From assembly GCA_035380125.1 (NCBI GenBank), contig DAOSWV010000013.1, forward strand, positions 1,140 through 65,139: a stretch of DNA of 64,000 nt. The letters are read 5' to 3'. Below the pieces are notes generated by a model that made no database searches, was not told where the DNA came from, and was given only the letters and a program-made list of their open reading frames with translations. The position numbers and the translations under genes were made by a program. Of this stretch, positions 1 through 64,000 are shown piece after piece (within the stretch, counting starts at the first letter, position 1; each line of letters starts with the position of its first letter). The stretch is from Oscillospiraceae bacterium (GTDB lineage Bacteria; Bacillota; Clostridia; Oscillospirales; JAKOTC01).

Positions 1-2
1 GT

Positions 3-524
3 TTTTTAGCGAATGAAGAACGGACAGATGAAACGATTAAAGCAAAATTAACAAAAGCCGCCACGCTGTTGTATCAATGCGGAATTACCGATTTTGACCC
101 GGAGAATATTGAAAGTGCGGATTCTGATTATCTTGATAAAATGGCCACTTTGGCCATCTATTCGAGATCTGAAGACGGAACCGAAGTAGATGATAAAAAG
201 GGATCCTCCGGTGTCATTTTTGTGGATGACAGAACTTTTTATTACTATTATACAATTTTCTTTGGTGTTGACCCCGATTTTTCAAAAATTACAGGACATT
301 CGCAGCAGCAAAAGGGGATTTGGTATTACCCGAAGGAGTTTTCGGAGGTGCAGACCGAGGTGTTGGCGTTTTCAAGTGACGCCGAGAAAATGGAATATAC
401 TTTAACGTTGCGTTTTACTCCGGAAATCGGAACTCCTATCAAAAAAACATTTTCTTTCATAATGACGGAAGAAGACACTATTGGCGGTGAACAATACAGG
501 ATTACTTTGACGGGGATTTATTAA
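3..524 (+). CDS. hypothetical protein, 5' end outside window
   Basis: The frame is open from nt 3 to the TAA at 522-524. The track start at 69 is a TTG, so the CDS probably begins upstream of the window. No recognisable motif. Confidence 0.45.
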   Translation, partial: FLANEERTDETIKAKLTKAATLLYQCGITDFDPENIESADSDYLDKMATLAIYSRSEDGTEVDDKKGSSGVIFVDDRTFYYYYTIFFGVDPDFSKITGHSQQQKGIWYYPKEFSEVQTEVLAFSSDAEKMEYTLTLRFTPEIGTPIKKTFSFIMTEEDTIGGEQYRITLTGIY

Positions 525-585
525 ACAAAGGGATTTTTCTTAAAGAAAACCACGAATGGCGCCGGAGCATTTTGCTCCGGCATCA

Positions 586-614
586 TTTACAATATGGGAA
601 AATTATGCTATACT
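586..614 (+). promoter_or_regulatory. sigma-A-like promoter for the lipoprotein gene
   Basis: TTTACA (586-591), 17-nt spacer, TATACT (609-614). It follows a hairpin GCCGGAGCA/TGCTCCGGC (561-581) after the upstream CDS. Confidence 0.4.
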
Positions 615-671
615 ACAGGCAAGAGGAATCACTTTTCCAATGTTATAAATTTGCGGAGCAGGGGATATTTG

Positions 672-1718
672 ATGAAAAAAATAGTATGTGTATTGTTGAT
701 GATCATATTTCTGTGCGGATGTGCGACAGCGAATTCAGCAAATTCTACAGAAAATTCTACAAGTTCTGAGAATTCCGCGAGTTCTGAAAATCCTGTAAGT
801 TCTGCAAGTTTTATAAATTCCGCAAGTTCCGAAAGCGCAGAAGAATCCGAATTGATCTATATGAGCTTTGATTCTTTTGGTGGTGAGAGCAGCTACGATG
901 TCGCTGATTTTATAAACAACCCTTGGGACAATCAGTTATATGAGGATATACACGTTGTTTTTCGATTTGAGAAGCAAAACGGGCAATTAATATTAACAGG
1001 CATCTCAAGTGAAGATGGATCTCACAAGCAAGGACAGTTTCTTACCCTCAATGACCCGGACAACTGGGGATGGAAAAAGTTTAGAACAAGCGAGTATTTT
1101 CAACGAGCGATTATATTTCTATGTGATGAAGAAGGTATCAAAGAGTGTTTCCGGGAAAACGGCATTGAGAACATCCAAAAGATGGTCATTTTAGATGGTC
1201 CGAATGTAGAAACAGGTTATATCATTACAGCAATCACCGAAACGCAAGCGTATTTTATGACAGTACCCATATCGAATGAGAAATACGGTGATTATATATT
1301 TCAAAAGGTTTATACACAGGATGAATTTTTGAAAATTTTCAACCCCCGGTCGGCAAAAGTTTTTATCAATGAACAAGAAATAACATTTTTAACGACGCCT
1401 TTATTTGGCTACACATTCCTTGAAATAGATTTGTTTGAATTTTTAGATGCGCTTGATATTCAATATACTTATGACGAGGAGAATAATATAATCAGCTCAA
1501 ACGAAGTAATCTTACAAATTAAAGAATACAGTGATGGTTCATATTGCGTGGATATATTTAAAAACGGCAGTGAGCATGTGGATGGTAAGGGAGGCGCGAG
1601 ATATGAAAATGGGAAATATATCGGAAACTTATTATTTTATGATGAATTATGCCGCGTTTTGGGGTATGATATGGAATTGCACTATGATGATTACAGCGTG
1701 CGGATTGTGAAAAGCTGA
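672..1718 (+). CDS. putative lipoprotein with a Ser/Asn/Glu-rich linker
   Basis: The internal Met at 672 gives MKKIVCVLLMIIFLCGC, a signal peptide plus lipobox Cys. A low-complexity SSEN-type repeat region follows. The track start at 594 lacks signal-peptide logic. Confidence 0.7.
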   Translation: MKKIVCVLLMIIFLCGCATANSANSTENSTSSENSASSENPVSSASFINSASSESAEESELIYMSFDSFGGESSYDVADFINNPWDNQLYEDIHVVFRFEKQNGQLILTGISSEDGSHKQGQFLTLNDPDNWGWKKFRTSEYFQRAIIFLCDEEGIKECFRENGIENIQKMVILDGPNVETGYIITAITETQAYFMTVPISNEKYGDYIFQKVYTQDEFLKIFNPRSAKVFINEQEITFLTTPLFGYTFLEIDLFEFLDALDIQYTYDEENNIISSNEVILQIKEYSDGSYCVDIFKNGSEHVDGKGGARYENGKYIGNLLFYDELCRVLGYDMELHYDDYSVRIVKS

Positions 1719-1735
1719 TCGGCGTTTGAATTTCA

Positions 1736-1764
1736 AGCAGGGCGTTTACCCTGCTGAATTTTTT
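1736..1764 (+). terminator. rho-independent terminator
   Basis: Stem AGCAGGG (1736-1742) / CCCTGCT (1749-1755), followed by GAATTTTTT. Confidence 0.65.
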
Positions 1765-1859
1765 AATAGCGGATTTTAGGTGGGATATGAAACGAGAACC
1801 GCATTTTTCGGAAAAGGAATATTTCTGACCGAAAAAGCGGTGAAACGCGGATAAAGTGA

Positions 1860-1888
1860 TTGACAAGCTTGCGTTATTTGGATATAAT
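1860..1888 (+). promoter_or_regulatory. consensus sigma-A promoter of the rpmH operon
   Basis: TTGACA (1860-1865), exact 17-nt spacer, TATAAT (1883-1888). It lies 50 nt upstream of the rpmH ATG, and a GGAGG RBS sits at 1926-1930. Confidence 0.75.
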
Positions 1889-1937
1889 GTACCCTATGGG
1901 TTTATGCCCGTTCGTTTAACACAAAGGAGGGAAGAGT

Positions 1938-2072
1938 ATGCTTAGGACATACCAGCCGAAAAAACGGCAGCGGCAGAAGGAACACGGTTTCCGCAAGCGC
2001 ATGAGCACAGCCAACGGGAGAAAAGTGCTTGCCCGCCGCAGAGCCAAGGGCAGACACGTCCTGTCCTATTAA
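1938..2072 (+). CDS. rpmH: 50S ribosomal protein L34
   Basis: My own translation is [44 protein letters not shown] (44 aa), the canonical L34 sequence. It falls below the 60-aa cut-off of the ORF track. It sits directly upstream of rnpA, as in most bacteria. Confidence 0.97.
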
Positions 2073-2074
2073 AG

Positions 2075-2416
2075 ATGCGGGTCGGTAACGCCGTTGCACT
2101 GCGCAACAACTGGGAGTTTCACCGTGCATACAGACGCGGGAAATGCGTTGCCGGGCCTGTATTGATCTGTTATTGCTTCAAGGGAAAAGGCCGGCGCACC
2201 CGCATCGGGGTCACGGCCGCGAAAAAGATCGGGTCTGCGGTGGAGCGAAACCGCGCACGGCGCGTGATTAAAGAGGCCTACCGCAGCATCTGTCCGCGGA
2301 TTGACGGCGGTTGGGACTTGGTATTCGTCGCCCGTGAGGGCACGGGGAAGAAAAAAAGCCCGGAGATCGCCGCCGTGATGCAGGCACAATTGAAAAAGGC
2401 CGGTGTGCTTGCGTGA
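2075..2416 (+). CDS. rnpA: ribonuclease P protein component
   Basis: A 113-aa basic protein with the motif AVERNRARRVIKEAYR, located just after rpmH. Confidence 0.92.
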   Translation: MRVGNAVALRNNWEFHRAYRRGKCVAGPVLICYCFKGKGRRTRIGVTAAKKIGSAVERNRARRVIKEAYRSICPRIDGGWDLVFVAREGTGKKKSPEIAAVMQAQLKKAGVLA

Positions 2417-2676
2417 GAAAGCTCTTTATCGCGCTGATCCGCAGCTATCAGAAAATTCGTCCGCCTTGGTCGAAAGGGAACTGCAAATACTATCCCACCT
2501 GTTCCAATTACGCCATTGAAGCATATGAGACCTATGGGACCGTCGGCGGCGGTTTGCTTGCGGTATGGCGCATCCTGAGATGCAATCCGTTTTCGAAAGG
2601 CGGAGTCGATCCGGTGCCGAATCGATTTTGGATTTTTCGCAACCGCAAAACAGAAAGCATGAAAGGCAAGAAATGA
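2413..2676 (+). CDS. yidD: membrane protein insertion efficiency factor YidD
   Basis: Motifs YQKIRPP...CKYYPTCSNYAIEA...GGLLAVWRILRCNPFSKGGVDPVP. The GTG start overlaps the rnpA stop. Confidence 0.92.
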   Translation: MRKLFIALIRSYQKIRPPWSKGNCKYYPTCSNYAIEAYETYGTVGGGLLAVWRILRCNPFSKGGVDPVPNRFWIFRNRKTESMKGKK

Positions 2677-2677
2677 G

Positions 2678-4027
2678 ATGGATTTGATAACGGCATTCGG
2701 GACCGCTGTGTCCGGTATAGTGAAAATTGTCGCTGAGGCGGCTGCTGCTTCCAATGCGATGACCTTTTGGGATTACGTCGTTCTCCCACTGGGTGCAATC
2801 TTCAAGTTTTGCTATACGATACTGCCTAACTTCAGCTTAGCGGTGCTGCTGTTCGCAATCATCTTCAAAGCCGTTCTGTTTCCGCTCGACATCAAGCGCC
2901 AGCGCTCTCAAGCCAAAATGGTGCGGTTCCAGCCCAAAATCAACGCTATTCAGAAAAAGTACGCTACCGATAAGCAGCGTCAAAACGAAGAGATTCAAAA
3001 GCTCTATACCGAAGAGGGTTATAATCCGATGGGCGGCTGTCTGCCGTCGCTGCTTCCACTGCCGATCTTTCTCGGACTCTACCGGGTCATCGTGCGGCCG
3101 TTGTCCTTTTTGGCCGGCTCGTTATTCGATATCGGCACTCGTGCGGCTCAGGTGGTAACAGATGTTGCAACATTAAAATCCCATGTGACGATTGCGGGAA
3201 TGACAACCTACAATCAAGAACTTTATCTTTTCCGTTATCTCAAAAGCAATCCTGAATGGTTTACAGGTTCCGGTTTGATTGAACCGGCCTCCCATTTGGA
3301 TATGTCGCTGTTCGGCCTTTTCAAAAATTTTGATCTGAGTTTAGGCGTCGGACAGGAAGGGGCAAGTTGGATTTATTGGGTCTTCCCGATTCTGACCGTC
3401 CTCGCCAGTGTCGCCAGCTCCTATTACATGGGCCAGATCAACAAGCGTAACAACGAGGGTATGTCGGGTGCGAATGCCGCAGCAAGTCCGTTCATGGTGA
3501 TCGGTATGCCGTTACTGACCGGCCTCATTACCTATCGGTTTCCGGCCTGCGTGCTGCTGTACTGGATTTACAACAGTTTGCTGATGCTGGGTTCCACAGT
3601 GATTTTAAACAAGTTCTGGCCGATGAGCAGGATGGTCGCCGAATATGAGGCAAAGCTTGAACAGATGCGGCTGAGCGGAAAGCCGGTTACCAAAACTTCG
3701 CAATTCCGGGACAAACTCGCACAGGCACAAAAAGCTACCGATGAAAAGCAAACCCGGTATAACGATTATGTAGATAAATCAAAATCCCAGAAAAAAGAAC
3801 TGGAGCGCAGATTGATCGCCAAGGCACGCGAAGAGGAGCTCGCCAAGCAGGGTGAGGTGTACGAGGAAAAGATCGATCCCAAAGCGCGGGATTTGATGGA
3901 AAAGCAGATGGAAAAAGACCGTATCAAAGCGGAAAAAGAAAGAGCGAAAGAGACCCCGGCGAATGCAGAAGCACGCGCCGCTTATATCAAAATGATGGAG
4001 AGCAAGAAAAAGAGGGGCAGGAAGTAG
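2678..4027 (+). CDS. yidC: YidC/Oxa1-family membrane protein insertase with a long charged C-terminal tail
   Basis: YidC core motifs (KMVRFQPKINAIQKKY, GYNPMGGCLPSLLPLPIF, multiple TM segments) and a position after rnpA/yidD. Confidence 0.9.
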   Translation: MDLITAFGTAVSGIVKIVAEAAAASNAMTFWDYVVLPLGAIFKFCYTILPNFSLAVLLFAIIFKAVLFPLDIKRQRSQAKMVRFQPKINAIQKKYATDKQRQNEEIQKLYTEEGYNPMGGCLPSLLPLPIFLGLYRVIVRPLSFLAGSLFDIGTRAAQVVTDVATLKSHVTIAGMTTYNQELYLFRYLKSNPEWFTGSGLIEPASHLDMSLFGLFKNFDLSLGVGQEGASWIYWVFPILTVLASVASSYYMGQINKRNNEGMSGANAAASPFMVIGMPLLTGLITYRFPACVLLYWIYNSLLMLGSTVILNKFWPMSRMVAEYEAKLEQMRLSGKPVTKTSQFRDKLAQAQKATDEKQTRYNDYVDKSKSQKKELERRLIAKAREEELAKQGEVYEEKIDPKARDLMEKQMEKDRIKAEKERAKETPANAEARAAYIKMMESKKKRGRK

Positions 4028-4051
4028 CTCGGGAGCTTAGGAGGCATTTTA

Positions 4052-4990
4052 ATGAAAGAGATCACCGCGACGGGCAAGACCGTTGAGGATGCGGTTGCAA
4101 GCGCGCTGAAGCAGCTGGGTGCAACCGAAGATCAAGTTCAGATTGAGATTATTTCACGCGGCAGTAAGGGTGTCTTAGGGATCGGTTCGACCGAGGCACA
4201 GGTCAAAGTCACCTTATTGGGCAAGGAAGATGCAGTGGCTGACGGAGAGCAGTATCTGTGCGAAATCCTGAACGCGATGGGCGTTGACGAGTATGATGTC
4301 GAAATTAAAAGGGATGCGGAGAGCGTCACCTATAATATTACCTCCGACGGCGACGTCGGCTTTGTAATCGGTTATCACGGCGATGTTTTGGATGCGCTGT
4401 CGGCCATCATTTCACTGGCAGTCAACCGCGATGCGGATTACAGGTATCATGTCAACGTCGACTTAAACGGCTATCGTGAAAAGCGGGTTGAGTCACTAAA
4501 GGATTATGCCGCACGCGCAGTCGATAAAGCCAATTCGAGTGGTTATGTCACGGTTGCGAATCCGATGAAACCGTTTGAGCGTATGATTCTGCACACTGTC
4601 GTTCAGGAGAATTCGGACGTGGTGTCGTGGTCGGAGGGCGAAGAACCCCGCCGCCGGGTCATCATTGCGCCTCTTTCCAAGGTGAAGAAGGTCGGTGACA
4701 AATACGAGCGCATCGATAAGCGGGATAATTTCCGTAAGCGCGACGACCGGCGTTCGTCCGGTTATGACCGAAATGACCGCGGTGACCGAAACGACCGGAA
4801 TGATCGCGGAAATCGCGGCGGCGGCAGAGGCGGGAACGACGGACAACGCCCGATCAAGCCCATCAGCACCGGCGATAAGATCACGGTCGGCAGGCCCGTC
4901 AGAAGTGATTTCGCGGGCGGTCTTTATTCTAAGATCGAAGTGGATCATCCGAACACGAGTTCGGCTGCGGACCAAAGCACTGATGAATAA
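4052..4990 (+). CDS. jag: Jag/KhpB-type RNA-binding protein (Jag_N, KH and R3H) with an Arg/Asp/Asn/Gly-rich tail
   Basis: N-terminus MKEITATGKTVEDAVASALKQLG, KH/R3H-like central part, and the conserved position downstream of yidC. Confidence 0.85.
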   Translation: MKEITATGKTVEDAVASALKQLGATEDQVQIEIISRGSKGVLGIGSTEAQVKVTLLGKEDAVADGEQYLCEILNAMGVDEYDVEIKRDAESVTYNITSDGDVGFVIGYHGDVLDALSAIISLAVNRDADYRYHVNVDLNGYREKRVESLKDYAARAVDKANSSGYVTVANPMKPFERMILHTVVQENSDVVSWSEGEEPRRRVIIAPLSKVKKVGDKYERIDKRDNFRKRDDRRSSGYDRNDRGDRNDRNDRGNRGGGRGGNDGQRPIKPISTGDKITVGRPVRSDFAGGLYSKIEVDHPNTSSAADQSTDE

Positions 4991-4995
4991 TTCTG

Positions 4996-5019
4996 CGGCG
5001 GGGTAAACCCCGCCGTTTT
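4996..5019 (+). terminator. rho-independent terminator after jag
   Basis: CGGCGGGG (4996-5003), loop TAAA, CCCCGCCG (5008-5015), then TTTT. Confidence 0.7.
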
Positions 5020-5044
5020 ACTTTTGATTATTTTGGGGGCAATT

Positions 5045-6313
5045 ATGTATAAAATTGATCGGGATAAAATTGCAAAGGCATACGATCTGGCAAGATCGGC
5101 ATTTTTAGCCTACGGCATTGATACAGACGCAGCGATTCAAAAATTCGAGACAATTCCGGTCTCGCTGCACTGCTGGCAGGGCGATGACGTCATGGGATTC
5201 GAGGATCTTGGGAACATCCACAGCGAAAACGTCGTCACCGGTAATTATCCCGGTGCTGCTCGAAACGGAAATGAGCTGCGGCTTGATATCGATACGGCGT
5301 TTTGTATGTCTCCCTGCAAACACCGCGTGAATCTGCACAGCATTTATGCTGAACCGAAAAAGAAGAAGGGGCGGGACGAATACACGGCCGAGGATTTTGA
5401 AACATGGATTTCCTGGGCGGTCGGGAACGGTTACGGGCTCGATTTCAATCCCACGTTTTTTAAGCATCCGATGATGGTGGGCGGATTTTCGCTGTCGTCC
5501 CGTGATAAAAAGGTACGCGATTTTTGGGTTAAAGTCGGTAAGAATTCCAGAGCAATCGCCGAGGCGATGGGGAAAGCTACCGGCACACCCTGCTGGAACA
5601 ACATTTGGATTCCGGACGGATTGAAGGATCAGCCGGCAAACCGGAAATTATACCGTAAACTGCTGGCTGACTCACTGGACCGCATATTTGAGGATAAATA
5701 CGACAGTCAATATGTCGTCGACGTGCTTGAGGGGAAACTCTTCGGCATCGGCACAGAGTGTTTCACGGTCGGCTCGCATGAGTTCTATCTGGGCTATGCG
5801 GCCACACATGGCGTCGGAATTACAATGGATACCGGGCACTATCACCCGACCGAGACTGCAATCGATAAACTCTCCTCGGTGACGCCGTTCGTCAAGAACG
5901 TGATGCTGCATGTCAGCCGCGGCGTACGGTGGGACAGCGATCATGTTTTGATTCAAGGCGACGATTTGAACGGGCTGATGAGCGAGCTGAAGCGCGGAAA
6001 CTATTTCGGTCAGGTCGCTGTCGGGCTGGACTATTTCGACGCTCAGATCAACCGGGTCGCGGCTTGGATTATCGGGATGCGGGCGGCCGGAAAAGCGATG
6101 CTGACGGCGCTGTGCGAACCCGGCCATCTGCTGGAGGAGGCCGAGGCTAACGACGACTTCACAACGAGACTGGCATTGTTTGACGAATTCAAGAACCTGC
6201 CGATCAATCCGGTATGGGATATGCTGTGCGTGCGGCGGGGCGTTCCGGTAGGCGCTGAGTGGATTGAACTGCTTAAAGATTATGAACAGAAGATCTTGTC
6301 CAACAGAAAATGA
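5045..6313 (+). CDS. rhaA: L-rhamnose isomerase
   Basis: Close motif agreement with E. coli RhaA: IPVSLHCWQGDDV.GFE, TGNYPG.ARN..ELR.D, NIWIPDG.KD, GHYHPTE, VRWDSDHV, GLDYFDAQINR.AAW. The start was chosen at MYKIDRD; an alternative start lies at 5024. Confidence 0.9.
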   Translation: MYKIDRDKIAKAYDLARSAFLAYGIDTDAAIQKFETIPVSLHCWQGDDVMGFEDLGNIHSENVVTGNYPGAARNGNELRLDIDTAFCMSPCKHRVNLHSIYAEPKKKKGRDEYTAEDFETWISWAVGNGYGLDFNPTFFKHPMMVGGFSLSSRDKKVRDFWVKVGKNSRAIAEAMGKATGTPCWNNIWIPDGLKDQPANRKLYRKLLADSLDRIFEDKYDSQYVVDVLEGKLFGIGTECFTVGSHEFYLGYAATHGVGITMDTGHYHPTETAIDKLSSVTPFVKNVMLHVSRGVRWDSDHVLIQGDDLNGLMSELKRGNYFGQVAVGLDYFDAQINRVAAWIIGMRAAGKAMLTALCEPGHLLEEAEANDDFTTRLALFDEFKNLPINPVWDMLCVRRGVPVGAEWIELLKDYEQKILSNRK

Positions 6314-6376
6314 TATGGCAGTGAATGATTGGCATATCTGTGGATTGTAAACAATGGGTTTAAGGACACGTAAAGA

Positions 6377-6405
6377 TTGACAAAGCAGAACGGTACGGGT
6401 ATAAT
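6377..6405 (+). promoter_or_regulatory. consensus sigma-A promoter of prs
   Basis: TTGACA (6377-6382), 17-nt spacer, TATAAT (6400-6405). Confidence 0.7.
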
Positions 6406-6465
6406 AAAATCGAAATTAAAGTGTGGAGCGTGGTTGTTGTGAGCAGTGTGACCGAAGATATTTCA

Positions 6466-7560
6466 ATGCCCGTCGGCAAATTGGGGATTATCCCGCTGCA
6501 GGGCTGCAGCGAAATCGCCTCCCGAGCCGACGGTTATATCAAAGAATGGCGTGAAAGCGAACAGAGTTTCCTCGTCAGCGCATGTTGTCCGCGATTCGGT
6601 ACCGGTGAGAGCAAGGGGATGATCAATCAATCGGTACGCGGGGACGACCTTTTTGTTTTGTGCGACATCTTCGATTACGGCACCACCTATAACATGTACG
6701 GCACCAAAACCCGTATGAGTCCCGACGATCATTACGGTGACCTCAAGCGTATCATCGCAGCCGTGGGCGGAAAAGCCCGCCGCATCAGCGTGATTATGCC
6801 GATGCTCTACGGCGGCCGTCAGCATCGCAGAGCTGCCAGAGAGTCGTTGGATTGTGCAATTATGCTGCAGGAACTGCAGAATATCGGCGTCGCCAACATC
6901 ATCACTTTTGACGCCCACGATTCCCGGGTACAAAATGCCGTACCCTTTTGCGGATTCGAGAACATCAAACCGTATTACCAAATGATCAAAGCGATTTACC
7001 GCGCGGTACCCGACATCAAGCTCGACGCCGAACACACGCTCATTGTCTCACCCGACGCAGGCGGAATGGACCGCTGTATGTATTATTCCTCGATTCTGTC
7101 GCTTGATTTGGGTATGTATTATAAACGCAGGGACTATTCCAAAATCGTCAACGGGCGCAACCCCATCATAGCGCATGAATTTTTGGGCAATAATGTGAAC
7201 GGCAAGGACATCATCATCGTCGATGATATGATTTCTTCCGGGGATTCGATTCTTGACATTGCCGAGCATCTCAAAGAAATGGGCGCACAGCGCATTTTCG
7301 TCTTTGCCACGTTCGGGCTGTTCTGCGAAGGGATTTCGCGGTTCGACGAAGCCTATGCCGCCGGGCAGCTTGCAAAAGTCTTTACCACCAATCTCAACTA
7401 TCGGACCGACGAATTGAAGTCGCGGGTTTGGTATGAGGAAGTGGACATGTCCAAGTATATCGCGTTACTCATCGACGCGCTCAACTTTGACCGGTCACTG
7501 AGCGATCTGATCGATCCCGCCGCCCGTATTAAGAAATTACTGGCCAAAAAACGGGTTTGA
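6466..7560 (+). CDS. prs: ribose-phosphate pyrophosphokinase (long form)
   Basis: PRPP-binding loop IIIVDDMISSGDSI. The N-terminal half is Prs-like (ISVIMPMLYGGRQHRR, ITFDAH). The ATG at 6466 (MPVGKLGIIPL) is preferred over the GTG at 6421. Confidence 0.8.
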   Translation: MPVGKLGIIPLQGCSEIASRADGYIKEWRESEQSFLVSACCPRFGTGESKGMINQSVRGDDLFVLCDIFDYGTTYNMYGTKTRMSPDDHYGDLKRIIAAVGGKARRISVIMPMLYGGRQHRRAARESLDCAIMLQELQNIGVANIITFDAHDSRVQNAVPFCGFENIKPYYQMIKAIYRAVPDIKLDAEHTLIVSPDAGGMDRCMYYSSILSLDLGMYYKRRDYSKIVNGRNPIIAHEFLGNNVNGKDIIIVDDMISSGDSILDIAEHLKEMGAQRIFVFATFGLFCEGISRFDEAYAAGQLAKVFTTNLNYRTDELKSRVWYEEVDMSKYIALLIDALNFDRSLSDLIDPAARIKKLLAKKRV

Positions 7561-7670
7561 GTACTTTAAAAAGATCAAATTTTCATCACCGAAATTTACT
7601 TGTATGTTCATAATATTTTGATAAATTAATTCAGAAATCAACCGGCATTCCATTTGAAAGGACAGAGCAT

Positions 7671-9323
7671 ATGGTAAAACGGATATTTGTGATTATCTTG
7701 GTCGCCGTTTTTTTGATCGGCGGCTGTTCTCCGAGCGGTTCCGAGACCTCCGTTCCGAAAATCAACTATGAAGATCTCTCACTTCCGACCGATCTCGAGA
7801 TCGTGGCTCCTGCGTTTTTTTACAACTACGGCGATGACACCTTGACAGTGGACGAACGCAATGAATGGACCGACGCGATGAGTGAACGGTACGGGGTCTA
7901 TATCACGGTAACCGTACCTGTCGATACGACTTATTCGAGTACAATGCAAGAGGCGTATAACCAGAATATTCACGGCGTGGTTAACGTCGGCGGGCTCGAT
8001 GTGGTGCAGTATTTCAAGGACGGCGGGGCAATTTTGCCGCTGGATGATTATCTGGCAGACAATCCCGCATGGCTTTCGCTGCCTGAAGAGATGCGCAATA
8101 TGTATATGATCGACGGTCATATTTGGGCTATTCCGAGCAGCTTTTATTATACGATGAAAACCCGTTCCTTCCGCACCGACTGGCTGGAGCAGCTTGGGCT
8201 TGAGGTTCCGACCGATTTGGACAGCTTAAGAGAATATGCGCTTGCGGTTGCGAATTCTGACATTGAAGGCGCTGCGATCGGCGGCGGAGCGGATCTTTCA
8301 TGGGCTTTGGATATTTTAAACGCGTTTGGCGTGCGCATTGATTCCTCGGGGCAGTTCGGTTATGCTTATGACCCCGAAACAGGCACTTTCATCGACGGGT
8401 TTTTACAGTCGGAGGCGGCTGAAGCGCTGCAATACCTTCGTGAGCTCTATGAAGCCGACGCATTTGATACGAATCTGTGGAACATGACGTCTGAAGACGT
8501 TTGGGAAGCGCTCGACAACGGGGAATATGGCAGTTATTATACCACCGTCGGCGAAGGTAAATACGGCTACGGAATGTATGCCGCAGCAAATGCCATCTAT
8601 GAGCAGACTTCGGAATGGCCTACCACCGATGAAAAGTGGAACGAATTGACCACGCTGTATACCGAGATCACTTCACTGTCGAACAACGGATATGAAGTGC
8701 CGCAGATTCTGTTCCCTACGGGAAGCGCTTTTGTGTTGATCAACGGTACCGCTCAACCTGCTGAGACCGCGAATTTCTTTGTCGATCTGCTGTATGGTTC
8801 GGAACCCAACTATATCGAGGCCTATGTCGGGTTGGAGGACAATATCGTTCGTAATTCCGACGGTTCGATCACACTCAAAATGATGCTCGATGAAGACGCG
8901 TCCGAAGAAGCGGGAGAAGGCGTTTATGTCACACGGCATATGGCCAATTTGGTGGGCATCATTGAAGGCGTATATGATTCCGAAAATCTCGAGATTATCG
9001 GGAGCGACAATGAGAATGTCCGCATTCGTAAGCAGGAATCGGCGGCATACAACAGTCAGACCATGACCACGGCTCTGAATGCCGAGGACGTGCTGAAGCT
9101 GGATCTGCAATATTCATTCCCGGTTTCTCAAACCTTGAATGCCAATGTCAGCGACATTGCCACCGCATTTCACACTTGTTTTGTCAACGCCATCAGCAAT
9201 GAAGATTATACTGTGCAGCAGGCGCTGAGCGAATATGCCATTGCTATGGAACAGTTGGGCGCACAGCAGGTATTGGTTGAAGCCAACGCCGTCATCGGAA
9301 AGACCCCGACACAGAGATATTGA
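7671..9323 (+). CDS. extracellular solute-binding lipoprotein (large sugar-type ABC substrate-binding protein)
   Basis: Signal peptide plus lipobox (VAVFLIGGCS). Size and composition are typical of the ~550-aa family-1 SBPs of Firmicutes. No permease or ATPase gene is adjacent. Confidence 0.65.
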   Translation: MVKRIFVIILVAVFLIGGCSPSGSETSVPKINYEDLSLPTDLEIVAPAFFYNYGDDTLTVDERNEWTDAMSERYGVYITVTVPVDTTYSSTMQEAYNQNIHGVVNVGGLDVVQYFKDGGAILPLDDYLADNPAWLSLPEEMRNMYMIDGHIWAIPSSFYYTMKTRSFRTDWLEQLGLEVPTDLDSLREYALAVANSDIEGAAIGGGADLSWALDILNAFGVRIDSSGQFGYAYDPETGTFIDGFLQSEAAEALQYLRELYEADAFDTNLWNMTSEDVWEALDNGEYGSYYTTVGEGKYGYGMYAAANAIYEQTSEWPTTDEKWNELTTLYTEITSLSNNGYEVPQILFPTGSAFVLINGTAQPAETANFFVDLLYGSEPNYIEAYVGLEDNIVRNSDGSITLKMMLDEDASEEAGEGVYVTRHMANLVGIIEGVYDSENLEIIGSDNENVRIRKQESAAYNSQTMTTALNAEDVLKLDLQYSFPVSQTLNANVSDIATAFHTCFVNAISNEDYTVQQALSEYAIAMEQLGAQQVLVEANAVIGKTPTQRY

Positions 9324-9340
9324 TTGAGGATTTTAAAAAC

Positions 9341-9365
9341 CGGCCTCTCCGTTTCGGAGAGGCCG
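9341..9365. terminator. hairpin terminator after the SBP gene
   Basis: CGGCCTCTCC (9341-9350) / GGAGAGGCCG (9356-9365), a 10-bp GC-rich stem. The downstream U-tract is weak. Confidence 0.5.
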
Positions 9366-9387
9366 AAGTTATAAAGAAGGTAATTGA

Positions 9388-10113
9388 TTGATGGACACGA
9401 TTAAAATCACGGACAAAAAAGGGGTAAAGATCATTGCGCATCGCGGCGTCAGCGGGATTGAGACGGAAAATACCAATTCGGCCTTCATCGCAGCGGGAAA
9501 CAGGAGTTATTTCGGAATCGAAACCGATATTCATAAAACGGGCGACGGAAAATTTGTTTTGATTCACGATGATACGACCGGCAGGGTTGCAATCGACGAT
9601 CTGGCGGTTGAGAAATCGACGTTTGATACCCTGCGGTCATTGATCCTCACCGACCGTGACGGGATTAAAAGACGCAGTGATTTGCGTATACCGACGCTGG
9701 CGGAGTATATAAACATCAACATGAAATACGGAAAGGTCGGCGTGCTGGAACTGAAAAACGCTATGGAAGAAGACGATATTTACCGTATTTGCGATGAAAT
9801 CGAACGCCTCGGATATATGAACGGTGTAATATTTATCTCGTTTTGTTATGAAAATCTTGTTTACCTGAGAAAGAAGTATCCCCAACAAGCCGCGCAGTTT
9901 CTGACCGGTGAATACGACGGCGGGTTGATCGGGCGGCTCAAAGAATATAATCTGGACCTCGATATTCATTACAAAGCGCTCACCGCTGAAAATACCGCTA
10001 TGCTGAAAGAAGCGGGAATTACGGTCAATTGCTGGACGGTGGATGATTCCGCTGATGCGGCAAAACTGATCGGTTACGGTGTGGATATGATCACGTCAAA
10101 TATTCTGGAATAG
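9388..10113 (+). CDS. glycerophosphodiester phosphodiesterase family protein
   Basis: GDPD signature IIAHRG.SG..ENT..AF..A, then GIETDIHKT.DGKFVL.HDD. Confidence 0.8.
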   Translation: MMDTIKITDKKGVKIIAHRGVSGIETENTNSAFIAAGNRSYFGIETDIHKTGDGKFVLIHDDTTGRVAIDDLAVEKSTFDTLRSLILTDRDGIKRRSDLRIPTLAEYININMKYGKVGVLELKNAMEEDDIYRICDEIERLGYMNGVIFISFCYENLVYLRKKYPQQAAQFLTGEYDGGLIGRLKEYNLDLDIHYKALTAENTAMLKEAGITVNCWTVDDSADAAKLIGYGVDMITSNILE

Positions 10114-10130
10114 ACGAAATTCCATGTTTT

Positions 10131-10162
10131 GCGGCCGGTGGTTCTTCCGCCGGCCGCTTTTT
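10131..10162 (+). terminator. rho-independent terminator
   Basis: GCGGCCGGTGG / CCGCCGGCCGC stem followed by TTTTT. Confidence 0.7.
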
Positions 10163-10220
10163 GTGTATGATAAAAATTCCCACGGCATAACATAGGGTAA
10201 AAATGCGGGAGGAAACCGAG

Positions 10221-11507
10221 ATGAAAGTTGCGCTTTTGACCATGTTCAACGGTTTGAGCAATACCTATTCGCTTGTCAACGTCGTTGCGGAACATCTGAA
10301 AATGCTGCTTGACGCCGGGATAAGCACAAAGGTTCTGGTCAGTCAGGATTGTTCAGACGAAGAACGGAGGGGTATCTTCGCAGATGAGCGGCTCGAGTGG
10401 GTGAAAATCACGAACCGGATCGACGGAAAACGGATGGAATGGCACGATTACGCCCTGCCAAACGGCACGCCGCACGAGACCTTTTTTGCCGAAACGGAGG
10501 CGATTGCAGCAGATTTAAAAAACGCCCTTGCCGACGTGGACGTCTGCATTATGCATGATATTCATTATCAGGGCTGGCATCTGATACATAACGTCGCCAT
10601 TCGAAAAGCGCAGGAAAATCTGCCGAAAGTCAGATTTATCGCTTTTACGCATTCTGCTCCGGTAAACCGGCCTCCGGTTTTGAAATATCCTTTTTCCTGC
10701 CGGTATACGCCGATGCCGAATACGGTATATGTCTATCCCACTCATTCCGGGATTCCCGCGCTGGCCAGACAGTACGGCGTGCCCGAAGGCCGGTGCCGGG
10801 TGGTATACAACAGCGTCGACCTGATTACCCCCCTGAGCGAAGACCTCAAACAACTGCACAACCAAACGGATTTGTTAAAACCGGATATTTTAATCGTCTA
10901 TCCGGGCAGATTTACCCCCGGCAAAAAATTCGAGAAAACTGCCGCTTTAGCTGGGGCCATCCGCAAAAAGACGGAACTGACGGTCAAGGTTATTTTTTGC
11001 GATTTTCCGTGCATGGACATTGAGCCGGCCAAATATAAGCTCGCCGTCCGGATGGCCGGCTGTCTTTGCGGCCTTGACGAGGAGGATATGGCTTTTACCA
11101 GTGATCTCGGCTGGCCACATGGATTTCCGCGAAGCGGCGTTTTTGAACTTTTTACGCTTTCAAATCTTTTTATCTGTCCCTCTTACTCCGAGTCCTTTGG
11201 CTTGACGGTGCTCGAGGCGGCAAGCCGCGGGAATTTTCTGGTGCTGAATGAGGCGGTTCCGGCGCTCGAAGAACTCGGGAAACGGCTGGGCGCTTACTTT
11301 ATGCGGTGGGATGCCCGCAATTTCGGGTTTGACACCAAAGAAGACTATAAGCCCTCGGAACCGGCATATTTGGAAGAACACGCGGCGAGGATCGTCGACC
11401 GGATGAGGGACAATGCGGTCTTGCGGGCCAAGACTCTGGTCAGACGCGAGTTCAATCCGGATTGGATTTGGTACAATCAGTTACAGCCGCTGATCGAAGA
11501 TATTTAG
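10221..11507 (+). CDS. soluble GT-B glycosyltransferase (GT4-like)
   Basis: C-terminal GT4/GT1 motif FICPSYSESFGLTVLEAASRGNFLVLNE. No TM segment. The ATG at 10221 has a GGAGG RBS 8 nt upstream. Confidence 0.7.
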   Translation: MKVALLTMFNGLSNTYSLVNVVAEHLKMLLDAGISTKVLVSQDCSDEERRGIFADERLEWVKITNRIDGKRMEWHDYALPNGTPHETFFAETEAIAADLKNALADVDVCIMHDIHYQGWHLIHNVAIRKAQENLPKVRFIAFTHSAPVNRPPVLKYPFSCRYTPMPNTVYVYPTHSGIPALARQYGVPEGRCRVVYNSVDLITPLSEDLKQLHNQTDLLKPDILIVYPGRFTPGKKFEKTAALAGAIRKKTELTVKVIFCDFPCMDIEPAKYKLAVRMAGCLCGLDEEDMAFTSDLGWPHGFPRSGVFELFTLSNLFICPSYSESFGLTVLEAASRGNFLVLNEAVPALEELGKRLGAYFMRWDARNFGFDTKEDYKPSEPAYLEEHAARIVDRMRDNAVLRAKTLVRREFNPDWIWYNQLQPLIEDI

Positions 11508-11520
11508 TAATGAGAAAACA

Positions 11521-11558
11521 GCAAGACCTCCGTTGGGAAGCGGGGGTCTTGCGTTTTT
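11521..11558. terminator. bidirectional terminator between the GT4 gene and gene A
   Basis: GCAAGACC (11521-11528) / GGTCTTGC (11545-11552), with T-runs on both strands. Confidence 0.65.
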
Positions 11559-11571
11559 ACGCGATAACGTT

Positions 11572-12309
11572 TTAAGCAACAATATGGGCGTGGGCCGCAA
11601 CATAGATGGTATCCCCTTCAAACTCGCTTACTTTGACGGTGAAAGTAAAGGTTGAAAAATATCCGTCGGGGTTGGTAACGGTATACTGATAAGGGAAAAG
11701 TCCCGGCGCGCTGTTTGTGGGAATCTCATCTTCCGCATAAAGGTGAACCTGATCCATCAGATACGGGGAATTTGTGCTGATTGTCACCAGAAGATCGTCT
11801 CCGGAACGGAGCATTTCGACCGATCCGATCGGGATATGCACAGCACCGAGTCCCAAGTCGACGGTTTTTTGATCCTGATCGCTTTCGATATACGTGTATT
11901 GTGCGTTGCCGGTGCCGAAAGGGGTTCCGACGGACCACGCGGAGCCGATATCGGGGTCACTCGTCGACGAGGATGAGCTCGAAGAGGAAGAGGTTGTCGT
12001 AATACTGGCGGGGATTGCGAGTACATTGTCCAGTTTGAATTGCAAAAGCATTTCCTTTTTGATGATGTCCTTCAGTGCGTGGTCTACGGAGGCATCGGCT
12101 GCGAGAAGCTGGTCGAAAGTCGGCGGGGGAATTAATCTGTGAAAACGTCCGAGTGTACCGAGGACATATTGCAGTTTTTCCGCTTCCGCGTCAATCAGGT
12201 GCGCAAGACCGAATTCCTCGAAGGCCACCGATGCCAGCAGTAAATTGACGGCATCTTCAAGTGATATATCAACGGGCATTTGGGTGTCCGAAAAATTAGT
12301 AAATGACAT
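11572..12309 (-). CDS. uncharacterised protein A: N-terminal helical module, T3-S9 linker, beta-rich C-terminal domain type 1
   Basis: 245-aa ORF with an AAAGGAG RBS. No signal peptide, no TM segment and no Cys. It is a paralogue of 13374-14204 along its full length. Confidence 0.8.
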   Translation of the reverse strand: MSFTNFSDTQMPVDISLEDAVNLLLASVAFEEFGLAHLIDAEAEKLQYVLGTLGRFHRLIPPPTFDQLLAADASVDHALKDIIKKEMLLQFKLDNVLAIPASITTTSSSSSSSSSTSDPDIGSAWSVGTPFGTGNAQYTYIESDQDQKTVDLGLGAVHIPIGSVEMLRSGDDLLVTISTNSPYLMDQVHLYAEDEIPTNSAPGLFPYQYTVTNPDGYFSTFTFTVKVSEFEGDTIYVAAHAHIVA

Positions 12310-12457
12310 AAAACATCTCCTTTCAAGGGTTTCACCCCATTGTATTTTACAGGCGCTTCTTTTGTTCCTTTGCAGTCACAACGGTTTCATCTTCGTTATA
12401 TAATGGGTTAGAAATCCAGCGGATTCTTATCCGTTTACATATGAAAGAGGAAAGATT
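12310..12457. promoter_or_regulatory. divergent promoter region of pair A/B
   Basis: For B: GTCACA (12375-12380), 18 nt, TATAAT (12399-12404). For A on the minus strand: TACAAT (complement of 12339-12344). The blocks CCCATTGTATTTT, GCAGTCACA and TATATAAT.GG are all repeated in the C/D intergenic region. Confidence 0.55.
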
Positions 12458-13288
12458 ATGTCATCGAAAATCCCGGGTAAAAAGGCGAATCATGAGATTG
12501 ATTTTGACGAATCGGTAAACCTTCTGCTGTCTTCCATCGCTATGGAGGAGATGAGTTTATCGCGCCTGATGGATGTGGAAAAAGAAAAAGTACAATACGC
12601 GCTTGAACGCTGCAGGGAACATTGCGGCGGTATGCAGGAGGCGGTGGAAGTCAATAAAAGCGTCAATGAAATGATGAAGACATTGGCGAAATTCCAAATG
12701 CTCTTGCAATTCAAATTGGAAAATGTGCGGGAATTGCTACCGCTTACGACCACGACTACGACCACAACAACCACGACCACGACCGCTACCACAACTTCCT
12801 GCACGGTGACGGTCTCTTCAACCTGCACCTGTCCGGCAACCGTATTGACGGGTTGTAATTGCTGCCTGATCGGAACCGGAAAGGGCTGTGTTCAAAACAG
12901 CTGTGATGATTTATACGGGAAATATGCTCAACTGCATGCTTTTATTAATGACAGCGATCACAGGGGCGGGACGATCCGGTATATGGCGGGCGATCATTGC
13001 GACGGGCTGTATTTTTCCGCTGTAAAGCGCGGAATCAAGGAAATTTGTCCCGATTGCCGTCTGAACCGATTTACGGTTTGCGGAGAAGGGACAGCGGAAA
13101 TCAATCGTCCCTGCGGGCACGAACGAATCGGGAAAGCTGCTTTTGCGCTGACCGTTCAATACACGGTTGAGCACGGCCTTGTATTCAGAATGCAAATCCA
13201 AAAAGCGGATCCGTGTTTTGAACATGACAGCGGGTTTATTCCCGTCAAAGTGCCGCCGTCCACGTTATGTATGAAGCTTTGCTGTTAA
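12458..13288 (+). CDS. uncharacterised protein B: N-terminal helical module, Thr13 linker, Cys-rich C-terminal domain type 2 ending in CC
   Basis: 276-aa ORF with a GAGGAAAG RBS and 19 Cys. No signal peptide. It is a paralogue of 14386-15276. Confidence 0.8.
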   Translation: MSSKIPGKKANHEIDFDESVNLLLSSIAMEEMSLSRLMDVEKEKVQYALERCREHCGGMQEAVEVNKSVNEMMKTLAKFQMLLQFKLENVRELLPLTTTTTTTTTTTTTATTTSCTVTVSSTCTCPATVLTGCNCCLIGTGKGCVQNSCDDLYGKYAQLHAFINDSDHRGGTIRYMAGDHCDGLYFSAVKRGIKEICPDCRLNRFTVCGEGTAEINRPCGHERIGKAAFALTVQYTVEHGLVFRMQIQKADPCFEHDSGFIPVKVPPSTLCMKLCC

Positions 13289-13321
13289 CTGATCGGCCAT
13301 AGAGAATTAGTATAAAAATGA

Positions 13322-13349
13322 ATCCGGCATACGTTGATACGAGCCGGAT
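13322..13349. terminator. hairpin between convergent genes B and C
   Basis: ATCCGGC (13322-13328) / GCCGGAT (13343-13349), a 7-bp stem with a 14-nt loop. T-rich sequence lies downstream. Confidence 0.35.
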
Positions 13350-13373
13350 GAAAAGGATTTTGTTTGATTTTTT

Positions 13374-14204
13374 TCAGTTGACCAATCGCGCGTAGGCCGA
13401 AATATAGATTGTTCTGCCTAAATAGCCCCTGACATCCACATTAAAGGTATGAACGCGAAAATATTCGGACGGATCGGTTACGACATAACGATAGGGGAAG
13501 TTTTCCGGGTTGCTGTCGATCGGCGCAACAAGACCCACATACAGATATACTCGATTCATTATATGCGGTCTGGCGGTTGCAATCGTTACCAGTAAATCGG
13601 TGCCGCAGCGAACTATTCGGACCGTACCCACGGGAATGCGTTTACAGGCCAAATTCAAATCGGCGGCTTTACAGAGTTCACCGAGTTCAAGCGTCGTATA
13701 CTGTGCACAACCGGTGCCGAAATCTATTCCTGCCACCCAGGCGGATTTATCGGATGGCGGTCTATGTGCGCTTTCTGCAACGCTTAAGGTGGCACTCGCC
13801 GCGGTGCTCACTATGACTGAGGTGGTTGTCGTGGATGCCGAAGAGGTGGATGTGGTGGTGATCGCAGCGGTTGAGACAGCGGTCTCGGCAACCGGGGTAT
13901 CGGATGAGAGGCTGAGGATATTCTCCAGTTTGAGCTGGAGCAGAACTTCTTTTTTTATGACGTCGCGCAGGGTCTGATCCGCACATTGATTGACTTCGAG
14001 AATTTGATCGGGTGTTGAAGGCGGGTCCGGCGGGGTCTGTCCGTCCAGTGTCCCCAGCATGTATTGAATTTTTTCCGCCTCCGCATTGATCAGATTGGCC
14101 AATGCAAATTCTTCAAAGGCCACCGAGGCGAGCAGCAGATTGACGGAACTGCCGAGAGAAAGATCGGCGGGATCGCCTATGTCGATGAAATTAGGAAACG
14201 GCAT
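13374..14204 (-). CDS. uncharacterised protein C, paralogue of A
   Basis: N-terminus SVNLLLASVAFEEFALANLINAEAEKIQYMLGTL. A long S/T/A/V-rich linker follows. The C-terminal domain aligns with A (SAWVAGIDFGTG.AQYT ... PENFPYRYVVTDP ... TIYISAYARLV). Confidence 0.8.
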   Translation of the reverse strand: MPFPNFIDIGDPADLSLGSSVNLLLASVAFEEFALANLINAEAEKIQYMLGTLDGQTPPDPPSTPDQILEVNQCADQTLRDVIKKEVLLQLKLENILSLSSDTPVAETAVSTAAITTTSTSSASTTTTSVIVSTAASATLSVAESAHRPPSDKSAWVAGIDFGTGCAQYTTLELGELCKAADLNLACKRIPVGTVRIVRCGTDLLVTIATARPHIMNRVYLYVGLVAPIDSNPENFPYRYVVTDPSEYFRVHTFNVDVRGYLGRTIYISAYARLVN

Positions 14205-14385
14205 AATAAAGCTCCTTCATACAATCTCATCCCATTGTATTTTTATTGTATCGGTTTTGTGCATGGCAGGCAGTCACAGATGGTGAAATAACGCTATATA
14301 ATAGGGTACGGGTTATGATACATGCAACCTGAATGTCTGAAAAACAAGATGTATTAAACAAGAACAGGGGAGGGTGAGAAATATT
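14205..14385. promoter_or_regulatory. divergent promoter region of pair C/D
   Basis: For D: GTCACA (14273-14278), 18 nt, TATAAT (14297-14302). For C: TACAAT (complement of 14234-14239). Spacing and motifs match the A/B region. Confidence 0.55.
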
Positions 14386-15276
14386 ATGTCAACTCCGGTG
14401 ATTCCGTCAATAAAACCGGATTCGGTGATGACGTTTGATGAGGCCATGCGTATGTTGACAGCCTCGACTGCCGCGCAGGCGGAAAGTTTGACGAAACTGG
14501 CCGACATCGAACGTGAGAGGGTTACATATATCATCAAAAGCAACGGAGTCGATGCACAGGGCATCAGCGAAAGCGTTGAGGAAATTCTGGGGACGATCGA
14601 AAAATTCCAAGTGCTCTTGGCGCTGAAAGAGGAACAGATACAGCAGGTGACCGTTTCGTCGGTATCCAGACCGGAGCTGCCTGTCAGGGCCTCTGAATCG
14701 GTCTCAGATCAGGGAATTTTGACACAGAGGTATTCTGTACCCCAGCTTCGCGAACCCGACCCCCGGTCCTGTGCTGCCGCTCAACGCCCGTGTGCGAATC
14801 AATCCGGCCTGATCGGTTTGGCAAAGGGCAGCGTTGCAAATCCCGAGGACGCTGTTTACGGTGAAAACGCCGCTTTGCGCGCTTTTATCCCGAGTGTTGA
14901 CGTCATGAACCGCTCAATTCGCTATACGGCCGGCGAAACCGACAGCGGAATTTATTTTTACGCTTACGGACGGAATGTTTCCGTGCAGAATGACGCCCGG
15001 GGGCAAAACAAAACAACCCGCTTCGGCTGCTGCTGGAACGGGTTGGTGATCAGCGGGGAGGGGACGGTACGCTTCAGACGGCCGGATATACCGGATCGTT
15101 CCGATTTGGCGGATTGTACAGCGAAAGCCCCCTATGTGCTGACCGTTCAGAATGCGGAACGCGGGCTGAAATTTCGGATGCAGATCGCCGCATCGGGAGA
15201 TTGTCCCGCATATGACAGCGGGTGGGTTGCGGTAAAAGATTCGGTATCAAATCTTTGCATGCGGATTTGCTGTTGA
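14386..15276 (+). CDS. uncharacterised protein D, paralogue of B (ends in CC)
   Basis: The ATG at 14386 (MSTPVIPS) is preferred over the GTG at 14374, by RBS spacing and by analogy with B (MSSKIPG). The C-terminal domain aligns with B and ends NLCMRICC. Confidence 0.75.
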   Translation: MSTPVIPSIKPDSVMTFDEAMRMLTASTAAQAESLTKLADIERERVTYIIKSNGVDAQGISESVEEILGTIEKFQVLLALKEEQIQQVTVSSVSRPELPVRASESVSDQGILTQRYSVPQLREPDPRSCAAAQRPCANQSGLIGLAKGSVANPEDAVYGENAALRAFIPSVDVMNRSIRYTAGETDSGIYFYAYGRNVSVQNDARGQNKTTRFGCCWNGLVISGEGTVRFRRPDIPDRSDLADCTAKAPYVLTVQNAERGLKFRMQIAASGDCPAYDSGWVAVKDSVSNLCMRICC

Positions 15277-15280
15277 CTTT

Positions 15281-15637
15281 TTATTTTCCGCATTCGTCGG
15301 CATGTTCGTGCTGGTGACAGACCGAACCGGTGGATTTGAGATCGCCTTTCAGGTAATTTTCGACCGCTTCGCGTGCGCTGCCTTCCGCCCCGACGATGAC
15401 TTCGATGTTTCTCTCGTTGAAGATCTCGACTGCGCCGCCGCCCATTCCGCCTGCGATGATGACGTTGACGCCCATATCGCCGAGAAAGTTCGGCAGAAAT
15501 CCGGGTCTGTGGCCGGGGTTCGGGACGACGCTTTTGCTTTGAATGGCGCCGTCTTTTGTCTCATAGATGTTGAAATTTTCACAATGTCCGAAATGCCCCG
15601 AGATTTGAGTTTCCATGCTTGCAACTGCGATTTTCAT
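15281..15637 (-). CDS. NifX/NifB-C-terminal-like (dinitrogenase FeMo-cofactor biosynthesis domain) protein
   Basis: MKIAVASMETQISGHFGHCENFNIYE...VIIAGGMGGGA, typical of the small NifX-NifB superfamily proteins. The start was trimmed to the ATG at 15637. The C-terminus is His/Cys-rich. Confidence 0.75.
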   Translation of the reverse strand: MKIAVASMETQISGHFGHCENFNIYETKDGAIQSKSVVPNPGHRPGFLPNFLGDMGVNVIIAGGMGGGAVEIFNERNIEVIVGAEGSAREAVENYLKGDLKSTGSVCHQHEHADECGK

Positions 15638-15695
15638 GTTGTTTCCTCCATAATTTGTTGATTTTGGTTTGACAGAATGTGTCAGGCCGTGTTTT

Positions 15696-16559
15696 TTATT
15701 GATATAAAACAGCCATTGTACGTTCATATACCGTGTGCAGGGCGTTTTTCGCGGGACAATCGATGTCCGCGATGCTGCGTCCGGCGTTGATGGCTTCCGG
15801 CACATGCTTGTCATAAGGAATGCGTCCCGTATAAGGGATATTATTTTCTTTGCAGAAGGTCTCGATTGCCCTTGTGTTTTCGATGCAGGTGTCGTATTTG
15901 TTGATGCAGACGGCGGTTTTCGCGCCGAGAATCGCTGCGGTTTTCAGGATGCGCTGCATATCGCTGAAACCCGAGAGGGTCGGTTCCGCAACCACGAGTA
16001 CGAGATCCACGCCGCTTACAGAGGCGATGACCGGACAGCCGATGCCGGGCGAACCGTCGATAATCTGCAGTTCGGTGTCGGGAAGGGCATTTGTCAGCGC
16101 CGTTTTGACCTGCGTCACGAGTTTGCCGGAATTGCCGCGCCCCATCTTGAGTTTCGCAGTCGAAAAGACGCGTGTGTCCCGATAGAGTTCGAGTTCGCCG
16201 GAGACGTCGTCGTGCAGAACAGCCGCGCCGACAGGGCAAACGTATTCACAGACGCCGCAGCCCTCACAGGCGTATTCATCGACGGTAAAATGCTGTCCGT
16301 CGGGGTGAATGGCGTCAAATCGGCAATGTTCTCGGCATAATCCGCAGCCGATGCATTTTTGAACGTCGATAACGGCTTTTTGGGAGCCCTGAAAGTCACT
16401 GCGTTCGGGCATGGCGTTCATCCGCGTGACGATGTGGAGATTGGGTGCGTCGACGTCACAGTCGGCAAAAGCGAGTGCGTTGGAAAAGGCAATGAAAGCC
16501 GCCGCCGTCGTGGTCTTTCCGGTGCCGCCTTTGCCGCTGAGAATCAGCAGTTTTTTCAT
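15696..16559 (-). CDS. MinD/ParA-superfamily P-loop ATPase with an inserted 2x[4Fe-4S] ferredoxin domain
   Basis: Deviant Walker A ILSGKGGTGKTT, plus CIGCGLCREHC and CEGCGVCEYVCP. Confidence 0.85.
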   Translation of the reverse strand: MKKLLILSGKGGTGKTTTAAAFIAFSNALAFADCDVDAPNLHIVTRMNAMPERSDFQGSQKAVIDVQKCIGCGLCREHCRFDAIHPDGQHFTVDEYACEGCGVCEYVCPVGAAVLHDDVSGELELYRDTRVFSTAKLKMGRGNSGKLVTQVKTALTNALPDTELQIIDGSPGIGCPVIASVSGVDLVLVVAEPTLSGFSDMQRILKTAAILGAKTAVCINKYDTCIENTRAIETFCKENNIPYTGRIPYDKHVPEAINAGRSIADIDCPAKNALHTVYERTMAVLYQ

Positions 16560-17389
16560 ATACGCACCTCCTGTACCTGTTTCAGAAGACGGGTAAACAG
16601 TTTATTCGTTTCAATATCTTGCAAAGAGGCAACTTGTGCCGCCGCACACAGAGCCGCCAGTTTTTCGCTGTATGGGATTCGGCAGAGAATCGGAATTTGA
16701 TTCTGTGTGCAGAATAAATCGAGCGGCGCATAATCCCCGTCGGTTTTGTTGATGACGATTCCGAGCGGCTTTTGAAACAGGCGGACGAGTTCATATACCA
16801 TTTCGAGGTTGTGCAGTCCAAAAGAAGTCGGTTCGGCGACCAGAATGCAAAAATCCGCATCCGCCACACTTTCCATTACCGCGCAGGAACTGCCGGGCGG
16901 GCAGTCAATGATCGTCAGCGCTTTCGGCTTTGCCATTTGCAGCGCCGCCTTGATAACGGGGATAGCGGAGGCCTCGCCGAGGTTGAGCACACCCGTGACG
17001 ACTTGTGTGTTTTGATATTTGCCGGTTTCGATTATTCCCACCGAACGTTCGGTTTCGGCGACGGCGCGGCTCGGACACACTAAAGCACAGCCACCGCAGG
17101 CGTGGCAGACCTCCGGAAACACCATGGGTTTGTCTTTGATAAATACCAGTGCGTTGAATCTGCAAAAATCCACGCATTTTCGGCAGCCGATACATTTTGT
17201 TTCGTTAAAAGCGGGGAGCATGGTGTAAACTGGTTCCCGCTCCGGATTTTCGGGTTTGAGAAAAAGCCGGCCGTTCGGTTCTTCGACGTCGCAGTCAATG
17301 TAGGTCGCATGGCCGGCGGCGGAGGCAAGGTTGACGCTGACAAAAGTCTTTCCTGCGCCGCCTTTTCCGCTGAGTACCGCGATTTTCAT
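16556..17389 (-). CDS. MinD/ParA-superfamily P-loop ATPase with an inserted ferredoxin domain (paralogue)
   Basis: VLSGKGGAGKTF, CIGCRKCVDFC and CHACGGCALVCP. It has 4-nt overlaps with both neighbouring genes. Confidence 0.85.
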   Translation of the reverse strand: MKIAVLSGKGGAGKTFVSVNLASAAGHATYIDCDVEEPNGRLFLKPENPEREPVYTMLPAFNETKCIGCRKCVDFCRFNALVFIKDKPMVFPEVCHACGGCALVCPSRAVAETERSVGIIETGKYQNTQVVTGVLNLGEASAIPVIKAALQMAKPKALTIIDCPPGSSCAVMESVADADFCILVAEPTSFGLHNLEMVYELVRLFQKPLGIVINKTDGDYAPLDLFCTQNQIPILCRIPYSEKLAALCAAAQVASLQDIETNKLFTRLLKQVQEVRI

Positions 17390-17748
17390 TGTTTTCCATG
17401 AAAGCCGGGATGAAAATTGTTCAGAAGTTCCAGTCTTCCGGCTTTCAGATCAGCGAGATTTTGACCGGCATCGCCGCCGGAACTCTTGTAAATTTCAATG
17501 CCTGCGGCTTTGAGCACCTGCGCGGCGTTTTCTCCGCAGCGGGGGGTGATGAGCGCTTTGGCGCCTCTGTCGACGACAACCTGCGCCGCTTTGATTCCGG
17601 CGCCGCCCTGTGCGTTTGCCGCCTCGTTGACAACCGTTTCGGATTTGCCCGTCTCGGTATCATAAAAAAGGAAAAACGGTGCTCTGCCGAAAGAGACGCA
17701 GACGCTTGTGCTTTCACTGTTTTCATTGACTGGAATCGCTGTAATCAT
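17386..17748 (-). CDS. NifX/NifB-C-terminal-like domain protein
   Basis: VSFGRAPFFLFYDTETG...GGAGIKAAQVVVDRGAKALITPRCGENA, pattern of the NifX-NifB superfamily. Confidence 0.75.
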   Translation of the reverse strand: MITAIPVNENSESTSVCVSFGRAPFFLFYDTETGKSETVVNEAANAQGGAGIKAAQVVVDRGAKALITPRCGENAAQVLKAAGIEIYKSSGGDAGQNLADLKAGRLELLNNFHPGFHGKQ

Positions 17749-17813
17749 ATATTTATGACCATCCTTTCAAAGCGTCAGCCGGAGTGCGCTCCGGCTGACC
17801 TCCGTGTTCTGCT

Positions 17814-18056
17814 TTAACGGTCCAGCAATTGCTCTTCGATTGCCGAGAGCTCATCCTGAAGCAGTCTTTTTCGCGCGTTCAGCACTTCTTTTGAATCCAC
17901 CGCAGTATAACGGCGAAACCCGCGCCCACTGCCATAACCGCGGCCAAGACCGCAGCCATACCGAAAAAATCCGGTTGTACCGCTGGTACACTTACCAAGA
18001 GCGCGGCCGGTTTTAGGACCGAGCCCCAGCGGACCCGTACCATCCATTCCGGGCAT
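17814..18056 (-). CDS. DUF5320-like small protein (Gly/Arg-rich N-terminus, C-terminal coiled coil)
   Basis: MPGMDGTGPLGLGPKTGRALG...GRGYGSGRGFRR...LQDELSAIEEQL. The ATG at 18056 has an AGGAGG RBS 8 nt upstream. The GTG at 18065 lies inside the RBS. Confidence 0.65.
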   Translation of the reverse strand: MPGMDGTGPLGLGPKTGRALGKCTSGTTGFFRYGCGLGRGYGSGRGFRRYTAVDSKEVLNARKRLLQDELSAIEEQLLDR

Positions 18057-18080
18057 AATCGACACCTCCTTTCAAGTAAA

Positions 18081-18092
18081 CGACATATGCCA
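18081..18092. promoter_or_regulatory. imperfect copy of the palindromic box (CGACATATGCCA)
   Basis: It matches the perfect box at 18119-18130 in 10 of 12 positions. It lies just downstream of the minus-strand -10 element. Confidence 0.4.
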
Positions 18093-18103
18093 TTTATAAA
18101 ACT

Positions 18104-18131
18104 ATTATACCCCATAAATGACATATGTCAA
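18104..18131 (-). promoter_or_regulatory. sigma-A promoter of the DUF5320/NifX-like/MinD operon
   Basis: On the minus strand: TTGACA (complement of 18126-18131), 16 nt, TATAAT (complement of 18104-18109). Confidence 0.6.
18119..18130. promoter_or_regulatory. perfect 12-bp palindrome TGACATATGTCA (candidate Crp/Fnr-type operator)
   Basis: The sequence is self-complementary and overlaps the -35 of the minus-strand promoter. It lies 10 nt upstream of the -35 of the crp-like gene promoter. Confidence 0.5.
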
Positions 18132-18139
18132 TAACTTTA

Positions 18140-18167
18140 TTGACATTTTTCTAAAAAAATTTATAAT
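18140..18167 (+). promoter_or_regulatory. sigma-A promoter of the Crp/Fnr-family regulator gene
   Basis: TTGACA (18140-18145), 16 nt, TATAAT (18162-18167). Confidence 0.6.
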
Positions 18168-18189
18168 TAAAAAGAATGGAGGGATTTCT

Positions 18190-18846
18190 TTGAGCATATC
18201 CGCCTTTTTCCCGATATGGGATAAACTGAGCGCTGAGGAGAAAGAGACGCTCGAAAACGCCGCGCAGCCGCGTTTTGCAAAAAAGGGAACATTGGTTTAC
18301 GGCGGTTCCTCCGATTGCATCGGGTTGTTTGTCATCCGTTCGGGACAGCTGCGGGCATACATATTATCCGACGAGGGCAGGGAAGTTACGATTTATCGCC
18401 TGTTCGAGCGGGACATCTGCCTGTTTTCCGCTTCCTGTATGATGTCCAGCATTCAATTCGAAATTGCAATCGAAGCCGAAAAAGACACCGAACTCTGGGT
18501 GATTCCGACGGCTGTTTATAAAAATCTGATGGAGAAATCCGCCGTTATTGCCAATTATACCAACGAGATTATGGCTTCGCGCTTTTCGGAAGTGATGTGG
18601 CTGATCGAACAGATTATGTGGAAGAGTTTCGATAAACGGTTGGCTGCGTTTTTATTGGAAGAAAGCATCCTCGATGATTCAGGGGCGTTGAAGATCACCC
18701 ATGAAAAAATCGCAAATCATTTGGGAACGGCACGCGAGGTCGTGACAAGAATGTTGAATTATTTCCAGTCGGAAGATATGATCACCCTGACGCGCGGAGA
18801 GATTAAGATCAAAGACCGAAAACGGCTGGAGGCACTTGCGGAATAA
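18190..18846 (+). CDS. Crp/Fnr-family transcriptional regulator
   Basis: A cNMP-binding-like N-terminal half and a C-terminal HTH (ITHEKIANHLGTAREVVTRMLNYF). The TTG start at 18190 follows a GGAGGG RBS. The track start at 18118 lies inside the promoter. Confidence 0.8.
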   Translation: MSISAFFPIWDKLSAEEKETLENAAQPRFAKKGTLVYGGSSDCIGLFVIRSGQLRAYILSDEGREVTIYRLFERDICLFSASCMMSSIQFEIAIEAEKDTELWVIPTAVYKNLMEKSAVIANYTNEIMASRFSEVMWLIEQIMWKSFDKRLAAFLLEESILDDSGALKITHEKIANHLGTAREVVTRMLNYFQSEDMITLTRGEIKIKDRKRLEALAE

Positions 18847-18852
18847 AAAACG

Positions 18853-18887
18853 AATCCGCCGTCCGGTGCAACTCCGGGCGGCGGATT
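18853..18887. terminator. bidirectional terminator between crp-like and trxA
   Basis: AATCCGCCGTCCGG / CCGGGCGGCGGATT stem. The A-run on the plus strand gives a T-run for the minus-strand trxA transcript. Confidence 0.7.
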
Positions 18888-18956
18888 TAAGCAACCGCAC
18901 ATGATGGGGATTGATCATTCGTCAAACGAATGGTAGCGGTTGTTATGAGGAAGAGA

Positions 18957-19265
18957 TTAGGCGAGCATTGAGAGGATTTGCTGTTTGGGTCTGGCACCCA
19001 ATGCTTGATTGGTGATTTTGCCGTCTTTGATGACGACAAGCGTCGGAATGCTCATGATGTTGAACGCAGCGGCCAGTTCGCGCTGTTCGTCTACATTGAC
19101 CTTGCCGACTTTGATGGTCGGGGTTTCATTGGAAATTTCATCAACGACCGGAGAGACCATCCGACAGGGGCCGCACCAAGAAGCCCAGAAATCAAGCAAA
19201 ACAGGGATTTTGCTTTCCATAACTTCTTTTTGGAAATTGTCTTTTGTGATGTGGATGACTGACAT
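18957..19265 (-). CDS. trxA: thioredoxin
   Basis: WCGPC active site ([13 protein letters not shown]), about 102 aa. The start is the ATG at 19265, with an AGGAGG RBS. Confidence 0.93.
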
Positions 19266-19302
19266 AAAATTACCTCCTGTCATGTACGGTTAAAAGTTTT
19301 AT

Positions 19303-19533
19303 TTATGAAAGTGAAAGCGCGCCCATCGGGCAGAAGCGAACACATTTGCCGCAGCTGATACATTTGCTGTCGTCGACAGTAGGTGCTGCGAAACCTGTTT
19401 GTGACAATGCTTGTGTCGGACACACCCGAACCGAGGGGCAGGGGTGGTTTTGCGGGCAGCGGTGTTTGTTGACCTGAAGTTTGTTATTGGACTGAGCGGG
19501 TGTTTCTTGTTTGTTTGAGAAACCGAAAGGCAT
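19303..19533 (-). CDS. small ferredoxin-like Cys-rich protein
   Basis: CISCGKCVRFCP [4Fe-4S] motif, plus upstream Cys-Pro pairs (CPQNHPCPSVRVCP). Confidence 0.6.
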   Translation of the reverse strand: MPFGFSNKQETPAQSNNKLQVNKHRCPQNHPCPSVRVCPTQALSQTGFAAPTVDDSKCISCGKCVRFCPMGALSLS

Positions 19534-19672
19534 TTTGGAATCACGTCTCCTTCGTGGGATTATGGTTGTATTATAAACCGCCGCAGGATTGCCTTCCGTG
19601 ATAAACTCACATATGAAAAACAGACCCTCCGGAATGTTGATTCAGGGGGCTTATCATGCTCATAATCTTCGT

Positions 19673-20536
19673 TTAGTATGTAAAGTATTCGGTATCAATC
19701 CAAAGCGGGATGAACTTGAACTCATTAATTATTTTCCTGCGATATTCGCCGTCTTTGAATATTTTTTGTGCACCGCGCATTTCGGGTTTGATATTATATT
19801 CATAACCTTTTAGATTTTCAATAAAGCCATTAAAAAATTCTTTCGCTTCAATTTCTTTTTCAAGTTTAAAATAACACTCCATAATCATTGCAAGAGTAAA
19901 TAGATCTATATGCCACTTTTGAAAAGTGGTTTCACTTAGCTGATAAGTTAGTTCATATTCGGAGCATAAAAAAGATAATGCCAAAACATCCGGCTCTAAA
20001 TCCAGACAACCATTGTTTATAATTTCAAAGAGGACATCTCTTCCTTTATTATGATCTGTTTGCCAAACCGAAAATGCGTATGCGAGTTTTACTGCAAACC
20101 GATCATCCTCATTTTCGCATAAATTCCATGAATTTTGAAAATGAGCGGCAGCTTTTTCGAATTCCTCAATTTTATAATAAGAAGATGCAAGAAGATAGTG
20201 GCTTATAAAGACGTCGGATACTTCCAGCGCTTTTTGGAACCAAACAACTGCTTCGTTATATTGATGTTTCATATTTGCAATGCGCCCGAGATACATGAGA
20301 TTTTCAAATAATGCGCTATTTTGCTCATGAGCTCTTCGTAAATATTTCAGACTGAGTGCGTTTGCGCTTCGGACTTTACCCTCCGGTGTTTCTGTTCCGT
20401 ACATGTAGTAATACACGCCGAGATTGTGATACGAAACAGGGCCGGGATATTTTTTTGCATTTGCTTTGAATTTCTTCTGCGCCTGATAACAAGGCCCATA
20501 CTTTTTTAAATATTTTACTGTGGTTTTATTTGACAA
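19673..20536 (-). CDS. TPR/Sel1-like repeat protein, function unknown
   Basis: All-helical with repeated A..YY/.A...F..A.. patterns. The gene is clearly AT-richer than its flanks. No signal peptide. Confidence 0.55.
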   Translation of the reverse strand: MSNKTTVKYLKKYGPCYQAQKKFKANAKKYPGPVSYHNLGVYYYMYGTETPEGKVRSANALSLKYLRRAHEQNSALFENLMYLGRIANMKHQYNEAVVWFQKALEVSDVFISHYLLASSYYKIEEFEKAAAHFQNSWNLCENEDDRFAVKLAYAFSVWQTDHNKGRDVLFEIINNGCLDLEPDVLALSFLCSEYELTYQLSETTFQKWHIDLFTLAMIMECYFKLEKEIEAKEFFNGFIENLKGYEYNIKPEMRGAQKIFKDGEYRRKIINEFKFIPLWIDTEYFTY

Positions 20537-20891
20537 ATTGATAAGCGTTCACCACTTTCAAATTCATTGAATCTTCCGCTTGAATAGATTGATTACCCTT
20601 TTGCTGTCTTCGCGCATTTCATAGGATACACTACCACATTACCAAAGAATTGTCAATTTAACGGGGTAATCATAAATTATCGTTTTAGGCAAAACTAGCG
20701 CTGAAAACCATTGAATGAAAGTGAAAATTTTTACGCGTTATATAAAAGGGAGAAATCAATATGAAAAATCAACAGCAGAGAATCAATTGATGGTATTCCG
20801 GCGAATTTTTCACAGATCAGCGAATAGAGCGACTGCGATTGCGGGAAGGAAAATAGAGCTGAGAATATTGCAAGGTTTGTAAATTTTTTCA

Positions 20892-20920
20892 TTGACACAC
20901 GATTTGTCAGGTGATATAAT
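20892..20920 (+). promoter_or_regulatory. consensus sigma-A promoter
   Basis: TTGACA (20892-20897), 17 nt, TATAAT (20915-20920), 35 nt upstream of the lipoprotein ATG. Confidence 0.7.
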
Positions 20921-20955
20921 CAATTCAAACTTAGTGTTTGTGAGGGGATTATTTT

Positions 20956-21528
20956 ATGAAAAAATTCATTGCGGCAGCACTGCTGCTTGTCCTTGTTGTG
21001 TCCATGCTCGGCTGCTCCACATCGGGACCTGCCACAAGAGGTACGGTAACCAATGGGGTTTACACCAACGACTATTTCGGACTGTCTTTTGTCATTCCGG
21101 ACGGATGGAAAGCGCTTTCGGATGAGGAATATGCTGCGAAATTCCCCTATCCGCTGCCCACCAACGAGGAATTGGCGGAATTCGAAAGCGAATTTAAAGA
21201 TTTGCGCATCGAAAAAGTCGCGGATGACACGGATTATATCATCATCTCGTACAGCATGCTGTTCGACAAGGGTTCAACCGATAACCAGATTAAGAATAAA
21301 ATTGCCATGGTCGCAAGCTCCCTGCAGTTTGGCATAATCGATCCGATCACAATCGGCGATGCTGAATATTCAATCATGGCAGGTACCGCTGAAGACAGCA
21401 CAAAGACGACTTACTACATTTGGAGCAAGGAAATGATCGGAAAGTTCCGTCCGTTGATTTGGGTTGTGGTTGACAGCAACGAATCCATCGATAATATTGT
21501 ATCGGGTTTCTCGACCATATCGGAATAA
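20956..21528 (+). CDS. putative lipoprotein
   Basis: MKKFIAAALLLVLVVSMLGCS, a signal peptide with lipobox. Confidence 0.7.
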   Translation: MKKFIAAALLLVLVVSMLGCSTSGPATRGTVTNGVYTNDYFGLSFVIPDGWKALSDEEYAAKFPYPLPTNEELAEFESEFKDLRIEKVADDTDYIIISYSMLFDKGSTDNQIKNKIAMVASSLQFGIIDPITIGDAEYSIMAGTAEDSTKTTYYIWSKEMIGKFRPLIWVVVDSNESIDNIVSGFSTISE

Positions 21529-21538
21529 TTGACAGCAG

Positions 21539-21572
21539 AAAAACCCCCTGCAGGATAACTGCAGGGGGTTTT
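21539..21572. terminator. bidirectional rho-independent terminator
   Basis: AAAAACCCCCTGCAG-GATAA-CTGCAGGGGGTTTT. Confidence 0.8.
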
Positions 21573-21573
21573 G

Positions 21574-22188
21574 TTATTGCTTGCTCGCCATCCCGTTTTT
21601 GAGGATGTCCAATAGCGTATCTACGTTTTCCAGGATTTTTTCATCCTCCAGATCCGGAGAAATCACGGTGTCGATTTTATTCATCAGAGTGGAGATGATA
21701 AACGCGGTTGTCTGAACGGGCAGATCCTCACGGAGTTCACCGGCTTCTTTGGCGCGCAGGATCATCTGTTCCATCATATTTTCCATCATGCCGCCGAAAC
21801 CGGCGTTGATGACCTCCCGAATATCGTTTTCCTCCTCCAAAATCCGCTGAAACAATGCGTGATAGCGGGGTTCGGCCTTGGCAAAGCGCAGTCCGACCAC
21901 GGCCTTTTGACGAAAATTTTCGAAAAAGCCGGTATCTTTTGTTTGGGCTTCGTATTCTTGAAATGTGGCTACTTTCTCGCCGGCGATTTTAATGAGCAAA
22001 GACAGGTAGAGTTCCAGTTTATCGTGAAACCGGTAATAAAAACTGCCTTTGTTCATTTCGGCTGCTTTTAGTATCTCGTTCAGCGAGGCCTCTTTGTACG
22101 AATGGGCGGCAAACTCATTCAGCGCCGCTTCAAAAAGCGCCGCATTTGTCTCGAGCGGATTTTGCGCTCCCTCTTCAATCCATTTCAT
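21574..22188 (-). CDS. TetR/AcrR-family transcriptional regulator
   Basis: N-terminal HTH pattern (EFAAHSYKEASLNEILKAAEMNKGSFYYRFHDKLELY). It is the last gene of the ABC-2 operon. Confidence 0.85.
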   Translation of the reverse strand: MKWIEEGAQNPLETNAALFEAALNEFAAHSYKEASLNEILKAAEMNKGSFYYRFHDKLELYLSLLIKIAGEKVATFQEYEAQTKDTGFFENFRQKAVVGLRFAKAEPRYHALFQRILEEENDIREVINAGFGGMMENMMEQMILRAKEAGELREDLPVQTTAFIISTLMNKIDTVISPDLEDEKILENVDTLLDILKNGMASKQ

Positions 22189-22206
22189 GCAATCTCCAAA
22201 TGGTGC

Positions 22207-22344
22207 TTATTCGTCTTCGGCCAGTTTTTGCCGCGCCGCCTTTTTTTCCTGCTGCTTTTTCAGCCATTTCGGCGCATAAATGATCTTGAGCGTGACGAGC
22301 CCGACAACGCCCGCCACGATCAGAACCCACCAATACCATTTCAT
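22207..22344 (-). CDS. 45-aa single-TM small protein (not in the ORF track)
   Basis: My own translation is MKWYWWVLIVAGVVGLVTLKIIYAPKWLKKQQEKKAARQKLAEDE. An AAGGAG RBS lies 8 nt upstream. It sits between the permease and TetR genes with 17-18-nt gaps. Confidence 0.5.
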   Translation of the reverse strand: MKWYWWVLIVAGVVGLVTLKIIYAPKWLKKQQEKKAARQKLAEDE

Positions 22345-22361
22345 ACAAACAACTCCTTTCA

Positions 22362-23351
22362 TTATCTGCCGATTCGGATTTTGGTTTTCTTTGCGAAGTA
22401 AAACGCCATCATTAAAAACCAGGGTGTGCCCACTGCCAGCGACATCAGGCAGGGGAAGAGCATTGCGCCGCCGTTGTTGATCGCATCAATTGCGCGATAC
22501 TGCCAGTACATCGGGAAGATATAATAGGCGATCCGCCAGTTTCCGTGTACAAAGAACGCTGAAATGGGCAGAATCATTGAAATCGGCATCAGCGCTTTCA
22601 TCACGCCGACTGCGGCAATTTGGTTCGCGGCGAACGCGCCGATAAGGAAGATAAACAGCCCCGAAACCGGAACGCTGAACAGGGCCAGCAGCAGGAATCC
22701 GGGCAACGCCTGTCCTCTGCCCATGATGAGTGTCGCGATCGTGATTCCCGCGATACTCAACACCAGTGACGGAATCAGTTTGATCAGAATATAGTTGGCC
22801 AATTTGAGCGGACTGACCGAGACCGCGCTGATCATATTGCTCTCGCGCTCGTTGACGATGGAAAACCCGATGGTCGCGCCGCCGATAAACAGGCTCATCA
22901 GCAATATTGCGATCATGGAGACATTATAGGCCAAGCTGCCTTTGGGTTCGATCGATTCTGCCTGATAGGAGACTTGGGCGCCGGAGAGGGCAGTCTGTAC
23001 CAGTTGGCGTGTTCCCGCCATATAGTCGTCCCCTTCGTCGCCGGCAAATACCAGCACAGGTGCACCGTCTTCGATGACGATCCCGGCTACGGCGTCGGTG
23101 GCACGGACGCGGGACAAGAGTTTGGTTTCATCCGAAAACAACTCGATATCGGCGATGCGTGACAGCATTTCGACAGCGCCTGCGTCGGCCTGATCGCTGA
23201 CCGCGAGTTTGAGCGACGCGCTTTGAGTTGCGCCGAAAATAAGGATAAAAACGATTGCCAAGATCGCCGGAGCCAGTGCCATGAACAGCGAGATGCCGTT
23301 GCGGAAAACCAGCTTAAATTCTTTGCCGAGGGAGGTTATAATCGCTTTCAT
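22362..23351 (-). CDS. ABC-2 type transporter permease
   Basis: Polytopic membrane protein. The start MKAIITSLGKEF at 23351 overlaps the upstream stop (ATGA). The track start at 23522 lies inside the upstream gene. Confidence 0.75.
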   Translation of the reverse strand: MKAIITSLGKEFKLVFRNGISLFMALAPAILAIVFILIFGATQSASLKLAVSDQADAGAVEMLSRIADIELFSDETKLLSRVRATDAVAGIVIEDGAPVLVFAGDEGDDYMAGTRQLVQTALSGAQVSYQAESIEPKGSLAYNVSMIAILLMSLFIGGATIGFSIVNERESNMISAVSVSPLKLANYILIKLIPSLVLSIAGITIATLIMGRGQALPGFLLLALFSVPVSGLFIFLIGAFAANQIAAVGVMKALMPISMILPISAFFVHGNWRIAYYIFPMYWQYRAIDAINNGGAMLFPCLMSLAVGTPWFLMMAFYFAKKTKIRIGR

Positions 23352-24316
23352 GCTCTGACCTCCTTTAAAAACAACTTGGAGACCATTAAAGAAGCGATAA
23401 GATAGGAGATAATCAGCCAGCCGACCATGGACAGAATCGTGTAGAGCGTTTCGGGCGTGCCGCCGAACAGGGATTTTTGGAAGGCGAACAGAATCGGATA
23501 GGACGGGATGAACTTCATCCACAGCGGTGAGAAGGCGGGGGTGGTATAGGAAATAACCGGAAGCATATTGATGCCGAGCAGCACTACCATTGAGAAAAAC
23601 CAGCCGCTCATCTCATGAAACAATGTTGTATACGCCAGCCCGATCAGCGTGAAGATCAGCGTACCGAAAAAGGCCAGCGGGAGAAAAACATCCCATGCGA
23701 TGTCAAAGCCGATGGTGAAAACGCAGATTAGAGTTGCATATAACGTCCCGATGACTGAAAACAGAAGTGATTTTGAGATCAAATACCTTGCCGTTCCGGT
23801 CGGGGAAATACGCAGAACATTGACGGTGCCGTCCTCTTTTTCGGCGAGCATCAGTGCACCGCCTAAGATAAAGCCCGTGAGCAGGGCTTCAAAGCAGATA
23901 AAAATAGGCGATATCCGCAAATTGAACGGGATGACCTCGGTCTGTGCGTTTAAAATTTCAACCGAGATTTCCTGAGAACCCGCACCGCTCAGCATCAGCA
24001 TCACGGCGTTCAGCGTTTTTTCGGAGAGTCCGGGATGGACGACGGTGAGGCCGTCGCTGCCGCCGATCAGACCGATCATGCCGCCGTCGCTTACGGCTTC
24101 GCGCAGGGCTTCTTCGCTGTCCATGACCTCGCCGTAAAGCGCGCCGTTGGTCAGATTATAGGTGACGATGTTGAATTCTTCCGGGGCGATTTCCGACGGA
24201 AGCGCCAAATTCACCACCAGTACGATCACCACGAGCGTGCCTGCCAGCACCCAGAACAGTGCGTTGGTCAGCAGCCGTTTGAAGTCCTGTACGCATAAAA
24301 AGAATACGCTTTTCAT
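23348..24316 (-). CDS. ABC-2 type transporter permease
   Basis: Polytopic membrane protein that overlaps the ATPase gene stop by 4 nt. Confidence 0.75.
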   Translation of the reverse strand: MKSVFFLCVQDFKRLLTNALFWVLAGTLVVIVLVVNLALPSEIAPEEFNIVTYNLTNGALYGEVMDSEEALREAVSDGGMIGLIGGSDGLTVVHPGLSEKTLNAVMLMLSGAGSQEISVEILNAQTEVIPFNLRISPIFICFEALLTGFILGGALMLAEKEDGTVNVLRISPTGTARYLISKSLLFSVIGTLYATLICVFTIGFDIAWDVFLPLAFFGTLIFTLIGLAYTTLFHEMSGWFFSMVVLLGINMLPVISYTTPAFSPLWMKFIPSYPILFAFQKSLFGGTPETLYTILSMVGWLIISYLIASLMVSKLFLKEVRA

Positions 24317-25161
24317 GCGGTCAGCTCCTTTCCGGTGACACGCAAAAAGATTTCTTCCAAAGTCGCCTCCTGCGAATGGAGTTTGATGACGTCTGCGGTT
24401 TTTAAAAATGCAGCCAGCCCGGCTTTGTCGTCCATCGGGAAGAAACGTTCGCTTTCGGCACCGTTTTCCCGGTAAAGAACCCGGATTTCGCGCTTTCCGA
24501 AGCGCAGTTTTAAAGCGTCGGGCGAATCGCTGGCCGCGATGACCCCGCCGTAGAGGAATGCCACGGTATCGCAGAGCGCGTCGGCGAGTTCCATGTTGTG
24601 GGTCGTCAGAAAAATGGCGGCGCCTTGTTCACGCTGTGCGCGGATCAGTTCCCGGATGCCGACGGCGGTTTTCGGGTCGAGGCCGCCGGTGGGTTCGTCC
24701 AAAAACAGATACTTGGGTTTGTTGATCAACGCCCGCGCAAAGGTGAGCCGCTGCTTCATGCCCTTGGAGTAGTTGGAAACGCGTTTGTTGGCGTCTTCAC
24801 GCAGGCCGACCTGTTCGAGCAGTTCCATCGGATTTAGCGTCGGCACCGAAAACAGCGCGGCGTAATAGCGCAGGTTTTCGAGGCCGGTCAGCGAGGAATA
24901 GAGGTTCGGCTGCTCGAATGACACGCCGATTTGGTTGAAAAAGCGCGTTTTCAGTTCGCGGACCGACTTGCCCTCGTAGGTGATCTCGCCTTTTTGCAGC
25001 GCCAAAAGACCGGTCATGATGTTCTGGATCGTCGATTTGCCCGCGCCGGACGGCCCGAGAAATCCGAAAATTTTACCGCTTTCGACCTGAAAGCTGATGT
25101 CCGAGACGGCGCATTTGCCCTTGCCCTCGTAGTCGTGATACACATGGCTGACTTGAATCAT
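24313..25161 (-). CDS. ABC transporter ATP-binding protein
   Basis: Walker A GPSGAGKST, signature SKGMKQR and Walker B LFLDEP. The start at 25161 (MIQVSHVY) has an AAGGAGGG RBS. Confidence 0.9.
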   Translation of the reverse strand: MIQVSHVYHDYEGKGKCAVSDISFQVESGKIFGFLGPSGAGKSTIQNIMTGLLALQKGEITYEGKSVRELKTRFFNQIGVSFEQPNLYSSLTGLENLRYYAALFSVPTLNPMELLEQVGLREDANKRVSNYSKGMKQRLTFARALINKPKYLFLDEPTGGLDPKTAVGIRELIRAQREQGAAIFLTTHNMELADALCDTVAFLYGGVIAASDSPDALKLRFGKREIRVLYRENGAESERFFPMDDKAGLAAFLKTADVIKLHSQEATLEEIFLRVTGKELTA

Positions 25162-25190
25162 ATAAAACCCTCCTTGACGGTTGCCAAGCT

Positions 25191-25239
25191 TTGACCGGGT
25201 GGTCAATTTGATTATAAACCCATTTGACCGGTCAGTCAA
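25191..25239 (-). promoter_or_regulatory. promoter with two TTGACC/GGTCAA palindromic operators (probable TetR sites)
   Basis: Minus strand: TTGACT (complement of 25234-25239), 17 nt, TATAAT (complement of 25211-25216). The palindromes are TTGACC-GGGT-GGTCAA (25191-25206) and TGACCGGTCA (25225-25234). Confidence 0.6.
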
Positions 25240-25330
25240 GAGGTTTTTGAAAAATATTTTTTGTTTTTATATAAAAATTTTCGGAGATATGATATATTGA
25301 ATTCGTAAATTTTTCGGGAGGATTATCGGA

Positions 25331-27376
25331 ATGCGGATTTATCGGGACTGCAAAATGACGAAAACCGAAGACGGGTTTATCATCGAAAACGATAAAATTA
25401 CGCGCAAAGTCGTTTTTTACGGCAACGTGCCCGTGACTGAATATATTGAAGATAAACAAAGCGGGTATCGGTGGAGTTCTCCGGCGAATCCGGCGGCGGC
25501 GTTTTATTTGCCGGTGCTGGATTTTAATAAGTGCAAAATCTCTTTTAACGGCTTCACCGACGACTGTTTGGGGCTTTCGCAAACCGGACTCGTGGCGGAG
25601 ACGGTTTTCGAAGCGGGAAACATCACGGTCAAATGGCAGAACGTGATTTTTCCGGGCATCGCTTTTGTCACGACAAAATTGTCCGTGATCGTCGGCGGGG
25701 AAATCGTTTTGGGTAAAACTGAGGACAAAGTCACAGTTAGTGAGGGCATCGAGAACGCTACGCTCGGGAAAAATACGGCTGCGACCGGCATTCTGTTTCC
25801 GCCGCCCGATACCATCGAGGCCATCCGCCTGAACAGCCGCCACACCCGCCTGACCCGCACACGGCTGATCGACGTCTCCGACCATCACAACAATTTTGTC
25901 GAGGAACAGACCGAGATCCCCTATCTGATGTGGGAACAGCGTTTCGACGGGCATTTCTTTTTGTTCGACGACTACATCCACGGGCGCGGGCTGATGCTGG
26001 TCAAGGAAGCGCCCTGTCCGGCGGGGCATCTTGCCAAAACCAAAGAGGATATGCGTACCTACAATGCCCACTACGCGTTTTTAACCGGCAGCGGCATCGA
26101 TTACGAAAACCTGCCGAAAAACGACGAGATCGCCCTTTATCAGGCCTCTGTGGGCGTCGGAGAGGCAGCGGCGCTGAACGATGAATATAAAAAGCTCTAC
26201 CGTGCGCAATACCGGGGTCTTGAGACCCGCGGGCTTTATATGATGAGCAACACTTGGGGCGACCGCAGCCAGGACGCGGCGGTCTGCGAATCATTTATGC
26301 TCGGCGAAATCGAGCGTGCGGCGCAGATCGGCATCGATGTGGTGCAGATTGACGACGGCTGGCAGAAAGGTAAAACAGCCAACTCGATTTTGGTGAAAAA
26401 TAAACTCTGGAGCGGCGATTATTACGACAGCGACCCGGATTTTTGGAAGCCGAATCTCGAAAAGTTCCCCGGCGGACTGGAGGTTATCGCAAAGGCCATC
26501 AAAGAAAAGGATTTGCAACTCGGGTTATGGTTTTCGCCCGATCTTGCGAACGATTACGAGTTATGGGAAAAAGATGCCGAGACGCTGCTGGGCCTGCACC
26601 GCAGATATGACGTGCGGTTTTTCAAATTGGACGGCATTATTTTGAAAAACAAGCAGAGCGAGATCAATCTGCTCAAGATGATGCGGCGGGTGACTACCGA
26701 GAGCGGCGGCAAGGTTTGGTTCAACATGGACATCACCGCGCAGATCCGGCTCGGACATCTGTATCAAAAGGAATACGGCAGCTTGTTCATCGAGAACCGC
26801 TACACCGATTCGGTGAATTATTATCCGCACTATACGCTGAAAAACGTGTGGGAGTTATCCAAATACATCCCGGTGGGCAAGTGCCAGTTCGAGCTTCTGA
26901 ACGTGCGCCGAAATGAGCAGAAATATAATGAGCGGTACGGCGAACCCGACCCGCTGCGTCCGGCGCTTTGGCCGATGGACACGGTGTTCGCCTGCACGAT
27001 GGTATCCTGCCCGCTGTTTTGGATGGAGATGAGCCATCTGGCCGACGAGGACGTGAAACTTCTGGCGGATATCGTGCGTATTTTTAAACAGCACCGCGAG
27101 CGGATGGCAGCGGGGAACGTCCGTCCGATCGGCGAATTGCCCGATGGAATGAGCTACACCGGTTTTGACATCGACTGCGGCGACGGTGGCTATCTGCTGT
27201 TGTTCCGTGAATTTTCGCAGGAGAAAACGCATTTTTATCCGACGGACAGCGCAGGGAGAGAATACAAGATACTCTACACCAACGGAGGCGGCACGATTGA
27301 AAAGGCCGACAGGGGTATTACGGTGAAACTCGAAAAGCCCGCGTCATTCCTCTTTGCCAAGTATCAAAAGCGCTGA
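25331..27376 (+). CDS. clan GH-D glycoside hydrolase (GH36-like alpha-galactosidase family)
   Basis: TIM-barrel motifs IDVVQIDDGWQKG and VRFFKLDGI resemble the GH36/GH27 catalytic regions. No signal peptide. Confidence 0.55.
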   Translation: MRIYRDCKMTKTEDGFIIENDKITRKVVFYGNVPVTEYIEDKQSGYRWSSPANPAAAFYLPVLDFNKCKISFNGFTDDCLGLSQTGLVAETVFEAGNITVKWQNVIFPGIAFVTTKLSVIVGGEIVLGKTEDKVTVSEGIENATLGKNTAATGILFPPPDTIEAIRLNSRHTRLTRTRLIDVSDHHNNFVEEQTEIPYLMWEQRFDGHFFLFDDYIHGRGLMLVKEAPCPAGHLAKTKEDMRTYNAHYAFLTGSGIDYENLPKNDEIALYQASVGVGEAAALNDEYKKLYRAQYRGLETRGLYMMSNTWGDRSQDAAVCESFMLGEIERAAQIGIDVVQIDDGWQKGKTANSILVKNKLWSGDYYDSDPDFWKPNLEKFPGGLEVIAKAIKEKDLQLGLWFSPDLANDYELWEKDAETLLGLHRRYDVRFFKLDGIILKNKQSEINLLKMMRRVTTESGGKVWFNMDITAQIRLGHLYQKEYGSLFIENRYTDSVNYYPHYTLKNVWELSKYIPVGKCQFELLNVRRNEQKYNERYGEPDPLRPALWPMDTVFACTMVSCPLFWMEMSHLADEDVKLLADIVRIFKQHRERMAAGNVRPIGELPDGMSYTGFDIDCGDGGYLLLFREFSQEKTHFYPTDSAGREYKILYTNGGGTIEKADRGITVKLEKPASFLFAKYQKR

Positions 27377-27396
27377 AAATTTTCATATATAGAAAA

Positions 27397-27425
27397 CCCT
27401 CTGCGTTTATGACGCAGGGGGTTTT
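27397..27425 (+). terminator. rho-independent terminator
   Basis: CCCTCTGCG-TTTATGA-CGCAGGGGG followed by TTTT. Confidence 0.75.
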
Positions 27426-27510
27426 AAATTTGAAATGTTTTTATCGGAAAATAAATTTTTCAAGGGGTATTGCTTTTTAAATACGGGTGTGGTATAACCA
27501 TATTGTACTT

Positions 27511-27532
27511 ATTAGTTAAGTAAGTAACTAAT
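27511..27532. promoter_or_regulatory. inverted repeat ATTAGTTA-N6-TAACTAAT (candidate MarR operator)
   Basis: Perfect 8-bp arms at 27511-27518 and 27525-27532. It lies between a TTGCTT-17-TATAAC promoter-like element (27471-27499) and the marR-like start. Confidence 0.5.
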
Positions 27533-27549
27533 TAATGAAGGAGAAAAGT

Positions 27550-27975
27550 ATGGAACCCAAACCGTTGATGTTGGTGATCAAACACACCTATAAAGAGTGG
27601 ACCAACTATATGCGCAAAATGGCGCTCGAATGCGGAATTCCGGATTCTTACCGGATGATCATCATACACCTCTCAAGGCATCCCGGCGCGAGCCAGAAGG
27701 ATGTGGCGGAGAACTGTCAAAAGACCTCCGCTGCCATCAGCCAGACGGTCAAGGAGATGCAGCTGACTGGATATATCACCAAAGAGACCGATGAAAAAGA
27801 CCAGCGTTTTGCCAAGCTGTATCTGACCGAAAAAGGGCAGGAAAGTGCGGATCGGCTCCGGGAAAAAATCCACGAGGCCGACCGTCTGATCACCTCGGTG
27901 GTCACGACTGAAAAAGAAGCGCAGATGATTGAATTTTTAGAGATGCTCTCCGAAACCATACAAACGAGGTTATAA
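27550..27975 (+). CDS. MarR-family transcriptional regulator
   Basis: Winged-helix pattern (ASQKDVAENCQKTSAAISQTVKEMQLTGYITKETDEKDQR). The ATG at 27550 follows an AAGGAG RBS. Confidence 0.85.
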   Translation: MEPKPLMLVIKHTYKEWTNYMRKMALECGIPDSYRMIIIHLSRHPGASQKDVAENCQKTSAAISQTVKEMQLTGYITKETDEKDQRFAKLYLTEKGQESADRLREKIHEADRLITSVVTTEKEAQMIEFLEMLSETIQTRL

Positions 27976-27981
27976 GTTTTT

Positions 27982-29709
27982 ATGTTGAAATATATCAAGA
28001 AATATTGGCATTGGTGCCTGCTGGCGCCGATTTTTATGCTGGGCGAAATCACGATGGACCTTTGGCAGCCGGATTTGATGGCGACGATTGTGGACGACGG
28101 CGTCATCGGGCAGAACATGAGCATTATTCTGACGATCGGTGTCAAAATGATTCTGCTGGTGCTGTTCGGCGGTTTCTGCGGGATCATGTCCGGCGTTTTT
28201 GCCAACTTTGCGGCGCAGTATTTCGGCAACGATCTGCGCAAGGACCTGTTCGGCAGGATCATGGATCTCTCCTTTGAGCAGACCGATAAAATCTCTACCG
28301 GCTCGCTGATCACCCGTATTACCAACGACGTCACCCAGGTGCAGAATGTGGTGATGCTTTCCATTCGATCAGTGGTTCGCAGCACCGCCATGTTTTTAGG
28401 CGGCATTTATATGCTGTACAGGCAGTCGCCGCGGTTTGCCGTGGTGGTCGCCTGCGGGCTGCCGTTTGTCGTTGCGATCGTGGTCTTTTTTATGAAAAAA
28501 GCCGCGCCGATGTTTGCGGTTGTTCAGGAAAAACTGGACGGCGTAAACAACGTCATGCAGGAGGATATCGCTGGTGCGCGCGTCGTTAAGGCCTATGTCA
28601 AGGAGGATTATGAACTCAGCCGTTTTGACAACGCGAACGACGCGCTTTACGGCATCAATCTGAAAGTGCAGTCCTTGCTGGCGTTTATGAGTCCGGGCAT
28701 GAACATCGTGTTGAATCTCTGCGTCGTCGGCATCATCTATATCGGGGGCATGACGGTTCAAAACAGCGGAAGCGTCACCACGGGTGAGATTATAGCCGCC
28801 ATCACCTATGTCGGGCTTATTCTGAACAGCGTGATGTTTATGGCGAATCTCTTTCAGACGATAACCCGCGCCAAGGCCTCTGCCGCTCGTATCAACGAGG
28901 TTTTGAATTGTGAGCGGGTCATCACCGGAGGCGGTTATGCGGAAAGTTCCGATCGCCGCGGTGAAGTGGAATTCAAGCATGTGAAATTCGCCTATCCCAA
29001 TTCCGGCGGCCGCGAAGTGCTGGAAGACATCAATCTGACCGTCCGCCGGGGTGAGACGCTGGCGGTTCTCGGCGCGACCGGCAGCGGTAAAACCTCGCTG
29101 ATCAACCTGATTCCGCGATTTTATGATGTGACGGAGGGCGAAGTGCTGGTGGACGGCGTCGATGTCAGGGAATACGACCTCACGGCGCTGCGGGATAAAA
29201 TCGCCGTGGTTCTCCAGAAAGCGGAACTGTATTCGCGCCCGATTGAGGCGAATATCCGTTGGGGCAAAGCTGACGCGACCCCGTGGGAGATCAAGAGCGC
29301 GGCGGAAATCGCCCAGGCGGACGACTTCATCTGCGCCACGCCGAACGGTTATTATACGCAGGTCACGGAAGGCGGGCATTCGCTCTCCGGCGGGCAGAAA
29401 CAGCGCATTTCCATTGCGCGTGCCGTGTTGAAAGACCCTGAAATCCTGATTTTCGACGACTCTTCCAGCGCGCTTGACTTGAAAACCGAGGCAAAACTGT
29501 ATGCGGCGCTGAAAAAAGAATGCCCCGACACCACCAAAATCATCATCGCCCAACGCATCGCCTCAGTCAAGGACGCGAATCGGATCGCCATCATCGACGG
29601 CGGCAGAATCACGGCCTGCGGGACGCATGAGGAGTTATTGAAAACGTCTCCGATCTATCGGGATATTTACAATTCGCAGCTGAAGAAAGGAGGCGAAATC
29701 GATGCGTGA
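27982..29709 (+). CDS. ABC exporter, fused permease and ATPase (half-transporter 1)
   Basis: Six-TM N-terminal half. Walker A GATGSGKTS, signature LSGGQKQR and Walker B ILIFDDSSSALD. Confidence 0.9.
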   Translation: MLKYIKKYWHWCLLAPIFMLGEITMDLWQPDLMATIVDDGVIGQNMSIILTIGVKMILLVLFGGFCGIMSGVFANFAAQYFGNDLRKDLFGRIMDLSFEQTDKISTGSLITRITNDVTQVQNVVMLSIRSVVRSTAMFLGGIYMLYRQSPRFAVVVACGLPFVVAIVVFFMKKAAPMFAVVQEKLDGVNNVMQEDIAGARVVKAYVKEDYELSRFDNANDALYGINLKVQSLLAFMSPGMNIVLNLCVVGIIYIGGMTVQNSGSVTTGEIIAAITYVGLILNSVMFMANLFQTITRAKASAARINEVLNCERVITGGGYAESSDRRGEVEFKHVKFAYPNSGGREVLEDINLTVRRGETLAVLGATGSGKTSLINLIPRFYDVTEGEVLVDGVDVREYDLTALRDKIAVVLQKAELYSRPIEANIRWGKADATPWEIKSAAEIAQADDFICATPNGYYTQVTEGGHSLSGGQKQRISIARAVLKDPEILIFDDSSSALDLKTEAKLYAALKKECPDTTKIIIAQRIASVKDANRIAIIDGGRITACGTHEELLKTSPIYRDIYNSQLKKGGEIDA

Positions 29710-31597
29710 ACAAAAGCACAACCCCGGGGAAGTTCCGGCGGGTTTTGAACATACGCAGACCTCGGAGGCCAGTTACCGGAAAGTTGAACAGAAAAAAACA
29801 CAGCAGATGGAATTCGGACCCCGCGGCGGTCCCGGGCGCAATATGGGACAGACGATCGAAAAGCCCAAAGCCGTGCAAAAAACGATTTCGCGCCTTTTGA
29901 AATATTTTGAAAACGAAAAGAAACTCTTGTGGCTTTTGGTCATATCGGTTGTGGCGGCGACGCTTGCCTCACTGGCCGCACCCGCGATGCAGGGCGATGC
30001 GATCGACCGGATCACGAAACTGGAGTGGAGCGGTTTCGGGCAGCTGCTGATCGTTTTACTGATCGTCTATTTTGTCTATACGGGCTGCACATTGGCGCAA
30101 ATGCTGATCTCGGCGCACCTGAGCCAACGCATCGTTCAGAAAATGCGTCACGACCTGTTTCGGAAAATCGACAATCTGCCGATTAAATACCTCGACACAC
30201 ATTCCAACGGCGACGTGATGAGCCGCATGACAAACGACGTCGAGAACATCTCGAATACGGTTTCGCAGAGCATGAGTTCGTTGATTTCCGGCATTTTGAC
30301 AATCCTCGGAACGATTGCGATCATGTCATGGTATTGCTGGCAGCTCACTTTGATCACGATGGCGACGGTGGTCATCACGGTGGTCGTGACCAAGAAGCTG
30401 TCAAGTGTCATGCGCCGCATTTACAAAAAGCGTGCGCAGGTCTTGGGGCGGCTGAACGGCCATTCCGAGGAGATGATCACCGGCTATAAATCCATCGTGG
30501 CTTACAGCCGGCAGAAAGACGTTGTCAGTGAGTTCAATGCGACCTCCGACGAACTGACGAAGGTCGGCATCAAAGCGGAAATTCTCGGCGGCTCCATGGG
30601 GCCGATTATGAACTGCATCTCCAACATCGGATTCGTCATCGTCGCGGCTTTCGGCGGGTATTTCGCGCTGACGGGACTGATCACGGTCGGCACGATTTCC
30701 GCGTTCATCATCTATGCGAGGCAGTTCTCGCGCCCGATCAACATGATCGCGCAGCTGTACGGCTCGGTGCAGACGGCGATGGCCGGCGCGGAACGCGTGT
30801 TTGAGCTGATCGACCAGCCCGATGAGGACAACAGCGGTGATCGGAATCTTGAAAAGGTGACGGGCGAAATTTCTTTCAAAGACGTCGATTTCTCCTACAT
30901 CCCCGACAAGCAGGTGCTGTATAAATTCGATTTGGATATCAAGCCGGGTCAGAAAATCGCGTTGGTCGGGGCGACCGGCAGCGGCAAAACGACGGTCGTC
31001 AATCTGCTGATGCGGTTTTACGACGTGGATTCGGGCGAAATTCAAATCGACGGCGTCAACATCAAGGACATCAAGCGCGACGAACTGCGCCATAACGTGG
31101 CCATCGTGCTTCAGGATACGGTGTTGTTTTCCGATACGATTGAACGGAATATCAAATATGCCAATCTCGACGCCTCCGATGAGCAGATGCGCTATGCGGC
31201 CGAGATGAGCAATTCCGTCTATTTTATCGAGCGTCTTCCCGAACAGTATCAGACGTTTTTGAAGCATGCGGGCGCAAATCTCTCGCACGGGCAGCGTCAG
31301 CTGCTTGCGATTGCGCGCGTGGTGCTGGCCGACCCGAAGATTTTGGTATTGGACGAGGCCACGTCGTCGGTCGATACGAGAACCGAAAAGCACATTCAGG
31401 ACGCCATGGTCAATCTGATGAAAAACCGGACGAGTTTGATCATCGCGCACCGGCTTTCCACGATTCAGGACGCCGACAAGATCGTTGTTATGGATCAGGG
31501 GCGTGTCGTCGAGAGCGGAAATCACGAGGAACTGCTGGCGCAGAAAAGCCGTTACTATTCGCTGTATATGACCCAGTTTGCCGGAAATCAGATTTAA
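29702..31597 (+). CDS. ABC exporter, fused permease and ATPase (half-transporter 2)
   Basis: [17 protein letters not shown] and ILVLDEATSSVD. It overlaps the preceding gene by 8 nt, the typical arrangement of a heterodimeric multidrug-type pair. Confidence 0.9.
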   Translation: MREQKHNPGEVPAGFEHTQTSEASYRKVEQKKTQQMEFGPRGGPGRNMGQTIEKPKAVQKTISRLLKYFENEKKLLWLLVISVVAATLASLAAPAMQGDAIDRITKLEWSGFGQLLIVLLIVYFVYTGCTLAQMLISAHLSQRIVQKMRHDLFRKIDNLPIKYLDTHSNGDVMSRMTNDVENISNTVSQSMSSLISGILTILGTIAIMSWYCWQLTLITMATVVITVVVTKKLSSVMRRIYKKRAQVLGRLNGHSEEMITGYKSIVAYSRQKDVVSEFNATSDELTKVGIKAEILGGSMGPIMNCISNIGFVIVAAFGGYFALTGLITVGTISAFIIYARQFSRPINMIAQLYGSVQTAMAGAERVFELIDQPDEDNSGDRNLEKVTGEISFKDVDFSYIPDKQVLYKFDLDIKPGQKIALVGATGSGKTTVVNLLMRFYDVDSGEIQIDGVNIKDIKRDELRHNVAIVLQDTVLFSDTIERNIKYANLDASDEQMRYAAEMSNSVYFIERLPEQYQTFLKHAGANLSHGQRQLLAIARVVLADPKILVLDEATSSVDTRTEKHIQDAMVNLMKNRTSLIIAHRLSTIQDADKIVVMDQGRVVESGNHEELLAQKSRYYSLYMTQFAGNQI

Positions 31598-31668
31598 ATT
31601 GACAAAAATGCCGATCAAAGATATTCTATAATCAGGAAGTCATAGAAACTGACAGAGGCGGAGGGATT

Positions 31669-32619
31669 TTGATGGCGGAAATTTATCTGGCGGGCGGCTG
31701 TTTTTGGGGTATGGAGAAATACATCGCGTCGGTGCGCGGGGTCAAGTCCACGCAGGTCGGTTATGCCAACGGCAAGACCGCGAATCCGACCTATCAGGAG
31801 GTCTGTCACAACGACACCGGCCATGCCGAGACGGTGGAAGTGGTTTACGATCCGAAAATCGTCCCGCTGGGCTTTTTGTTGGAACTTTACTATTCTGCAA
31901 TAGATCCGACTTCAATCAACAAGCAGGGAGGGGACACGGGAACCCAATACCGCACGGGCATCTATTACACGGATGAGGCCGATTTTCCGACAATCAAGCA
32001 GTCGATTCTGAAACTGCAGACGCGTTTGGACAAGCCGGTCGCGATAGAAGTCAAGCCGCTTGAAAATTTTTATCCCGCCGAGGAATATCATCAGAAATAC
32101 CTCGATAAAAACCCGGGCGGGTACTGCCATATCCGACCCGAAAAGTTTGAAAAAGCCGCGAACGCGGTCGTGAATCCGGCGGATTACGCCGCATCGGACG
32201 CGGAAACCCTGCAAAAGAAATTAAATGACATGCAGTTTGCGGTCACGCAGCAAAGCGCCACCGAGCCGCCGTTTCGCAACGAGTTTTTCGACCACTACCG
32301 TCCGGGCATCTATGTGGATATCACGACCGGAGAGCCGCTGTTTTCCTCCGTGGATAAGTTCGAATCAAGCTGCGGCTGGCCGGCGTTTTCCAAGCCGATT
32401 GACCCGAACGTCGTGCGCGAAAAAGACGACCTGACCTTCGGGATGGTCCGTACCGAGGTGCGCAGCCGGGTCGGGAATGCCCATTTGGGGCATGTGTTCG
32501 AAGACGGCCCGCAGGAAAAAGGCGGTCTGCGCTACTGCATCAACAGCGCGTCGCTGCGCTTTGTCCCCAAAGAGGACATGGAAAAAGAGGGCTACAGGTA
32601 TTTGCTCGATTTGGTGTAA
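31669..32619 (+). CDS. msrAB: bifunctional peptide methionine sulfoxide reductase MsrA/MsrB
   Basis: MsrA motif GGCFWG near the N-terminus. MsrB motifs CGWPAF and RYCINS lie in the C-terminal half. Confidence 0.92.
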
Positions 32620-32659
32620 ACTGATTTAAAAAAATAGATATGATCGTTAAATTAAAATC

Positions 32660-32696
32660 AAAATCGCCCTCGTATTAATGATACGGGGGCGATTTT
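32660..32696. terminator. bidirectional terminator
   Basis: AAAATCGCCCTCGTAT-TAATG-ATACGGGGGCGATTTT. Confidence 0.75.
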
Positions 32697-32712
32697 CAGA
32701 TGATAAAAGAAT

Positions 32713-34023
32713 TTAATATAGCATGATTGGAGCTTCCGGAAAGTCCTCAACATTTGACGAAATGGAGTTATATAAATTGCTGCCCCAAACCCAGAGATGT
32801 TCGTCTGAAGTTAAGGCGAAGGTAGCGAAACCTGCTTGAACTGAGATCACATCACCGGAAACCGGAATTTCTACCGGTGTATAGACAATAGCTGGGTTTG
32901 TGCCGATTCCCAAACTGGTATAATCAGAATCAGAGTTACCATTGTTGTTTTTCCCCCAGCCATAGAGGTTGCCGCTTTCGGAAATAGCATATGCGGTAAA
33001 GGCATTGCTGATGATACGCGTGATTTTTTCGGGAAGATCAATTTTTACAGGCACCGATGAAGACGTCACGGTTTCGTCAACACCGAGTTGTCCGACGTCA
33101 TTTGCGCCCCAAGCATATACGGTTCCGTCGTCCAGCAGTGCATAACTCGCACCGCGTCCTGCCGCCACACTGATAACAGTTCCTTCAAGTGCTACAGCGG
33201 CGGCATAGGATCGGTTATTCTCAATCAATTCCCCGTTTTCATCTAGTCCCTTTACAGTCAGGCCATCGCCGAGTTCTCCGTAGTAATTGCTGCCCCAAGT
33301 GTAGATCTTTCCGTCTGTACATAGTGCAATTAAATGAGTATCGTATCCGCAGACCATTATAGCTTCGGCGGGTAATTGAGCTGTAATAGGAACGGACGAC
33401 CATGTTTCATCAGTTGTTCCGAAGAGCTGTCCCTGTTCGTTCCAGCCCCAGATATATAATTCGCCGCTGATGCCCTTTGCCAGACCAACCATGCCATGCG
33501 CTTGAAAAATTTCCGAAATCGCTTCCGGAAGATCCTTTTGCATGGGTGTTGAATCGTAATTGAATGTGCTGCTGCTTTTCGGAAGTTCCGTTAATCCCCA
33601 AGTATAAACATTTCCGCTTTCACAGAGAGCTACGCAAAGAGCGCCCGGCGCCAAATCGACGACTTTTTCAGGGATATTGATCTTTGTGGGTTCATTGACG
33701 ATTTCGTCTTCCGTGGGCAGACCGAGACAGCCACGGCTATTATATCCCCAAGCATATAGTATACCATCATCGGTAAGGCCGTATGAGGAGCCACCGTCAG
33801 TAAATATTTTTACAAACTCAGAGAGTTTTATTGTCGCGTCCGTCGGTTCTGTTTCGTCGGAATTGACTTGGGACAGGATTGATTCAGAGCTGTTTGAAAC
33901 TTTACTGGGTGCGGACGAAACTATGGTTAACGCGCTATCCGATGACGTCGAAATATTTTTTGAACAGCTTAAGCATGTCGCCAGAAGCAGAAAAGATAAT
34001 AACATGATAAAAAATTTTTTCAA
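32713..34023 (-). CDS. secreted/lipid-anchored RCC1-repeat (beta-propeller) protein
   Basis: N-terminal signal peptide with Cys (LLLATCLSC). Repeated RCC1-type motifs: YAWGYNSRGCLG, YTWGLTE, YIWGWNEQGQLFG, YTWGSNYYGELGDG, YAWGANDVGQLG, YGWGKNNNG and WVWGSN. Confidence 0.75.
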   Translation of the reverse strand: MKKFFIMLLSFLLLATCLSCSKNISTSSDSALTIVSSAPSKVSNSSESILSQVNSDETEPTDATIKLSEFVKIFTDGGSSYGLTDDGILYAWGYNSRGCLGLPTEDEIVNEPTKINIPEKVVDLAPGALCVALCESGNVYTWGLTELPKSSSTFNYDSTPMQKDLPEAISEIFQAHGMVGLAKGISGELYIWGWNEQGQLFGTTDETWSSVPITAQLPAEAIMVCGYDTHLIALCTDGKIYTWGSNYYGELGDGLTVKGLDENGELIENNRSYAAAVALEGTVISVAAGRGASYALLDDGTVYAWGANDVGQLGVDETVTSSSVPVKIDLPEKITRIISNAFTAYAISESGNLYGWGKNNNGNSDSDYTSLGIGTNPAIVYTPVEIPVSGDVISVQAGFATFALTSDEHLWVWGSNLYNSISSNVEDFPEAPIMLY

Positions 34024-34052
34024 TGGTTGAGTTTCCTTTCAAATATAAATTT

Positions 34053-34090
34053 TATCATAGCCAGCGGTTTTTATACCGCTGGCTATGATA
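34053..34090 (-). terminator. terminator after the M23 peptidase gene
   Basis: 15-bp stem TATCATAGCCAGCGG / CCGCTGGCTATGATA. Confidence 0.65.
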
Positions 34091-34097
34091 AAGAAAA

Positions 34098-35249
34098 TTA
34101 ATATGGCATATTGGGGAAAAGCACATACGTGAATGGATCAAGAATGGTACTATCATTACCTGCTCTTACTTCAAAGTGGAGGTGATTCCCCGTGGAATTC
34201 CCCGTTGAACCTGTACGACCTAAGTATAATCCAGCAGCCACAGACAATGTCCCTCTTGAAATTTCAATGGTGTTTACAGATATTCCACGAGGCTCATCAG
34301 GATTTGGATAAGTCAGATAGGTAAATCCACCACGGAATATGGATAAATGAGCATAATATGCTATTATTCCAGTATCAGAGCATGTCAGCTTAATATAGTT
34401 GCCATAACTGACCATTACAAGGCCTTCTTCAGGGTCATTTTCATGACGTGTTAAATATTCTGCACTTCCGTTTGTGATGGCATATACAGAGGTTGTTGTA
34501 CCTACACCTCCGATATCAATACCATTATGCGAACCACTATAATCTTTAGTTCTATAACCACTGGTAATTGGTTTATTATAACCATATTGTGGAATTAAAA
34601 TATAACTTTCTGATACATATCCCCTTTTGTTTCCGCTAGATGTGTAGTATTCAATATGATACCAAGAGGAATTTTCTGCTTTTAACACGGTAATTAATTC
34701 TCTGTTACTGATCGTACCAATATCAGCATATGTGGTTCCGGGACCACCGTATACATGAACAGTGCTGCCATATGTATTTATGCCCAATATGTTGATATTG
34801 TTGTTTTCATAAGAAACAGAAGATAAACTACCCGAAAGAGATGTGCTTAAAATATAACCTCGTGTAGTTACGCCGTTTTTTGTATATTGAACCAAGTAAT
34901 ACGATCCTGATCTTTCGATTGCATAACCGCCCTGAGCATATGTAAGGGTTTCTCTAAGGACATAGCTCGTACTTGGCCCATAATAAACAGCGGCAGAACT
35001 TAATATTGTAACATATACATAAGAATCAGTGTTATTACCTGCGATGCGATAAGTTGATGTAATATCAGTTCCTCCGGAAACGGGAGATGTTATAGTACAA
35101 TCCCCATATTCACCATAGTCATAAACACCTTCAGTTTCACAACTTTCGTTTGAATTGAATGAATCTCCATCTCCTGCATAGACGGGTAGTGACAATGTTG
35201 TTATACACATGATAATTGTTATGATTATTGCGATTATTTTCTTTGACAT
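34098..35249 (-). CDS. secreted SH3b-domain M23-family metallopeptidase
   Basis: Signal peptide MSKKIIAIIITIIMCITTLSLPVYA. Two SH3b-like repeats are present. M23 motifs are HNGIDIGG (HxxxD) and GNHLHFEV (HxH). Confidence 0.8.
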   Translation of the reverse strand: MSKKIIAIIITIIMCITTLSLPVYAGDGDSFNSNESCETEGVYDYGEYGDCTITSPVSGGTDITSTYRIAGNNTDSYVYVTILSSAAVYYGPSTSYVLRETLTYAQGGYAIERSGSYYLVQYTKNGVTTRGYILSTSLSGSLSSVSYENNNINILGINTYGSTVHVYGGPGTTYADIGTISNRELITVLKAENSSWYHIEYYTSSGNKRGYVSESYILIPQYGYNKPITSGYRTKDYSGSHNGIDIGGVGTTTSVYAITNGSAEYLTRHENDPEEGLVMVSYGNYIKLTCSDTGIIAYYAHLSIFRGGFTYLTYPNPDEPRGISVNTIEISRGTLSVAAGLYLGRTGSTGNSTGNHLHFEVRAGNDSTILDPFTYVLFPNMPY

Positions 35250-35498
35250 TTTATTTCTTCCTTTCTTTTCATAGATGTATTTAAAGGTAAAATTACAATT
35301 ATAGGCATCATCGGTTCCTTTCAATATTTTCCGAATTTGTTATTAAATGATTGAATAATAACATTATATTCAATTATACAATAAATGTCAAGCAGTAAAT
35401 AACAAATTATTTACTATATTTTAAAATTTCATGGACGAGTGTTGAAATTTTTAATTATTAAAGTATAATTTAAGTAAAATCCGAAGCGGAGAATTATC

Positions 35499-37232
35499 AT
35501 GAGACACATTAAACACGAGACCGATTTTTGCGTGGTGGGCGGCGGGATGGCCGGCATGTGCGCGGCGATTGCGGCGGCACGGCACGGCGCAAAAGTGATT
35601 TTAATGCAGGACAGGCCGGTGCTGGGCGGCAACGCCTCCTCCGAGATTCGCATGCACATTTGCGGCGCTGACCGCAGCGACGGCAAGGGCTTACGCGAGA
35701 GCGGCATTCTGGAAGAAATTGAACTGGCGAATATCTACCACAACGCCATGCGCAATTTCAGCATGTGGGATATGGTTTTATTTTCGATGGTCAAACGCGA
35801 AAAGAACATCATGCTGCTGCTGAACTGCTCGTGCAATGAAATTGAAATGTCGGGAAATACCATCGTCAGCGTCAAGGGCTGGCAGGGTACTTCCGAGATC
35901 TTTCACACGGTCAAGGCCAAACTCTTTGCCGATTGTTCGGGCGACAGCGTGCTGGCGCCGTTGTCGGGTGCGCAGTTCCGAATCGGCCGGGAGGCAAGAG
36001 ACGAGTTCGGCGAATCCATCGAACCCGAACAGGCCGATAAAAAGACCATGGGCATGAGCTGCTTGATTCAGGCGAAAAAGTATGACCGCAAGATGGAATA
36101 CCGCCCGCCGGAATGGGCAACGAAACTCGATTACGATTATGAAAAGTTGCTTTCGACAAGGGGTGCGAATATTGAAAACTGCACCAACTTCTGGTGGCTG
36201 GAACTCGGCGGCGAAAACGACAGCATTCACGACACCGACAAACTGCGTGACGAGTTGGTCGCGCTGGCGTTCGGGGTCTGGGATTATATCAAAAACAGCG
36301 GGAAATACAACGCCGACGACTGGGCCATCGAGTGGGTCGGCTTTTTGCCGGGCAAGCGCGAGAGCCGCCGTTATGAGGGCGATTACATGCTGACGCAGAA
36401 CGACATTCGGGACGTCAGGGCATTCGACGATATCGTCGGGTACGGCGGTTGGAGCATGGACGACCACAACCCCGGCGGGTTTCAGTTTGCGGGAAAGCCG
36501 ACGATTTTTCACCCCGCGCCGCAGCCCTACAACATTCCGTACCGATGTCTTTACAGCAAAAATATCGAAAACCTGTTTTTCGCCGGACGCAACATCAGCG
36601 CGACCCACGCGGCCATGTCCTCGACGCGGGTGATGGGTACCTGTGCGATATTGGGGCAGGCCGTCGGTGCCGCGGCCGCAATCGCAACGAAAAACGGCAC
36701 GACACCGCGCGGCGTACTGCAAAACCATCTGGCGGAACTGCAGAATACCTTGCTGGAGGACAACTGTTATCTGCCGTCGAAAGAGAAAAAAATCTCTCCG
36801 CTGACCGCAAAAGGTCGTTTTGTCTGCGATGGGACGAATTCGGAAGCGTTGACAAATGGCATCGAACGCAATCTCGGCGACGTCAATCATTTTCACGGCA
36901 GCCGGATTGACCTTGTCTGGGAAAAACCCGAGCGGGTCGGACAAATGCGCATCGTGTTTGACAGCGAACTTGAGCGGCTTGATAAAAATATGCCCTTTGA
37001 GTGGGGCATGGAGCCGTATCACCGCAGGATGCCGAACCGGCTTGTGCGGGATTTCGACATTTCGGTGAAAGTCAACGGGTTTTGGGTGTTAAAGCAACAG
37101 GTCAGAGACAATCACGAGCGGCTTGTTCGGATCACGCTCGATTTGGTGTGCGAATCCGTTCGGCTGGATATAATCAAAACTTGGGGCGGTGAAAACACCG
37201 CAAACATCTTTGCGTTTGAAGCGCAGGATTAA
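35499..37232 (+). CDS. FAD-dependent oxidoreductase (carbohydrate-associated family)
   Basis: N-terminal Rossmann motif VVGGGMAGMCAAIAAARHGAKVILMQDRPVLGGN. Confidence 0.7.
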   Translation: MRHIKHETDFCVVGGGMAGMCAAIAAARHGAKVILMQDRPVLGGNASSEIRMHICGADRSDGKGLRESGILEEIELANIYHNAMRNFSMWDMVLFSMVKREKNIMLLLNCSCNEIEMSGNTIVSVKGWQGTSEIFHTVKAKLFADCSGDSVLAPLSGAQFRIGREARDEFGESIEPEQADKKTMGMSCLIQAKKYDRKMEYRPPEWATKLDYDYEKLLSTRGANIENCTNFWWLELGGENDSIHDTDKLRDELVALAFGVWDYIKNSGKYNADDWAIEWVGFLPGKRESRRYEGDYMLTQNDIRDVRAFDDIVGYGGWSMDDHNPGGFQFAGKPTIFHPAPQPYNIPYRCLYSKNIENLFFAGRNISATHAAMSSTRVMGTCAILGQAVGAAAAIATKNGTTPRGVLQNHLAELQNTLLEDNCYLPSKEKKISPLTAKGRFVCDGTNSEALTNGIERNLGDVNHFHGSRIDLVWEKPERVGQMRIVFDSELERLDKNMPFEWGMEPYHRRMPNRLVRDFDISVKVNGFWVLKQQVRDNHERLVRITLDLVCESVRLDIIKTWGGENTANIFAFEAQD

Positions 37233-37300
37233 ATTATTCATAAGAAAACGAGATAAAAATGACGGTTTTCTGTCGGTTTCGACGGTTTTTTTGCGTTGTC

Positions 37301-37329
37301 TTGTCAGGAAAAAGAGAAAGTGGTATAAT
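37301..37329 (+). promoter_or_regulatory. sigma-A-like promoter
   Basis: TTGTCA (37301-37306), 17 nt, TATAAT (37324-37329). Confidence 0.55.
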
Positions 37330-37435
37330 ATATCTGTTGCGCTCCGGGCGTGGTTTTACGCCCGTCACAGGCGCTTCGTTTCATTTTTATCTAAATTTTC
37401 AGTGATATGTTTTATTGAAAAAGGAGGGCATGGAC

Positions 37436-37786
37436 ATGAAGCTGGTGGTGTTTGTACTCAATAAAACCGAGAAGCTCGAAGCGGTTCTTGAAGAACTTGC
37501 GCGGGAAAACATCTGCGGCGGAACCATCCTGAGAAGCGAGGGTATGGCACGGGTGCTCAAAGATTACGAGGGGAATGATATTCCGTTCATCGGTTCGATT
37601 CGGGCGATTATCAATCCCGAACGAAAAGAGAGCAGAACGCTTTTACTGGTGATTAAAGACGAGCAGCTTGAAGTGGTCACGAGGGCCATTGAGAAGGTTG
37701 TGGGTGATATCTGCGGAAAAGATACCGGTATCGTCTTCAGCGTGCCCGTAGATTTTACGAAGGGGTTGCCGCATCTTGAGTTTTGA
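37436..37786 (+). CDS. small cytoplasmic protein, possibly a P-II-like regulatory partner of the antiporter
   Basis: 116 aa starting MKLVVFVLNKTEKLEAVLEELAREN, a beta-alpha-beta start similar to P-II-like folds. The AAGGAGG RBS is 8 nt upstream. It overlaps the antiporter start by 11 nt. Confidence 0.5.
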   Translation: MKLVVFVLNKTEKLEAVLEELARENICGGTILRSEGMARVLKDYEGNDIPFIGSIRAIINPERKESRTLLLVIKDEQLEVVTRAIEKVVGDICGKDTGIVFSVPVDFTKGLPHLEF

Positions 37787-38996
37787 AATTCTTTTATACG
37801 TCGCGATCATCATGGTCGGCGGACTGCTGTTCGGTCGACTTGGGAAATTCATTAAACTCCCCAATGTAACCGGATATCTGGTCGCAGGTCTGATCATCGG
37901 GCTGTTGATTCACATTCTGCCCCAAAAAGAGCAATTACAGCAAGCCGTGGATCAGTTCTCGGTTGTCTCGGAAATGGCGCTTGGATTTATTGCCTTTTCA
38001 GTCGGTATCGAGTTCAAATTTAAATACTTTAAGCAGGTCGGTGCGGCACCGATCGTCATCGCCAACACCGAAGCCTTCGGCGCGGTGATTTTGGTTACGG
38101 CGACTTTATTGATTTTCGGCGTCGATCCGAAACTGTCGATTTTACTTGGTGCAATTGCTGCGGCAACCGCACCCGCACAGACGATTTTGGTCATCCAGCA
38201 ATATAAGTCGAAAGGCCTTTTGACGTCAATGCTGCTGAGCGTCGTTGCTCTCGATGATGCGGTCGCTTTGATCGCGTTCGGTTTTGCCGCCGCCATCGTC
38301 AAAGCGATGGAAGGTACCGGAGCGGTGACGGTCATGAACTTCGTCTCACCGTTCCTTGATATTGTGATTTCCTTTGCGATCGGTATCGCGGCAGGGGCGC
38401 TGATGTCACTGTTTTTCCGGTGGTTTCATAAGCCGAACAACCGCCTTTGTGTGATGATCGGATTTATCTTCTTGACGCTATGGGCTGCAGATGCCGCAGA
38501 CGCCTCTCCGTTGTTGGCTTGCATGGCGTTGGGTGTTGCAATCACCAATATTGTCTCCGATATCGATGGAGTTGCCAAAGTAATCGAGTCATTTACGCCG
38601 CCGATCTATATGATCTTCTTTGTGATCTCGGGCGCGGGATTCGATGTCGGCGCACTCGCAAAGATCGGCTTGATCGGCGCGATCTATATCGTGATGAGAG
38701 TCGCCGGGAAATGGCTCGGCGCATGGTTCGGCGGCAAGGTGACCAAATCTGATGAGACGATCAATAAATATCTCGGTCCGACGCTGATGCCGCAGGCCGG
38801 TGTTGCAATCGGCCTGATCATTGCGGCAAAATCGCTTCTGCCGGCGGAATACGCCAGCCAGCTGCAAACGATTATCCTCGGATCCACGTTTGTCTATTCG
38901 ATCATCGGGCCCAGCGTCGCTAAGAGCGCGTTGGTCAAGGCGGGAAATATTATATTACCCGATAAGAAGAAAGCCGAGACCCCGGCAAAAACGTAG
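37776..38996 (+). CDS. cation:proton antiporter (CPA2/Na+-H+ exchanger family)
   Basis: About 12 TM segments. N-terminus GGLLFGRLGKFIKLPNVTGYLVAGLIIG is typical of the Na_H_Exchanger family. Confidence 0.8.
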   Translation: MSFEILLYVAIIMVGGLLFGRLGKFIKLPNVTGYLVAGLIIGLLIHILPQKEQLQQAVDQFSVVSEMALGFIAFSVGIEFKFKYFKQVGAAPIVIANTEAFGAVILVTATLLIFGVDPKLSILLGAIAAATAPAQTILVIQQYKSKGLLTSMLLSVVALDDAVALIAFGFAAAIVKAMEGTGAVTVMNFVSPFLDIVISFAIGIAAGALMSLFFRWFHKPNNRLCVMIGFIFLTLWAADAADASPLLACMALGVAITNIVSDIDGVAKVIESFTPPIYMIFFVISGAGFDVGALAKIGLIGAIYIVMRVAGKWLGAWFGGKVTKSDETINKYLGPTLMPQAGVAIGLIIAAKSLLPAEYASQLQTIILGSTFVYSIIGPSVAKSALVKAGNIILPDKKKAETPAKT

Positions 38997-39005
38997 TTTA
39001 ATACA

Positions 39006-39044
39006 GAAAAAAGAACGGACTGCTGAGCAGTCCGTTCTTTTTTC
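39006..39044. terminator. bidirectional terminator
   Basis: AAAAAAGAACGGACTG-CTGAG-CAGTCCGTTCTTTTTT. Confidence 0.8.
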
Positions 39045-41022
39045 ATATCACGACGCAGGTAACATCTTCGGGATTTATGCGGATGTTTTTACCGGCTGCA
39101 TTAAATGTAGTTGTTTTACTGCTCTTATTCCAAAAAGCGAACATGCGTCTGTCGCTGTTTTGATACTCGGTGTACTGAACACCCTCGGGCACAACGAGCG
39201 CTGTCTCGCAGATATAGCGGCCGTGGTAGAAAAATTCGCGGTATTCGTCTTTCAGCGCGATCAGTTTCTTGATATAGGCGGCGTATTCGGGCAGATCCGC
39301 AATGGTACTGTTTCGTCCCCGGTAGATGGAGACGTCGAAGCGGAAACCGTGGATGAACGCATGGTTGAGCTCTTTTTTCCAGTCGACACGGCAGTCGTGC
39401 ACAAAACGATTGGTCATGATAACCTCAGGGAATGTGCGCAAAAACATCTGCGGAAACATTGTGTCCTGCCAGCGGTCGTTTTTATTGCGGCGATAAAAAT
39501 TGCCGAAGTCGCAGCCGTGCAGAAAGTCCGTCATGGCGCTGACGAGGTCGTTGGTGCATTCGGTGGCGAGCGCTTGTTCCGGATTGAGTAATTCGCGCAG
39601 GGCGAGAAAATTTTCGGAACGGTAGGTATAATCCATATCCACGCGCCTGCCGTGCCGGTGGTTTTCGTTGAAGCATAGGTGCGCGGCCCCGCCGAGCTGG
39701 TCGAAAAACAGCGCGTCCGGATTGAACGTCAGCTTGTATTTTCCGACGTTCACAAGCTGCTTCTGCCAGCCCCAGGTGGCTTGGCAGGCGCTTGAAAACG
39801 TTTTGTAGCCGTAATTGCTGAGCACCGTGCCGTCGTTGGAGAAACGGTAATGCTCCTCGTATTCGTTGCCGTCGATGTCAATACGGGCGATGTCGTGTCC
39901 CTGTTCGCGGTAAAAGTCGGTTTTTCGGTCGATCAGATTGCCGTTTGCGTATAAAATCACACGACCGCCGAGCCGGTGAATCTCTTCAACCGCCGCTTTC
40001 AGACCCTCTTCGCCGCCGAGATCATCATCGGCCTCGTAAATCGGGTAGTTGTTGTCGAAGCGGCCTTTCCACCAGCCGAAAACCAACAAAGTATCAAGTC
40101 CGGACTCTTTCCCTTCGCGGTAAATCCGCGGCAGGTCGGAATAGTTCCAGAATTTTTCGCCGAACTGGTGACGCATGATGATGCGCTGCCAGCCGGTCAT
40201 ATTCCGCACCCATTCGGGCGGCTGCGCGTGTTTGAAAAAGGTCTCTCCGGCAAATGCGCCGAAAATATCCGAACCGTTGCGCCAGTCGCCTTTCGTCAGC
40301 GAGACGACAACGGGTGCGCAGGTAAGCGTCTCGCCCTGTGCCGCAAAGGGATATTGGCAGACGGTGCTGACCAGACGGGGTTCGCTGCATTCACGGGGCT
40401 GTATCGCGGAGAGCATGGAAAACGACCGGCAGAGTTTATCATGGCGGCCGATGTATAAAAAGTTGCCTGCACTCTCAATGCCGAACCAGGACATTGAGGC
40501 CGGACGGGGATACAGCAAAATCGATTTGATCTCGTGATAATCCGCGCTCATATATTCGGTGTGGGTATTTTCAAGCGCTGCCCAGGGATTTTTAATCCGT
40601 TCGCCGAGTCCGTTCGGGCGCACAAGCACGTCATTTTCACGGACTTCATCGCAGACGGTGCCGAGGTCGATATAGGGATATTGGAACTCGTTGACACGGG
40701 CGGCGTCATGGTTGCTGATCTCGGATTCAAAAAACAGTGCGTCTTTATTTTGGACGATTCGAAGCGTCAGGGTTACTTCAAAACGCCGTCCGTCAGTGCC
40801 GATGACATGGTCGTAGGTAATCGTTGTGGTATTGCCGTTTACGGTCACACAGCCGGTTTGTTCGGAGGATTTGACGGTCATTTCCCGCCTGTATCCGTCG
40901 TCGAGCATCAGCCGCCAAAAGTCAGTATTCTGTCTGCCGCAAAGCGGGAGGTCTTTTGCGGACCAGATAAGGCGGTCTCCGTTTGGAGAAACGGTAAAAT
41001 TCAATTGGTTTTGAAACGCCAT
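39043..41022 (-). CDS. large cytoplasmic protein, putative glycoside-hydrolase-like TIM barrel (DUF6259-like)
   Basis: 659 aa with no signal peptide. The central part (LLVFGWWKGRFDNNYP, ILYANGNLID, FFDQLGG) resembles uncharacterised GH-like families. The assignment is from memory only. Confidence 0.4.
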   Translation of the reverse strand: MAFQNQLNFTVSPNGDRLIWSAKDLPLCGRQNTDFWRLMLDDGYRREMTVKSSEQTGCVTVNGNTTTITYDHVIGTDGRRFEVTLTLRIVQNKDALFFESEISNHDAARVNEFQYPYIDLGTVCDEVRENDVLVRPNGLGERIKNPWAALENTHTEYMSADYHEIKSILLYPRPASMSWFGIESAGNFLYIGRHDKLCRSFSMLSAIQPRECSEPRLVSTVCQYPFAAQGETLTCAPVVVSLTKGDWRNGSDIFGAFAGETFFKHAQPPEWVRNMTGWQRIIMRHQFGEKFWNYSDLPRIYREGKESGLDTLLVFGWWKGRFDNNYPIYEADDDLGGEEGLKAAVEEIHRLGGRVILYANGNLIDRKTDFYREQGHDIARIDIDGNEYEEHYRFSNDGTVLSNYGYKTFSSACQATWGWQKQLVNVGKYKLTFNPDALFFDQLGGAAHLCFNENHRHGRRVDMDYTYRSENFLALRELLNPEQALATECTNDLVSAMTDFLHGCDFGNFYRRNKNDRWQDTMFPQMFLRTFPEVIMTNRFVHDCRVDWKKELNHAFIHGFRFDVSIYRGRNSTIADLPEYAAYIKKLIALKDEYREFFYHGRYICETALVVPEGVQYTEYQNSDRRMFAFWNKSSKTTTFNAAGKNIRINPEDVTCVVI

Positions 41023-41110
41023 AATTTATCTCCTCTAAATTGGATTTTTTAATTATACCATAAAGGTTCAAGCTGTCAAACAAATCGGTTATGCTTTTTC
41101 GAGCAGCATA

Positions 41111-41139
41111 TAGACAAAAAATGAAAAATCACGTATAAT
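41111..41139 (+). promoter_or_regulatory. candidate promoter of the GT4/ATP-grasp operon
   Basis: TAGACA (41111-41116), 17 nt, TATAAT (41134-41139). Confidence 0.45.
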
Positions 41140-41219
41140 TTATAAATGCCAGCGATTTACTGTTTAACTATGCGACGACATTTGAATTTAAATCAATTAT
41201 AAAAAAGGGGGCGTCCGGG

Positions 41220-42386
41220 GTGGATTCGGCACAGAAAAAACCGAAGGTACTGATGACGGCTTCCGTTGCATCGATGATTGATTTATTCAATATGAGCAAC
41301 ATTGATGTTTTACAGTCAATGGGGTATGAAGTTCATGTGGCGGCTAATTTTCAAAGCGGCAATATCACCGATCAGAAACGGGTAGATGAATTCAAGGCGG
41401 AACTGGCCGCTCGCGGCATCAAAGTATACGATATTCCGGTGCCGAGAAACATTTTTGCTTTTAAAAAGATTGCAGAATCCGACCGGATGTTTCGAAAAAT
41501 TTATACGGAGAACCAATACCGGTTTGTCCACTGCCATTCCCCGATCGGCGGGGTTTTGGCGCGGCTTTGTGCACGGAAAGTTCGAAAAAAACAAGGCACA
41601 AAGATGGTATACACGGCGCATGGGTTCCATTTTTTCAATGGCGCACCGCTGCATTACTGGCTTTTTTACTTTCCCATCGAGTGGTATTGTTCTTTTTTCA
41701 CAGACGTTTTAATCACCATCAATCATGAGGATTTTCGCTTTGCCCAAAAGCATTTGCGTGCCAAAAAGACCACCTATGTGCAGGGCGTGGGCGTTGATTT
41801 ATTGCGGTTTTCCGAAGGTACGGCAGCGTTGCAGACCCTGCGAAAAGAACTCGGAATTCCTGAAGATGCTTTTGCGGTTATCACAGTGGGTGAATTATCT
41901 GCAAGAAAGAATCAACAGGTAATTTTAAAAGCAATCGCAGCGTCAAATCGGAATATTCATTACATATTGGTAGGCTTTGGGCAGGAAGAACATTATTTGC
42001 GCCGTTTGTCCGAAGAGTTTGGCATCACAGACCGGGTGCATTTTCTCGGATATCGAAGTGATGTTGCAGATCTGTATCACGCTGCCGATGTATTTTGTTT
42101 CCCGTCATTTCATGAGGGGTTATCGCTGTCGTTGATGGAGGCGATGGCTAGTGGGCTGTCGGTATTGTGTTCTGATATCCGAGGGAATCGGGATTTAATC
42201 GTCGATAAAAAAGGCGGTTTTCTCTATGCGCCGACGGACGTGTCGGCATTTGCCGAGGGATTGACGATCTTGGTGGATGATCCCTCATTGAGAGCGCGTT
42301 TCGGCGCATTTAACGCCGAACGGATTCGGGATTTTTCCTCCGAAGTCATCGGGGAAAAGATGCGGGGGATTTATCGGGAATTATGA
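41220..42386 (+). CDS. glycosyltransferase family 4
   Basis: GT-B C-terminal motif FCFPSFHEGLSLSLMEAMASGLSVLCSDIRGNRDLI. GTG start. Confidence 0.8.
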   Translation: MDSAQKKPKVLMTASVASMIDLFNMSNIDVLQSMGYEVHVAANFQSGNITDQKRVDEFKAELAARGIKVYDIPVPRNIFAFKKIAESDRMFRKIYTENQYRFVHCHSPIGGVLARLCARKVRKKQGTKMVYTAHGFHFFNGAPLHYWLFYFPIEWYCSFFTDVLITINHEDFRFAQKHLRAKKTTYVQGVGVDLLRFSEGTAALQTLRKELGIPEDAFAVITVGELSARKNQQVILKAIAASNRNIHYILVGFGQEEHYLRRLSEEFGITDRVHFLGYRSDVADLYHAADVFCFPSFHEGLSLSLMEAMASGLSVLCSDIRGNRDLIVDKKGGFLYAPTDVSAFAEGLTILVDDPSLRARFGAFNAERIRDFSSEVIGEKMRGIYREL

Positions 42387-43534
42387 AAAAGATCTTTTTT
42401 GTCCTCGGGGGAATGAGCCGGGGCGGCGCGGAACGGGTGATTTCAATTTTGGCGAACCGCTGTGCCCAAGACAATTGGGATGTCAGTGTTTTGATGCTGT
42501 TGACCAACCGCTGCGAATATCCGCTGAACCCCGCGATAAAATTGATTGATTTGACGGGCGGAGGCGGCTCCCGGATGAAAAAAGCGCCGTATTGGATCCG
42601 GGAACTCAGGGCTTTGATGCGTCTTGAAAAGCCGGACGTGGTGGTCTCGTTTGTCGCCCGTATTAACTTGCTCACGTTGTTTGCGGCAAGAGGATTGCAG
42701 CAGCGGGTAATTATCTCAGAGCGAAACGACCCTACTATGGACGGCAGAAGTGTTCTTGTCAAGTTTGCGACGAATCTGCTTTACTCAAAAGCCGACGGCA
42801 TTGTCTTTCAGACCGAGCGTGCAAAGAATTACTTTAAAAAGCGGATTGCGGAGAAAAGTGTGGTCATCGGCAACCCTGTTCAGGTAAGCATACAGGCAAA
42901 ATCGGAAAAACAGAATAAAATTGTCACGGCAGGGCGGTTGATGGCACAAAAAAACCATAAGATGCTCATCGACGCGTTTTCCCGGGTACATCAGGATTTT
43001 CCGGCGTGCAGGCTTTACATATACGGAGAAGGGGATTTACGCTGCAAGTTGGAAAAGCAGATCCGCGAACTCGGTTTGGAGGGATATGTCTTTTTACCCG
43101 GGAATATGGCGGATATCCACGAGCGTATTTCCGACGCAAAACTGTTTGTTTTATCTTCGGATTATGAGGGGCAATCCAATGCTTTATTGGAAGCGATGGC
43201 AATGGGTCTGCCGGTGATCTCGACCGACTGTGCCGGTTCGGACGAGGTGATCAGAGACGGCGAAAACGGTCTGCTTGTTCCGGTCGGAGACACGGATGCA
43301 ATGGCGGTAAGCATTGAAAAACTGCTCGGGAACGATGAATTATGCGCAATTATGGGTGCACAAGCGAAAAAAGACGTTAAAAAATTTGATGCGGGATATA
43401 TTCTCAGGCGGTGGTGTGATTTATTGATCGGAAGCGATAAAATCGAGACGGAGCGTGAGACGAATGAAACTCGAGACTCTCATCAAACAGACCGTGATGC
43501 GGCTGCTGCCGGCCAAATGGTGGGTAAAAATTGA
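42383..43534 (+). CDS. glycosyltransferase family 4
   Basis: GGAERV N-terminal motif. SSDYEGQSNALLEAMAMGLPVISTDCAGSDEVIRDGENGLLV. The non-conserved tail overlaps the next gene by 80 nt. Confidence 0.8.
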   Translation: MKKIFFVLGGMSRGGAERVISILANRCAQDNWDVSVLMLLTNRCEYPLNPAIKLIDLTGGGGSRMKKAPYWIRELRALMRLEKPDVVVSFVARINLLTLFAARGLQQRVIISERNDPTMDGRSVLVKFATNLLYSKADGIVFQTERAKNYFKKRIAEKSVVIGNPVQVSIQAKSEKQNKIVTAGRLMAQKNHKMLIDAFSRVHQDFPACRLYIYGEGDLRCKLEKQIRELGLEGYVFLPGNMADIHERISDAKLFVLSSDYEGQSNALLEAMAMGLPVISTDCAGSDEVIRDGENGLLVPVGDTDAMAVSIEKLLGNDELCAIMGAQAKKDVKKFDAGYILRRWCDLLIGSDKIETERETNETRDSHQTDRDAAAAGQMVGKN

Positions 43535-44354
43535 TTACCGATTCCATATGGGGCGAAAGTGCAACCTTAAGAACCCCCGGACATTCAACGAAAAACTCTG
43601 CTGGCTGAAGGTATATCACAAAGATAACGAGCGGACAAAGCTGGTGGACAAATATGCGGTGCGGCAATATATAGCCGATAAACTCGGACAAGCGTATGTA
43701 GTTCCGTTGTTGGGCGTTTGGAAACGGTTTGATGAGATTGATTTCAATACGCTTCCCGAACAATTTGTGCTGAAGCCGAACCACACTTCCGGTGATGTGT
43801 TTATCTGCGAGGACAAATCAAAGATTGATAAAGAAGTTCTGCGTGAAACGGTGAACAAGTGGATGCGGCGCAGGTATTATCATCAGGGTCGCGAAAGGGA
43901 ATATAAGAGAATCAAACCGCGCATTATTGCCGAAGAATATTTGACCGATCAAACCGGCCGTGGGGTGATGGATTATAAGTTTCTCTGTTTTAACGGAAAA
44001 CCCCGCTGTCTTTACACCTGTCAGGACCGCAGAGATGAGACCGGGTTGAAGATCAATTACTATGATATGCAATGGCAGCCTCTGCCTATTATGAAAAAGC
44101 ACAATATCATCGGCAAAACGATTGAGAAGCCTGCTTTTTTTGACGAGATGGTACACATCTGCGAACTTCTTTCAAACCCCTTTCCGTTCGTCCGGCTGGA
44201 TCTTTACGAGACCGGCGGAAAAATCTATTTCGGTGAGTTTACGTTCTGCCCCGACGCCGGAGTGAAGAAATTTGTCCCTGAGGAGTGGGATAAAACATTG
44301 GGGGATTGGTTGGAATTGCCGTATAAAACCGATGAATACGAGGGAACCGTATGA
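43455..44354 (+). CDS. TupA-like ATP-grasp amidoligase (1 of 3)
   Basis: Family pattern NLKNPRTFNEKLCWLKVY...DKYAVRQYI...LPEQFVLKPNHTSGD...DYKFLCFNGKP...RLDLYE..GKIYFGEFTF.P. Confidence 0.75.
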   Translation: MRRMKLETLIKQTVMRLLPAKWWVKIDYRFHMGRKCNLKNPRTFNEKLCWLKVYHKDNERTKLVDKYAVRQYIADKLGQAYVVPLLGVWKRFDEIDFNTLPEQFVLKPNHTSGDVFICEDKSKIDKEVLRETVNKWMRRRYYHQGREREYKRIKPRIIAEEYLTDQTGRGVMDYKFLCFNGKPRCLYTCQDRRDETGLKINYYDMQWQPLPIMKKHNIIGKTIEKPAFFDEMVHICELLSNPFPFVRLDLYETGGKIYFGEFTFCPDAGVKKFVPEEWDKTLGDWLELPYKTDEYEGTV

Positions 44355-45286
44355 GAGCGGAAAGTGTAAAATACTATTTAAAACATCCGCAGGCGTTTTT
44401 AATGCGGGTATCAGGAGCCGGATTGCTGAACTGGATACCTGATAAACCGTATCTTTTATGGTATTATCGTTTGATTATAAAAATGAGGCTCAATTTGAAG
44501 TCGCCGAAGACCTTTACTGAGAAAATTCAATGGCTCAAGCTTTATAACAGAACCCCGCTTCATACGCGGATTTCAGATAAATATGCCGTTCGGGAATACA
44601 TTGCAAATCGAGTCGGCATGGAATACACGGTGCCGCTGCTGGGCATCTGGAACACTTTTGAAGAGATTGATTTTGACGAACTTCCGGAGCAATTTGTATT
44701 GAAAACCACCCACGACTGCGGCGGGAACTACATCTGCAGGGATAAACGCTTATTGGATATCAGCGCCGCGAAAGATAAAATCGAGCGGCACTTGCGGCAC
44801 AATTATTACCCTTATTATCGGGAATGGGCATATAAAGATATCCGACCCCGCATTATTGCGGAGGAATATCTGGTCGATGAGAGCGGATATGAACTTAAAG
44901 ATTACAAATTTATGTGTTTTAACGGACATCCCAAGTATGTTAATGTCTGTAAAAACAGAGAGAGCCAAGCTCATCCGGCGGTTGACATGTTTGATATGCA
45001 GTGGAAACCCTTGGAGGATAAAATTAGATACAGGGATTATCAGCCCAGTGGCTGCGTTTTTGAACGACCGCAATCTTTTGAAAAAATGATTGAATTCTGC
45101 AAGATTCTCGCCAAGCCGTTTCCGTTCGTCCGGGTGGATTTTTACAATATTCAAGGCGAGATTTATATCGGTGAGCTTACCTTATATCCGGCTGCCGGGT
45201 ATGCGGTTTATGAGACAAACACGATGAATGAGACGGTGGGCAGTTGGTTGATACTGCCTGAAAGGAAAAAAGAACAAAAAGCGTGA
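44351..45286 (+). CDS. TupA-like ATP-grasp amidoligase (2 of 3)
   Basis: NLKSPKTFTEKIQWLKLY, LPEQFVLKTTHDCGG, DYKFMCFNGHP and VDFYNIQGEIYIGELTLYP. It overlaps the preceding gene by 4 nt. Confidence 0.75.
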   Translation: MRAESVKYYLKHPQAFLMRVSGAGLLNWIPDKPYLLWYYRLIIKMRLNLKSPKTFTEKIQWLKLYNRTPLHTRISDKYAVREYIANRVGMEYTVPLLGIWNTFEEIDFDELPEQFVLKTTHDCGGNYICRDKRLLDISAAKDKIERHLRHNYYPYYREWAYKDIRPRIIAEEYLVDESGYELKDYKFMCFNGHPKYVNVCKNRESQAHPAVDMFDMQWKPLEDKIRYRDYQPSGCVFERPQSFEKMIEFCKILAKPFPFVRVDFYNIQGEIYIGELTLYPAAGYAVYETNTMNETVGSWLILPERKKEQKA

Positions 45287-45302
45287 AAGGAATCGAAAAC
45301 GA

Positions 45303-46475
45303 ATGCGGGTTTTATTATATATCAATTCTCTGAGCAACGGCGGCGCTGAGCGGGTCATGTCGGTTTTAGCCAACGGACTGAATGCCCATGGGCATGATAT
45401 CGTATTGATTACGGATTATTATAGGGGGAACGAATATCAAATTCCGGATTCCGTTGAAAGAATTGTTTTAGTTGGAAAATTCGAAGAAAGACCTCCGGGA
45501 ATGTCTCGCAGCCGTAGTATTTTCAATATCAGAAACCTGCGTTTGCTATTTGAAATAATTCATCGAAATAATTCCAGTATAAAAAAATTGCGTACGCTTT
45601 GTATAGAGAGAAAGTTCGACGTTTTAATTTCATTTCTGCCCAAGAATAACTTTAGAGCGCTTTTAGCGGTAAGGCGTTTGAAAATTAAAAATTTGATTTC
45701 CGTCAGAAATGATCCTGGAAAAATATTTAAATCCCTGTGGCTCAGGAGATTGGTAAAGCTTCTGTATCGTTTTACCGACGGATGTGTATTTCAAACAGAA
45801 GAGCAGAAGAACCGATTCCCTGTGCAAAAACTAAAAAACTTTCGTATCATTCCGAACCCCGTTTCCGATGTGTTTTATCAAACGGAGCGCGCGGAAAGCG
45901 GACACAAAGACATTGTCGCTGTCGGGCGTTTGGAACCTCAAAAGAATTTTCCGATGTTGATCCGGGCGTTTGCAAGGATCGCGGATGATTTCCCAAACGA
46001 AAATCTGGTGATTTACGGGAAAGGAAAGTTGAAGGAAGAGTTGGCGGAACTCGCAAAAAAAATCGGTTTGTCTGATAGAATCCGGTTTCCCGGCAATGTA
46101 CCCGACATCGCCGAAAAGATAAAAAACGCGCGGCTGTTTGTTCTGAGTTCGGATTGGGAGGGGCTGCCGAACGCGCTGATGGAGAGTATGGCCATCGGAC
46201 TGCCGGTGATTGCGACGGATTGCGCGGGCGGAGGAGCACGCGCGTTGATTCATGACGGCGTAAACGGCCTGTTGATCCCAAAAGGCGACGAGCAGGCGTT
46301 GGCGAATGCCATGCGTAAATTGCTGGAAAGCCAAGCGCTTTCCGATGATCTCGGAGAAGCAGCAAAACAGAGCGCTCAGGCCTATAGGACGGACGAAATA
46401 GTCGCCCGGTGGGAGGAATATCTTCTGGAGATCGGAGGGGAAAATGACGGGCGAATCGATCAAACGATTTTTTAA
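45303..46475 (+). CDS. glycosyltransferase family 4 (paralogue of 42383-43534)
   Basis: GGAERV, SSDWEGLPNALMESMAIGLPVIATDCAGGGARALIHDGVNGLLI. Confidence 0.8.
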   Translation: MRVLLYINSLSNGGAERVMSVLANGLNAHGHDIVLITDYYRGNEYQIPDSVERIVLVGKFEERPPGMSRSRSIFNIRNLRLLFEIIHRNNSSIKKLRTLCIERKFDVLISFLPKNNFRALLAVRRLKIKNLISVRNDPGKIFKSLWLRRLVKLLYRFTDGCVFQTEEQKNRFPVQKLKNFRIIPNPVSDVFYQTERAESGHKDIVAVGRLEPQKNFPMLIRAFARIADDFPNENLVIYGKGKLKEELAELAKKIGLSDRIRFPGNVPDIAEKIKNARLFVLSSDWEGLPNALMESMAIGLPVIATDCAGGGARALIHDGVNGLLIPKGDEQALANAMRKLLESQALSDDLGEAAKQSAQAYRTDEIVARWEEYLLEIGGENDGRIDQTIF

Positions 46476-47382
46476 AAGTCCGGGGGCTGCGTTACAAATG
46501 TTGTCTTACGCGGGCCTGTTGTTTTGGCTGCCGGACAAACCGTATATTCAATTATTTTACCGCACGGCTTTTCACCGCAAGTTGAACTTGAGAGACCCGA
46601 AGACCTACAGCGAAAAAATCCAGTGGTTAAAATTATATCATCGCGACCCGCTGTATACGGTGCTCTCGGATAAATACGCCATGAGGGGTTATGCGTCTGA
46701 AATACTCGGCGACGATTATATGGTACCGCTTCTGGGCATTTGGGACACATTCGGGGAAATCAATTTCGAAAAGCTGCCGAATCAATTCGTACTCAAATGC
46801 ACCCGCGACAGCGGCTCAGTTATCATTTGCCGTGATAAAACGACATTTGATAAAGCAAAAGCAAAAACACGGCTTGAAAAAACAATGAAAAGGAATTATT
46901 ATCGAATCACCCGGGAATGGGGATACAAAAACATCCGGCCGCGCATTATTGCGGAGAAATATCTGTTTGATGAGAATGAATGCGGTTTAAAAGATTATAA
47001 ATTCACCTGTATGAACGGCGAACCCCGCTATCTGTTTACTTGCCAAAACAGAGGCGGAGAAGGCGGGCTTCAGGTGGACGCCTATAATATGCAGCTGCAG
47101 CATCTGGAACTAAGAGAAAAAAATTATGCAAACAGCCCGAAACCTTTTGCGGCGCCCGCATCATTAGAAAAAATGCTTCAAATCTGCAGGACCATTGCAA
47201 AACCGTTTCCGTTGATCCGCATTGATTTATATGACGTATGCGGTAGACCGTATATCGGAGAATTCACTTTTTATCCGGCGGGAGGATTAAACCGCTTTTA
47301 CCCCGAAGAATGGGACGATTACATCGGAAGTGGACTTATTTTACCTGAAAAAGATTCTGAAATCAAAAAACGGAGTATTTAA
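46444..47382 (+). CDS. TupA-like ATP-grasp amidoligase (3 of 3)
   Basis: NLRDPKTYSEKIQWLKLY, LPNQFVLKCTRDSGS, DYKFTCMNGEP and IDLYDVCGRPYIGEFTFYP. It overlaps the preceding GT4 gene by 32 nt. Confidence 0.75.
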   Translation: MTGESIKRFFKSPGAALQMLSYAGLLFWLPDKPYIQLFYRTAFHRKLNLRDPKTYSEKIQWLKLYHRDPLYTVLSDKYAMRGYASEILGDDYMVPLLGIWDTFGEINFEKLPNQFVLKCTRDSGSVIICRDKTTFDKAKAKTRLEKTMKRNYYRITREWGYKNIRPRIIAEKYLFDENECGLKDYKFTCMNGEPRYLFTCQNRGGEGGLQVDAYNMQLQHLELREKNYANSPKPFAAPASLEKMLQICRTIAKPFPLIRIDLYDVCGRPYIGEFTFYPAGGLNRFYPEEWDDYIGSGLILPEKDSEIKKRSI

Positions 47383-47384
47383 AA

Positions 47385-48557
47385 ATGAAGTGCAGAGAAC
47401 GGTTTGAACAAATTTATCATCATGAACCCGAAAGCATGGGATTTTGCCCCTATCGCGTTTGCCCTATCGGCGCGCATTCGGATCACCAATACGGAAAGAT
47501 TACAGGTTTTGCGATTGATCAGGGGATTCACATTGCTTATGCGCCCAAACAAAACGGAGTTATCGAATTGGTTTCGTTAAATTTTGATAAGCGGGCACAG
47601 TTTCACATTCATGAAGTGCCGAAGCAAAAACAAAACGACTGGGCAGATTATCTGCGCGGTGCAACACTTTTAATGGGCAAAAAATATCAGTTGCAAAAAG
47701 GTCTTGCAGGTGTGGTTGAAGGAGATCTGCCGATCGGCGGGCTTTCTTCGTCCGCGGCGGTAATCATCGCGTTTCTCAGTGCACTTTGTAAAGTGAACGA
47801 GATTATGCTTAGGCCGGAAGAGATGATTGAACTTGCATTGCGCGCCGAGAACGACTATGTGGGTGTGGCCTGCGGAACATTGGATCAGTCCTGTGAAATC
47901 TACAGTCGGAAAGATCATCTGCTTTATTTGGACACGAAAGACGACAGCCGAGAGCTGATTCCGGCAAACGTTGTGATGAAGCCCTATGAAATCGTCATCT
48001 TTTTCAGCGGTATTGAACGCATGTTGGGTGGTACGAAATACAATATGCGGGTAGATGAGTGCAAGGCGGCCGCTTATGCATTGATGGGTTTTTCGGGTAT
48101 GGAATACGGCGATTTTAAAGATGCGCGTTTACGGGATATCTCGCGGAAGGTTTTTGAGCGATATCAGAGAAAACTCCCGGAGAACTGGCGAAAACGGGCG
48201 GTGCATTTTTATACCGAATTCGAGCGGGTGGAACAAGGTGTTGAAGCCTGGCGGAAAGGCGATATCGAGAAATTTGGTCAACTGTGTTTTGAGAGCGGAA
48301 AAAGTTCCATTGTGAATTACGAGACCGGCTCGCCCGAACTGATCGCGCTTTATGAGATCATGCGCAAAACCGACGGCATTTACGGCGGGCGGTTTTCCGG
48401 CGCGGGATTCAAGGGCTGCTGCATGGCGCTCATTGATCCGGCATTTCGGGATAGTATCGAAAAAGCGGTCACGAGCGAATATTTAAAGCAATTTCCGAAC
48501 TTGGCGGATAAATTTTCGGTTCATTTTTGCCAAACCGCCGACGGCGTTCGGCTGTGA
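47385..48557 (+). CDS. GHMP-family sugar-1-kinase (galactokinase-like, possibly uronate kinase)
   Basis: Galactokinase-type N-terminal signature (YRVCPIGAHSDHQYG) and GHMP ATP motif LPIGGLSSSAAV. Confidence 0.7.
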   Translation: MKCRERFEQIYHHEPESMGFCPYRVCPIGAHSDHQYGKITGFAIDQGIHIAYAPKQNGVIELVSLNFDKRAQFHIHEVPKQKQNDWADYLRGATLLMGKKYQLQKGLAGVVEGDLPIGGLSSSAAVIIAFLSALCKVNEIMLRPEEMIELALRAENDYVGVACGTLDQSCEIYSRKDHLLYLDTKDDSRELIPANVVMKPYEIVIFFSGIERMLGGTKYNMRVDECKAAAYALMGFSGMEYGDFKDARLRDISRKVFERYQRKLPENWRKRAVHFYTEFERVEQGVEAWRKGDIEKFGQLCFESGKSSIVNYETGSPELIALYEIMRKTDGIYGGRFSGAGFKGCCMALIDPAFRDSIEKAVTSEYLKQFPNLADKFSVHFCQTADGVRL

Positions 48558-48565
48558 GAAGGGGA

Positions 48566-49579
48566 ATGAGCGTTTTGACAGTGCAATCTAAAATTTTAGT
48601 GACGGGCGCTGCGGGATTTATCGGGGCGGCGCTGTCGAAAAAATTGCTAGAGGCGGGATTGTCCGTCGCCGGTGTTGACAATCTCAACGATTATTACGAT
48701 GTAAAATTAAAATATGCCCGTCTGGATTTGTTAAAAGCATATCCGAATTTTACGTTTCACCGAATGGATTTGGCAGATAAAGCCGCAGTTGATGAACTGT
48801 TTGCAAAAGAGAAATTCGATATCGTCGTGCATCTGGCGGCGCAGGCGGGTGTGCGGTATTCCATCACCCATCCCGAGGCCTATATTCAAAGCAATATCGT
48901 CGGGTTTTTTAATATCCTCGAGGCCTGCCGCCATCACCCTGTGAAAAATCTGGTGTATGCGTCGAGTTCGTCGGTATACGGGGCGAATCAAAAAGTGCCG
49001 TATTCGGCCGAGGACAAGACCGATATGCCGGTCAGTTTGTATGCCGCAACCAAAAAAGCCGACGAGGCCATGGCCTACAGCTATGCGAAACTCTATCAAA
49101 TCCCGTCGGTCGGCCTGCGCTTTTTCACGGTTTACGGGCCGATGGGCCGTCCCGACATGGCCTATTTCAGTTTCACGGATAAGATGGTTCGGGGCGAAAA
49201 GATACCGCTTTTCAACTACGGCGAGATGAAGCGCGACTTCACTTATATCGACGACATCATCGAGGGCATTATCAACGTGATGCAAAAACCGCCTGTGCAG
49301 GACGAAAACGGCGCACCGCACAAGATTTACAACATCGGCAATAGTCATCCCGAAACCCTTACCGACTTTGTGGCGACATTGGAAAACTGCCTGATGACGG
49401 CGGGCGTCATCAAGCAGCCGGCGGAAAAAGAATATCTCCCGATGCAGCCCGGCGACGTCTTGCAGACCTATGCCGACGTCAGCGAACTGGAACGGGATTT
49501 CGGATTCAAACCCCGCACGAGCTTAAAAGACGGTCTGACCGCGTTTGCAAAGTGGTATAAAGAATATTATAAAATTTAA
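48566..49579 (+). CDS. NAD-dependent UDP-glucuronate 4-epimerase family protein
   Basis: ILVTGAAGFIG, DNLNDYYD..LK, YASSSSVYG, YAATKK. This is an extended SDR of the UDP-GlcA epimerase type. The start was trimmed to the ATG at 48566 (MSVLTVQSK). Confidence 0.8.
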   Translation: MSVLTVQSKILVTGAAGFIGAALSKKLLEAGLSVAGVDNLNDYYDVKLKYARLDLLKAYPNFTFHRMDLADKAAVDELFAKEKFDIVVHLAAQAGVRYSITHPEAYIQSNIVGFFNILEACRHHPVKNLVYASSSSVYGANQKVPYSAEDKTDMPVSLYAATKKADEAMAYSYAKLYQIPSVGLRFFTVYGPMGRPDMAYFSFTDKMVRGEKIPLFNYGEMKRDFTYIDDIIEGIINVMQKPPVQDENGAPHKIYNIGNSHPETLTDFVATLENCLMTAGVIKQPAEKEYLPMQPGDVLQTYADVSELERDFGFKPRTSLKDGLTAFAKWYKEYYKI

Positions 49580-51003
49580 TGGGTTCTCGGCGGGAGCCAT
49601 AACCAATGCGACGGGACGGCGGGCCAATCGTAGTCGATGAACGATTGGAGCGCGGGACTGTCGCTTTTTTTCAGCACCGAGAACGCGGCACGCAGCGCCC
49701 ACAGATAAAACGACTGGTCCAAGATGTTGGCGTCACCGGCGCGCGATAGGGTCTCGTAAGAAGCGGAATGGTGCAGGTATTCGCGGTTTTGGCGCGAGAC
49801 CAACACGCCGTCTTTGTTGATTTTATCGTTTAAAATAGCAATGGCGGCTTTTTCTAGCGCAGTTTCGATTTCTTTGCGGCGGTAATCCTGCCGCTGATAA
49901 TTAATTGCCAACAAGGTCATGCAGTCGACGTCTTTGCAGTTGTCGGATTCGGAATCAAGGCGGTCGGGCGAATCCAAACCGAAGCGATGATCGTTGACAT
50001 TTTGCAGAGAGAGCAGAGTATCGGTCTGGGCTTTTCGGACGTTTTCGGGGATCGGATGCCCGTCGTAATCGTAAAACCAGAGCTGGTGCGCGCCGCCCAT
50101 GACCGGAACCGAGACCCATTCGAATTTTAAATCGCTGCGGTCGTTGGGCAAGATGTTTCCGGAAAAACCGTTATTCCAGATTCTTTTCGGGTCGCCGTTA
50201 AGTTCTCCGTACCAAAAACCCGTGACGCCGAAGTTTTCGTCATGCCACTTGTACCAAACCTCGTCGAGCATCTTTCGCGCCTGTGCAGCGGTAGGCGTTC
50301 CGGATTCCCACTGCGTAATCTGCCACAAAATACAGGCCGGGTACCAGAACTCGTTGCCCATCCACCAGGGGTTGTGGCGGCGGTAGTTGCCGTCTTTTTG
50401 GTAGGCGTTCCAGTCGCGTCTCCAAAGGTATTCTTCAAGATAGGATTGCTCCAAAAACCGCCCGGTCATGCTGCCGGAGGAAAGCGGATATTTCGATTTG
50501 CCGCCGAGCAGCATCATGGTCGGACACAGTGAGGACACAAAATGATCGTGCATATGGTACCACGGGTGGGTACAGAGCGAAAAATCCCGCCAAGCACGAT
50601 GATTTTTCGGGCGCACATACGGGCCGAGATAATAGCCGGTTTCCCGGTCTTGATATTGATTGAAATAGGCGATCCAGGCGTCTTTGTTTTCCTGCGGCAG
50701 CTGCTCGGTCAGCCCGTAAAAATAATAGGTCTCGAGTGCCGAATGGCCGCCTTCCAGCGATTCGCAGCCGCCCGGTGTCGAAGAAAACCGCCAGTCGTTT
50801 TCAGCCATGCGTTGTGAAAATGATTTTTTCAAGACACGAATCTGATCGTCGGTTTTGATAAAAGCCCTTGCTGCAGGCGTCAGCACGCTGTTTTCGCCGC
50901 TTGACTCCCAACCGACAGCATTGAAAACCCCGTTCGAAGGACAACAGTTCTCCAGAAAAGCCAGGGTATTGTTTTTAAGCGTCATGAAGTCAGTCATATT
51001 CAC
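49576..51003 (-). CDS. Trp-rich cytoplasmic protein of unknown function
   Basis: 475-aa ORF starting 3 nt after the upstream GT2 stop, so it is in the same operon. No signal peptide. No family recognised. Confidence 0.7.
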   Translation of the reverse strand: MNMTDFMTLKNNTLAFLENCCPSNGVFNAVGWESSGENSVLTPAARAFIKTDDQIRVLKKSFSQRMAENDWRFSSTPGGCESLEGGHSALETYYFYGLTEQLPQENKDAWIAYFNQYQDRETGYYLGPYVRPKNHRAWRDFSLCTHPWYHMHDHFVSSLCPTMMLLGGKSKYPLSSGSMTGRFLEQSYLEEYLWRRDWNAYQKDGNYRRHNPWWMGNEFWYPACILWQITQWESGTPTAAQARKMLDEVWYKWHDENFGVTGFWYGELNGDPKRIWNNGFSGNILPNDRSDLKFEWVSVPVMGGAHQLWFYDYDGHPIPENVRKAQTDTLLSLQNVNDHRFGLDSPDRLDSESDNCKDVDCMTLLAINYQRQDYRRKEIETALEKAAIAILNDKINKDGVLVSRQNREYLHHSASYETLSRAGDANILDQSFYLWALRAAFSVLKKSDSPALQSFIDYDWPAVPSHWLWLPPRTH

Positions 51004-51006
51004 TTT

Positions 51007-52110
51007 TCACTCTCCTATACGGCTTTTTGAGATACGGATCCGCCGAAAGACCTCTTTGGAGCCACCGGTCCGGAAAGCGCTGAAAATGGCCCGGGAATAA
51101 GCGACGGGGAAGGTCAGCGCTTTCCATACCGTCAGCCGGCGGGCGAGTTTCGGCATAATGGGATTCCCCCGCAAAATCCGTCGTATTGCCGAATCTGAAG
51201 CGGGAGAGGGTATATATCCTCTTTTCAATCCGGTCAGTTCCAACTTTTCGAGCGCACCGTTTTTGAGTGTGGCATAGTATTCTCGGAACACAGCAGCGCT
51301 TTTGCAGGTAGTCAGAAAACTCGTATTCATAATCGCATTCATCGAACAGACTCCGCGCTTAACTTGATTGTAAAACGGCAAAGAAGCGGCGAAATCGTGC
51401 AGCAGCAGTGTTGATTCGATACGGCACAACGGTGCTTTATCGAGGGTGTCTTCAATACTGGTTCCGGTGCCGATTCGATACAGCATAAGTTTGATATCCG
51501 ACAGCACAATCCGGTCTGCCAGCAGCATCAATGAGAGCAGATAGACATAATCTTCACAGTTTCTCAGGGATGTAAATTGAATTCCGGATTCCTTTAAAAA
51601 TGAACGCCGAAAGATTTTCGAATGCACACAGATTTTAAATTTCAATGCGAAAAATTCAGGATCGTCACGCCAAGAAAACGGATGCCCGATCGGCGGACGA
51701 TCCGCATAAAAAATTTCGGTCGGGATAATGATCTCACCGGTCTGATGCTGATAAATATCACTACAGAATTCGACCATATCAGCATTGCTTGCGTATGCGA
51801 ATTCTACGGCGGGAGCAAGTTTTTGGTCGTATAAAAAATCATCTGCATCTAAAAAGAGGATGTATTCGCCAACGGTGGCGGCAAGTCCTGTGTTTCTGGC
51901 GGATCCGACTCCTCGGTTTTGCTGGTGAATGACTTTGACACGCACATCCTTTTCGGCATATCCGTCGAGAATCAAGCCCGAAGAATCGGTTGAGCCGTCG
52001 TCGATCGCAATGATTTCAAACTCATCAAGGCCTTGATTCAACACACTGTCAAGGCATTGGCACAAGTACATTTCCTTGTTGTATACAGGAATGATAACCG
52101 AGAGTTTCAA
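51007..52110 (-). CDS. glycosyltransferase family 2 with a conserved C-terminal extension (paralogue 3)
   Basis: SVIIPVYNKEMYL..CLDSVLNQ...IIAIDDGSTD and LDADD (DxD). Confidence 0.85.
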   Translation of the reverse strand: MKLSVIIPVYNKEMYLCQCLDSVLNQGLDEFEIIAIDDGSTDSSGLILDGYAEKDVRVKVIHQQNRGVGSARNTGLAATVGEYILFLDADDFLYDQKLAPAVEFAYASNADMVEFCSDIYQHQTGEIIIPTEIFYADRPPIGHPFSWRDDPEFFALKFKICVHSKIFRRSFLKESGIQFTSLRNCEDYVYLLSLMLLADRIVLSDIKLMLYRIGTGTSIEDTLDKAPLCRIESTLLLHDFAASLPFYNQVKRGVCSMNAIMNTSFLTTCKSAAVFREYYATLKNGALEKLELTGLKRGYIPSPASDSAIRRILRGNPIMPKLARRLTVWKALTFPVAYSRAIFSAFRTGGSKEVFRRIRISKSRIGE

Positions 52111-52125
52111 ACTGAAATCATCCTT

Positions 52126-53271
52126 TCATAGGGAGTGCTTTCCTTTATGTACAGTGGAACAATGCGCATCATCTTTTTGCAAAGAGAGGCGGCGTCGAAT
52201 TTCTGCCGGACCGTTATGGAAAAGCCGATAGAAAAACCACCGCACGGATCCGCCGAAAAAGGTGATGCCCTTCCAGAACCGGATGGTTTTGCGGGCATTT
52301 TTCGGCATTGCGGGGTTTCCACGCAAAATGCGTCTGACCGCATAATCGGCGAAGGGAGAATGCAGATATCCGCGAGGCAATCCGAACAATTCCTCCCGTT
52401 CGAGCGCGCCGTTTTTTAAGGCATTGTAATATTCCCGGAATGCTTTTGCGGTACGGCAGGAGGATAAAAATCCGATATGGATATGCGCATTAATTCGAGC
52501 GACGCCTTTTTTGATCTGGGAATAAAACGGCTGAGTTGCCGCGAAATCGTGAAATGCGTCAGTGGCTTCAATGCGGCCACAGGGGTCGCTTTCGAGAAGG
52601 TCTTCTATGCTATCGCCGATATTGACCCGGTAATTACAGAGAAAAAGATCGGAGCAGACAATCTTTTTCGAGAGAATCAGATGAGAAAATGTATGATCAA
52701 AGTCCTCGGAGTTGTTGGCAGCTCTGAATTTAACACCGGAGTTTTGCAGCAAAGCGCGGCGATATAATTTTGAATTTACGCCGGAATAGAAAAAGAGAAA
52801 GAAATCATCAGGAAAATCATGCCATGAAAACACTCTGCCGGATTCGGGCGGTTTCAGATAAGAGGCGTAGTGCAGCGGTTGAGACGTTCCGGTTTTATCA
52901 TTATATTCGTCGATTTGAAAAACGGCGGTATCAGCGTCATGGGTGACGGCGAATTGATAAGCTGCTCCGAGTCGGTTTTTATGCAGAAAGTCGTCTGCGT
53001 CGAGAAAAAGGATATATTCACCGACGGCCAATTCCAAACCCGCATTACGCGCATAGCCGCAGGAGGAATTCTTTTGGTGAATGACGCTGACGCGGGGGTC
53101 TTTGGCGGCATATTCGTCGAGAATTTTGCTTGAGGAATCCGTTGAGCCGTCATCTACAGCAATCAATTCAAGGGAATCAAGGTTTTGGCTTAGGACGCTG
53201 TCAATACATTGATGCAGGTATTTTTCGGCGTTATAAACCGGAGTAATGATTGAAATTTTGATGTTTTCCAT
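52126..53271 (-). CDS. glycosyltransferase family 2 with a conserved C-terminal extension (paralogue 2)
   Basis: SIITPVYNAEKYL..CIDSVLSQ...LIAVDDGSTD and LDADD. The start was trimmed to MENIKIS at 53271. Confidence 0.85.
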   Translation of the reverse strand: MENIKISIITPVYNAEKYLHQCIDSVLSQNLDSLELIAVDDGSTDSSSKILDEYAAKDPRVSVIHQKNSSCGYARNAGLELAVGEYILFLDADDFLHKNRLGAAYQFAVTHDADTAVFQIDEYNDKTGTSQPLHYASYLKPPESGRVFSWHDFPDDFFLFFYSGVNSKLYRRALLQNSGVKFRAANNSEDFDHTFSHLILSKKIVCSDLFLCNYRVNIGDSIEDLLESDPCGRIEATDAFHDFAATQPFYSQIKKGVARINAHIHIGFLSSCRTAKAFREYYNALKNGALEREELFGLPRGYLHSPFADYAVRRILRGNPAMPKNARKTIRFWKGITFFGGSVRWFFYRLFHNGPAEIRRRLSLQKDDAHCSTVHKGKHSL

Positions 53272-53329
53272 AATTGTCCCTTTTTGAACCTCCAAGAGTG
53301 GTCTTTGGGTTATTTAATCTTTGATAATT

Positions 53330-54421
53330 TTATTTTAGATGTTTTAAATGTTTAAACGTATGGCTAAAACCGTTTTCAAACGTCCGCGTGAAGAACCAGA
53401 CTAGGCCCGGAATGAGGAAGGTCACTTCTTTCCAAAATAAAATATTTCTTTTTGCGTTTTTGGGCATAAAAGGCCCGAAGTATCTAATATGTCTCATTTC
53501 GGAGGAGATAAAGCGAGAATAAATATATTTTTTCGGAAGGTCTGTCAGTTCCATATGGCGTAGACCTTCGTCGTGAAGAGCAATGTACAGGGCTCTGAAT
53601 GCTGCAGCGGTTTTATAATTAGAGAAAAATTCGTTCATAGATTTTGCGTTGAGATTGGCAATACCGCGTTTGATTTTCGGAAACCAAGGGAGGGATGCTG
53701 CAAAATCATGGATTGCCTCATTTGCGTAGAGGGTACACAGCGGATTTTTTTCACGCCCGTCGGTGATGCTGGTGCCGGTTCTGATACGGTAGTGCATCGT
53801 TGTGATATCGGAACAAACAACACGTTGTGCCAAAATCAGATTACAGAAGACAAAAAACACGTCATTGCAATTTGCCAGCGGCATAAACTCAATACCGGTT
53901 TCTTTGAGGAATTCGCGGCGGAAGAATTTTGCGCAGATAATGCCGGAAAACATCAAAGGAAACCGGTCGGGATCGTCATGTATGGAAAAAACCGTACCGT
54001 ATGGAGGATGCGGAATCAAATGAACGTTATGGGGCGTCTCAAAGACGCCGATATCATCGCAGTAATGATTCATCAAAAATACGGCGACATCGGCATCATG
54101 GGATTCGGCAAATTCATAAGCGCTTTTCAGACAGTTTTCGGGCATAAAGTCATCCGCATCAAAGAAGGTCACATAGTTTCCGGTTGCCAACGCCATTCCA
54201 TGATTTCTGGCCGGTCCCGCTCCTTGGTTTGATTGACGGATGACTTTGACTCTGGAGTCTTTTTGGGCGTATTCGTCGAGAATTATGTAGGAATTGTCGG
54301 TCGAACCGTCGTCTACTGCAATAATTTCAAAATCCATAAGGTCTTGATTCAAGATACTGTCAAGACATTGATTCAAATATTTCGCAGCGTTGTAAACGGG
54401 AATAACAACTGACAATTCCAT
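53330..54421 (-). CDS. glycosyltransferase family 2 with a conserved C-terminal extension (paralogue 1)
   Basis: SVVIPVYNAAKYL..CLDSILNQ...IIAVDDGSTD and FDADD. Confidence 0.85.
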   Translation of the reverse strand: MELSVVIPVYNAAKYLNQCLDSILNQDLMDFEIIAVDDGSTDNSYIILDEYAQKDSRVKVIRQSNQGAGPARNHGMALATGNYVTFFDADDFMPENCLKSAYEFAESHDADVAVFLMNHYCDDIGVFETPHNVHLIPHPPYGTVFSIHDDPDRFPLMFSGIICAKFFRREFLKETGIEFMPLANCNDVFFVFCNLILAQRVVCSDITTMHYRIRTGTSITDGREKNPLCTLYANEAIHDFAASLPWFPKIKRGIANLNAKSMNEFFSNYKTAAAFRALYIALHDEGLRHMELTDLPKKYIYSRFISSEMRHIRYFGPFMPKNAKRNILFWKEVTFLIPGLVWFFTRTFENGFSHTFKHLKHLK

Positions 54422-54425
54422 AGGT

Positions 54426-55874
54426 TTATTTGTCCTTTTTTATATGGGCGTGAATCAGGCTTTCGTATGCATTAAAATCAATCTTTTTAATGATCTGTTC
54501 CAGCTCGTCGTCCCCCATGACGGTATTACGCCCTCCGGCATATTCGATGTCGACCTGTTCTTTGACCTTGGCAACCAGATCGCTCTTTTTATCAATGCAT
54601 TTATCGTCGTCCAGGCGGAAGAAGCGGTTCATCCAGAGTGCGATACCGGCGAGGCCGCTGTGGGAATCGACTGCGACTGTCGGCGGGCGGTGCAGCAGCT
54701 TATGGGTGTTGAAAATATTATAAATCTCCTCGTCCTTGAGCAGTCCGTCGGCATGGATACCGGCGCGGGTAACGTTAAAGTTACGGCCGACAAACGGGGT
54801 GCGCGGCGGAATCTCGTAGCCGATCTCGTCTTCAAAATAGCGGGCAATCTCGGTAATCACCGGCAAGTTCATGCCGTCGTTGGTCCCGTGCAGGGCACAG
54901 TATTCCATAACCATCGCTTCGAGCGGACAGTTGCCGGTACGCTCGCCGATGCCGAGCAGGGCGCAGTTGACGCTGCTGCTGCCGTAAAGCCAGGCGGTGG
55001 AGGAGTTGGTGACAACTTTATAAAAATCGTTGTGACCGTGCCACTCGAGCAGTTCGCTGGGGATATGGGCATAATGCATCAGACCGTAGATGATGCCCGG
55101 TACGCTTCTGGGGAGCGCCACGCCGGGGAAGGAGACGCCGTAGCCCATCGTGTCGCAGGCGCGGATTTTAATCGGGATACCGGATTCGACCGAGAGCTCA
55201 TGCAGGGCTCTGGCCAGCGGCACCACAAAGCCGTAAAAATCGGCGCGGGTGATGTCTTCAAAGTGACAGCGCGGACGGATACCGTATTCCAGCACCGATT
55301 TGACCACGCCGAGATATTTGTCGAGGGCTTTCTGACGGGTCAGCCCCATTTTGTTGTAGATGTGATAATCTGAGCAGCTGACAAGAATGCCGGTCTCTTT
55401 GATGCCGATCTCCTTGACAAGTTTGAAATCATTTTCACTGGCGCGGATCCAGCTGGTAACTTCGGGGAATTGATAACCCAAAGACAGGCACTTGTCGACT
55501 GCCTCACGGTCTTTTTGCGTATAGACGAAAAACTCACTCTGACGGATCAGACCCTTCTTGCCGCCGAGGCGGTGCATCATCGTGTACAGATCGACGATTT
55601 GCTTGACCGTGAACGGAGAGGTGGACTGTTGACCGTCGCGGAAAGTGGTATCGGTGATCCACAGGTCATTCGGCGTGTTCATCGGGACGACACGGTGGTT
55701 GAAAGCGATTTTGGGCACGCTTTCATAGTCAAACAGGTTGCGGTAGAGATTCGGGGTCTCGCGCTCCTGAAGTTGATATTCATATACCGATTGTTCCAAA
55801 ACATTGGTGTTTTTGGAGAAATATACGGTTTTGAGATCGTCCTCGGTGCGATCGGGTCTGGGGTTGGTTGCCAT
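54426..55874 (-). CDS. HMGL-like (DRE-TIM) synthase of the homocitrate / 2-isopropylmalate / Re-citrate synthase family
   Basis: ITDTTFRDGQQS, HFEDITRAD, EWHGHNDFY and LGIGERTGNCPLE. The roughly 70-aa N-terminal extension is as seen in clostridial Re-citrate-synthase-type enzymes (recollection). Confidence 0.7.
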   Translation of the reverse strand: MATNPRPDRTEDDLKTVYFSKNTNVLEQSVYEYQLQERETPNLYRNLFDYESVPKIAFNHRVVPMNTPNDLWITDTTFRDGQQSTSPFTVKQIVDLYTMMHRLGGKKGLIRQSEFFVYTQKDREAVDKCLSLGYQFPEVTSWIRASENDFKLVKEIGIKETGILVSCSDYHIYNKMGLTRQKALDKYLGVVKSVLEYGIRPRCHFEDITRADFYGFVVPLARALHELSVESGIPIKIRACDTMGYGVSFPGVALPRSVPGIIYGLMHYAHIPSELLEWHGHNDFYKVVTNSSTAWLYGSSSVNCALLGIGERTGNCPLEAMVMEYCALHGTNDGMNLPVITEIARYFEDEIGYEIPPRTPFVGRNFNVTRAGIHADGLLKDEEIYNIFNTHKLLHRPPTVAVDSHSGLAGIALWMNRFFRLDDDKCIDKKSDLVAKVKEQVDIEYAGGRNTVMGDDELEQIIKKIDFNAYESLIHAHIKKDK

Positions 55875-56168
55875 ATGTACGCCCTCCTTTATAGCGGTTT
55901 CCGGAAAAAGATGAAATTAACTGATAATTATAATCGGATTTTCATGTTTTGTCAAATTAAGTATTCTGATTATTTTATGCAAAATAACGAATAAAAATCC
56001 GTGGAATAAATCCGGTTTTCCTATTTAATAGTACCATACGGGTCGGTTATTGTCAATTTTGGAAAAAGCGACAAAAATATTAAGCAGTCCTTTCCGCGTT
56101 TCGTGAAAAACGCAAAAGAGAATTATCTTCATGTAATAAAATTCACAGTGGTTTTTATGATTGATCGA

Positions 56169-57056
56169 CTATTCACCACCGGTTTGCGAATCAATCAAAT
56201 CAAGCAGTTCGATACTGTGGGAGTCAACCTTTCGGAAAAACGGAAGGCCGCTTGCTTTGATTGTTTCAAATTCATCTCGTTCAAACACATGAACAGAATT
56301 TGTGTATTTGAAAAACATTGTTGTGCAGGCGTTTGAATTCATATGAGAGACGGGAAGGCACTGCTCGCGGAACGGAGAATTAAATAATATCGTGTGGATA
56401 TAAGATTCGTCCGGTGCGAAGACAGTCTTGAAAAAGGCGTTGACTTCCGGGTGCGTGTCAAAAAAAGCAACCACATACTCTGCTGCTGCACGGGTTAGGG
56501 CGATATGTGTCCACCCACACCAGAGCGGACACACTTTACCGTCGATGGTGATTGTCGGTTTGCGTATGTAAAGAGCGAATTTGAATTTACTGAACAGCTG
56601 GCCCTGCAGCAGGTCCGACATGATAAAAAACGGATTTCTGCTGTCCTTATGCCAATAAATGCGAAATTTATACAGATGACGTTTTTGCCCGCTGTCGGTG
56701 ACATTCAATGCCGATAGATATTCTTTTTTGGGATCGGAGAAAAATTTTTCGATCCCGGTATTGGAAAGAGCGGAATAACAGGGCATTTGTAAAACGACAA
56801 AACGATTGAAGTCCCCCGCTTTCAGAGCGGCACGGATAAGCTCGATTTCGGCACGCAGGATAGAAAACCCCGCCCAACGGATTTGCTGCCGCTCCGAGAT
56901 GAAAACAGCGTTTTCGGCTGCCAGAAACGGCGTGATGTCAGTCTTTTTGTCAATATGAAAAAAGACAGCATTTTGTGTGCCCTTGGTTAATTTATCGGTT
57001 AGCCGAATGGCGATTTGGGGATTATTATGTGCCAAAGCCAAAAATGCAATCTTCAT
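56169..57056 (-). CDS. GT14 (Core-2/I-branching type) glycosyltransferase
   Basis: MKIAFLALAHNNP...FFHIDKKTD...RQQIRWAGFSILRAEIELI pattern of the bacterial Branch family. The start was trimmed to the ATG at 57056. Confidence 0.65.
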   Translation of the reverse strand: MKIAFLALAHNNPQIAIRLTDKLTKGTQNAVFFHIDKKTDITPFLAAENAVFISERQQIRWAGFSILRAEIELIRAALKAGDFNRFVVLQMPCYSALSNTGIEKFFSDPKKEYLSALNVTDSGQKRHLYKFRIYWHKDSRNPFFIMSDLLQGQLFSKFKFALYIRKPTITIDGKVCPLWCGWTHIALTRAAAEYVVAFFDTHPEVNAFFKTVFAPDESYIHTILFNSPFREQCLPVSHMNSNACTTMFFKYTNSVHVFERDEFETIKASGLPFFRKVDSHSIELLDLIDSQTGGE

Positions 57057-57139
57057 AAAATCACCCGAATTAATTAAATTTGCCGCAAAAGCAGGGAAGG
57101 TGTGAAGGATAAAAAAGCGAAACGGGATTGTATTTGAAT

Positions 57140-58183
57140 TTAAAAGCAGCGTTCTTTTCGTGTTTTGCGGCACTCTTTGGGATTTGTTTGCCGGTCGCAG
57201 TAATAACAGATTTCGTTCTTCAGTTCGCCGCCGGCGAAAAAGGCGTCGAGGTTTTTCAGGGTTACCTCGGCGATATTATGCAGCGCTTCAGTGGTGAAGT
57301 ACGCCTGATGCGAGGTAATGATGACGTTCGGCATGGCTGAGAGCAGGGCGAGCGTATCGTCGTTCACCCCGGATTCCGAGTGATCCTCGTAGAAGAAATC
57401 TGCCTCCTCCTCGTAGACGTCCAGACAGGCGCCGCCGATTTTTTTGGCTTGCAGACCGGCCAGCAGATCTTCACTGTCGACCAAGCCGCCACGGGAGGTG
57501 TTGACGATGTATACGCCGTTTTTCATCTTATCAATGGAATCTTTGTTGATAAGGTGATGGGTCTGGTCGGTCAGCGGGCAGTGCAGGGAGATGAAGTCGG
57601 CGCTGCCCAGCAGGGTGTCCAAATCGGTATAGGCAAAATCCGCATCTTTGGCGGGGAAGGGGTCATAAGCGAGGATGTTCATGCCGAAACCGCGGCAGAT
57701 ATCGATAAAAACGCGTCCGATGCGGCCTGTGCCGATGACGCCTGCGGTTTTGCCGTGCATATCGGTGCCGCACAGACCGTTCAGGCTGTAATTGTAATCA
57801 CGGGTGCGATTGTAGGCCTTGTGAATTTTCCGATTGAGCGTCAGCAGCATGGCCATAGCGTGTTCCGCAACTGCATAGGGAGAATAAGCCGGAACGCGCA
57901 TTACGTTGATTTTTCCGTAAGCAGCCTTAAAATCGACATTGTTATAACCGGCGCTGCGCATCGCGAGGGCTTTTACACCGAGTCCATACAGTTTCTCGAT
58001 GGTTTTGGCGCCGATGTCGTCGTTGACAAAACCGATGACAGCCTCACAGCCGGAAGCGAGCGGGGCGGTATCCGGATTTAGCTTGGAATCGAAATAGCGA
58101 ATCTCATAAGTTTTATTCTGTTCGTCAAAAGCTTTGATGTCATAGGGTTTCGCGTCAAAGAAAGCTACCTTTTTCATGGTCAT
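57140..58183 (-). CDS. ldhA: D-lactate dehydrogenase (D-isomer-specific 2-hydroxyacid dehydrogenase)
   Basis: Extensive agreement with E. coli LdhA: GCEAV..FVNDD, R.AG.NNVD, RVPAYSP.AVAEHA..M.LTLNR.IH.AY.RTRD.N.SL.GL.G..M.GKTAGVIGTG.IG. The start is 58183 or 58177. Confidence 0.88.
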   Translation of the reverse strand: MTMKKVAFFDAKPYDIKAFDEQNKTYEIRYFDSKLNPDTAPLASGCEAVIGFVNDDIGAKTIEKLYGLGVKALAMRSAGYNNVDFKAAYGKINVMRVPAYSPYAVAEHAMAMLLTLNRKIHKAYNRTRDYNYSLNGLCGTDMHGKTAGVIGTGRIGRVFIDICRGFGMNILAYDPFPAKDADFAYTDLDTLLGSADFISLHCPLTDQTHHLINKDSIDKMKNGVYIVNTSRGGLVDSEDLLAGLQAKKIGGACLDVYEEEADFFYEDHSESGVNDDTLALLSAMPNVIITSHQAYFTTEALHNIAEVTLKNLDAFFAGGELKNEICYYCDRQTNPKECRKTRKERCF

Positions 58184-58233
58184 AACCGCCCTTTCGTGCA
58201 TATTGTATTCGTTTTGCGGCCTTGTATGCCGGT

Positions 58234-59001
58234 TTATTTTTGAGCCAGCATAAAGAACCGCGGAAATGGGAAAATCACCGTACCGTCTTCGCGGGCGGGG
58301 TAGTTCTCTCGGATTTTTTCAAGGATGCAGCGTTCAAACTTCGGGCGTTCCATCTCGGACAGGGCTTCCAGATAGGGTCGGAGGCCTGTGCCCCGGTACC
58401 ATTCCAAAATCGCCTCGGCGCCGGGCAGAATGTGATAATAGGTTGTCATCCACAGATCGCAGATCCGGCTGTTTTTTACCAGAATATCGTAATATTCCGG
58501 TGGCGTCAGTGTGAAAAAAATCCGCGGGCCGGAGAAATGATCGCACCATTCCGGGCTCATGGCGGTCTGCCGGATCAGGCGCTGAATGGGGGTATCCTGA
58601 TTCATCGGAACCTGAATGGCCAGATAGCCGCCCGGGAGGGCTGAATTGAGCAGCCGGGGGATCAGTGTGTCATGATTCGGTACCCATTGGATGCAGGCAT
58701 TGGAGAAGACGAGATCGAACTTCCCCAGTGCAGAAAGATCGGCATTTACATCGGCCAGCACAAAATTTAAATCCGGATGGGCCTTTTTGGCTGCTTCGAT
58801 CATATTCGGAGAGTTGTCAATACCGGTGACGGAAGCACCCGGAAAACGTTTTGCCAGCACGGCGGTACTGTTTCCCGGTCCGCAGCCGACATCAAGCACC
58901 TTTTGGGGCGACGTGAGCGGTACGTGCTCAGCCAAATCGACGGCAGGGCGAGTACGCTGGTTTTTAAATTTCAAATACTGCGTCGAGTCCCACTGCGGCA
59001 T
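58234..59001 (-). CDS. tam: trans-aconitate 2-methyltransferase
   Basis: Colinear with E. coli Tam: W....YL.F...R.RPAVDL...VPL, DVGCGPGNST, NA..QWVP.H, W.TTYYH, GTGLRP.L and FPF.R.F. Confidence 0.85.
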   Translation of the reverse strand: MPQWDSTQYLKFKNQRTRPAVDLAEHVPLTSPQKVLDVGCGPGNSTAVLAKRFPGASVTGIDNSPNMIEAAKKAHPDLNFVLADVNADLSALGKFDLVFSNACIQWVPNHDTLIPRLLNSALPGGYLAIQVPMNQDTPIQRLIRQTAMSPEWCDHFSGPRIFFTLTPPEYYDILVKNSRICDLWMTTYYHILPGAEAILEWYRGTGLRPYLEALSEMERPKFERCILEKIRENYPAREDGTVIFPFPRFFMLAQK

Positions 59002-59051
59002 GAAAACGCCTCCTTTGGAAAAGAGTATATCATATCGGGCGTGTATTTTGC

Positions 59052-59083
59052 AAAAAAAATCCGTTCCACGGGGGCGGAACGGA
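59052..59083 (-). terminator. rho-independent terminator of the Tad operon
   Basis: Minus strand: TCCGTTCC-loop-GGAACGGA followed by TTTTTTTT (complement of the A-run at 59052-59059). Confidence 0.7.
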
Positions 59084-59172
59084 CAAAAGCAATATAAAAC
59101 ATGCCGCTTGAACCAAAAGAAACCAATGCTTGCAGGAATCTGCAGGCAAAGTATGCGGCTTTCGGAAGCAAA

Positions 59173-59514
59173 TTATTGATGGAGCAGGCGGTCACCGGTT
59201 TGAATCCCGGCTTGTTCGGCGGCGCCGGAACGCAGTTCAAGTACGCTGTGGGCTTTTTTTACGGTCTTCAGAACTTTGGACGGCGGAATTTTCGCGTCGA
59301 TTTTTAAAACGGTTCCGTCCTTGGCAAGATAGAGGATATCGATCGGATAGGTCATATTAAACGTGTGTACCTGATTACAGGGGACAAGCAGAAGACCGCT
59401 GATATTGTCGTCAAGGGTGCGTCCGATCAATCCCCGCAGGCGGGTGAAGAAGTTATTGGCGTAAAACGCGCGGCAGAGTACCGTCTCGTTTTTTGAGATT
59501 TCAATAATCCTCAT
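59173..59514 (-). CDS. DUF192-domain protein
   Basis: Pattern A.....RLRGL.GR......GLLL.PC..VHTF.M..P.D.... It overlaps the tadC stop by 4 nt. Confidence 0.65.
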   Translation of the reverse strand: MRIIEISKNETVLCRAFYANNFFTRLRGLIGRTLDDNISGLLLVPCNQVHTFNMTYPIDILYLAKDGTVLKIDAKIPPSKVLKTVKKAHSVLELRSGAAEQAGIQTGDRLLHQ

Positions 59515-60434
59515 GTAAAGACCTCGATCAGATTCATGACTGCCGGTCCGAGCAAAATGATGAAGATGACCGGGAAAATAAACCCGATTGTGGGCAGCAT
59601 GATCTTGACAGGGGCTTTCATGGCTTTGGCCTGAATGCGCTGGCGGCGTTCGACTCTCAGACGATCGGCTTGAGAAGTGAGGACGTTTTTGATCGGAACA
59701 CCGAGCTGTTCAGCTTGAATAATGGCGGTTGTGAATGCCGTAAGTTCTTTGACGTCGCAGCGATCTGCCAGTTCTTTAAAAGAAGTTCTGCGGGGGACGC
59801 CCATTTGGATGTTCTTTACTGCGGCGGCGAGTTCGCTGACGACAACGCCTTTGTTTTTTTGTGCAAGACGGGTGATAGAAGCATCCAGCCCCAACCCGGC
59901 TTCGGCACTGACAACCAACAGGTCCATCACGTCGGGGAGATCATGGACAATCTCCTCTTTGCGTTTTTTGACCTTGGAATTGACATAACTTTTCGGCCCC
60001 AGAATACAGGCGATCATGCCGAACAGCAGAATGAGAAGTTTATGAAGCATCTCAAGTGTGCTGAATCGGAAGATCAGCAGACAGATGAATAATACGACAA
60101 CCGTTAAAATTGATTTAATTGTAGTGAATTCGGTAGCGGTAATTTCCTTACCGGCTGTTTTGAGCAGTCTGCTAAGCTTCTCCATGCTCTTGCTTTGCTT
60201 GGAAGAAGCTTGATCTTTGCGTTTGAAAGCAGAAGAAACCTTTTTTAAAAACGGTCGGACCAAGCGGTCTGCAAAACTCTTTTTTAATTCTTCGTCGCCG
60301 TACTCACGCTGCACATTTCGGATGGCGTTTAAACGGCGGCCTGTGGCATCCCATTTTTGCCCGACTCGAGCGAGTATCGCGACAACGATGGCAAAAACAG
60401 CGGAGACCACAGATAAAACGACATATCTCATCAT
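59511..60434 (-). CDS. tadC: type II secretion system F-domain protein (TadC-like)
   Basis: T2SSF-type membrane protein (DLPDVMDLLVVSAEAGLGLDASI...) in the Tad operon context. Confidence 0.75.
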   Translation of the reverse strand: MMRYVVLSVVSAVFAIVVAILARVGQKWDATGRRLNAIRNVQREYGDEELKKSFADRLVRPFLKKVSSAFKRKDQASSKQSKSMEKLSRLLKTAGKEITATEFTTIKSILTVVVLFICLLIFRFSTLEMLHKLLILLFGMIACILGPKSYVNSKVKKRKEEIVHDLPDVMDLLVVSAEAGLGLDASITRLAQKNKGVVVSELAAAVKNIQMGVPRRTSFKELADRCDVKELTAFTTAIIQAEQLGVPIKNVLTSQADRLRVERRQRIQAKAMKAPVKIMLPTIGFIFPVIFIILLGPAVMNLIEVFT

Positions 60435-60443
60435 TGGTTATCC

Positions 60444-61379
60444 TCACATTTTGATATTGACGATTTTACGCACAATCAGGAAGCCGATGGTTTCCATTGT
60501 GGCCGAAATCGCAAGCATAACGCGGCCGGCGGAAGTGGAAAAGAACATATTGATATATTCCGGGTTAAGGAACATCAACAGCAACAGCATGAAAATCGGT
60601 AAAGCACCGATAATATATCCGCTGAGGGTTCCCGACGCGGTCATGGCTTTGATCTCACCGCGCAGGCGGATGCGGTCTGCTATGGTCGCGGAGATGTTAT
60701 CCAGCACTTCAGCGAGGTTACCGCCGATTTGGCGTTGGATGATGACTGCGTTGCAGATGAGCTCCAGATCCATATTGCCGGTGCGGGTAATCATCTGTTC
60801 AAAACTGGTTTCAAGGGGCATACCGAGCCTGGTCTCACGGCTGACCCTGGCAAATTCCTTTGAAATAGGGGGTTCCATTTCATCTGCAATGCTTTGCATG
60901 GCCGATTGAAAAGACATACCGGCGCGAATGGAGTTACTGATAATGGCAACAGCGTCGATAAGCTGTTTGTCAATTTTACCGAGTTGCTTATGGCGCTTGA
61001 AACGGACAAAGGCGATCGGAGCTGCGGCACCGATGATAACAACGCCGATACATAAAATGGGGTTGGCTCCGAAGAACAAAAACAACAGCGGAACCCCAAC
61101 GGTGGCAATCACCCATATCAGAATAAATTCTTCGGCTCTTAAGGCGATTCCGGCGACATATAGTTCATCGGCCAATTTTTCGAGCTGCTTACGCTGTGCA
61201 CGGGGCTTTTTCCCTTTCTTTTCACGGTGGCGCGTCTCTTCTTCCGGAGTGGTCAGAGCTTTGATGCGCTCCCGTTCGCGGACACGGTTTTTGGTCAGGG
61301 CGTATATAATCATAACCGCAAAACAAAAGACGACACTGGCTGCGGTGATGATCAGTCCGTATTTGATCAGATCCTGCAA
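60444..61379 (-). CDS. tadB: type II secretion system F-domain protein (TadB-like)
   Basis: T2SSF-type membrane protein (QLIDAVAIISNSIRAGMSFQSAM...) adjacent to cpaF. Confidence 0.75.
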   Translation of the reverse strand: MQDLIKYGLIITAASVVFCFAVMIIYALTKNRVRERERIKALTTPEEETRHREKKGKKPRAQRKQLEKLADELYVAGIALRAEEFILIWVIATVGVPLLFLFFGANPILCIGVVIIGAAAPIAFVRFKRHKQLGKIDKQLIDAVAIISNSIRAGMSFQSAMQSIADEMEPPISKEFARVSRETRLGMPLETSFEQMITRTGNMDLELICNAVIIQRQIGGNLAEVLDNISATIADRIRLRGEIKAMTASGTLSGYIIGALPIFMLLLLMFLNPEYINMFFSTSAGRVMLAISATMETIGFLIVRKIVNIKM

Positions 61380-61416
61380 ATTAAAACCTCCCTTTCTGAG
61401 GAGTTGTTAAAAACAA

Positions 61417-62733
61417 TTATGAAAACCATTCGTCACGCACGCCGACGCCGTTGTCAGACATCTTTTCGGTACAGCGCGGTTTGATGCCCGTGTTGACAAA
61501 ATGTCCGGTGCTTTCACCGATTTTGGGGTGCTCGTAGACGAAAATATCCTGAGTCGTGATGACATCGCCTTCCATACCCAAGATCTCGCTGATGCCGGTG
61601 ACTTTTCTTGTTCCGTCACGCATACGGGATTGCTGGACGATGAGATCAATGGCGCCGGCGATCTGTTGGCGGATAGCGGCCAGCGGAAGGTTCATGCCGG
61701 CCATCAGTACCATGGTTTCCATACGTGCGAGCATATCTCGGGAGGAGTTGGCATGGCCGGTTGTCATTGAACCGTCATGACCGGTGTTCATGGCCTGCAG
61801 CATGTCCAAGGCCTCTCCTCCGCGCACCTCACCGACGACGATACGGTCGGGACGCATTCTCAAAGCGTTTCGGACCAGATCGCGGATTGCGATTTGGCCT
61901 TTGCCTTCAAGATTTGCAGGGCGGCTCTCAAGCGTCAGAACATGTTCCTGACGCAGCTGGAGTTCTGCGGCGTCCTCAATGGTGATGATGCGTTCATCGT
62001 GCGGGATATAGCCCGATAAAATGTTCAAAAGAGTCGTTTTACCGCTTCCGGTACCGCCCGAGATGACGATGTTCAGACGTCCTTTAACGCAGGCCTCAAG
62101 GAATGCAGCCATCTTATAGGTCAAAGAACCGTAACCAATAAGGTCGTTGATAGTCAGCGGGACTTTTGAAAACTTTCGGATGGTGAGCAGCGGCCCCTTC
62201 AGAGAGAGCGGCGGGATGACCGCATTGACACGCGATCCGTCGGGCAAGCGGGCATCCACCATGGGATTGGCCTCGTCAATGTGACGGCCGAGAGGCGATA
62301 CAATACGATCAATGACGTTGAGCAGTTGATTGTCATCATCAAAAGTTACGTCGGTGCGTACGATTTTGCCTTTGCGTTCAATATAGACATTTTTCGGGCC
62401 GTTGACCATGATTTCAGTGGTACCGGCATCATACATCAGTTTTTCCAGCGGACCGAGACCCCGAATTTGATCATAAATTTCATCTGCAATCCGGCCTCGG
62501 TCGGAGCGGGGAAGAGACTCATTGTTCTGTCCGAGAATCGAGTCGATCAAAGCGCGGGTATCGGATTCGGACATGTCTTTTCCCTGGCGGTCTTCCCGTT
62601 TATTCATGGCTTCGACGACTTCCATATGCACCTTTGAGCGCAATGCGGAAAATTCATCGGCATTTTGGACGGGTGTGCCGGGTTTTATGGTATCAGTTGT
62701 CTTTTTGGTATCGATTTTATCCAGCAGTCCCAT
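61417..62733 (-). CDS. cpaF: CpaF/TadA-family pilus assembly ATPase
   Basis: Walker [23 protein letters not shown], Asp/His boxes and GHDGSMTT. Confidence 0.9.
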
Positions 62734-62770
62734 AACCCATCATCCTTTCACCGAAATCATATAACATGAC

Positions 62771-63907
62771 TTATTTATTCTTGCCGAGCCGCCGCGCAAA
62801 ATTGTCCATCTCAATGGCGAAACGGCAGCGTTTGTCTCCGGTCACAACCGGTATACCCCGGTTAAGTGCCTGGGTGACGGTCTTGGGATCGTCCGGAAGG
62901 GAGAGCACGACTTTCTGTTCGAGGATGCGTTCCACGTCCCGTACGCTGATGCCGGATAAACCGTCTTTGTTGACGACCAGCTTTACTTTGGTCAGCAGGT
63001 TCAAGGCTTCAAACACCTTGTAACAGGTCTTGGCGTGGTGCAGGGTGGAGATATCCTCGGTTACGACGAAGAAGATCGCATCGGATTGTTCCATGGCTGC
63101 AATGGTACAGTCGTTGAAAGCCGGCGCCATATCGAGTACTAAAAAGTCATATTCATATCTGAGCGCCGATAAAAGAGTCTCGATGTGTTCCGGTTTGATC
63201 AGATCGGCATATTCGGGCGCGCGGCTTGCAAGCAACACGTCCACTCCGCTGGAATGGCGGGTCAGGTAACCCTGCAGCGTGGCGGAGTCGAATTTATTTT
63301 CCTGCACGAGATCGGTGATGGTATCGGCATTGTTGATATCCAGAAAGATTCCGACGTCGCCGAATTGCAGATCAAGGTCTATGAGTGCAACTTTTCGTCC
63401 CTGCTGTGCCAAAGATACGGCAAGATTCACGGCGAGAGTCGTTTTCCCGGTACCGCCTTTCGGGCAGAAGAACTGTACGATATGTGAGCGATAAGCGGTG
63501 GTCTGTCCGCCGCCGGCCGCAGCGCGGTTTTTCTCCCGGTTGGTAGCGGTGAGAATCGCAGTACGGATGGTCTCCGGTTCCGAAGTAATATCGAAAATAC
63601 GGGAGACGCCGGCGTCCATTGCACGCGTGACCAATCCGGTGCTCAATTCCCGGGCAAGCATAACGATGATAATGTCGCTACGGGTCATATACAGGCGTTC
63701 TGCGAAGTTGAATTCCGCCTCCGACTCTTCGCCGACGGCGATCAGCACCAGATCGACGGATTGATTGCCAATCTTATTCAAGCCCGTGGCTTCGGGTGTA
63801 ACCCAGGCGGAGAAATAAAAATCTTCGCTGCCCAATATGGATTTTATGGATTGCGCGTCTTCGCTGTTGGCGGTGACAATAATTGTTTTAACTTGTTCTA
63901 ATGTCAT
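62771..63907 (-). CDS. cpaE: CpaE/TadZ-like protein (receiver-like N-domain plus MinD/ParA ATPase)
   Basis: Deviant Walker A FFCPKGGTGKTT, with an N-terminal CheY-like fold lacking obvious phospho-acceptor context. The ATG at 63907 has a GAGGTG RBS. The GTG at 63916 lies inside the RBS. Confidence 0.75.
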   Translation of the reverse strand: MTLEQVKTIIVTANSEDAQSIKSILGSEDFYFSAWVTPEATGLNKIGNQSVDLVLIAVGEESEAEFNFAERLYMTRSDIIIVMLARELSTGLVTRAMDAGVSRIFDITSEPETIRTAILTATNREKNRAAAGGGQTTAYRSHIVQFFCPKGGTGKTTLAVNLAVSLAQQGRKVALIDLDLQFGDVGIFLDINNADTITDLVQENKFDSATLQGYLTRHSSGVDVLLASRAPEYADLIKPEHIETLLSALRYEYDFLVLDMAPAFNDCTIAAMEQSDAIFFVVTEDISTLHHAKTCYKVFEALNLLTKVKLVVNKDGLSGISVRDVERILEQKVVLSLPDDPKTVTQALNRGIPVVTGDKRCRFAIEMDNFARRLGKNK

Positions 63908-63912
63908 AGCGC

Positions 63913-64000
63913 TCACCTCAGAAGGTCGTTGTTATCGACCGGGTTCATATCGGCAGTCGTATGATCATTGACCCTGCGCAGAGCAACCGAGAGCACGCCG
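63913..64000 (-). CDS. 3' end of the upstream Tad operon gene (possibly CpaB/RcpC-like)
   Basis: The minus-strand frame is open from the window edge to the TGA at 63913-63915 (...GVLSVALRRVNDHTTADMNPVDNNDLLR*). Only 28 codons are visible. Confidence 0.35.
   Translation of the reverse strand, partial: GVLSVALRRVNDHTTADMNPVDNNDLLR

Follow-up and report, generated by a model that had tools for sequence, protein, structure and literature searches.

TupA of Bacillus halodurans C-125 gave its name to a family of ATP-grasp ligases, and the teichuronopeptide of that organism is an acidic wall polymer of uronic acid and amino acids. The one TupA-like enzyme characterised biochemically, Cj1438C of Campylobacter jejuni HS:2, works alongside glycosyltransferases and uses ATP to amidate glucuronic acid at its C6 carboxylate in the growing surface polysaccharide, the capsule (PMC11800379). 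It is fused to a GT2 polymerising transferase and encoded in an ABC-transporter-dependent Gram-negative capsule locus. In plants, UDP-galacturonate is salvaged by the galacturonokinase GalAK (At3g10700, EC 2.7.1.44), a galactokinase-like GHMP kinase, together with UDP-sugar pyrophosphorylase (PMC8636097). In the 64,000-nucleotide stretch of Oscillospiraceae DNA analysed here (the window), by comparison with Cj1438C, three free-standing ligases of the same Pfam family (PF14305) are encoded in between GT4 genes, and the organism is a spore former of Gram-positive type. To the B. halodurans system the link is the Pfam family alone, and no poly-gamma-glutamate genes are present. The features of the locus are as follows.

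41111..41139, + strand: sigma-A-type promoter-like site, TAGACA-17 nt-TATAAT, about 80 nt upstream of GT4a, a consensus match
41220..42386, + strand: GT4a, GT4 family (GT-B) glycosyltransferase, 388 aa (PF00534, E 2e-40, plus GT4 N-terminal domains)
42383..43534, + strand: GT4b, GT4 glycosyltransferase, 383 aa (PF00534, E 2e-39)
43464..44354, + strand: Tup1, TupA-like ATP-grasp amidoligase (PF14305, E 3e-67, profile positions 1-239 of 241)
44351..45286, + strand: Tup2, TupA-like ATP-grasp amidoligase, 311 aa (PF14305, E 9e-62)
45303..46475, + strand: GT4c, GT4 glycosyltransferase, 390 aa (PF00534, E 2e-42)
46444..47382, + strand: Tup3, TupA-like ATP-grasp amidoligase, 312 aa (PF14305, E 1e-56)
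47385..48557, + strand: galactokinase-like GHMP anomeric sugar kinase, 390 aa, GAH signature (PF10509, PF00288, PF08544)
48566..49579, + strand: UDP-glucuronate 4-epimerase (Gla/Uge/Cap1J type SDR), 337 aa (PF01370, E 2e-60)

The eight co-directional open reading frames, tightly packed on the + strand at 41220-49579, are a real, single tight operon in the order GT4, GT4, TupA-like, TupA-like, GT4, TupA-like, GHMP kinase, UDP-glucuronate 4-epimerase. Successive junctions measure -4, about -71, -4, +16, -32, +2 and +8 nt, figures that presuppose the likelier starts of Tup1 (ATG 43464, with GGAG upstream, in a frame that opens at GTG 43455) and of the epimerase (ATG 48566, in a frame that opens at TTG 48527). 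The overlap of about 71 nt is that between the 3' end of GT4b and the start of Tup1. The GTG start of GT4a aligns with an ATG in G002, a genome of the same genus, and the stop of the epimerase, the last gene, overlaps that of a convergent gene. With these junctions (-71 to +16 nt) and the Pfam profiles, the single operon and the enzyme assignments given in the preliminary description are confirmed. The promoter-like site matches 11 of 12 consensus positions and aligns with a -35/-10 pair in G002 (TGGACA ... TATAAT) and with a weaker pair in G001 (TCGATA ... TAGAAT); no sigma-E- or sigma-K-like element was seen upstream of the operon. Conservation of the sigma-A-like promoter in G002 suggests vegetative expression.

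All three glycosyltransferases match both Pfam halves of GT4 enzymes (PF00534, E 2e-39 to 2e-43; PF13439). GT4a is 68-70% and GT4b 62-64% identical to its counterparts in G001 and G002, with GT4a at the same chromosomal site; GT4c, which along its whole length is 38% identical to GT4b, is absent from both loci. In NCBIfam, GT4b and GT4c match PglH and PglJ best (155 and 142 bits for GT4b, far under the cut-offs). PglH and PglJ are GT4 enzymes that act on undecaprenyl-diphosphate intermediates, yet they have no membrane segments. Likewise, no 19-residue window in any glycosyltransferase or ligase of the operon reaches transmembrane hydrophobicity, the sole hydrophobic stretch among the operon proteins being the buried ATP-binding motif of the GHMP kinase. 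The earlier statement that every transferase is soluble therefore stands, but it is no evidence for an intracellular acceptor, as solubility is shared with such lipid-carrier enzymes.

The gene neighbourhoods of relatives point to a lipid carrier. Among the 13 loci that hold the nearest non-genus homologues of GT4a (other families of the order, 36-45% identity), a priming transferase (Bac_transf) lies within four genes of the homologue in 11, and the probable role of GT4a is to attach the second sugar to a lipid-linked primer. A priming transferase is also found within 10 kb in 28 of 73 TupA loci, a minimum count given the many short contigs. One locus, L044 from a Christensenellaceae MAG, is collinear with the window operon: it comprises a priming transferase, ATPgrasp_ST, PGA_cap, GT4a-like (41%), GT4b-like (45%, at the same position as GT4b), TupA, TupA and GT4, followed by Wzy_C, TupA, a pyruvyl transferase and a 504-aa polytopic protein. 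The order GT4a-like, GT4b-like, TupA, TupA, GT4, TupA is thus that of the window, at 40-45% identity, and in L044 it is set among genes for a priming transferase, a Wzy and a flippase-like protein. L011 and L035, like the window, hold three TupA-like genes and an epimerase 57-58% identical to that described here. A priming transferase and polytopic Wzy- or Wzx-like proteins border or break up the module in L044 and L035. Nothing of the kind lies near the operon in the window or in its two genus relatives, and L011 has polytopic proteins only, with no priming transferase detected in 17 kb. Relative to these three Wzx/Wzy-dependent Clostridia loci, the window adds the sugar kinase.

Within the genus, the core GT4a-GT4b-Tup1 is common to three genomes, and the window genome carries Tup2-GT4c-Tup3 and the epimerase in addition. 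The core is detached from the machinery in all three, where no linked priming transferase, flippase or polymerase was found. The preliminary description had named embedding in a canonical capsule locus of relatives as a finding that would refute its proposal; such embedding is largely what we find in the collinear L044 and in the GT4a homologues beside priming transferases.

Tup1, Tup2 and Tup3 match ATPgrasp_TupA (PF14305) across the whole profile. Tup1 is the orthologue of the single TupA-like gene in each of G001 and G002 (clade support 1.0), and no Tup2 orthologue was found in either genome; Tup2 is sister to Tup3 (support 0.99), the two being 51% identical against 43% for Tup2 and Tup1. 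The 29 family positions kept in at least 93% of 89 members are retained in all three, with conservative changes at two in Tup3, and by this measure Tup1-3 are predicted to be catalytically competent. Three old paralogues could mean up to three different amines or positions; no genes for making an amine donor lie within the operon. Given these conserved positions and the chemistry of Cj1438C (PMC11800379), the earlier expectation of a uronic-acid glycan that bears several amide-linked groups is a well-founded prediction.

The kinase stays under every galactokinase equivalog cut-off (for TIGR00131, 211 bits against a cut-off of 227). Its motif PYRVCPIGAHSDHQ aligns to the GalK motif PGRVNLIGEHTDY, reading GAH where galactokinases read GEH, and it keeps the Arg, the catalytic Asp and the C4-sensing Tyr of KYN. 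Yang et al. in 2009 reportedly described Ala at the galactokinase signature Glu of GalAK and a Tyr that sets C4 specificity. Judged by these described features, the window kinase resembles GalAK in GAH, in the retained Tyr and in its association with a UDP-GlcA 4-epimerase. Among 74 metagenome relatives more than 60% identical, the signature G-x-H-x-DH is present in 70 and always reads GAH, the remaining four not matching the pattern. An NTP_transferase lies within three genes of the kinase in 62 of these 74 loci and a Gla-type epimerase in 25, and in L047 kinase, NTP_transferase and epimerase stand together inside a Wzy (EpsG) locus. In contrast to GalAK, which works with a USP-type enzyme, the bacterial kinases are paired with a small nucleotidyltransferase of the RmlA/GalU-like kind. 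This partner is missing in the genus: no dedicated nucleotidyltransferase for the kinase product was found there, and the closest matches are RmlA, GlgC, GlmU-like and NT-mutase fusion proteins at 23-33% identity. Within the genus the kinase occurs in three genomes only, the same three that have a TupA-like gene. We found no paper reporting an assay of any bacterial member of this kinase family.

The last gene encodes an extended SDR with predicted UDP-glucuronate 4-epimerase activity, comparable to Klebsiella Uge/Gla, S. pneumoniae Cap1J, B. cereus BcUGAepi (6zl6) and MoeE5. It scores 406 bits against PDB 5u4q, named 'dTDP-glucose 4,6-dehydratase' by its depositors and which we take to be Klebsiella UDP-glucuronate 4-epimerase, 173 against the Bacillus cereus UDP-GlcA 4-epimerase 6zl6 and 131 against MoeE5. 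JGI names homologues of 70-75% identity UDP-glucuronate 4-epimerase, and the G002 copy, 70% identical, again adjoins the kinase. No UDP-sugar 6-dehydrogenase (Ugd, PF03721) scored above the cut-off in this genome (G000) or in G001, yet both have TupA-like ligases and the kinase; for a 46-contig MAG that is 96.9% complete, this absence reads as 'not found'. UxaC is present, so the organism evidently takes up hexuronates. Taken together, the GAH signature, the NTP_transferase and epimerase neighbours and the failure to find Ugd suggest a role in uronic-acid salvage, with the kinase a candidate galacturonate (uronate) 1-kinase. Because the kinase module stands beside Ugd in some metagenome loci, it is not merely a replacement for that enzyme.

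Alternatively, the kinase may supply a neutral sugar, acting as a normal or promiscuous galactokinase or as a 1-kinase for GalNAc or arabinose, with the carboxylate coming from a dehydrogenase missing in the draft. Its score near the TIGR00131 cut-off, the incomplete and fragmented genome, the Ugd genes beside the module in some relatives and the documented promiscuity of bacterial galactokinase/uridylyltransferase pairs (PMC11267548) are all consistent with this possibility. We nevertheless consider it doubtful, as a second galactokinase-like gene lies on contig 6, Ala replaces the galactokinase Glu wherever the signature was found in close relatives, an orthologue of the epimerase adjoins the kinase in a third of their loci, and two genus genomes independently lack PF03721 while having the ligases and the kinase.

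The preliminary description had reported no priming or export machinery in the window. Whole-genome family searches indeed placed no Bac_transf, Glycos_transf_4, MOP flippase (PF01943, PF13440), Wzy_C or ABC2_membrane (PF01061) protein on the contig of the window. The claim needs qualifying in that the window does encode an ABC-2-type transporter (PF12698, 22.4-26 kb) and two MsbA-like ABC exporters (28-31.6 kb), none of them a Wzm/TagG-type polysaccharide exporter; individual Pfam runs covered the window reading frames outside 15.3-22.2 kb. The genome-wide search that it had proposed located priming transferases (Bac_transf) on contigs 23 and 31 (C23:26033 and C31:29287) and a Wzx on contig 23. 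There, a cps-type locus comprises Wzz, a CpsD-like kinase, LCP, the priming transferase, a glycerophosphotransferase, GT4s, a polytopic Wzy-like protein and Wzx; its LCP ligase is the sole one identified, the genome-wide searches having covered families other than PF03816. Of the two options left earlier, that the missing functions are encoded elsewhere is now favoured, and the operon probably looks self-contained because membrane start, export and attachment are encoded at other sites of the genome. The priming transferase on contig 31 is a genus-wide feature, equally conserved in G003, which has no operon, and hence does not co-vary with it. The one Wzx and the one Wzy-like protein found both belong to the contig 23 locus, which has its own transferases, and a Wzx or Wzy usually serves a single type of repeat unit. 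Detachment is conserved in three genus genomes, and the trans partners proposed here are conjectural.

We favour, at a probability of roughly 60%, the view that the operon adds sugars and amide decorations to a cell-surface heteropolysaccharide, as a detached module whose partner membrane machinery is encoded in trans. The GAH-type GHMP kinase would phosphorylate free galacturonate or a related uronate at C1, and a nucleotidyltransferase, the weakest link, would turn the sugar-1-phosphate into a UDP-uronate; strong homology predicts that the epimerase would interconvert UDP-GalA and UDP-GlcA. As the neighbourhoods of relatives suggest, a priming transferase, possibly the contig 31 orphan or the contig 23 cps enzyme, would start the unit on undecaprenyl phosphate. 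GT4a would then extend it by one sugar, and further residues would come from GT4b and GT4c, on the cytoplasmic side of the membrane. The three ligases would activate C6 carboxylates of uronic acids as acyl-phosphates and, by analogy with Cj1438C, couple them to amines, whether amino acids or amino-alcohol phosphates. The product might then be flipped, polymerised and attached to the wall by Wzx, the Wzy-like protein and LCP of contig 23; alternatively, the module may merely decorate the repeat unit of that locus.

It is improbable that no lipid carrier is involved and that the soluble GT4s build an amidated uronic-acid glycan on a protein or spore surface, in the cytoplasm or mother cell. Candidate acceptors would include the S/T-rich proteins at 11.5-15.3 kb, and Bacillus subtilis spore-crust glycosylation offers a precedent. 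In favour of this reading, the organism forms endospores (SpoIVA, 388 bits), the 41-59 kb region holds seven glycosyltransferases and zero membrane proteins, detachment from priming and export genes is kept in three genus genomes, and GT4b and GT4c partially match the protein O-glycosyltransferases SdgA and SdgB (94-110 bits, far under the cut-off). Beyond spore formation, however, we found no positive evidence for the mother-cell role raised earlier: the conserved promoter looks like one for sigma-A, no element resembling a sigma-E or sigma-K site was seen, and the nearest non-genus GT4a homologues and L044 sit in priming-transferase, Wzy/Wzx-type loci. The S/T-rich proteins, also put forward earlier as acceptors, have their own adjacent GT4-like gene, conserved together with them in G001, and the genome has no flagellin, which excludes a flagellin glycosylation island.

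A membrane glycolipid made by the core GT4a-GT4b-Tup1, with sugars on diacylglycerol and an amidated uronic-acid head group, would resemble the products of the lipoteichoic-acid anchor synthases BgsA/BgsB and LafA/LafB and need no priming transferase or Wzx-type flippase. Glycolipid-anchor operons typically have two consecutive soluble GT4 genes and no priming transferase, as here, and GT4a weakly matches IagA/BgsA, Mgs and GlcNAc-phosphatidylglycerol synthase models (44-63 bits), but we think this very unlikely, since the cut-offs lie far higher, at 400-480 bits, many other GT4 models match at least as well, GT4a homologues in the order adjoin priming transferases, and at least 28 of the 73 TupA-like loci have one within 10 kb, with none recognised as a glycolipid-anchor operon.

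The favoured heteropolysaccharide module varies between strains and is probably of a fairly ordinary surface-glycan kind, its distinctive point being the predicted uronic-acid salvage kinase.

The eight genes at 41220-49579, read in the preliminary description as a single tight operon encoding three GT4 glycosyltransferases, three TupA-like ATP-grasp ligases, a kinase and an epimerase, are confirmed as such by open reading frames, Pfam assignments and gene junctions.

Genes of the operon, all assigned with Pfam
41220-42386, +, GT4a, GT4 glycosyltransferase
42383-43534, +, GT4b, GT4 glycosyltransferase
43455/43464-44354, +, Tup1, full-length TupA-like ATP-grasp ligase
44351-45286, +, Tup2, full-length TupA-like ATP-grasp ligase
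45303-46475, +, GT4c, GT4 glycosyltransferase
46444-47382, +, Tup3, full-length TupA-like ATP-grasp ligase
47385-48557, +, galactokinase-like GHMP kinase
48527/48566-49579, +, extended SDR epimerase

Successive junctions measure -4, about -71, -4, +16, -32, +2 and +8 nt, and the stop codon of the last gene overlaps that of the convergent gene. None of the eight proteins contains a transmembrane-grade hydrophobic segment. Inspection by eye and against the consensus places a sigma-A-like promoter (TAGACA-17-TATAAT, 11/12 consensus) ~80 nt upstream of the operon, and its hexamers align between the window and G002, a genome of the same genus.

Each ligase matches PF14305 from profile position 1 to about 239 of 241, with 227, 209 and 189 bits for Tup1, Tup2 and Tup3 (cut-off 25; E values 1e-56 to 3e-67). 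Of the 29 columns that are at least 93% conserved among 89 homologues, Tup1 and Tup2 keep every one, and so does Tup3 apart from two conservative changes. They include charged ATP-grasp positions such as K118, K132, E171, D184, K186, R261, D263 and E275 (Tup2 numbering), which we infer to take part in ATP or Mg binding. At 43-51% mutual identity the three proteins are old paralogues; in a tree, Tup2 pairs with Tup3, and Tup1 clusters with the sole TupA-like gene that each of two same-genus genomes carries. The one biochemically characterised TupA-like member, Cj1438C, forms an amide on the C6 carboxylate of capsular GlcA (PMC11800379). Tup1-3 would be expected to need a sugar carboxylate. A search of PDB sequences with Tup2 gave no meaningful match, and by this search no member of the TupA-like family has a solved structure there.

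GT4a, GT4b and GT4c contain both halves of a GT4 enzyme, an N-terminal PF13439 or PF13579 domain and a C-terminal Glycos_transf_1 domain (PF00534 or PF13692). None reaches the cut-off of a specific equivalog; the best likenesses of GT4b and GT4c, PglH and PglJ, fall far under it. For GT4a, 400 genomes of the same order were searched and 13 of the best matches from outside the genus (36-45% identity) examined. A priming transferase lies no more than four genes away in 11 of the 13, in loci that also encode polytopic Wzx- or Wzy-like proteins. The best reading of GT4a is accordingly an enzyme for the step straight after priming.

The preliminary description had reported the window to be devoid of priming and export machinery. 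In whole-genome family searches this absence extends to all of contig 13, on which no priming transferase, Wzx or Wzy was found, but not to the genome, a 2.76 Mb MAG of 46 contigs (96.9% complete) from activated-sludge and digester samples. Two Bac_transf priming transferases are encoded on contigs C23 and C31, along with one Wzx and a weak Wzy_C match in an 8-helix protein; the single Glycos_transf_4 match, on contig 7, is taken to be MraY. Between 5.5 and 30 kb, C23 carries a complete cps-type locus with Wzz, a CpsD-like ATPase, an LCP ligase, a priming transferase, a glycerophosphotransferase, GT4 genes, a Wzy-like protein and Wzx. The operon is thus not a self-contained Wzx/Wzy locus, as the three types of machinery absent from it are all on C23; with none on contig 13, it could belong to a Wzx/Wzy system only as a detached module.

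An occurrence of the operon inside a canonical locus in relatives, also raised in the preliminary description, holds outside the genus and not within it: no priming transferase, Wzx or Wzy stands beside the operon in G001 or G002, two same-genus genomes. A locus from a Christensenellaceae MAG (L044) reads priming transferase, ATPgrasp_ST, PGA_cap, GT4a-like (41%), GT4b-like (45%), TupA, TupA, GT4, Wzy_C, TupA, pyruvyl transferase and a 504-aa polytopic protein, and is the window's gene order inside a canonical locus. Among 73 TupA-like loci from named genomes, a priming transferase occurs within 10 kb in at least 28, an epimerase of at least 50% identity in 20, two or more TupA-like genes in 14 and three in 3. 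Loci with several TupA-like genes interleaved with GT4 genes are common in Clostridia.

Taken together, the gene content and these comparisons argue, with a probability of about 0.6, that this operon, which varies between strains, serves as a detached module for assembling and amidating a surface polysaccharide that contains uronic acid. Its enzymes would most likely act on undecaprenyl-diphosphate-linked intermediates, and priming, flipping, polymerisation and wall ligation would be encoded elsewhere in the genome.

The alternative is a cytoplasmic glycosylation in an endospore former that uses no lipid carrier: galacturonate salvaged by a bacterial galacturonokinase, in a genome devoid of UDP-sugar dehydrogenase, would enter an oligo-uronide bearing three different amides on a protein or spore-surface acceptor. 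Such a route would account for the consistent lack of linkage between the operon and priming or export genes in the genus, and the host does have SpoIVA; we nevertheless regard it as improbable. The conserved promoter is of the sigma-A type, the neighbouring genes encode MsrAB, a cation antiporter and an HMGL-like synthase, and neither linkage to spore coat or exosporium genes nor, by eye and consensus, a sporulation-sigma promoter was found. The earlier suggestion of a protein or spore-surface acceptor thus gained no positive support and has several points against it. The sequencing runs that carry the window's DNA are DNA only, from activated-sludge and anaerobic-digester metagenomes, with no RNA run listed. 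A flagellin glycosylation island can be dismissed, as no flagellin was found in the genome.

Elsewhere in the window, at 10203-15276, the gene for a 434-aa protein weakly resembling GT4 enzymes (PF00534 E value 4e-7) adjoins genes for four paralogous proteins of 245-300 aa that have a conserved helical N-terminal segment in common. Three of the four contain poly-Ser/Thr linkers, two have Cys-rich C-termini ending in CC, and the two that were run gave no Pfam match. G001 has counterparts of both the GT4-like gene (73% identity) and one of the paralogues (37%), again together. These paralogues might be surface or spore proteins, O-glycosylated and equipped with a transferase of their own.

The second priming transferase (G000 C31:29263-29841 in the window genome; 192 aa, EPS_sugtrans-like) has no transferase genes beside it and adjoins a 1619-aa ORF. 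It is 86-89% identical in all four genus genomes (orthologues on G001 C14, G002 C23 and G003 C274), and hence does not co-vary with the operon. In all four assemblies it lies within 2 kb of a contig end, and a neighbour that resists assembly may conceal its partner genes.

Four genomes of the genus were compared at the syntenic site.

Gene content of the syntenic site in the genus
G003: msrAB and antiporter, then convergent W475 (Trp-rich protein) and HMGL-like genes, without glycan genes
G002: GT4a-GT4b-Tup1 facing W475
G001: GT4a-GT4b-Tup1-kinase facing HMGL
Window genome: the eight-gene operon, with DUF6259 on one side of it and three GT2 genes on the other

Being common to three of the sites, GT4a-GT4b-Tup1 forms a conserved core. 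Its proteins are 57-70% identical, compared with 82-93% for the flanking housekeeping genes, and in 3/3 genus genomes that carry it the core stands away from membrane machinery.

Genes around the operon were also considered as parts of the system. W475 (49576-51003, -; 475 aa, no Pfam match, 84% identical in G002 and G003) and the HMGL-like gene were rejected, both being 84-93% conserved in G003, where the site has no glycosyltransferase or ligase genes. Since W475 is present at that site, it probably belongs to neither glycan operon, even though the stop codons overlap. The gene for a 659-aa DUF6259 protein (39043-41022, -), divergent from the operon, is no conserved partner; as it is absent from the site in G001, G002 and G003, the window genome apparently gained it together with the expansion. 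Between W475 and the HMGL-like gene, three tandem GT2 paralogues (51007-54421, -; 46-50% mutual identity) resemble another cassette-type insertion into this hotspot; G002 has only one GT2, split into ORFs of 234 and 147 aa, and G001 and G003 have none. The HMGL-like synthase (54426-55874, -), with 91-93% identity throughout the genus, has upstream of it, at 55955-55927, a perfect TTGACA-17-TATAAT, a housekeeping-type promoter from which the GT2 genes downstream would be read. Further on, genes for a Core-2/I-branching (GT14-like) enzyme, a D-2-hydroxyacid dehydrogenase (87% conserved in G002) and a class I methyltransferase (56169-59001, -) separate the GT2 operon from Tad-type pilus genes at 59.5-63.9 kb (two T2SSF, one T2SSE, one ParA/TadZ-like).

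The SDR of the operon is assigned by homology as a UDP-glucuronate 4-epimerase (EC 5.1.3.6). It scores 406 bits against PDB 5u4q and 173 against BcUGAepi, the UDP-GlcA 4-epimerase of Bacillus cereus, compared with 80-143 bits for WbgU, WbpP and GalE and up to about 107 for dTDP-glucose dehydratases; JGI names homologues of 70-75% identity UDP-glucuronate 4-epimerase.

The kinase falls under every galactokinase cut-off (211 vs 227 for TIGR00131; 225 vs 443, 218 vs 385 and 201 vs 499 for the others). Its GAHSDH motif aligns with GEHTDY of three solved galactokinases, so that the GEHxDY signature is absent; the Arg, the catalytic Asp and the KYN tyrosine are retained. In both scores and signature the kinase departs from a Leloir galactokinase, GalK. 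The kinase has Ala30 in place of the signature Glu and keeps the C4-sensing Tyr, two features that may point to plant-type galacturonokinase (GalAK, EC 2.7.1.44): Yang et al. in 2009 reportedly found Ala at the galactokinase Glu position of GalAK and loss of activity on its change to Glu, and GalAK is reported to keep the C4-sensing Tyr. The function of the plant enzyme is cited in PMC8636097. A literature search for bacterial galacturonokinase or glucuronokinase returned only plant and zebrafish work and a promiscuous GalK/GPUT pair from Solitalea, and no paper assaying a bacterial member of the GAH-type family. The ESM Atlas offered generic 'GHMP kinase/galactokinase' clusters and no structure for the kinase.

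The family is very common in metagenomes, with relatives on more than 580 stretches from digester, gut and rumen samples. We took 80 loci (64-72% identical) and used for counts the 74 with a kinase more than 60% identical. The signature was found in 70 of these, with GAH in 70/70. An NTP_transferase of ~240 aa lies within three genes of the kinase in 62/74 loci, and a Gla-type epimerase (56-74% identical) in 25/74. One locus (L047) runs Wzy (EpsG), TupA, a Wzx-like ORF in frame into the kinase, NTP_transferase and epimerase. In this locus (L047:12337-15048) the polytopic ORF has no stop before the 66% identical kinase, which keeps its own Met, and the two may form a flippase-kinase fusion.

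Within the genus the kinase occurs in exactly the three genomes with a TupA-like gene. No PF03721 dehydrogenase scores above cut-off in the 96.9% complete window genome or in G001, and every known UDP-sugar 6-dehydrogenase (Ugd) belongs to that family. Both genomes encode TupA-like ligases, and the window genome has the predicted UDP-GlcA 4-epimerase. It also encodes the uronate isomerase UxaC, and free hexuronates are therefore presumably available in the cytoplasm. The lack of a detected Ugd, the GAH motif, the co-occurrence of kinase and TupA, the neighbourhoods, UxaC and the residues reported for GalAK together make the kinase a candidate galacturonokinase, for which a role in uronate salvage is, at slightly better than even odds, the preferred interpretation. 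This reading has two weak points: the partner nucleotidyltransferase is missing in the genus, and Ugd adjoins the kinase module in some relatives. In the window genome no dedicated nucleotidyltransferase was found, the proteins nearest to the L047 enzyme being RmlA, GlgC, a GlmU-like protein and the NT-mutase fusion of contig 26.

Two further observations concern the same families. The window genome encodes a second galactokinase-like protein (G000 C6:126-1427, 433 aa) with a GNHTDH signature, below all galactokinase cut-offs and with no adjoining galT. In G002 (L185, on C30, 654-11447), a kinase-epimerase pair ends a nucleotide-sugar block comprising a dehydrogenase of the Ugd family, a protein of 799 aa that distantly matches GHMP kinases (23% identity), another SDR and four further ORFs; a 7-helix membrane protein follows the pair directly. 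The near-identical locus L092 has a Polysacc_synt_2 dehydratase at the corresponding position.

Amide-capped uronic acids alter the charge and antigenicity of bacterial surfaces, and three diverged, free-standing TupA-like paralogues in one transcription unit offer a handy set for finding determinants of amine specificity. The more useful lead is precursor supply: with an epimerase, ligases and a GAH-type kinase but no detectable Ugd, the genome is a good natural test case for the recycling of free galacturonate or glucuronate to UDP-uronic acid. What is new here is the conserved detachment of the module, the step from one ligase to three among members of one genus, and a genome with no detected Ugd, in which the salvage hypothesis can be put to a direct test. 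From no module, through a three- or four-gene core, to eight genes, the genus series shows surface-glycan complexity growing through cassette insertion at a single chromosomal site.
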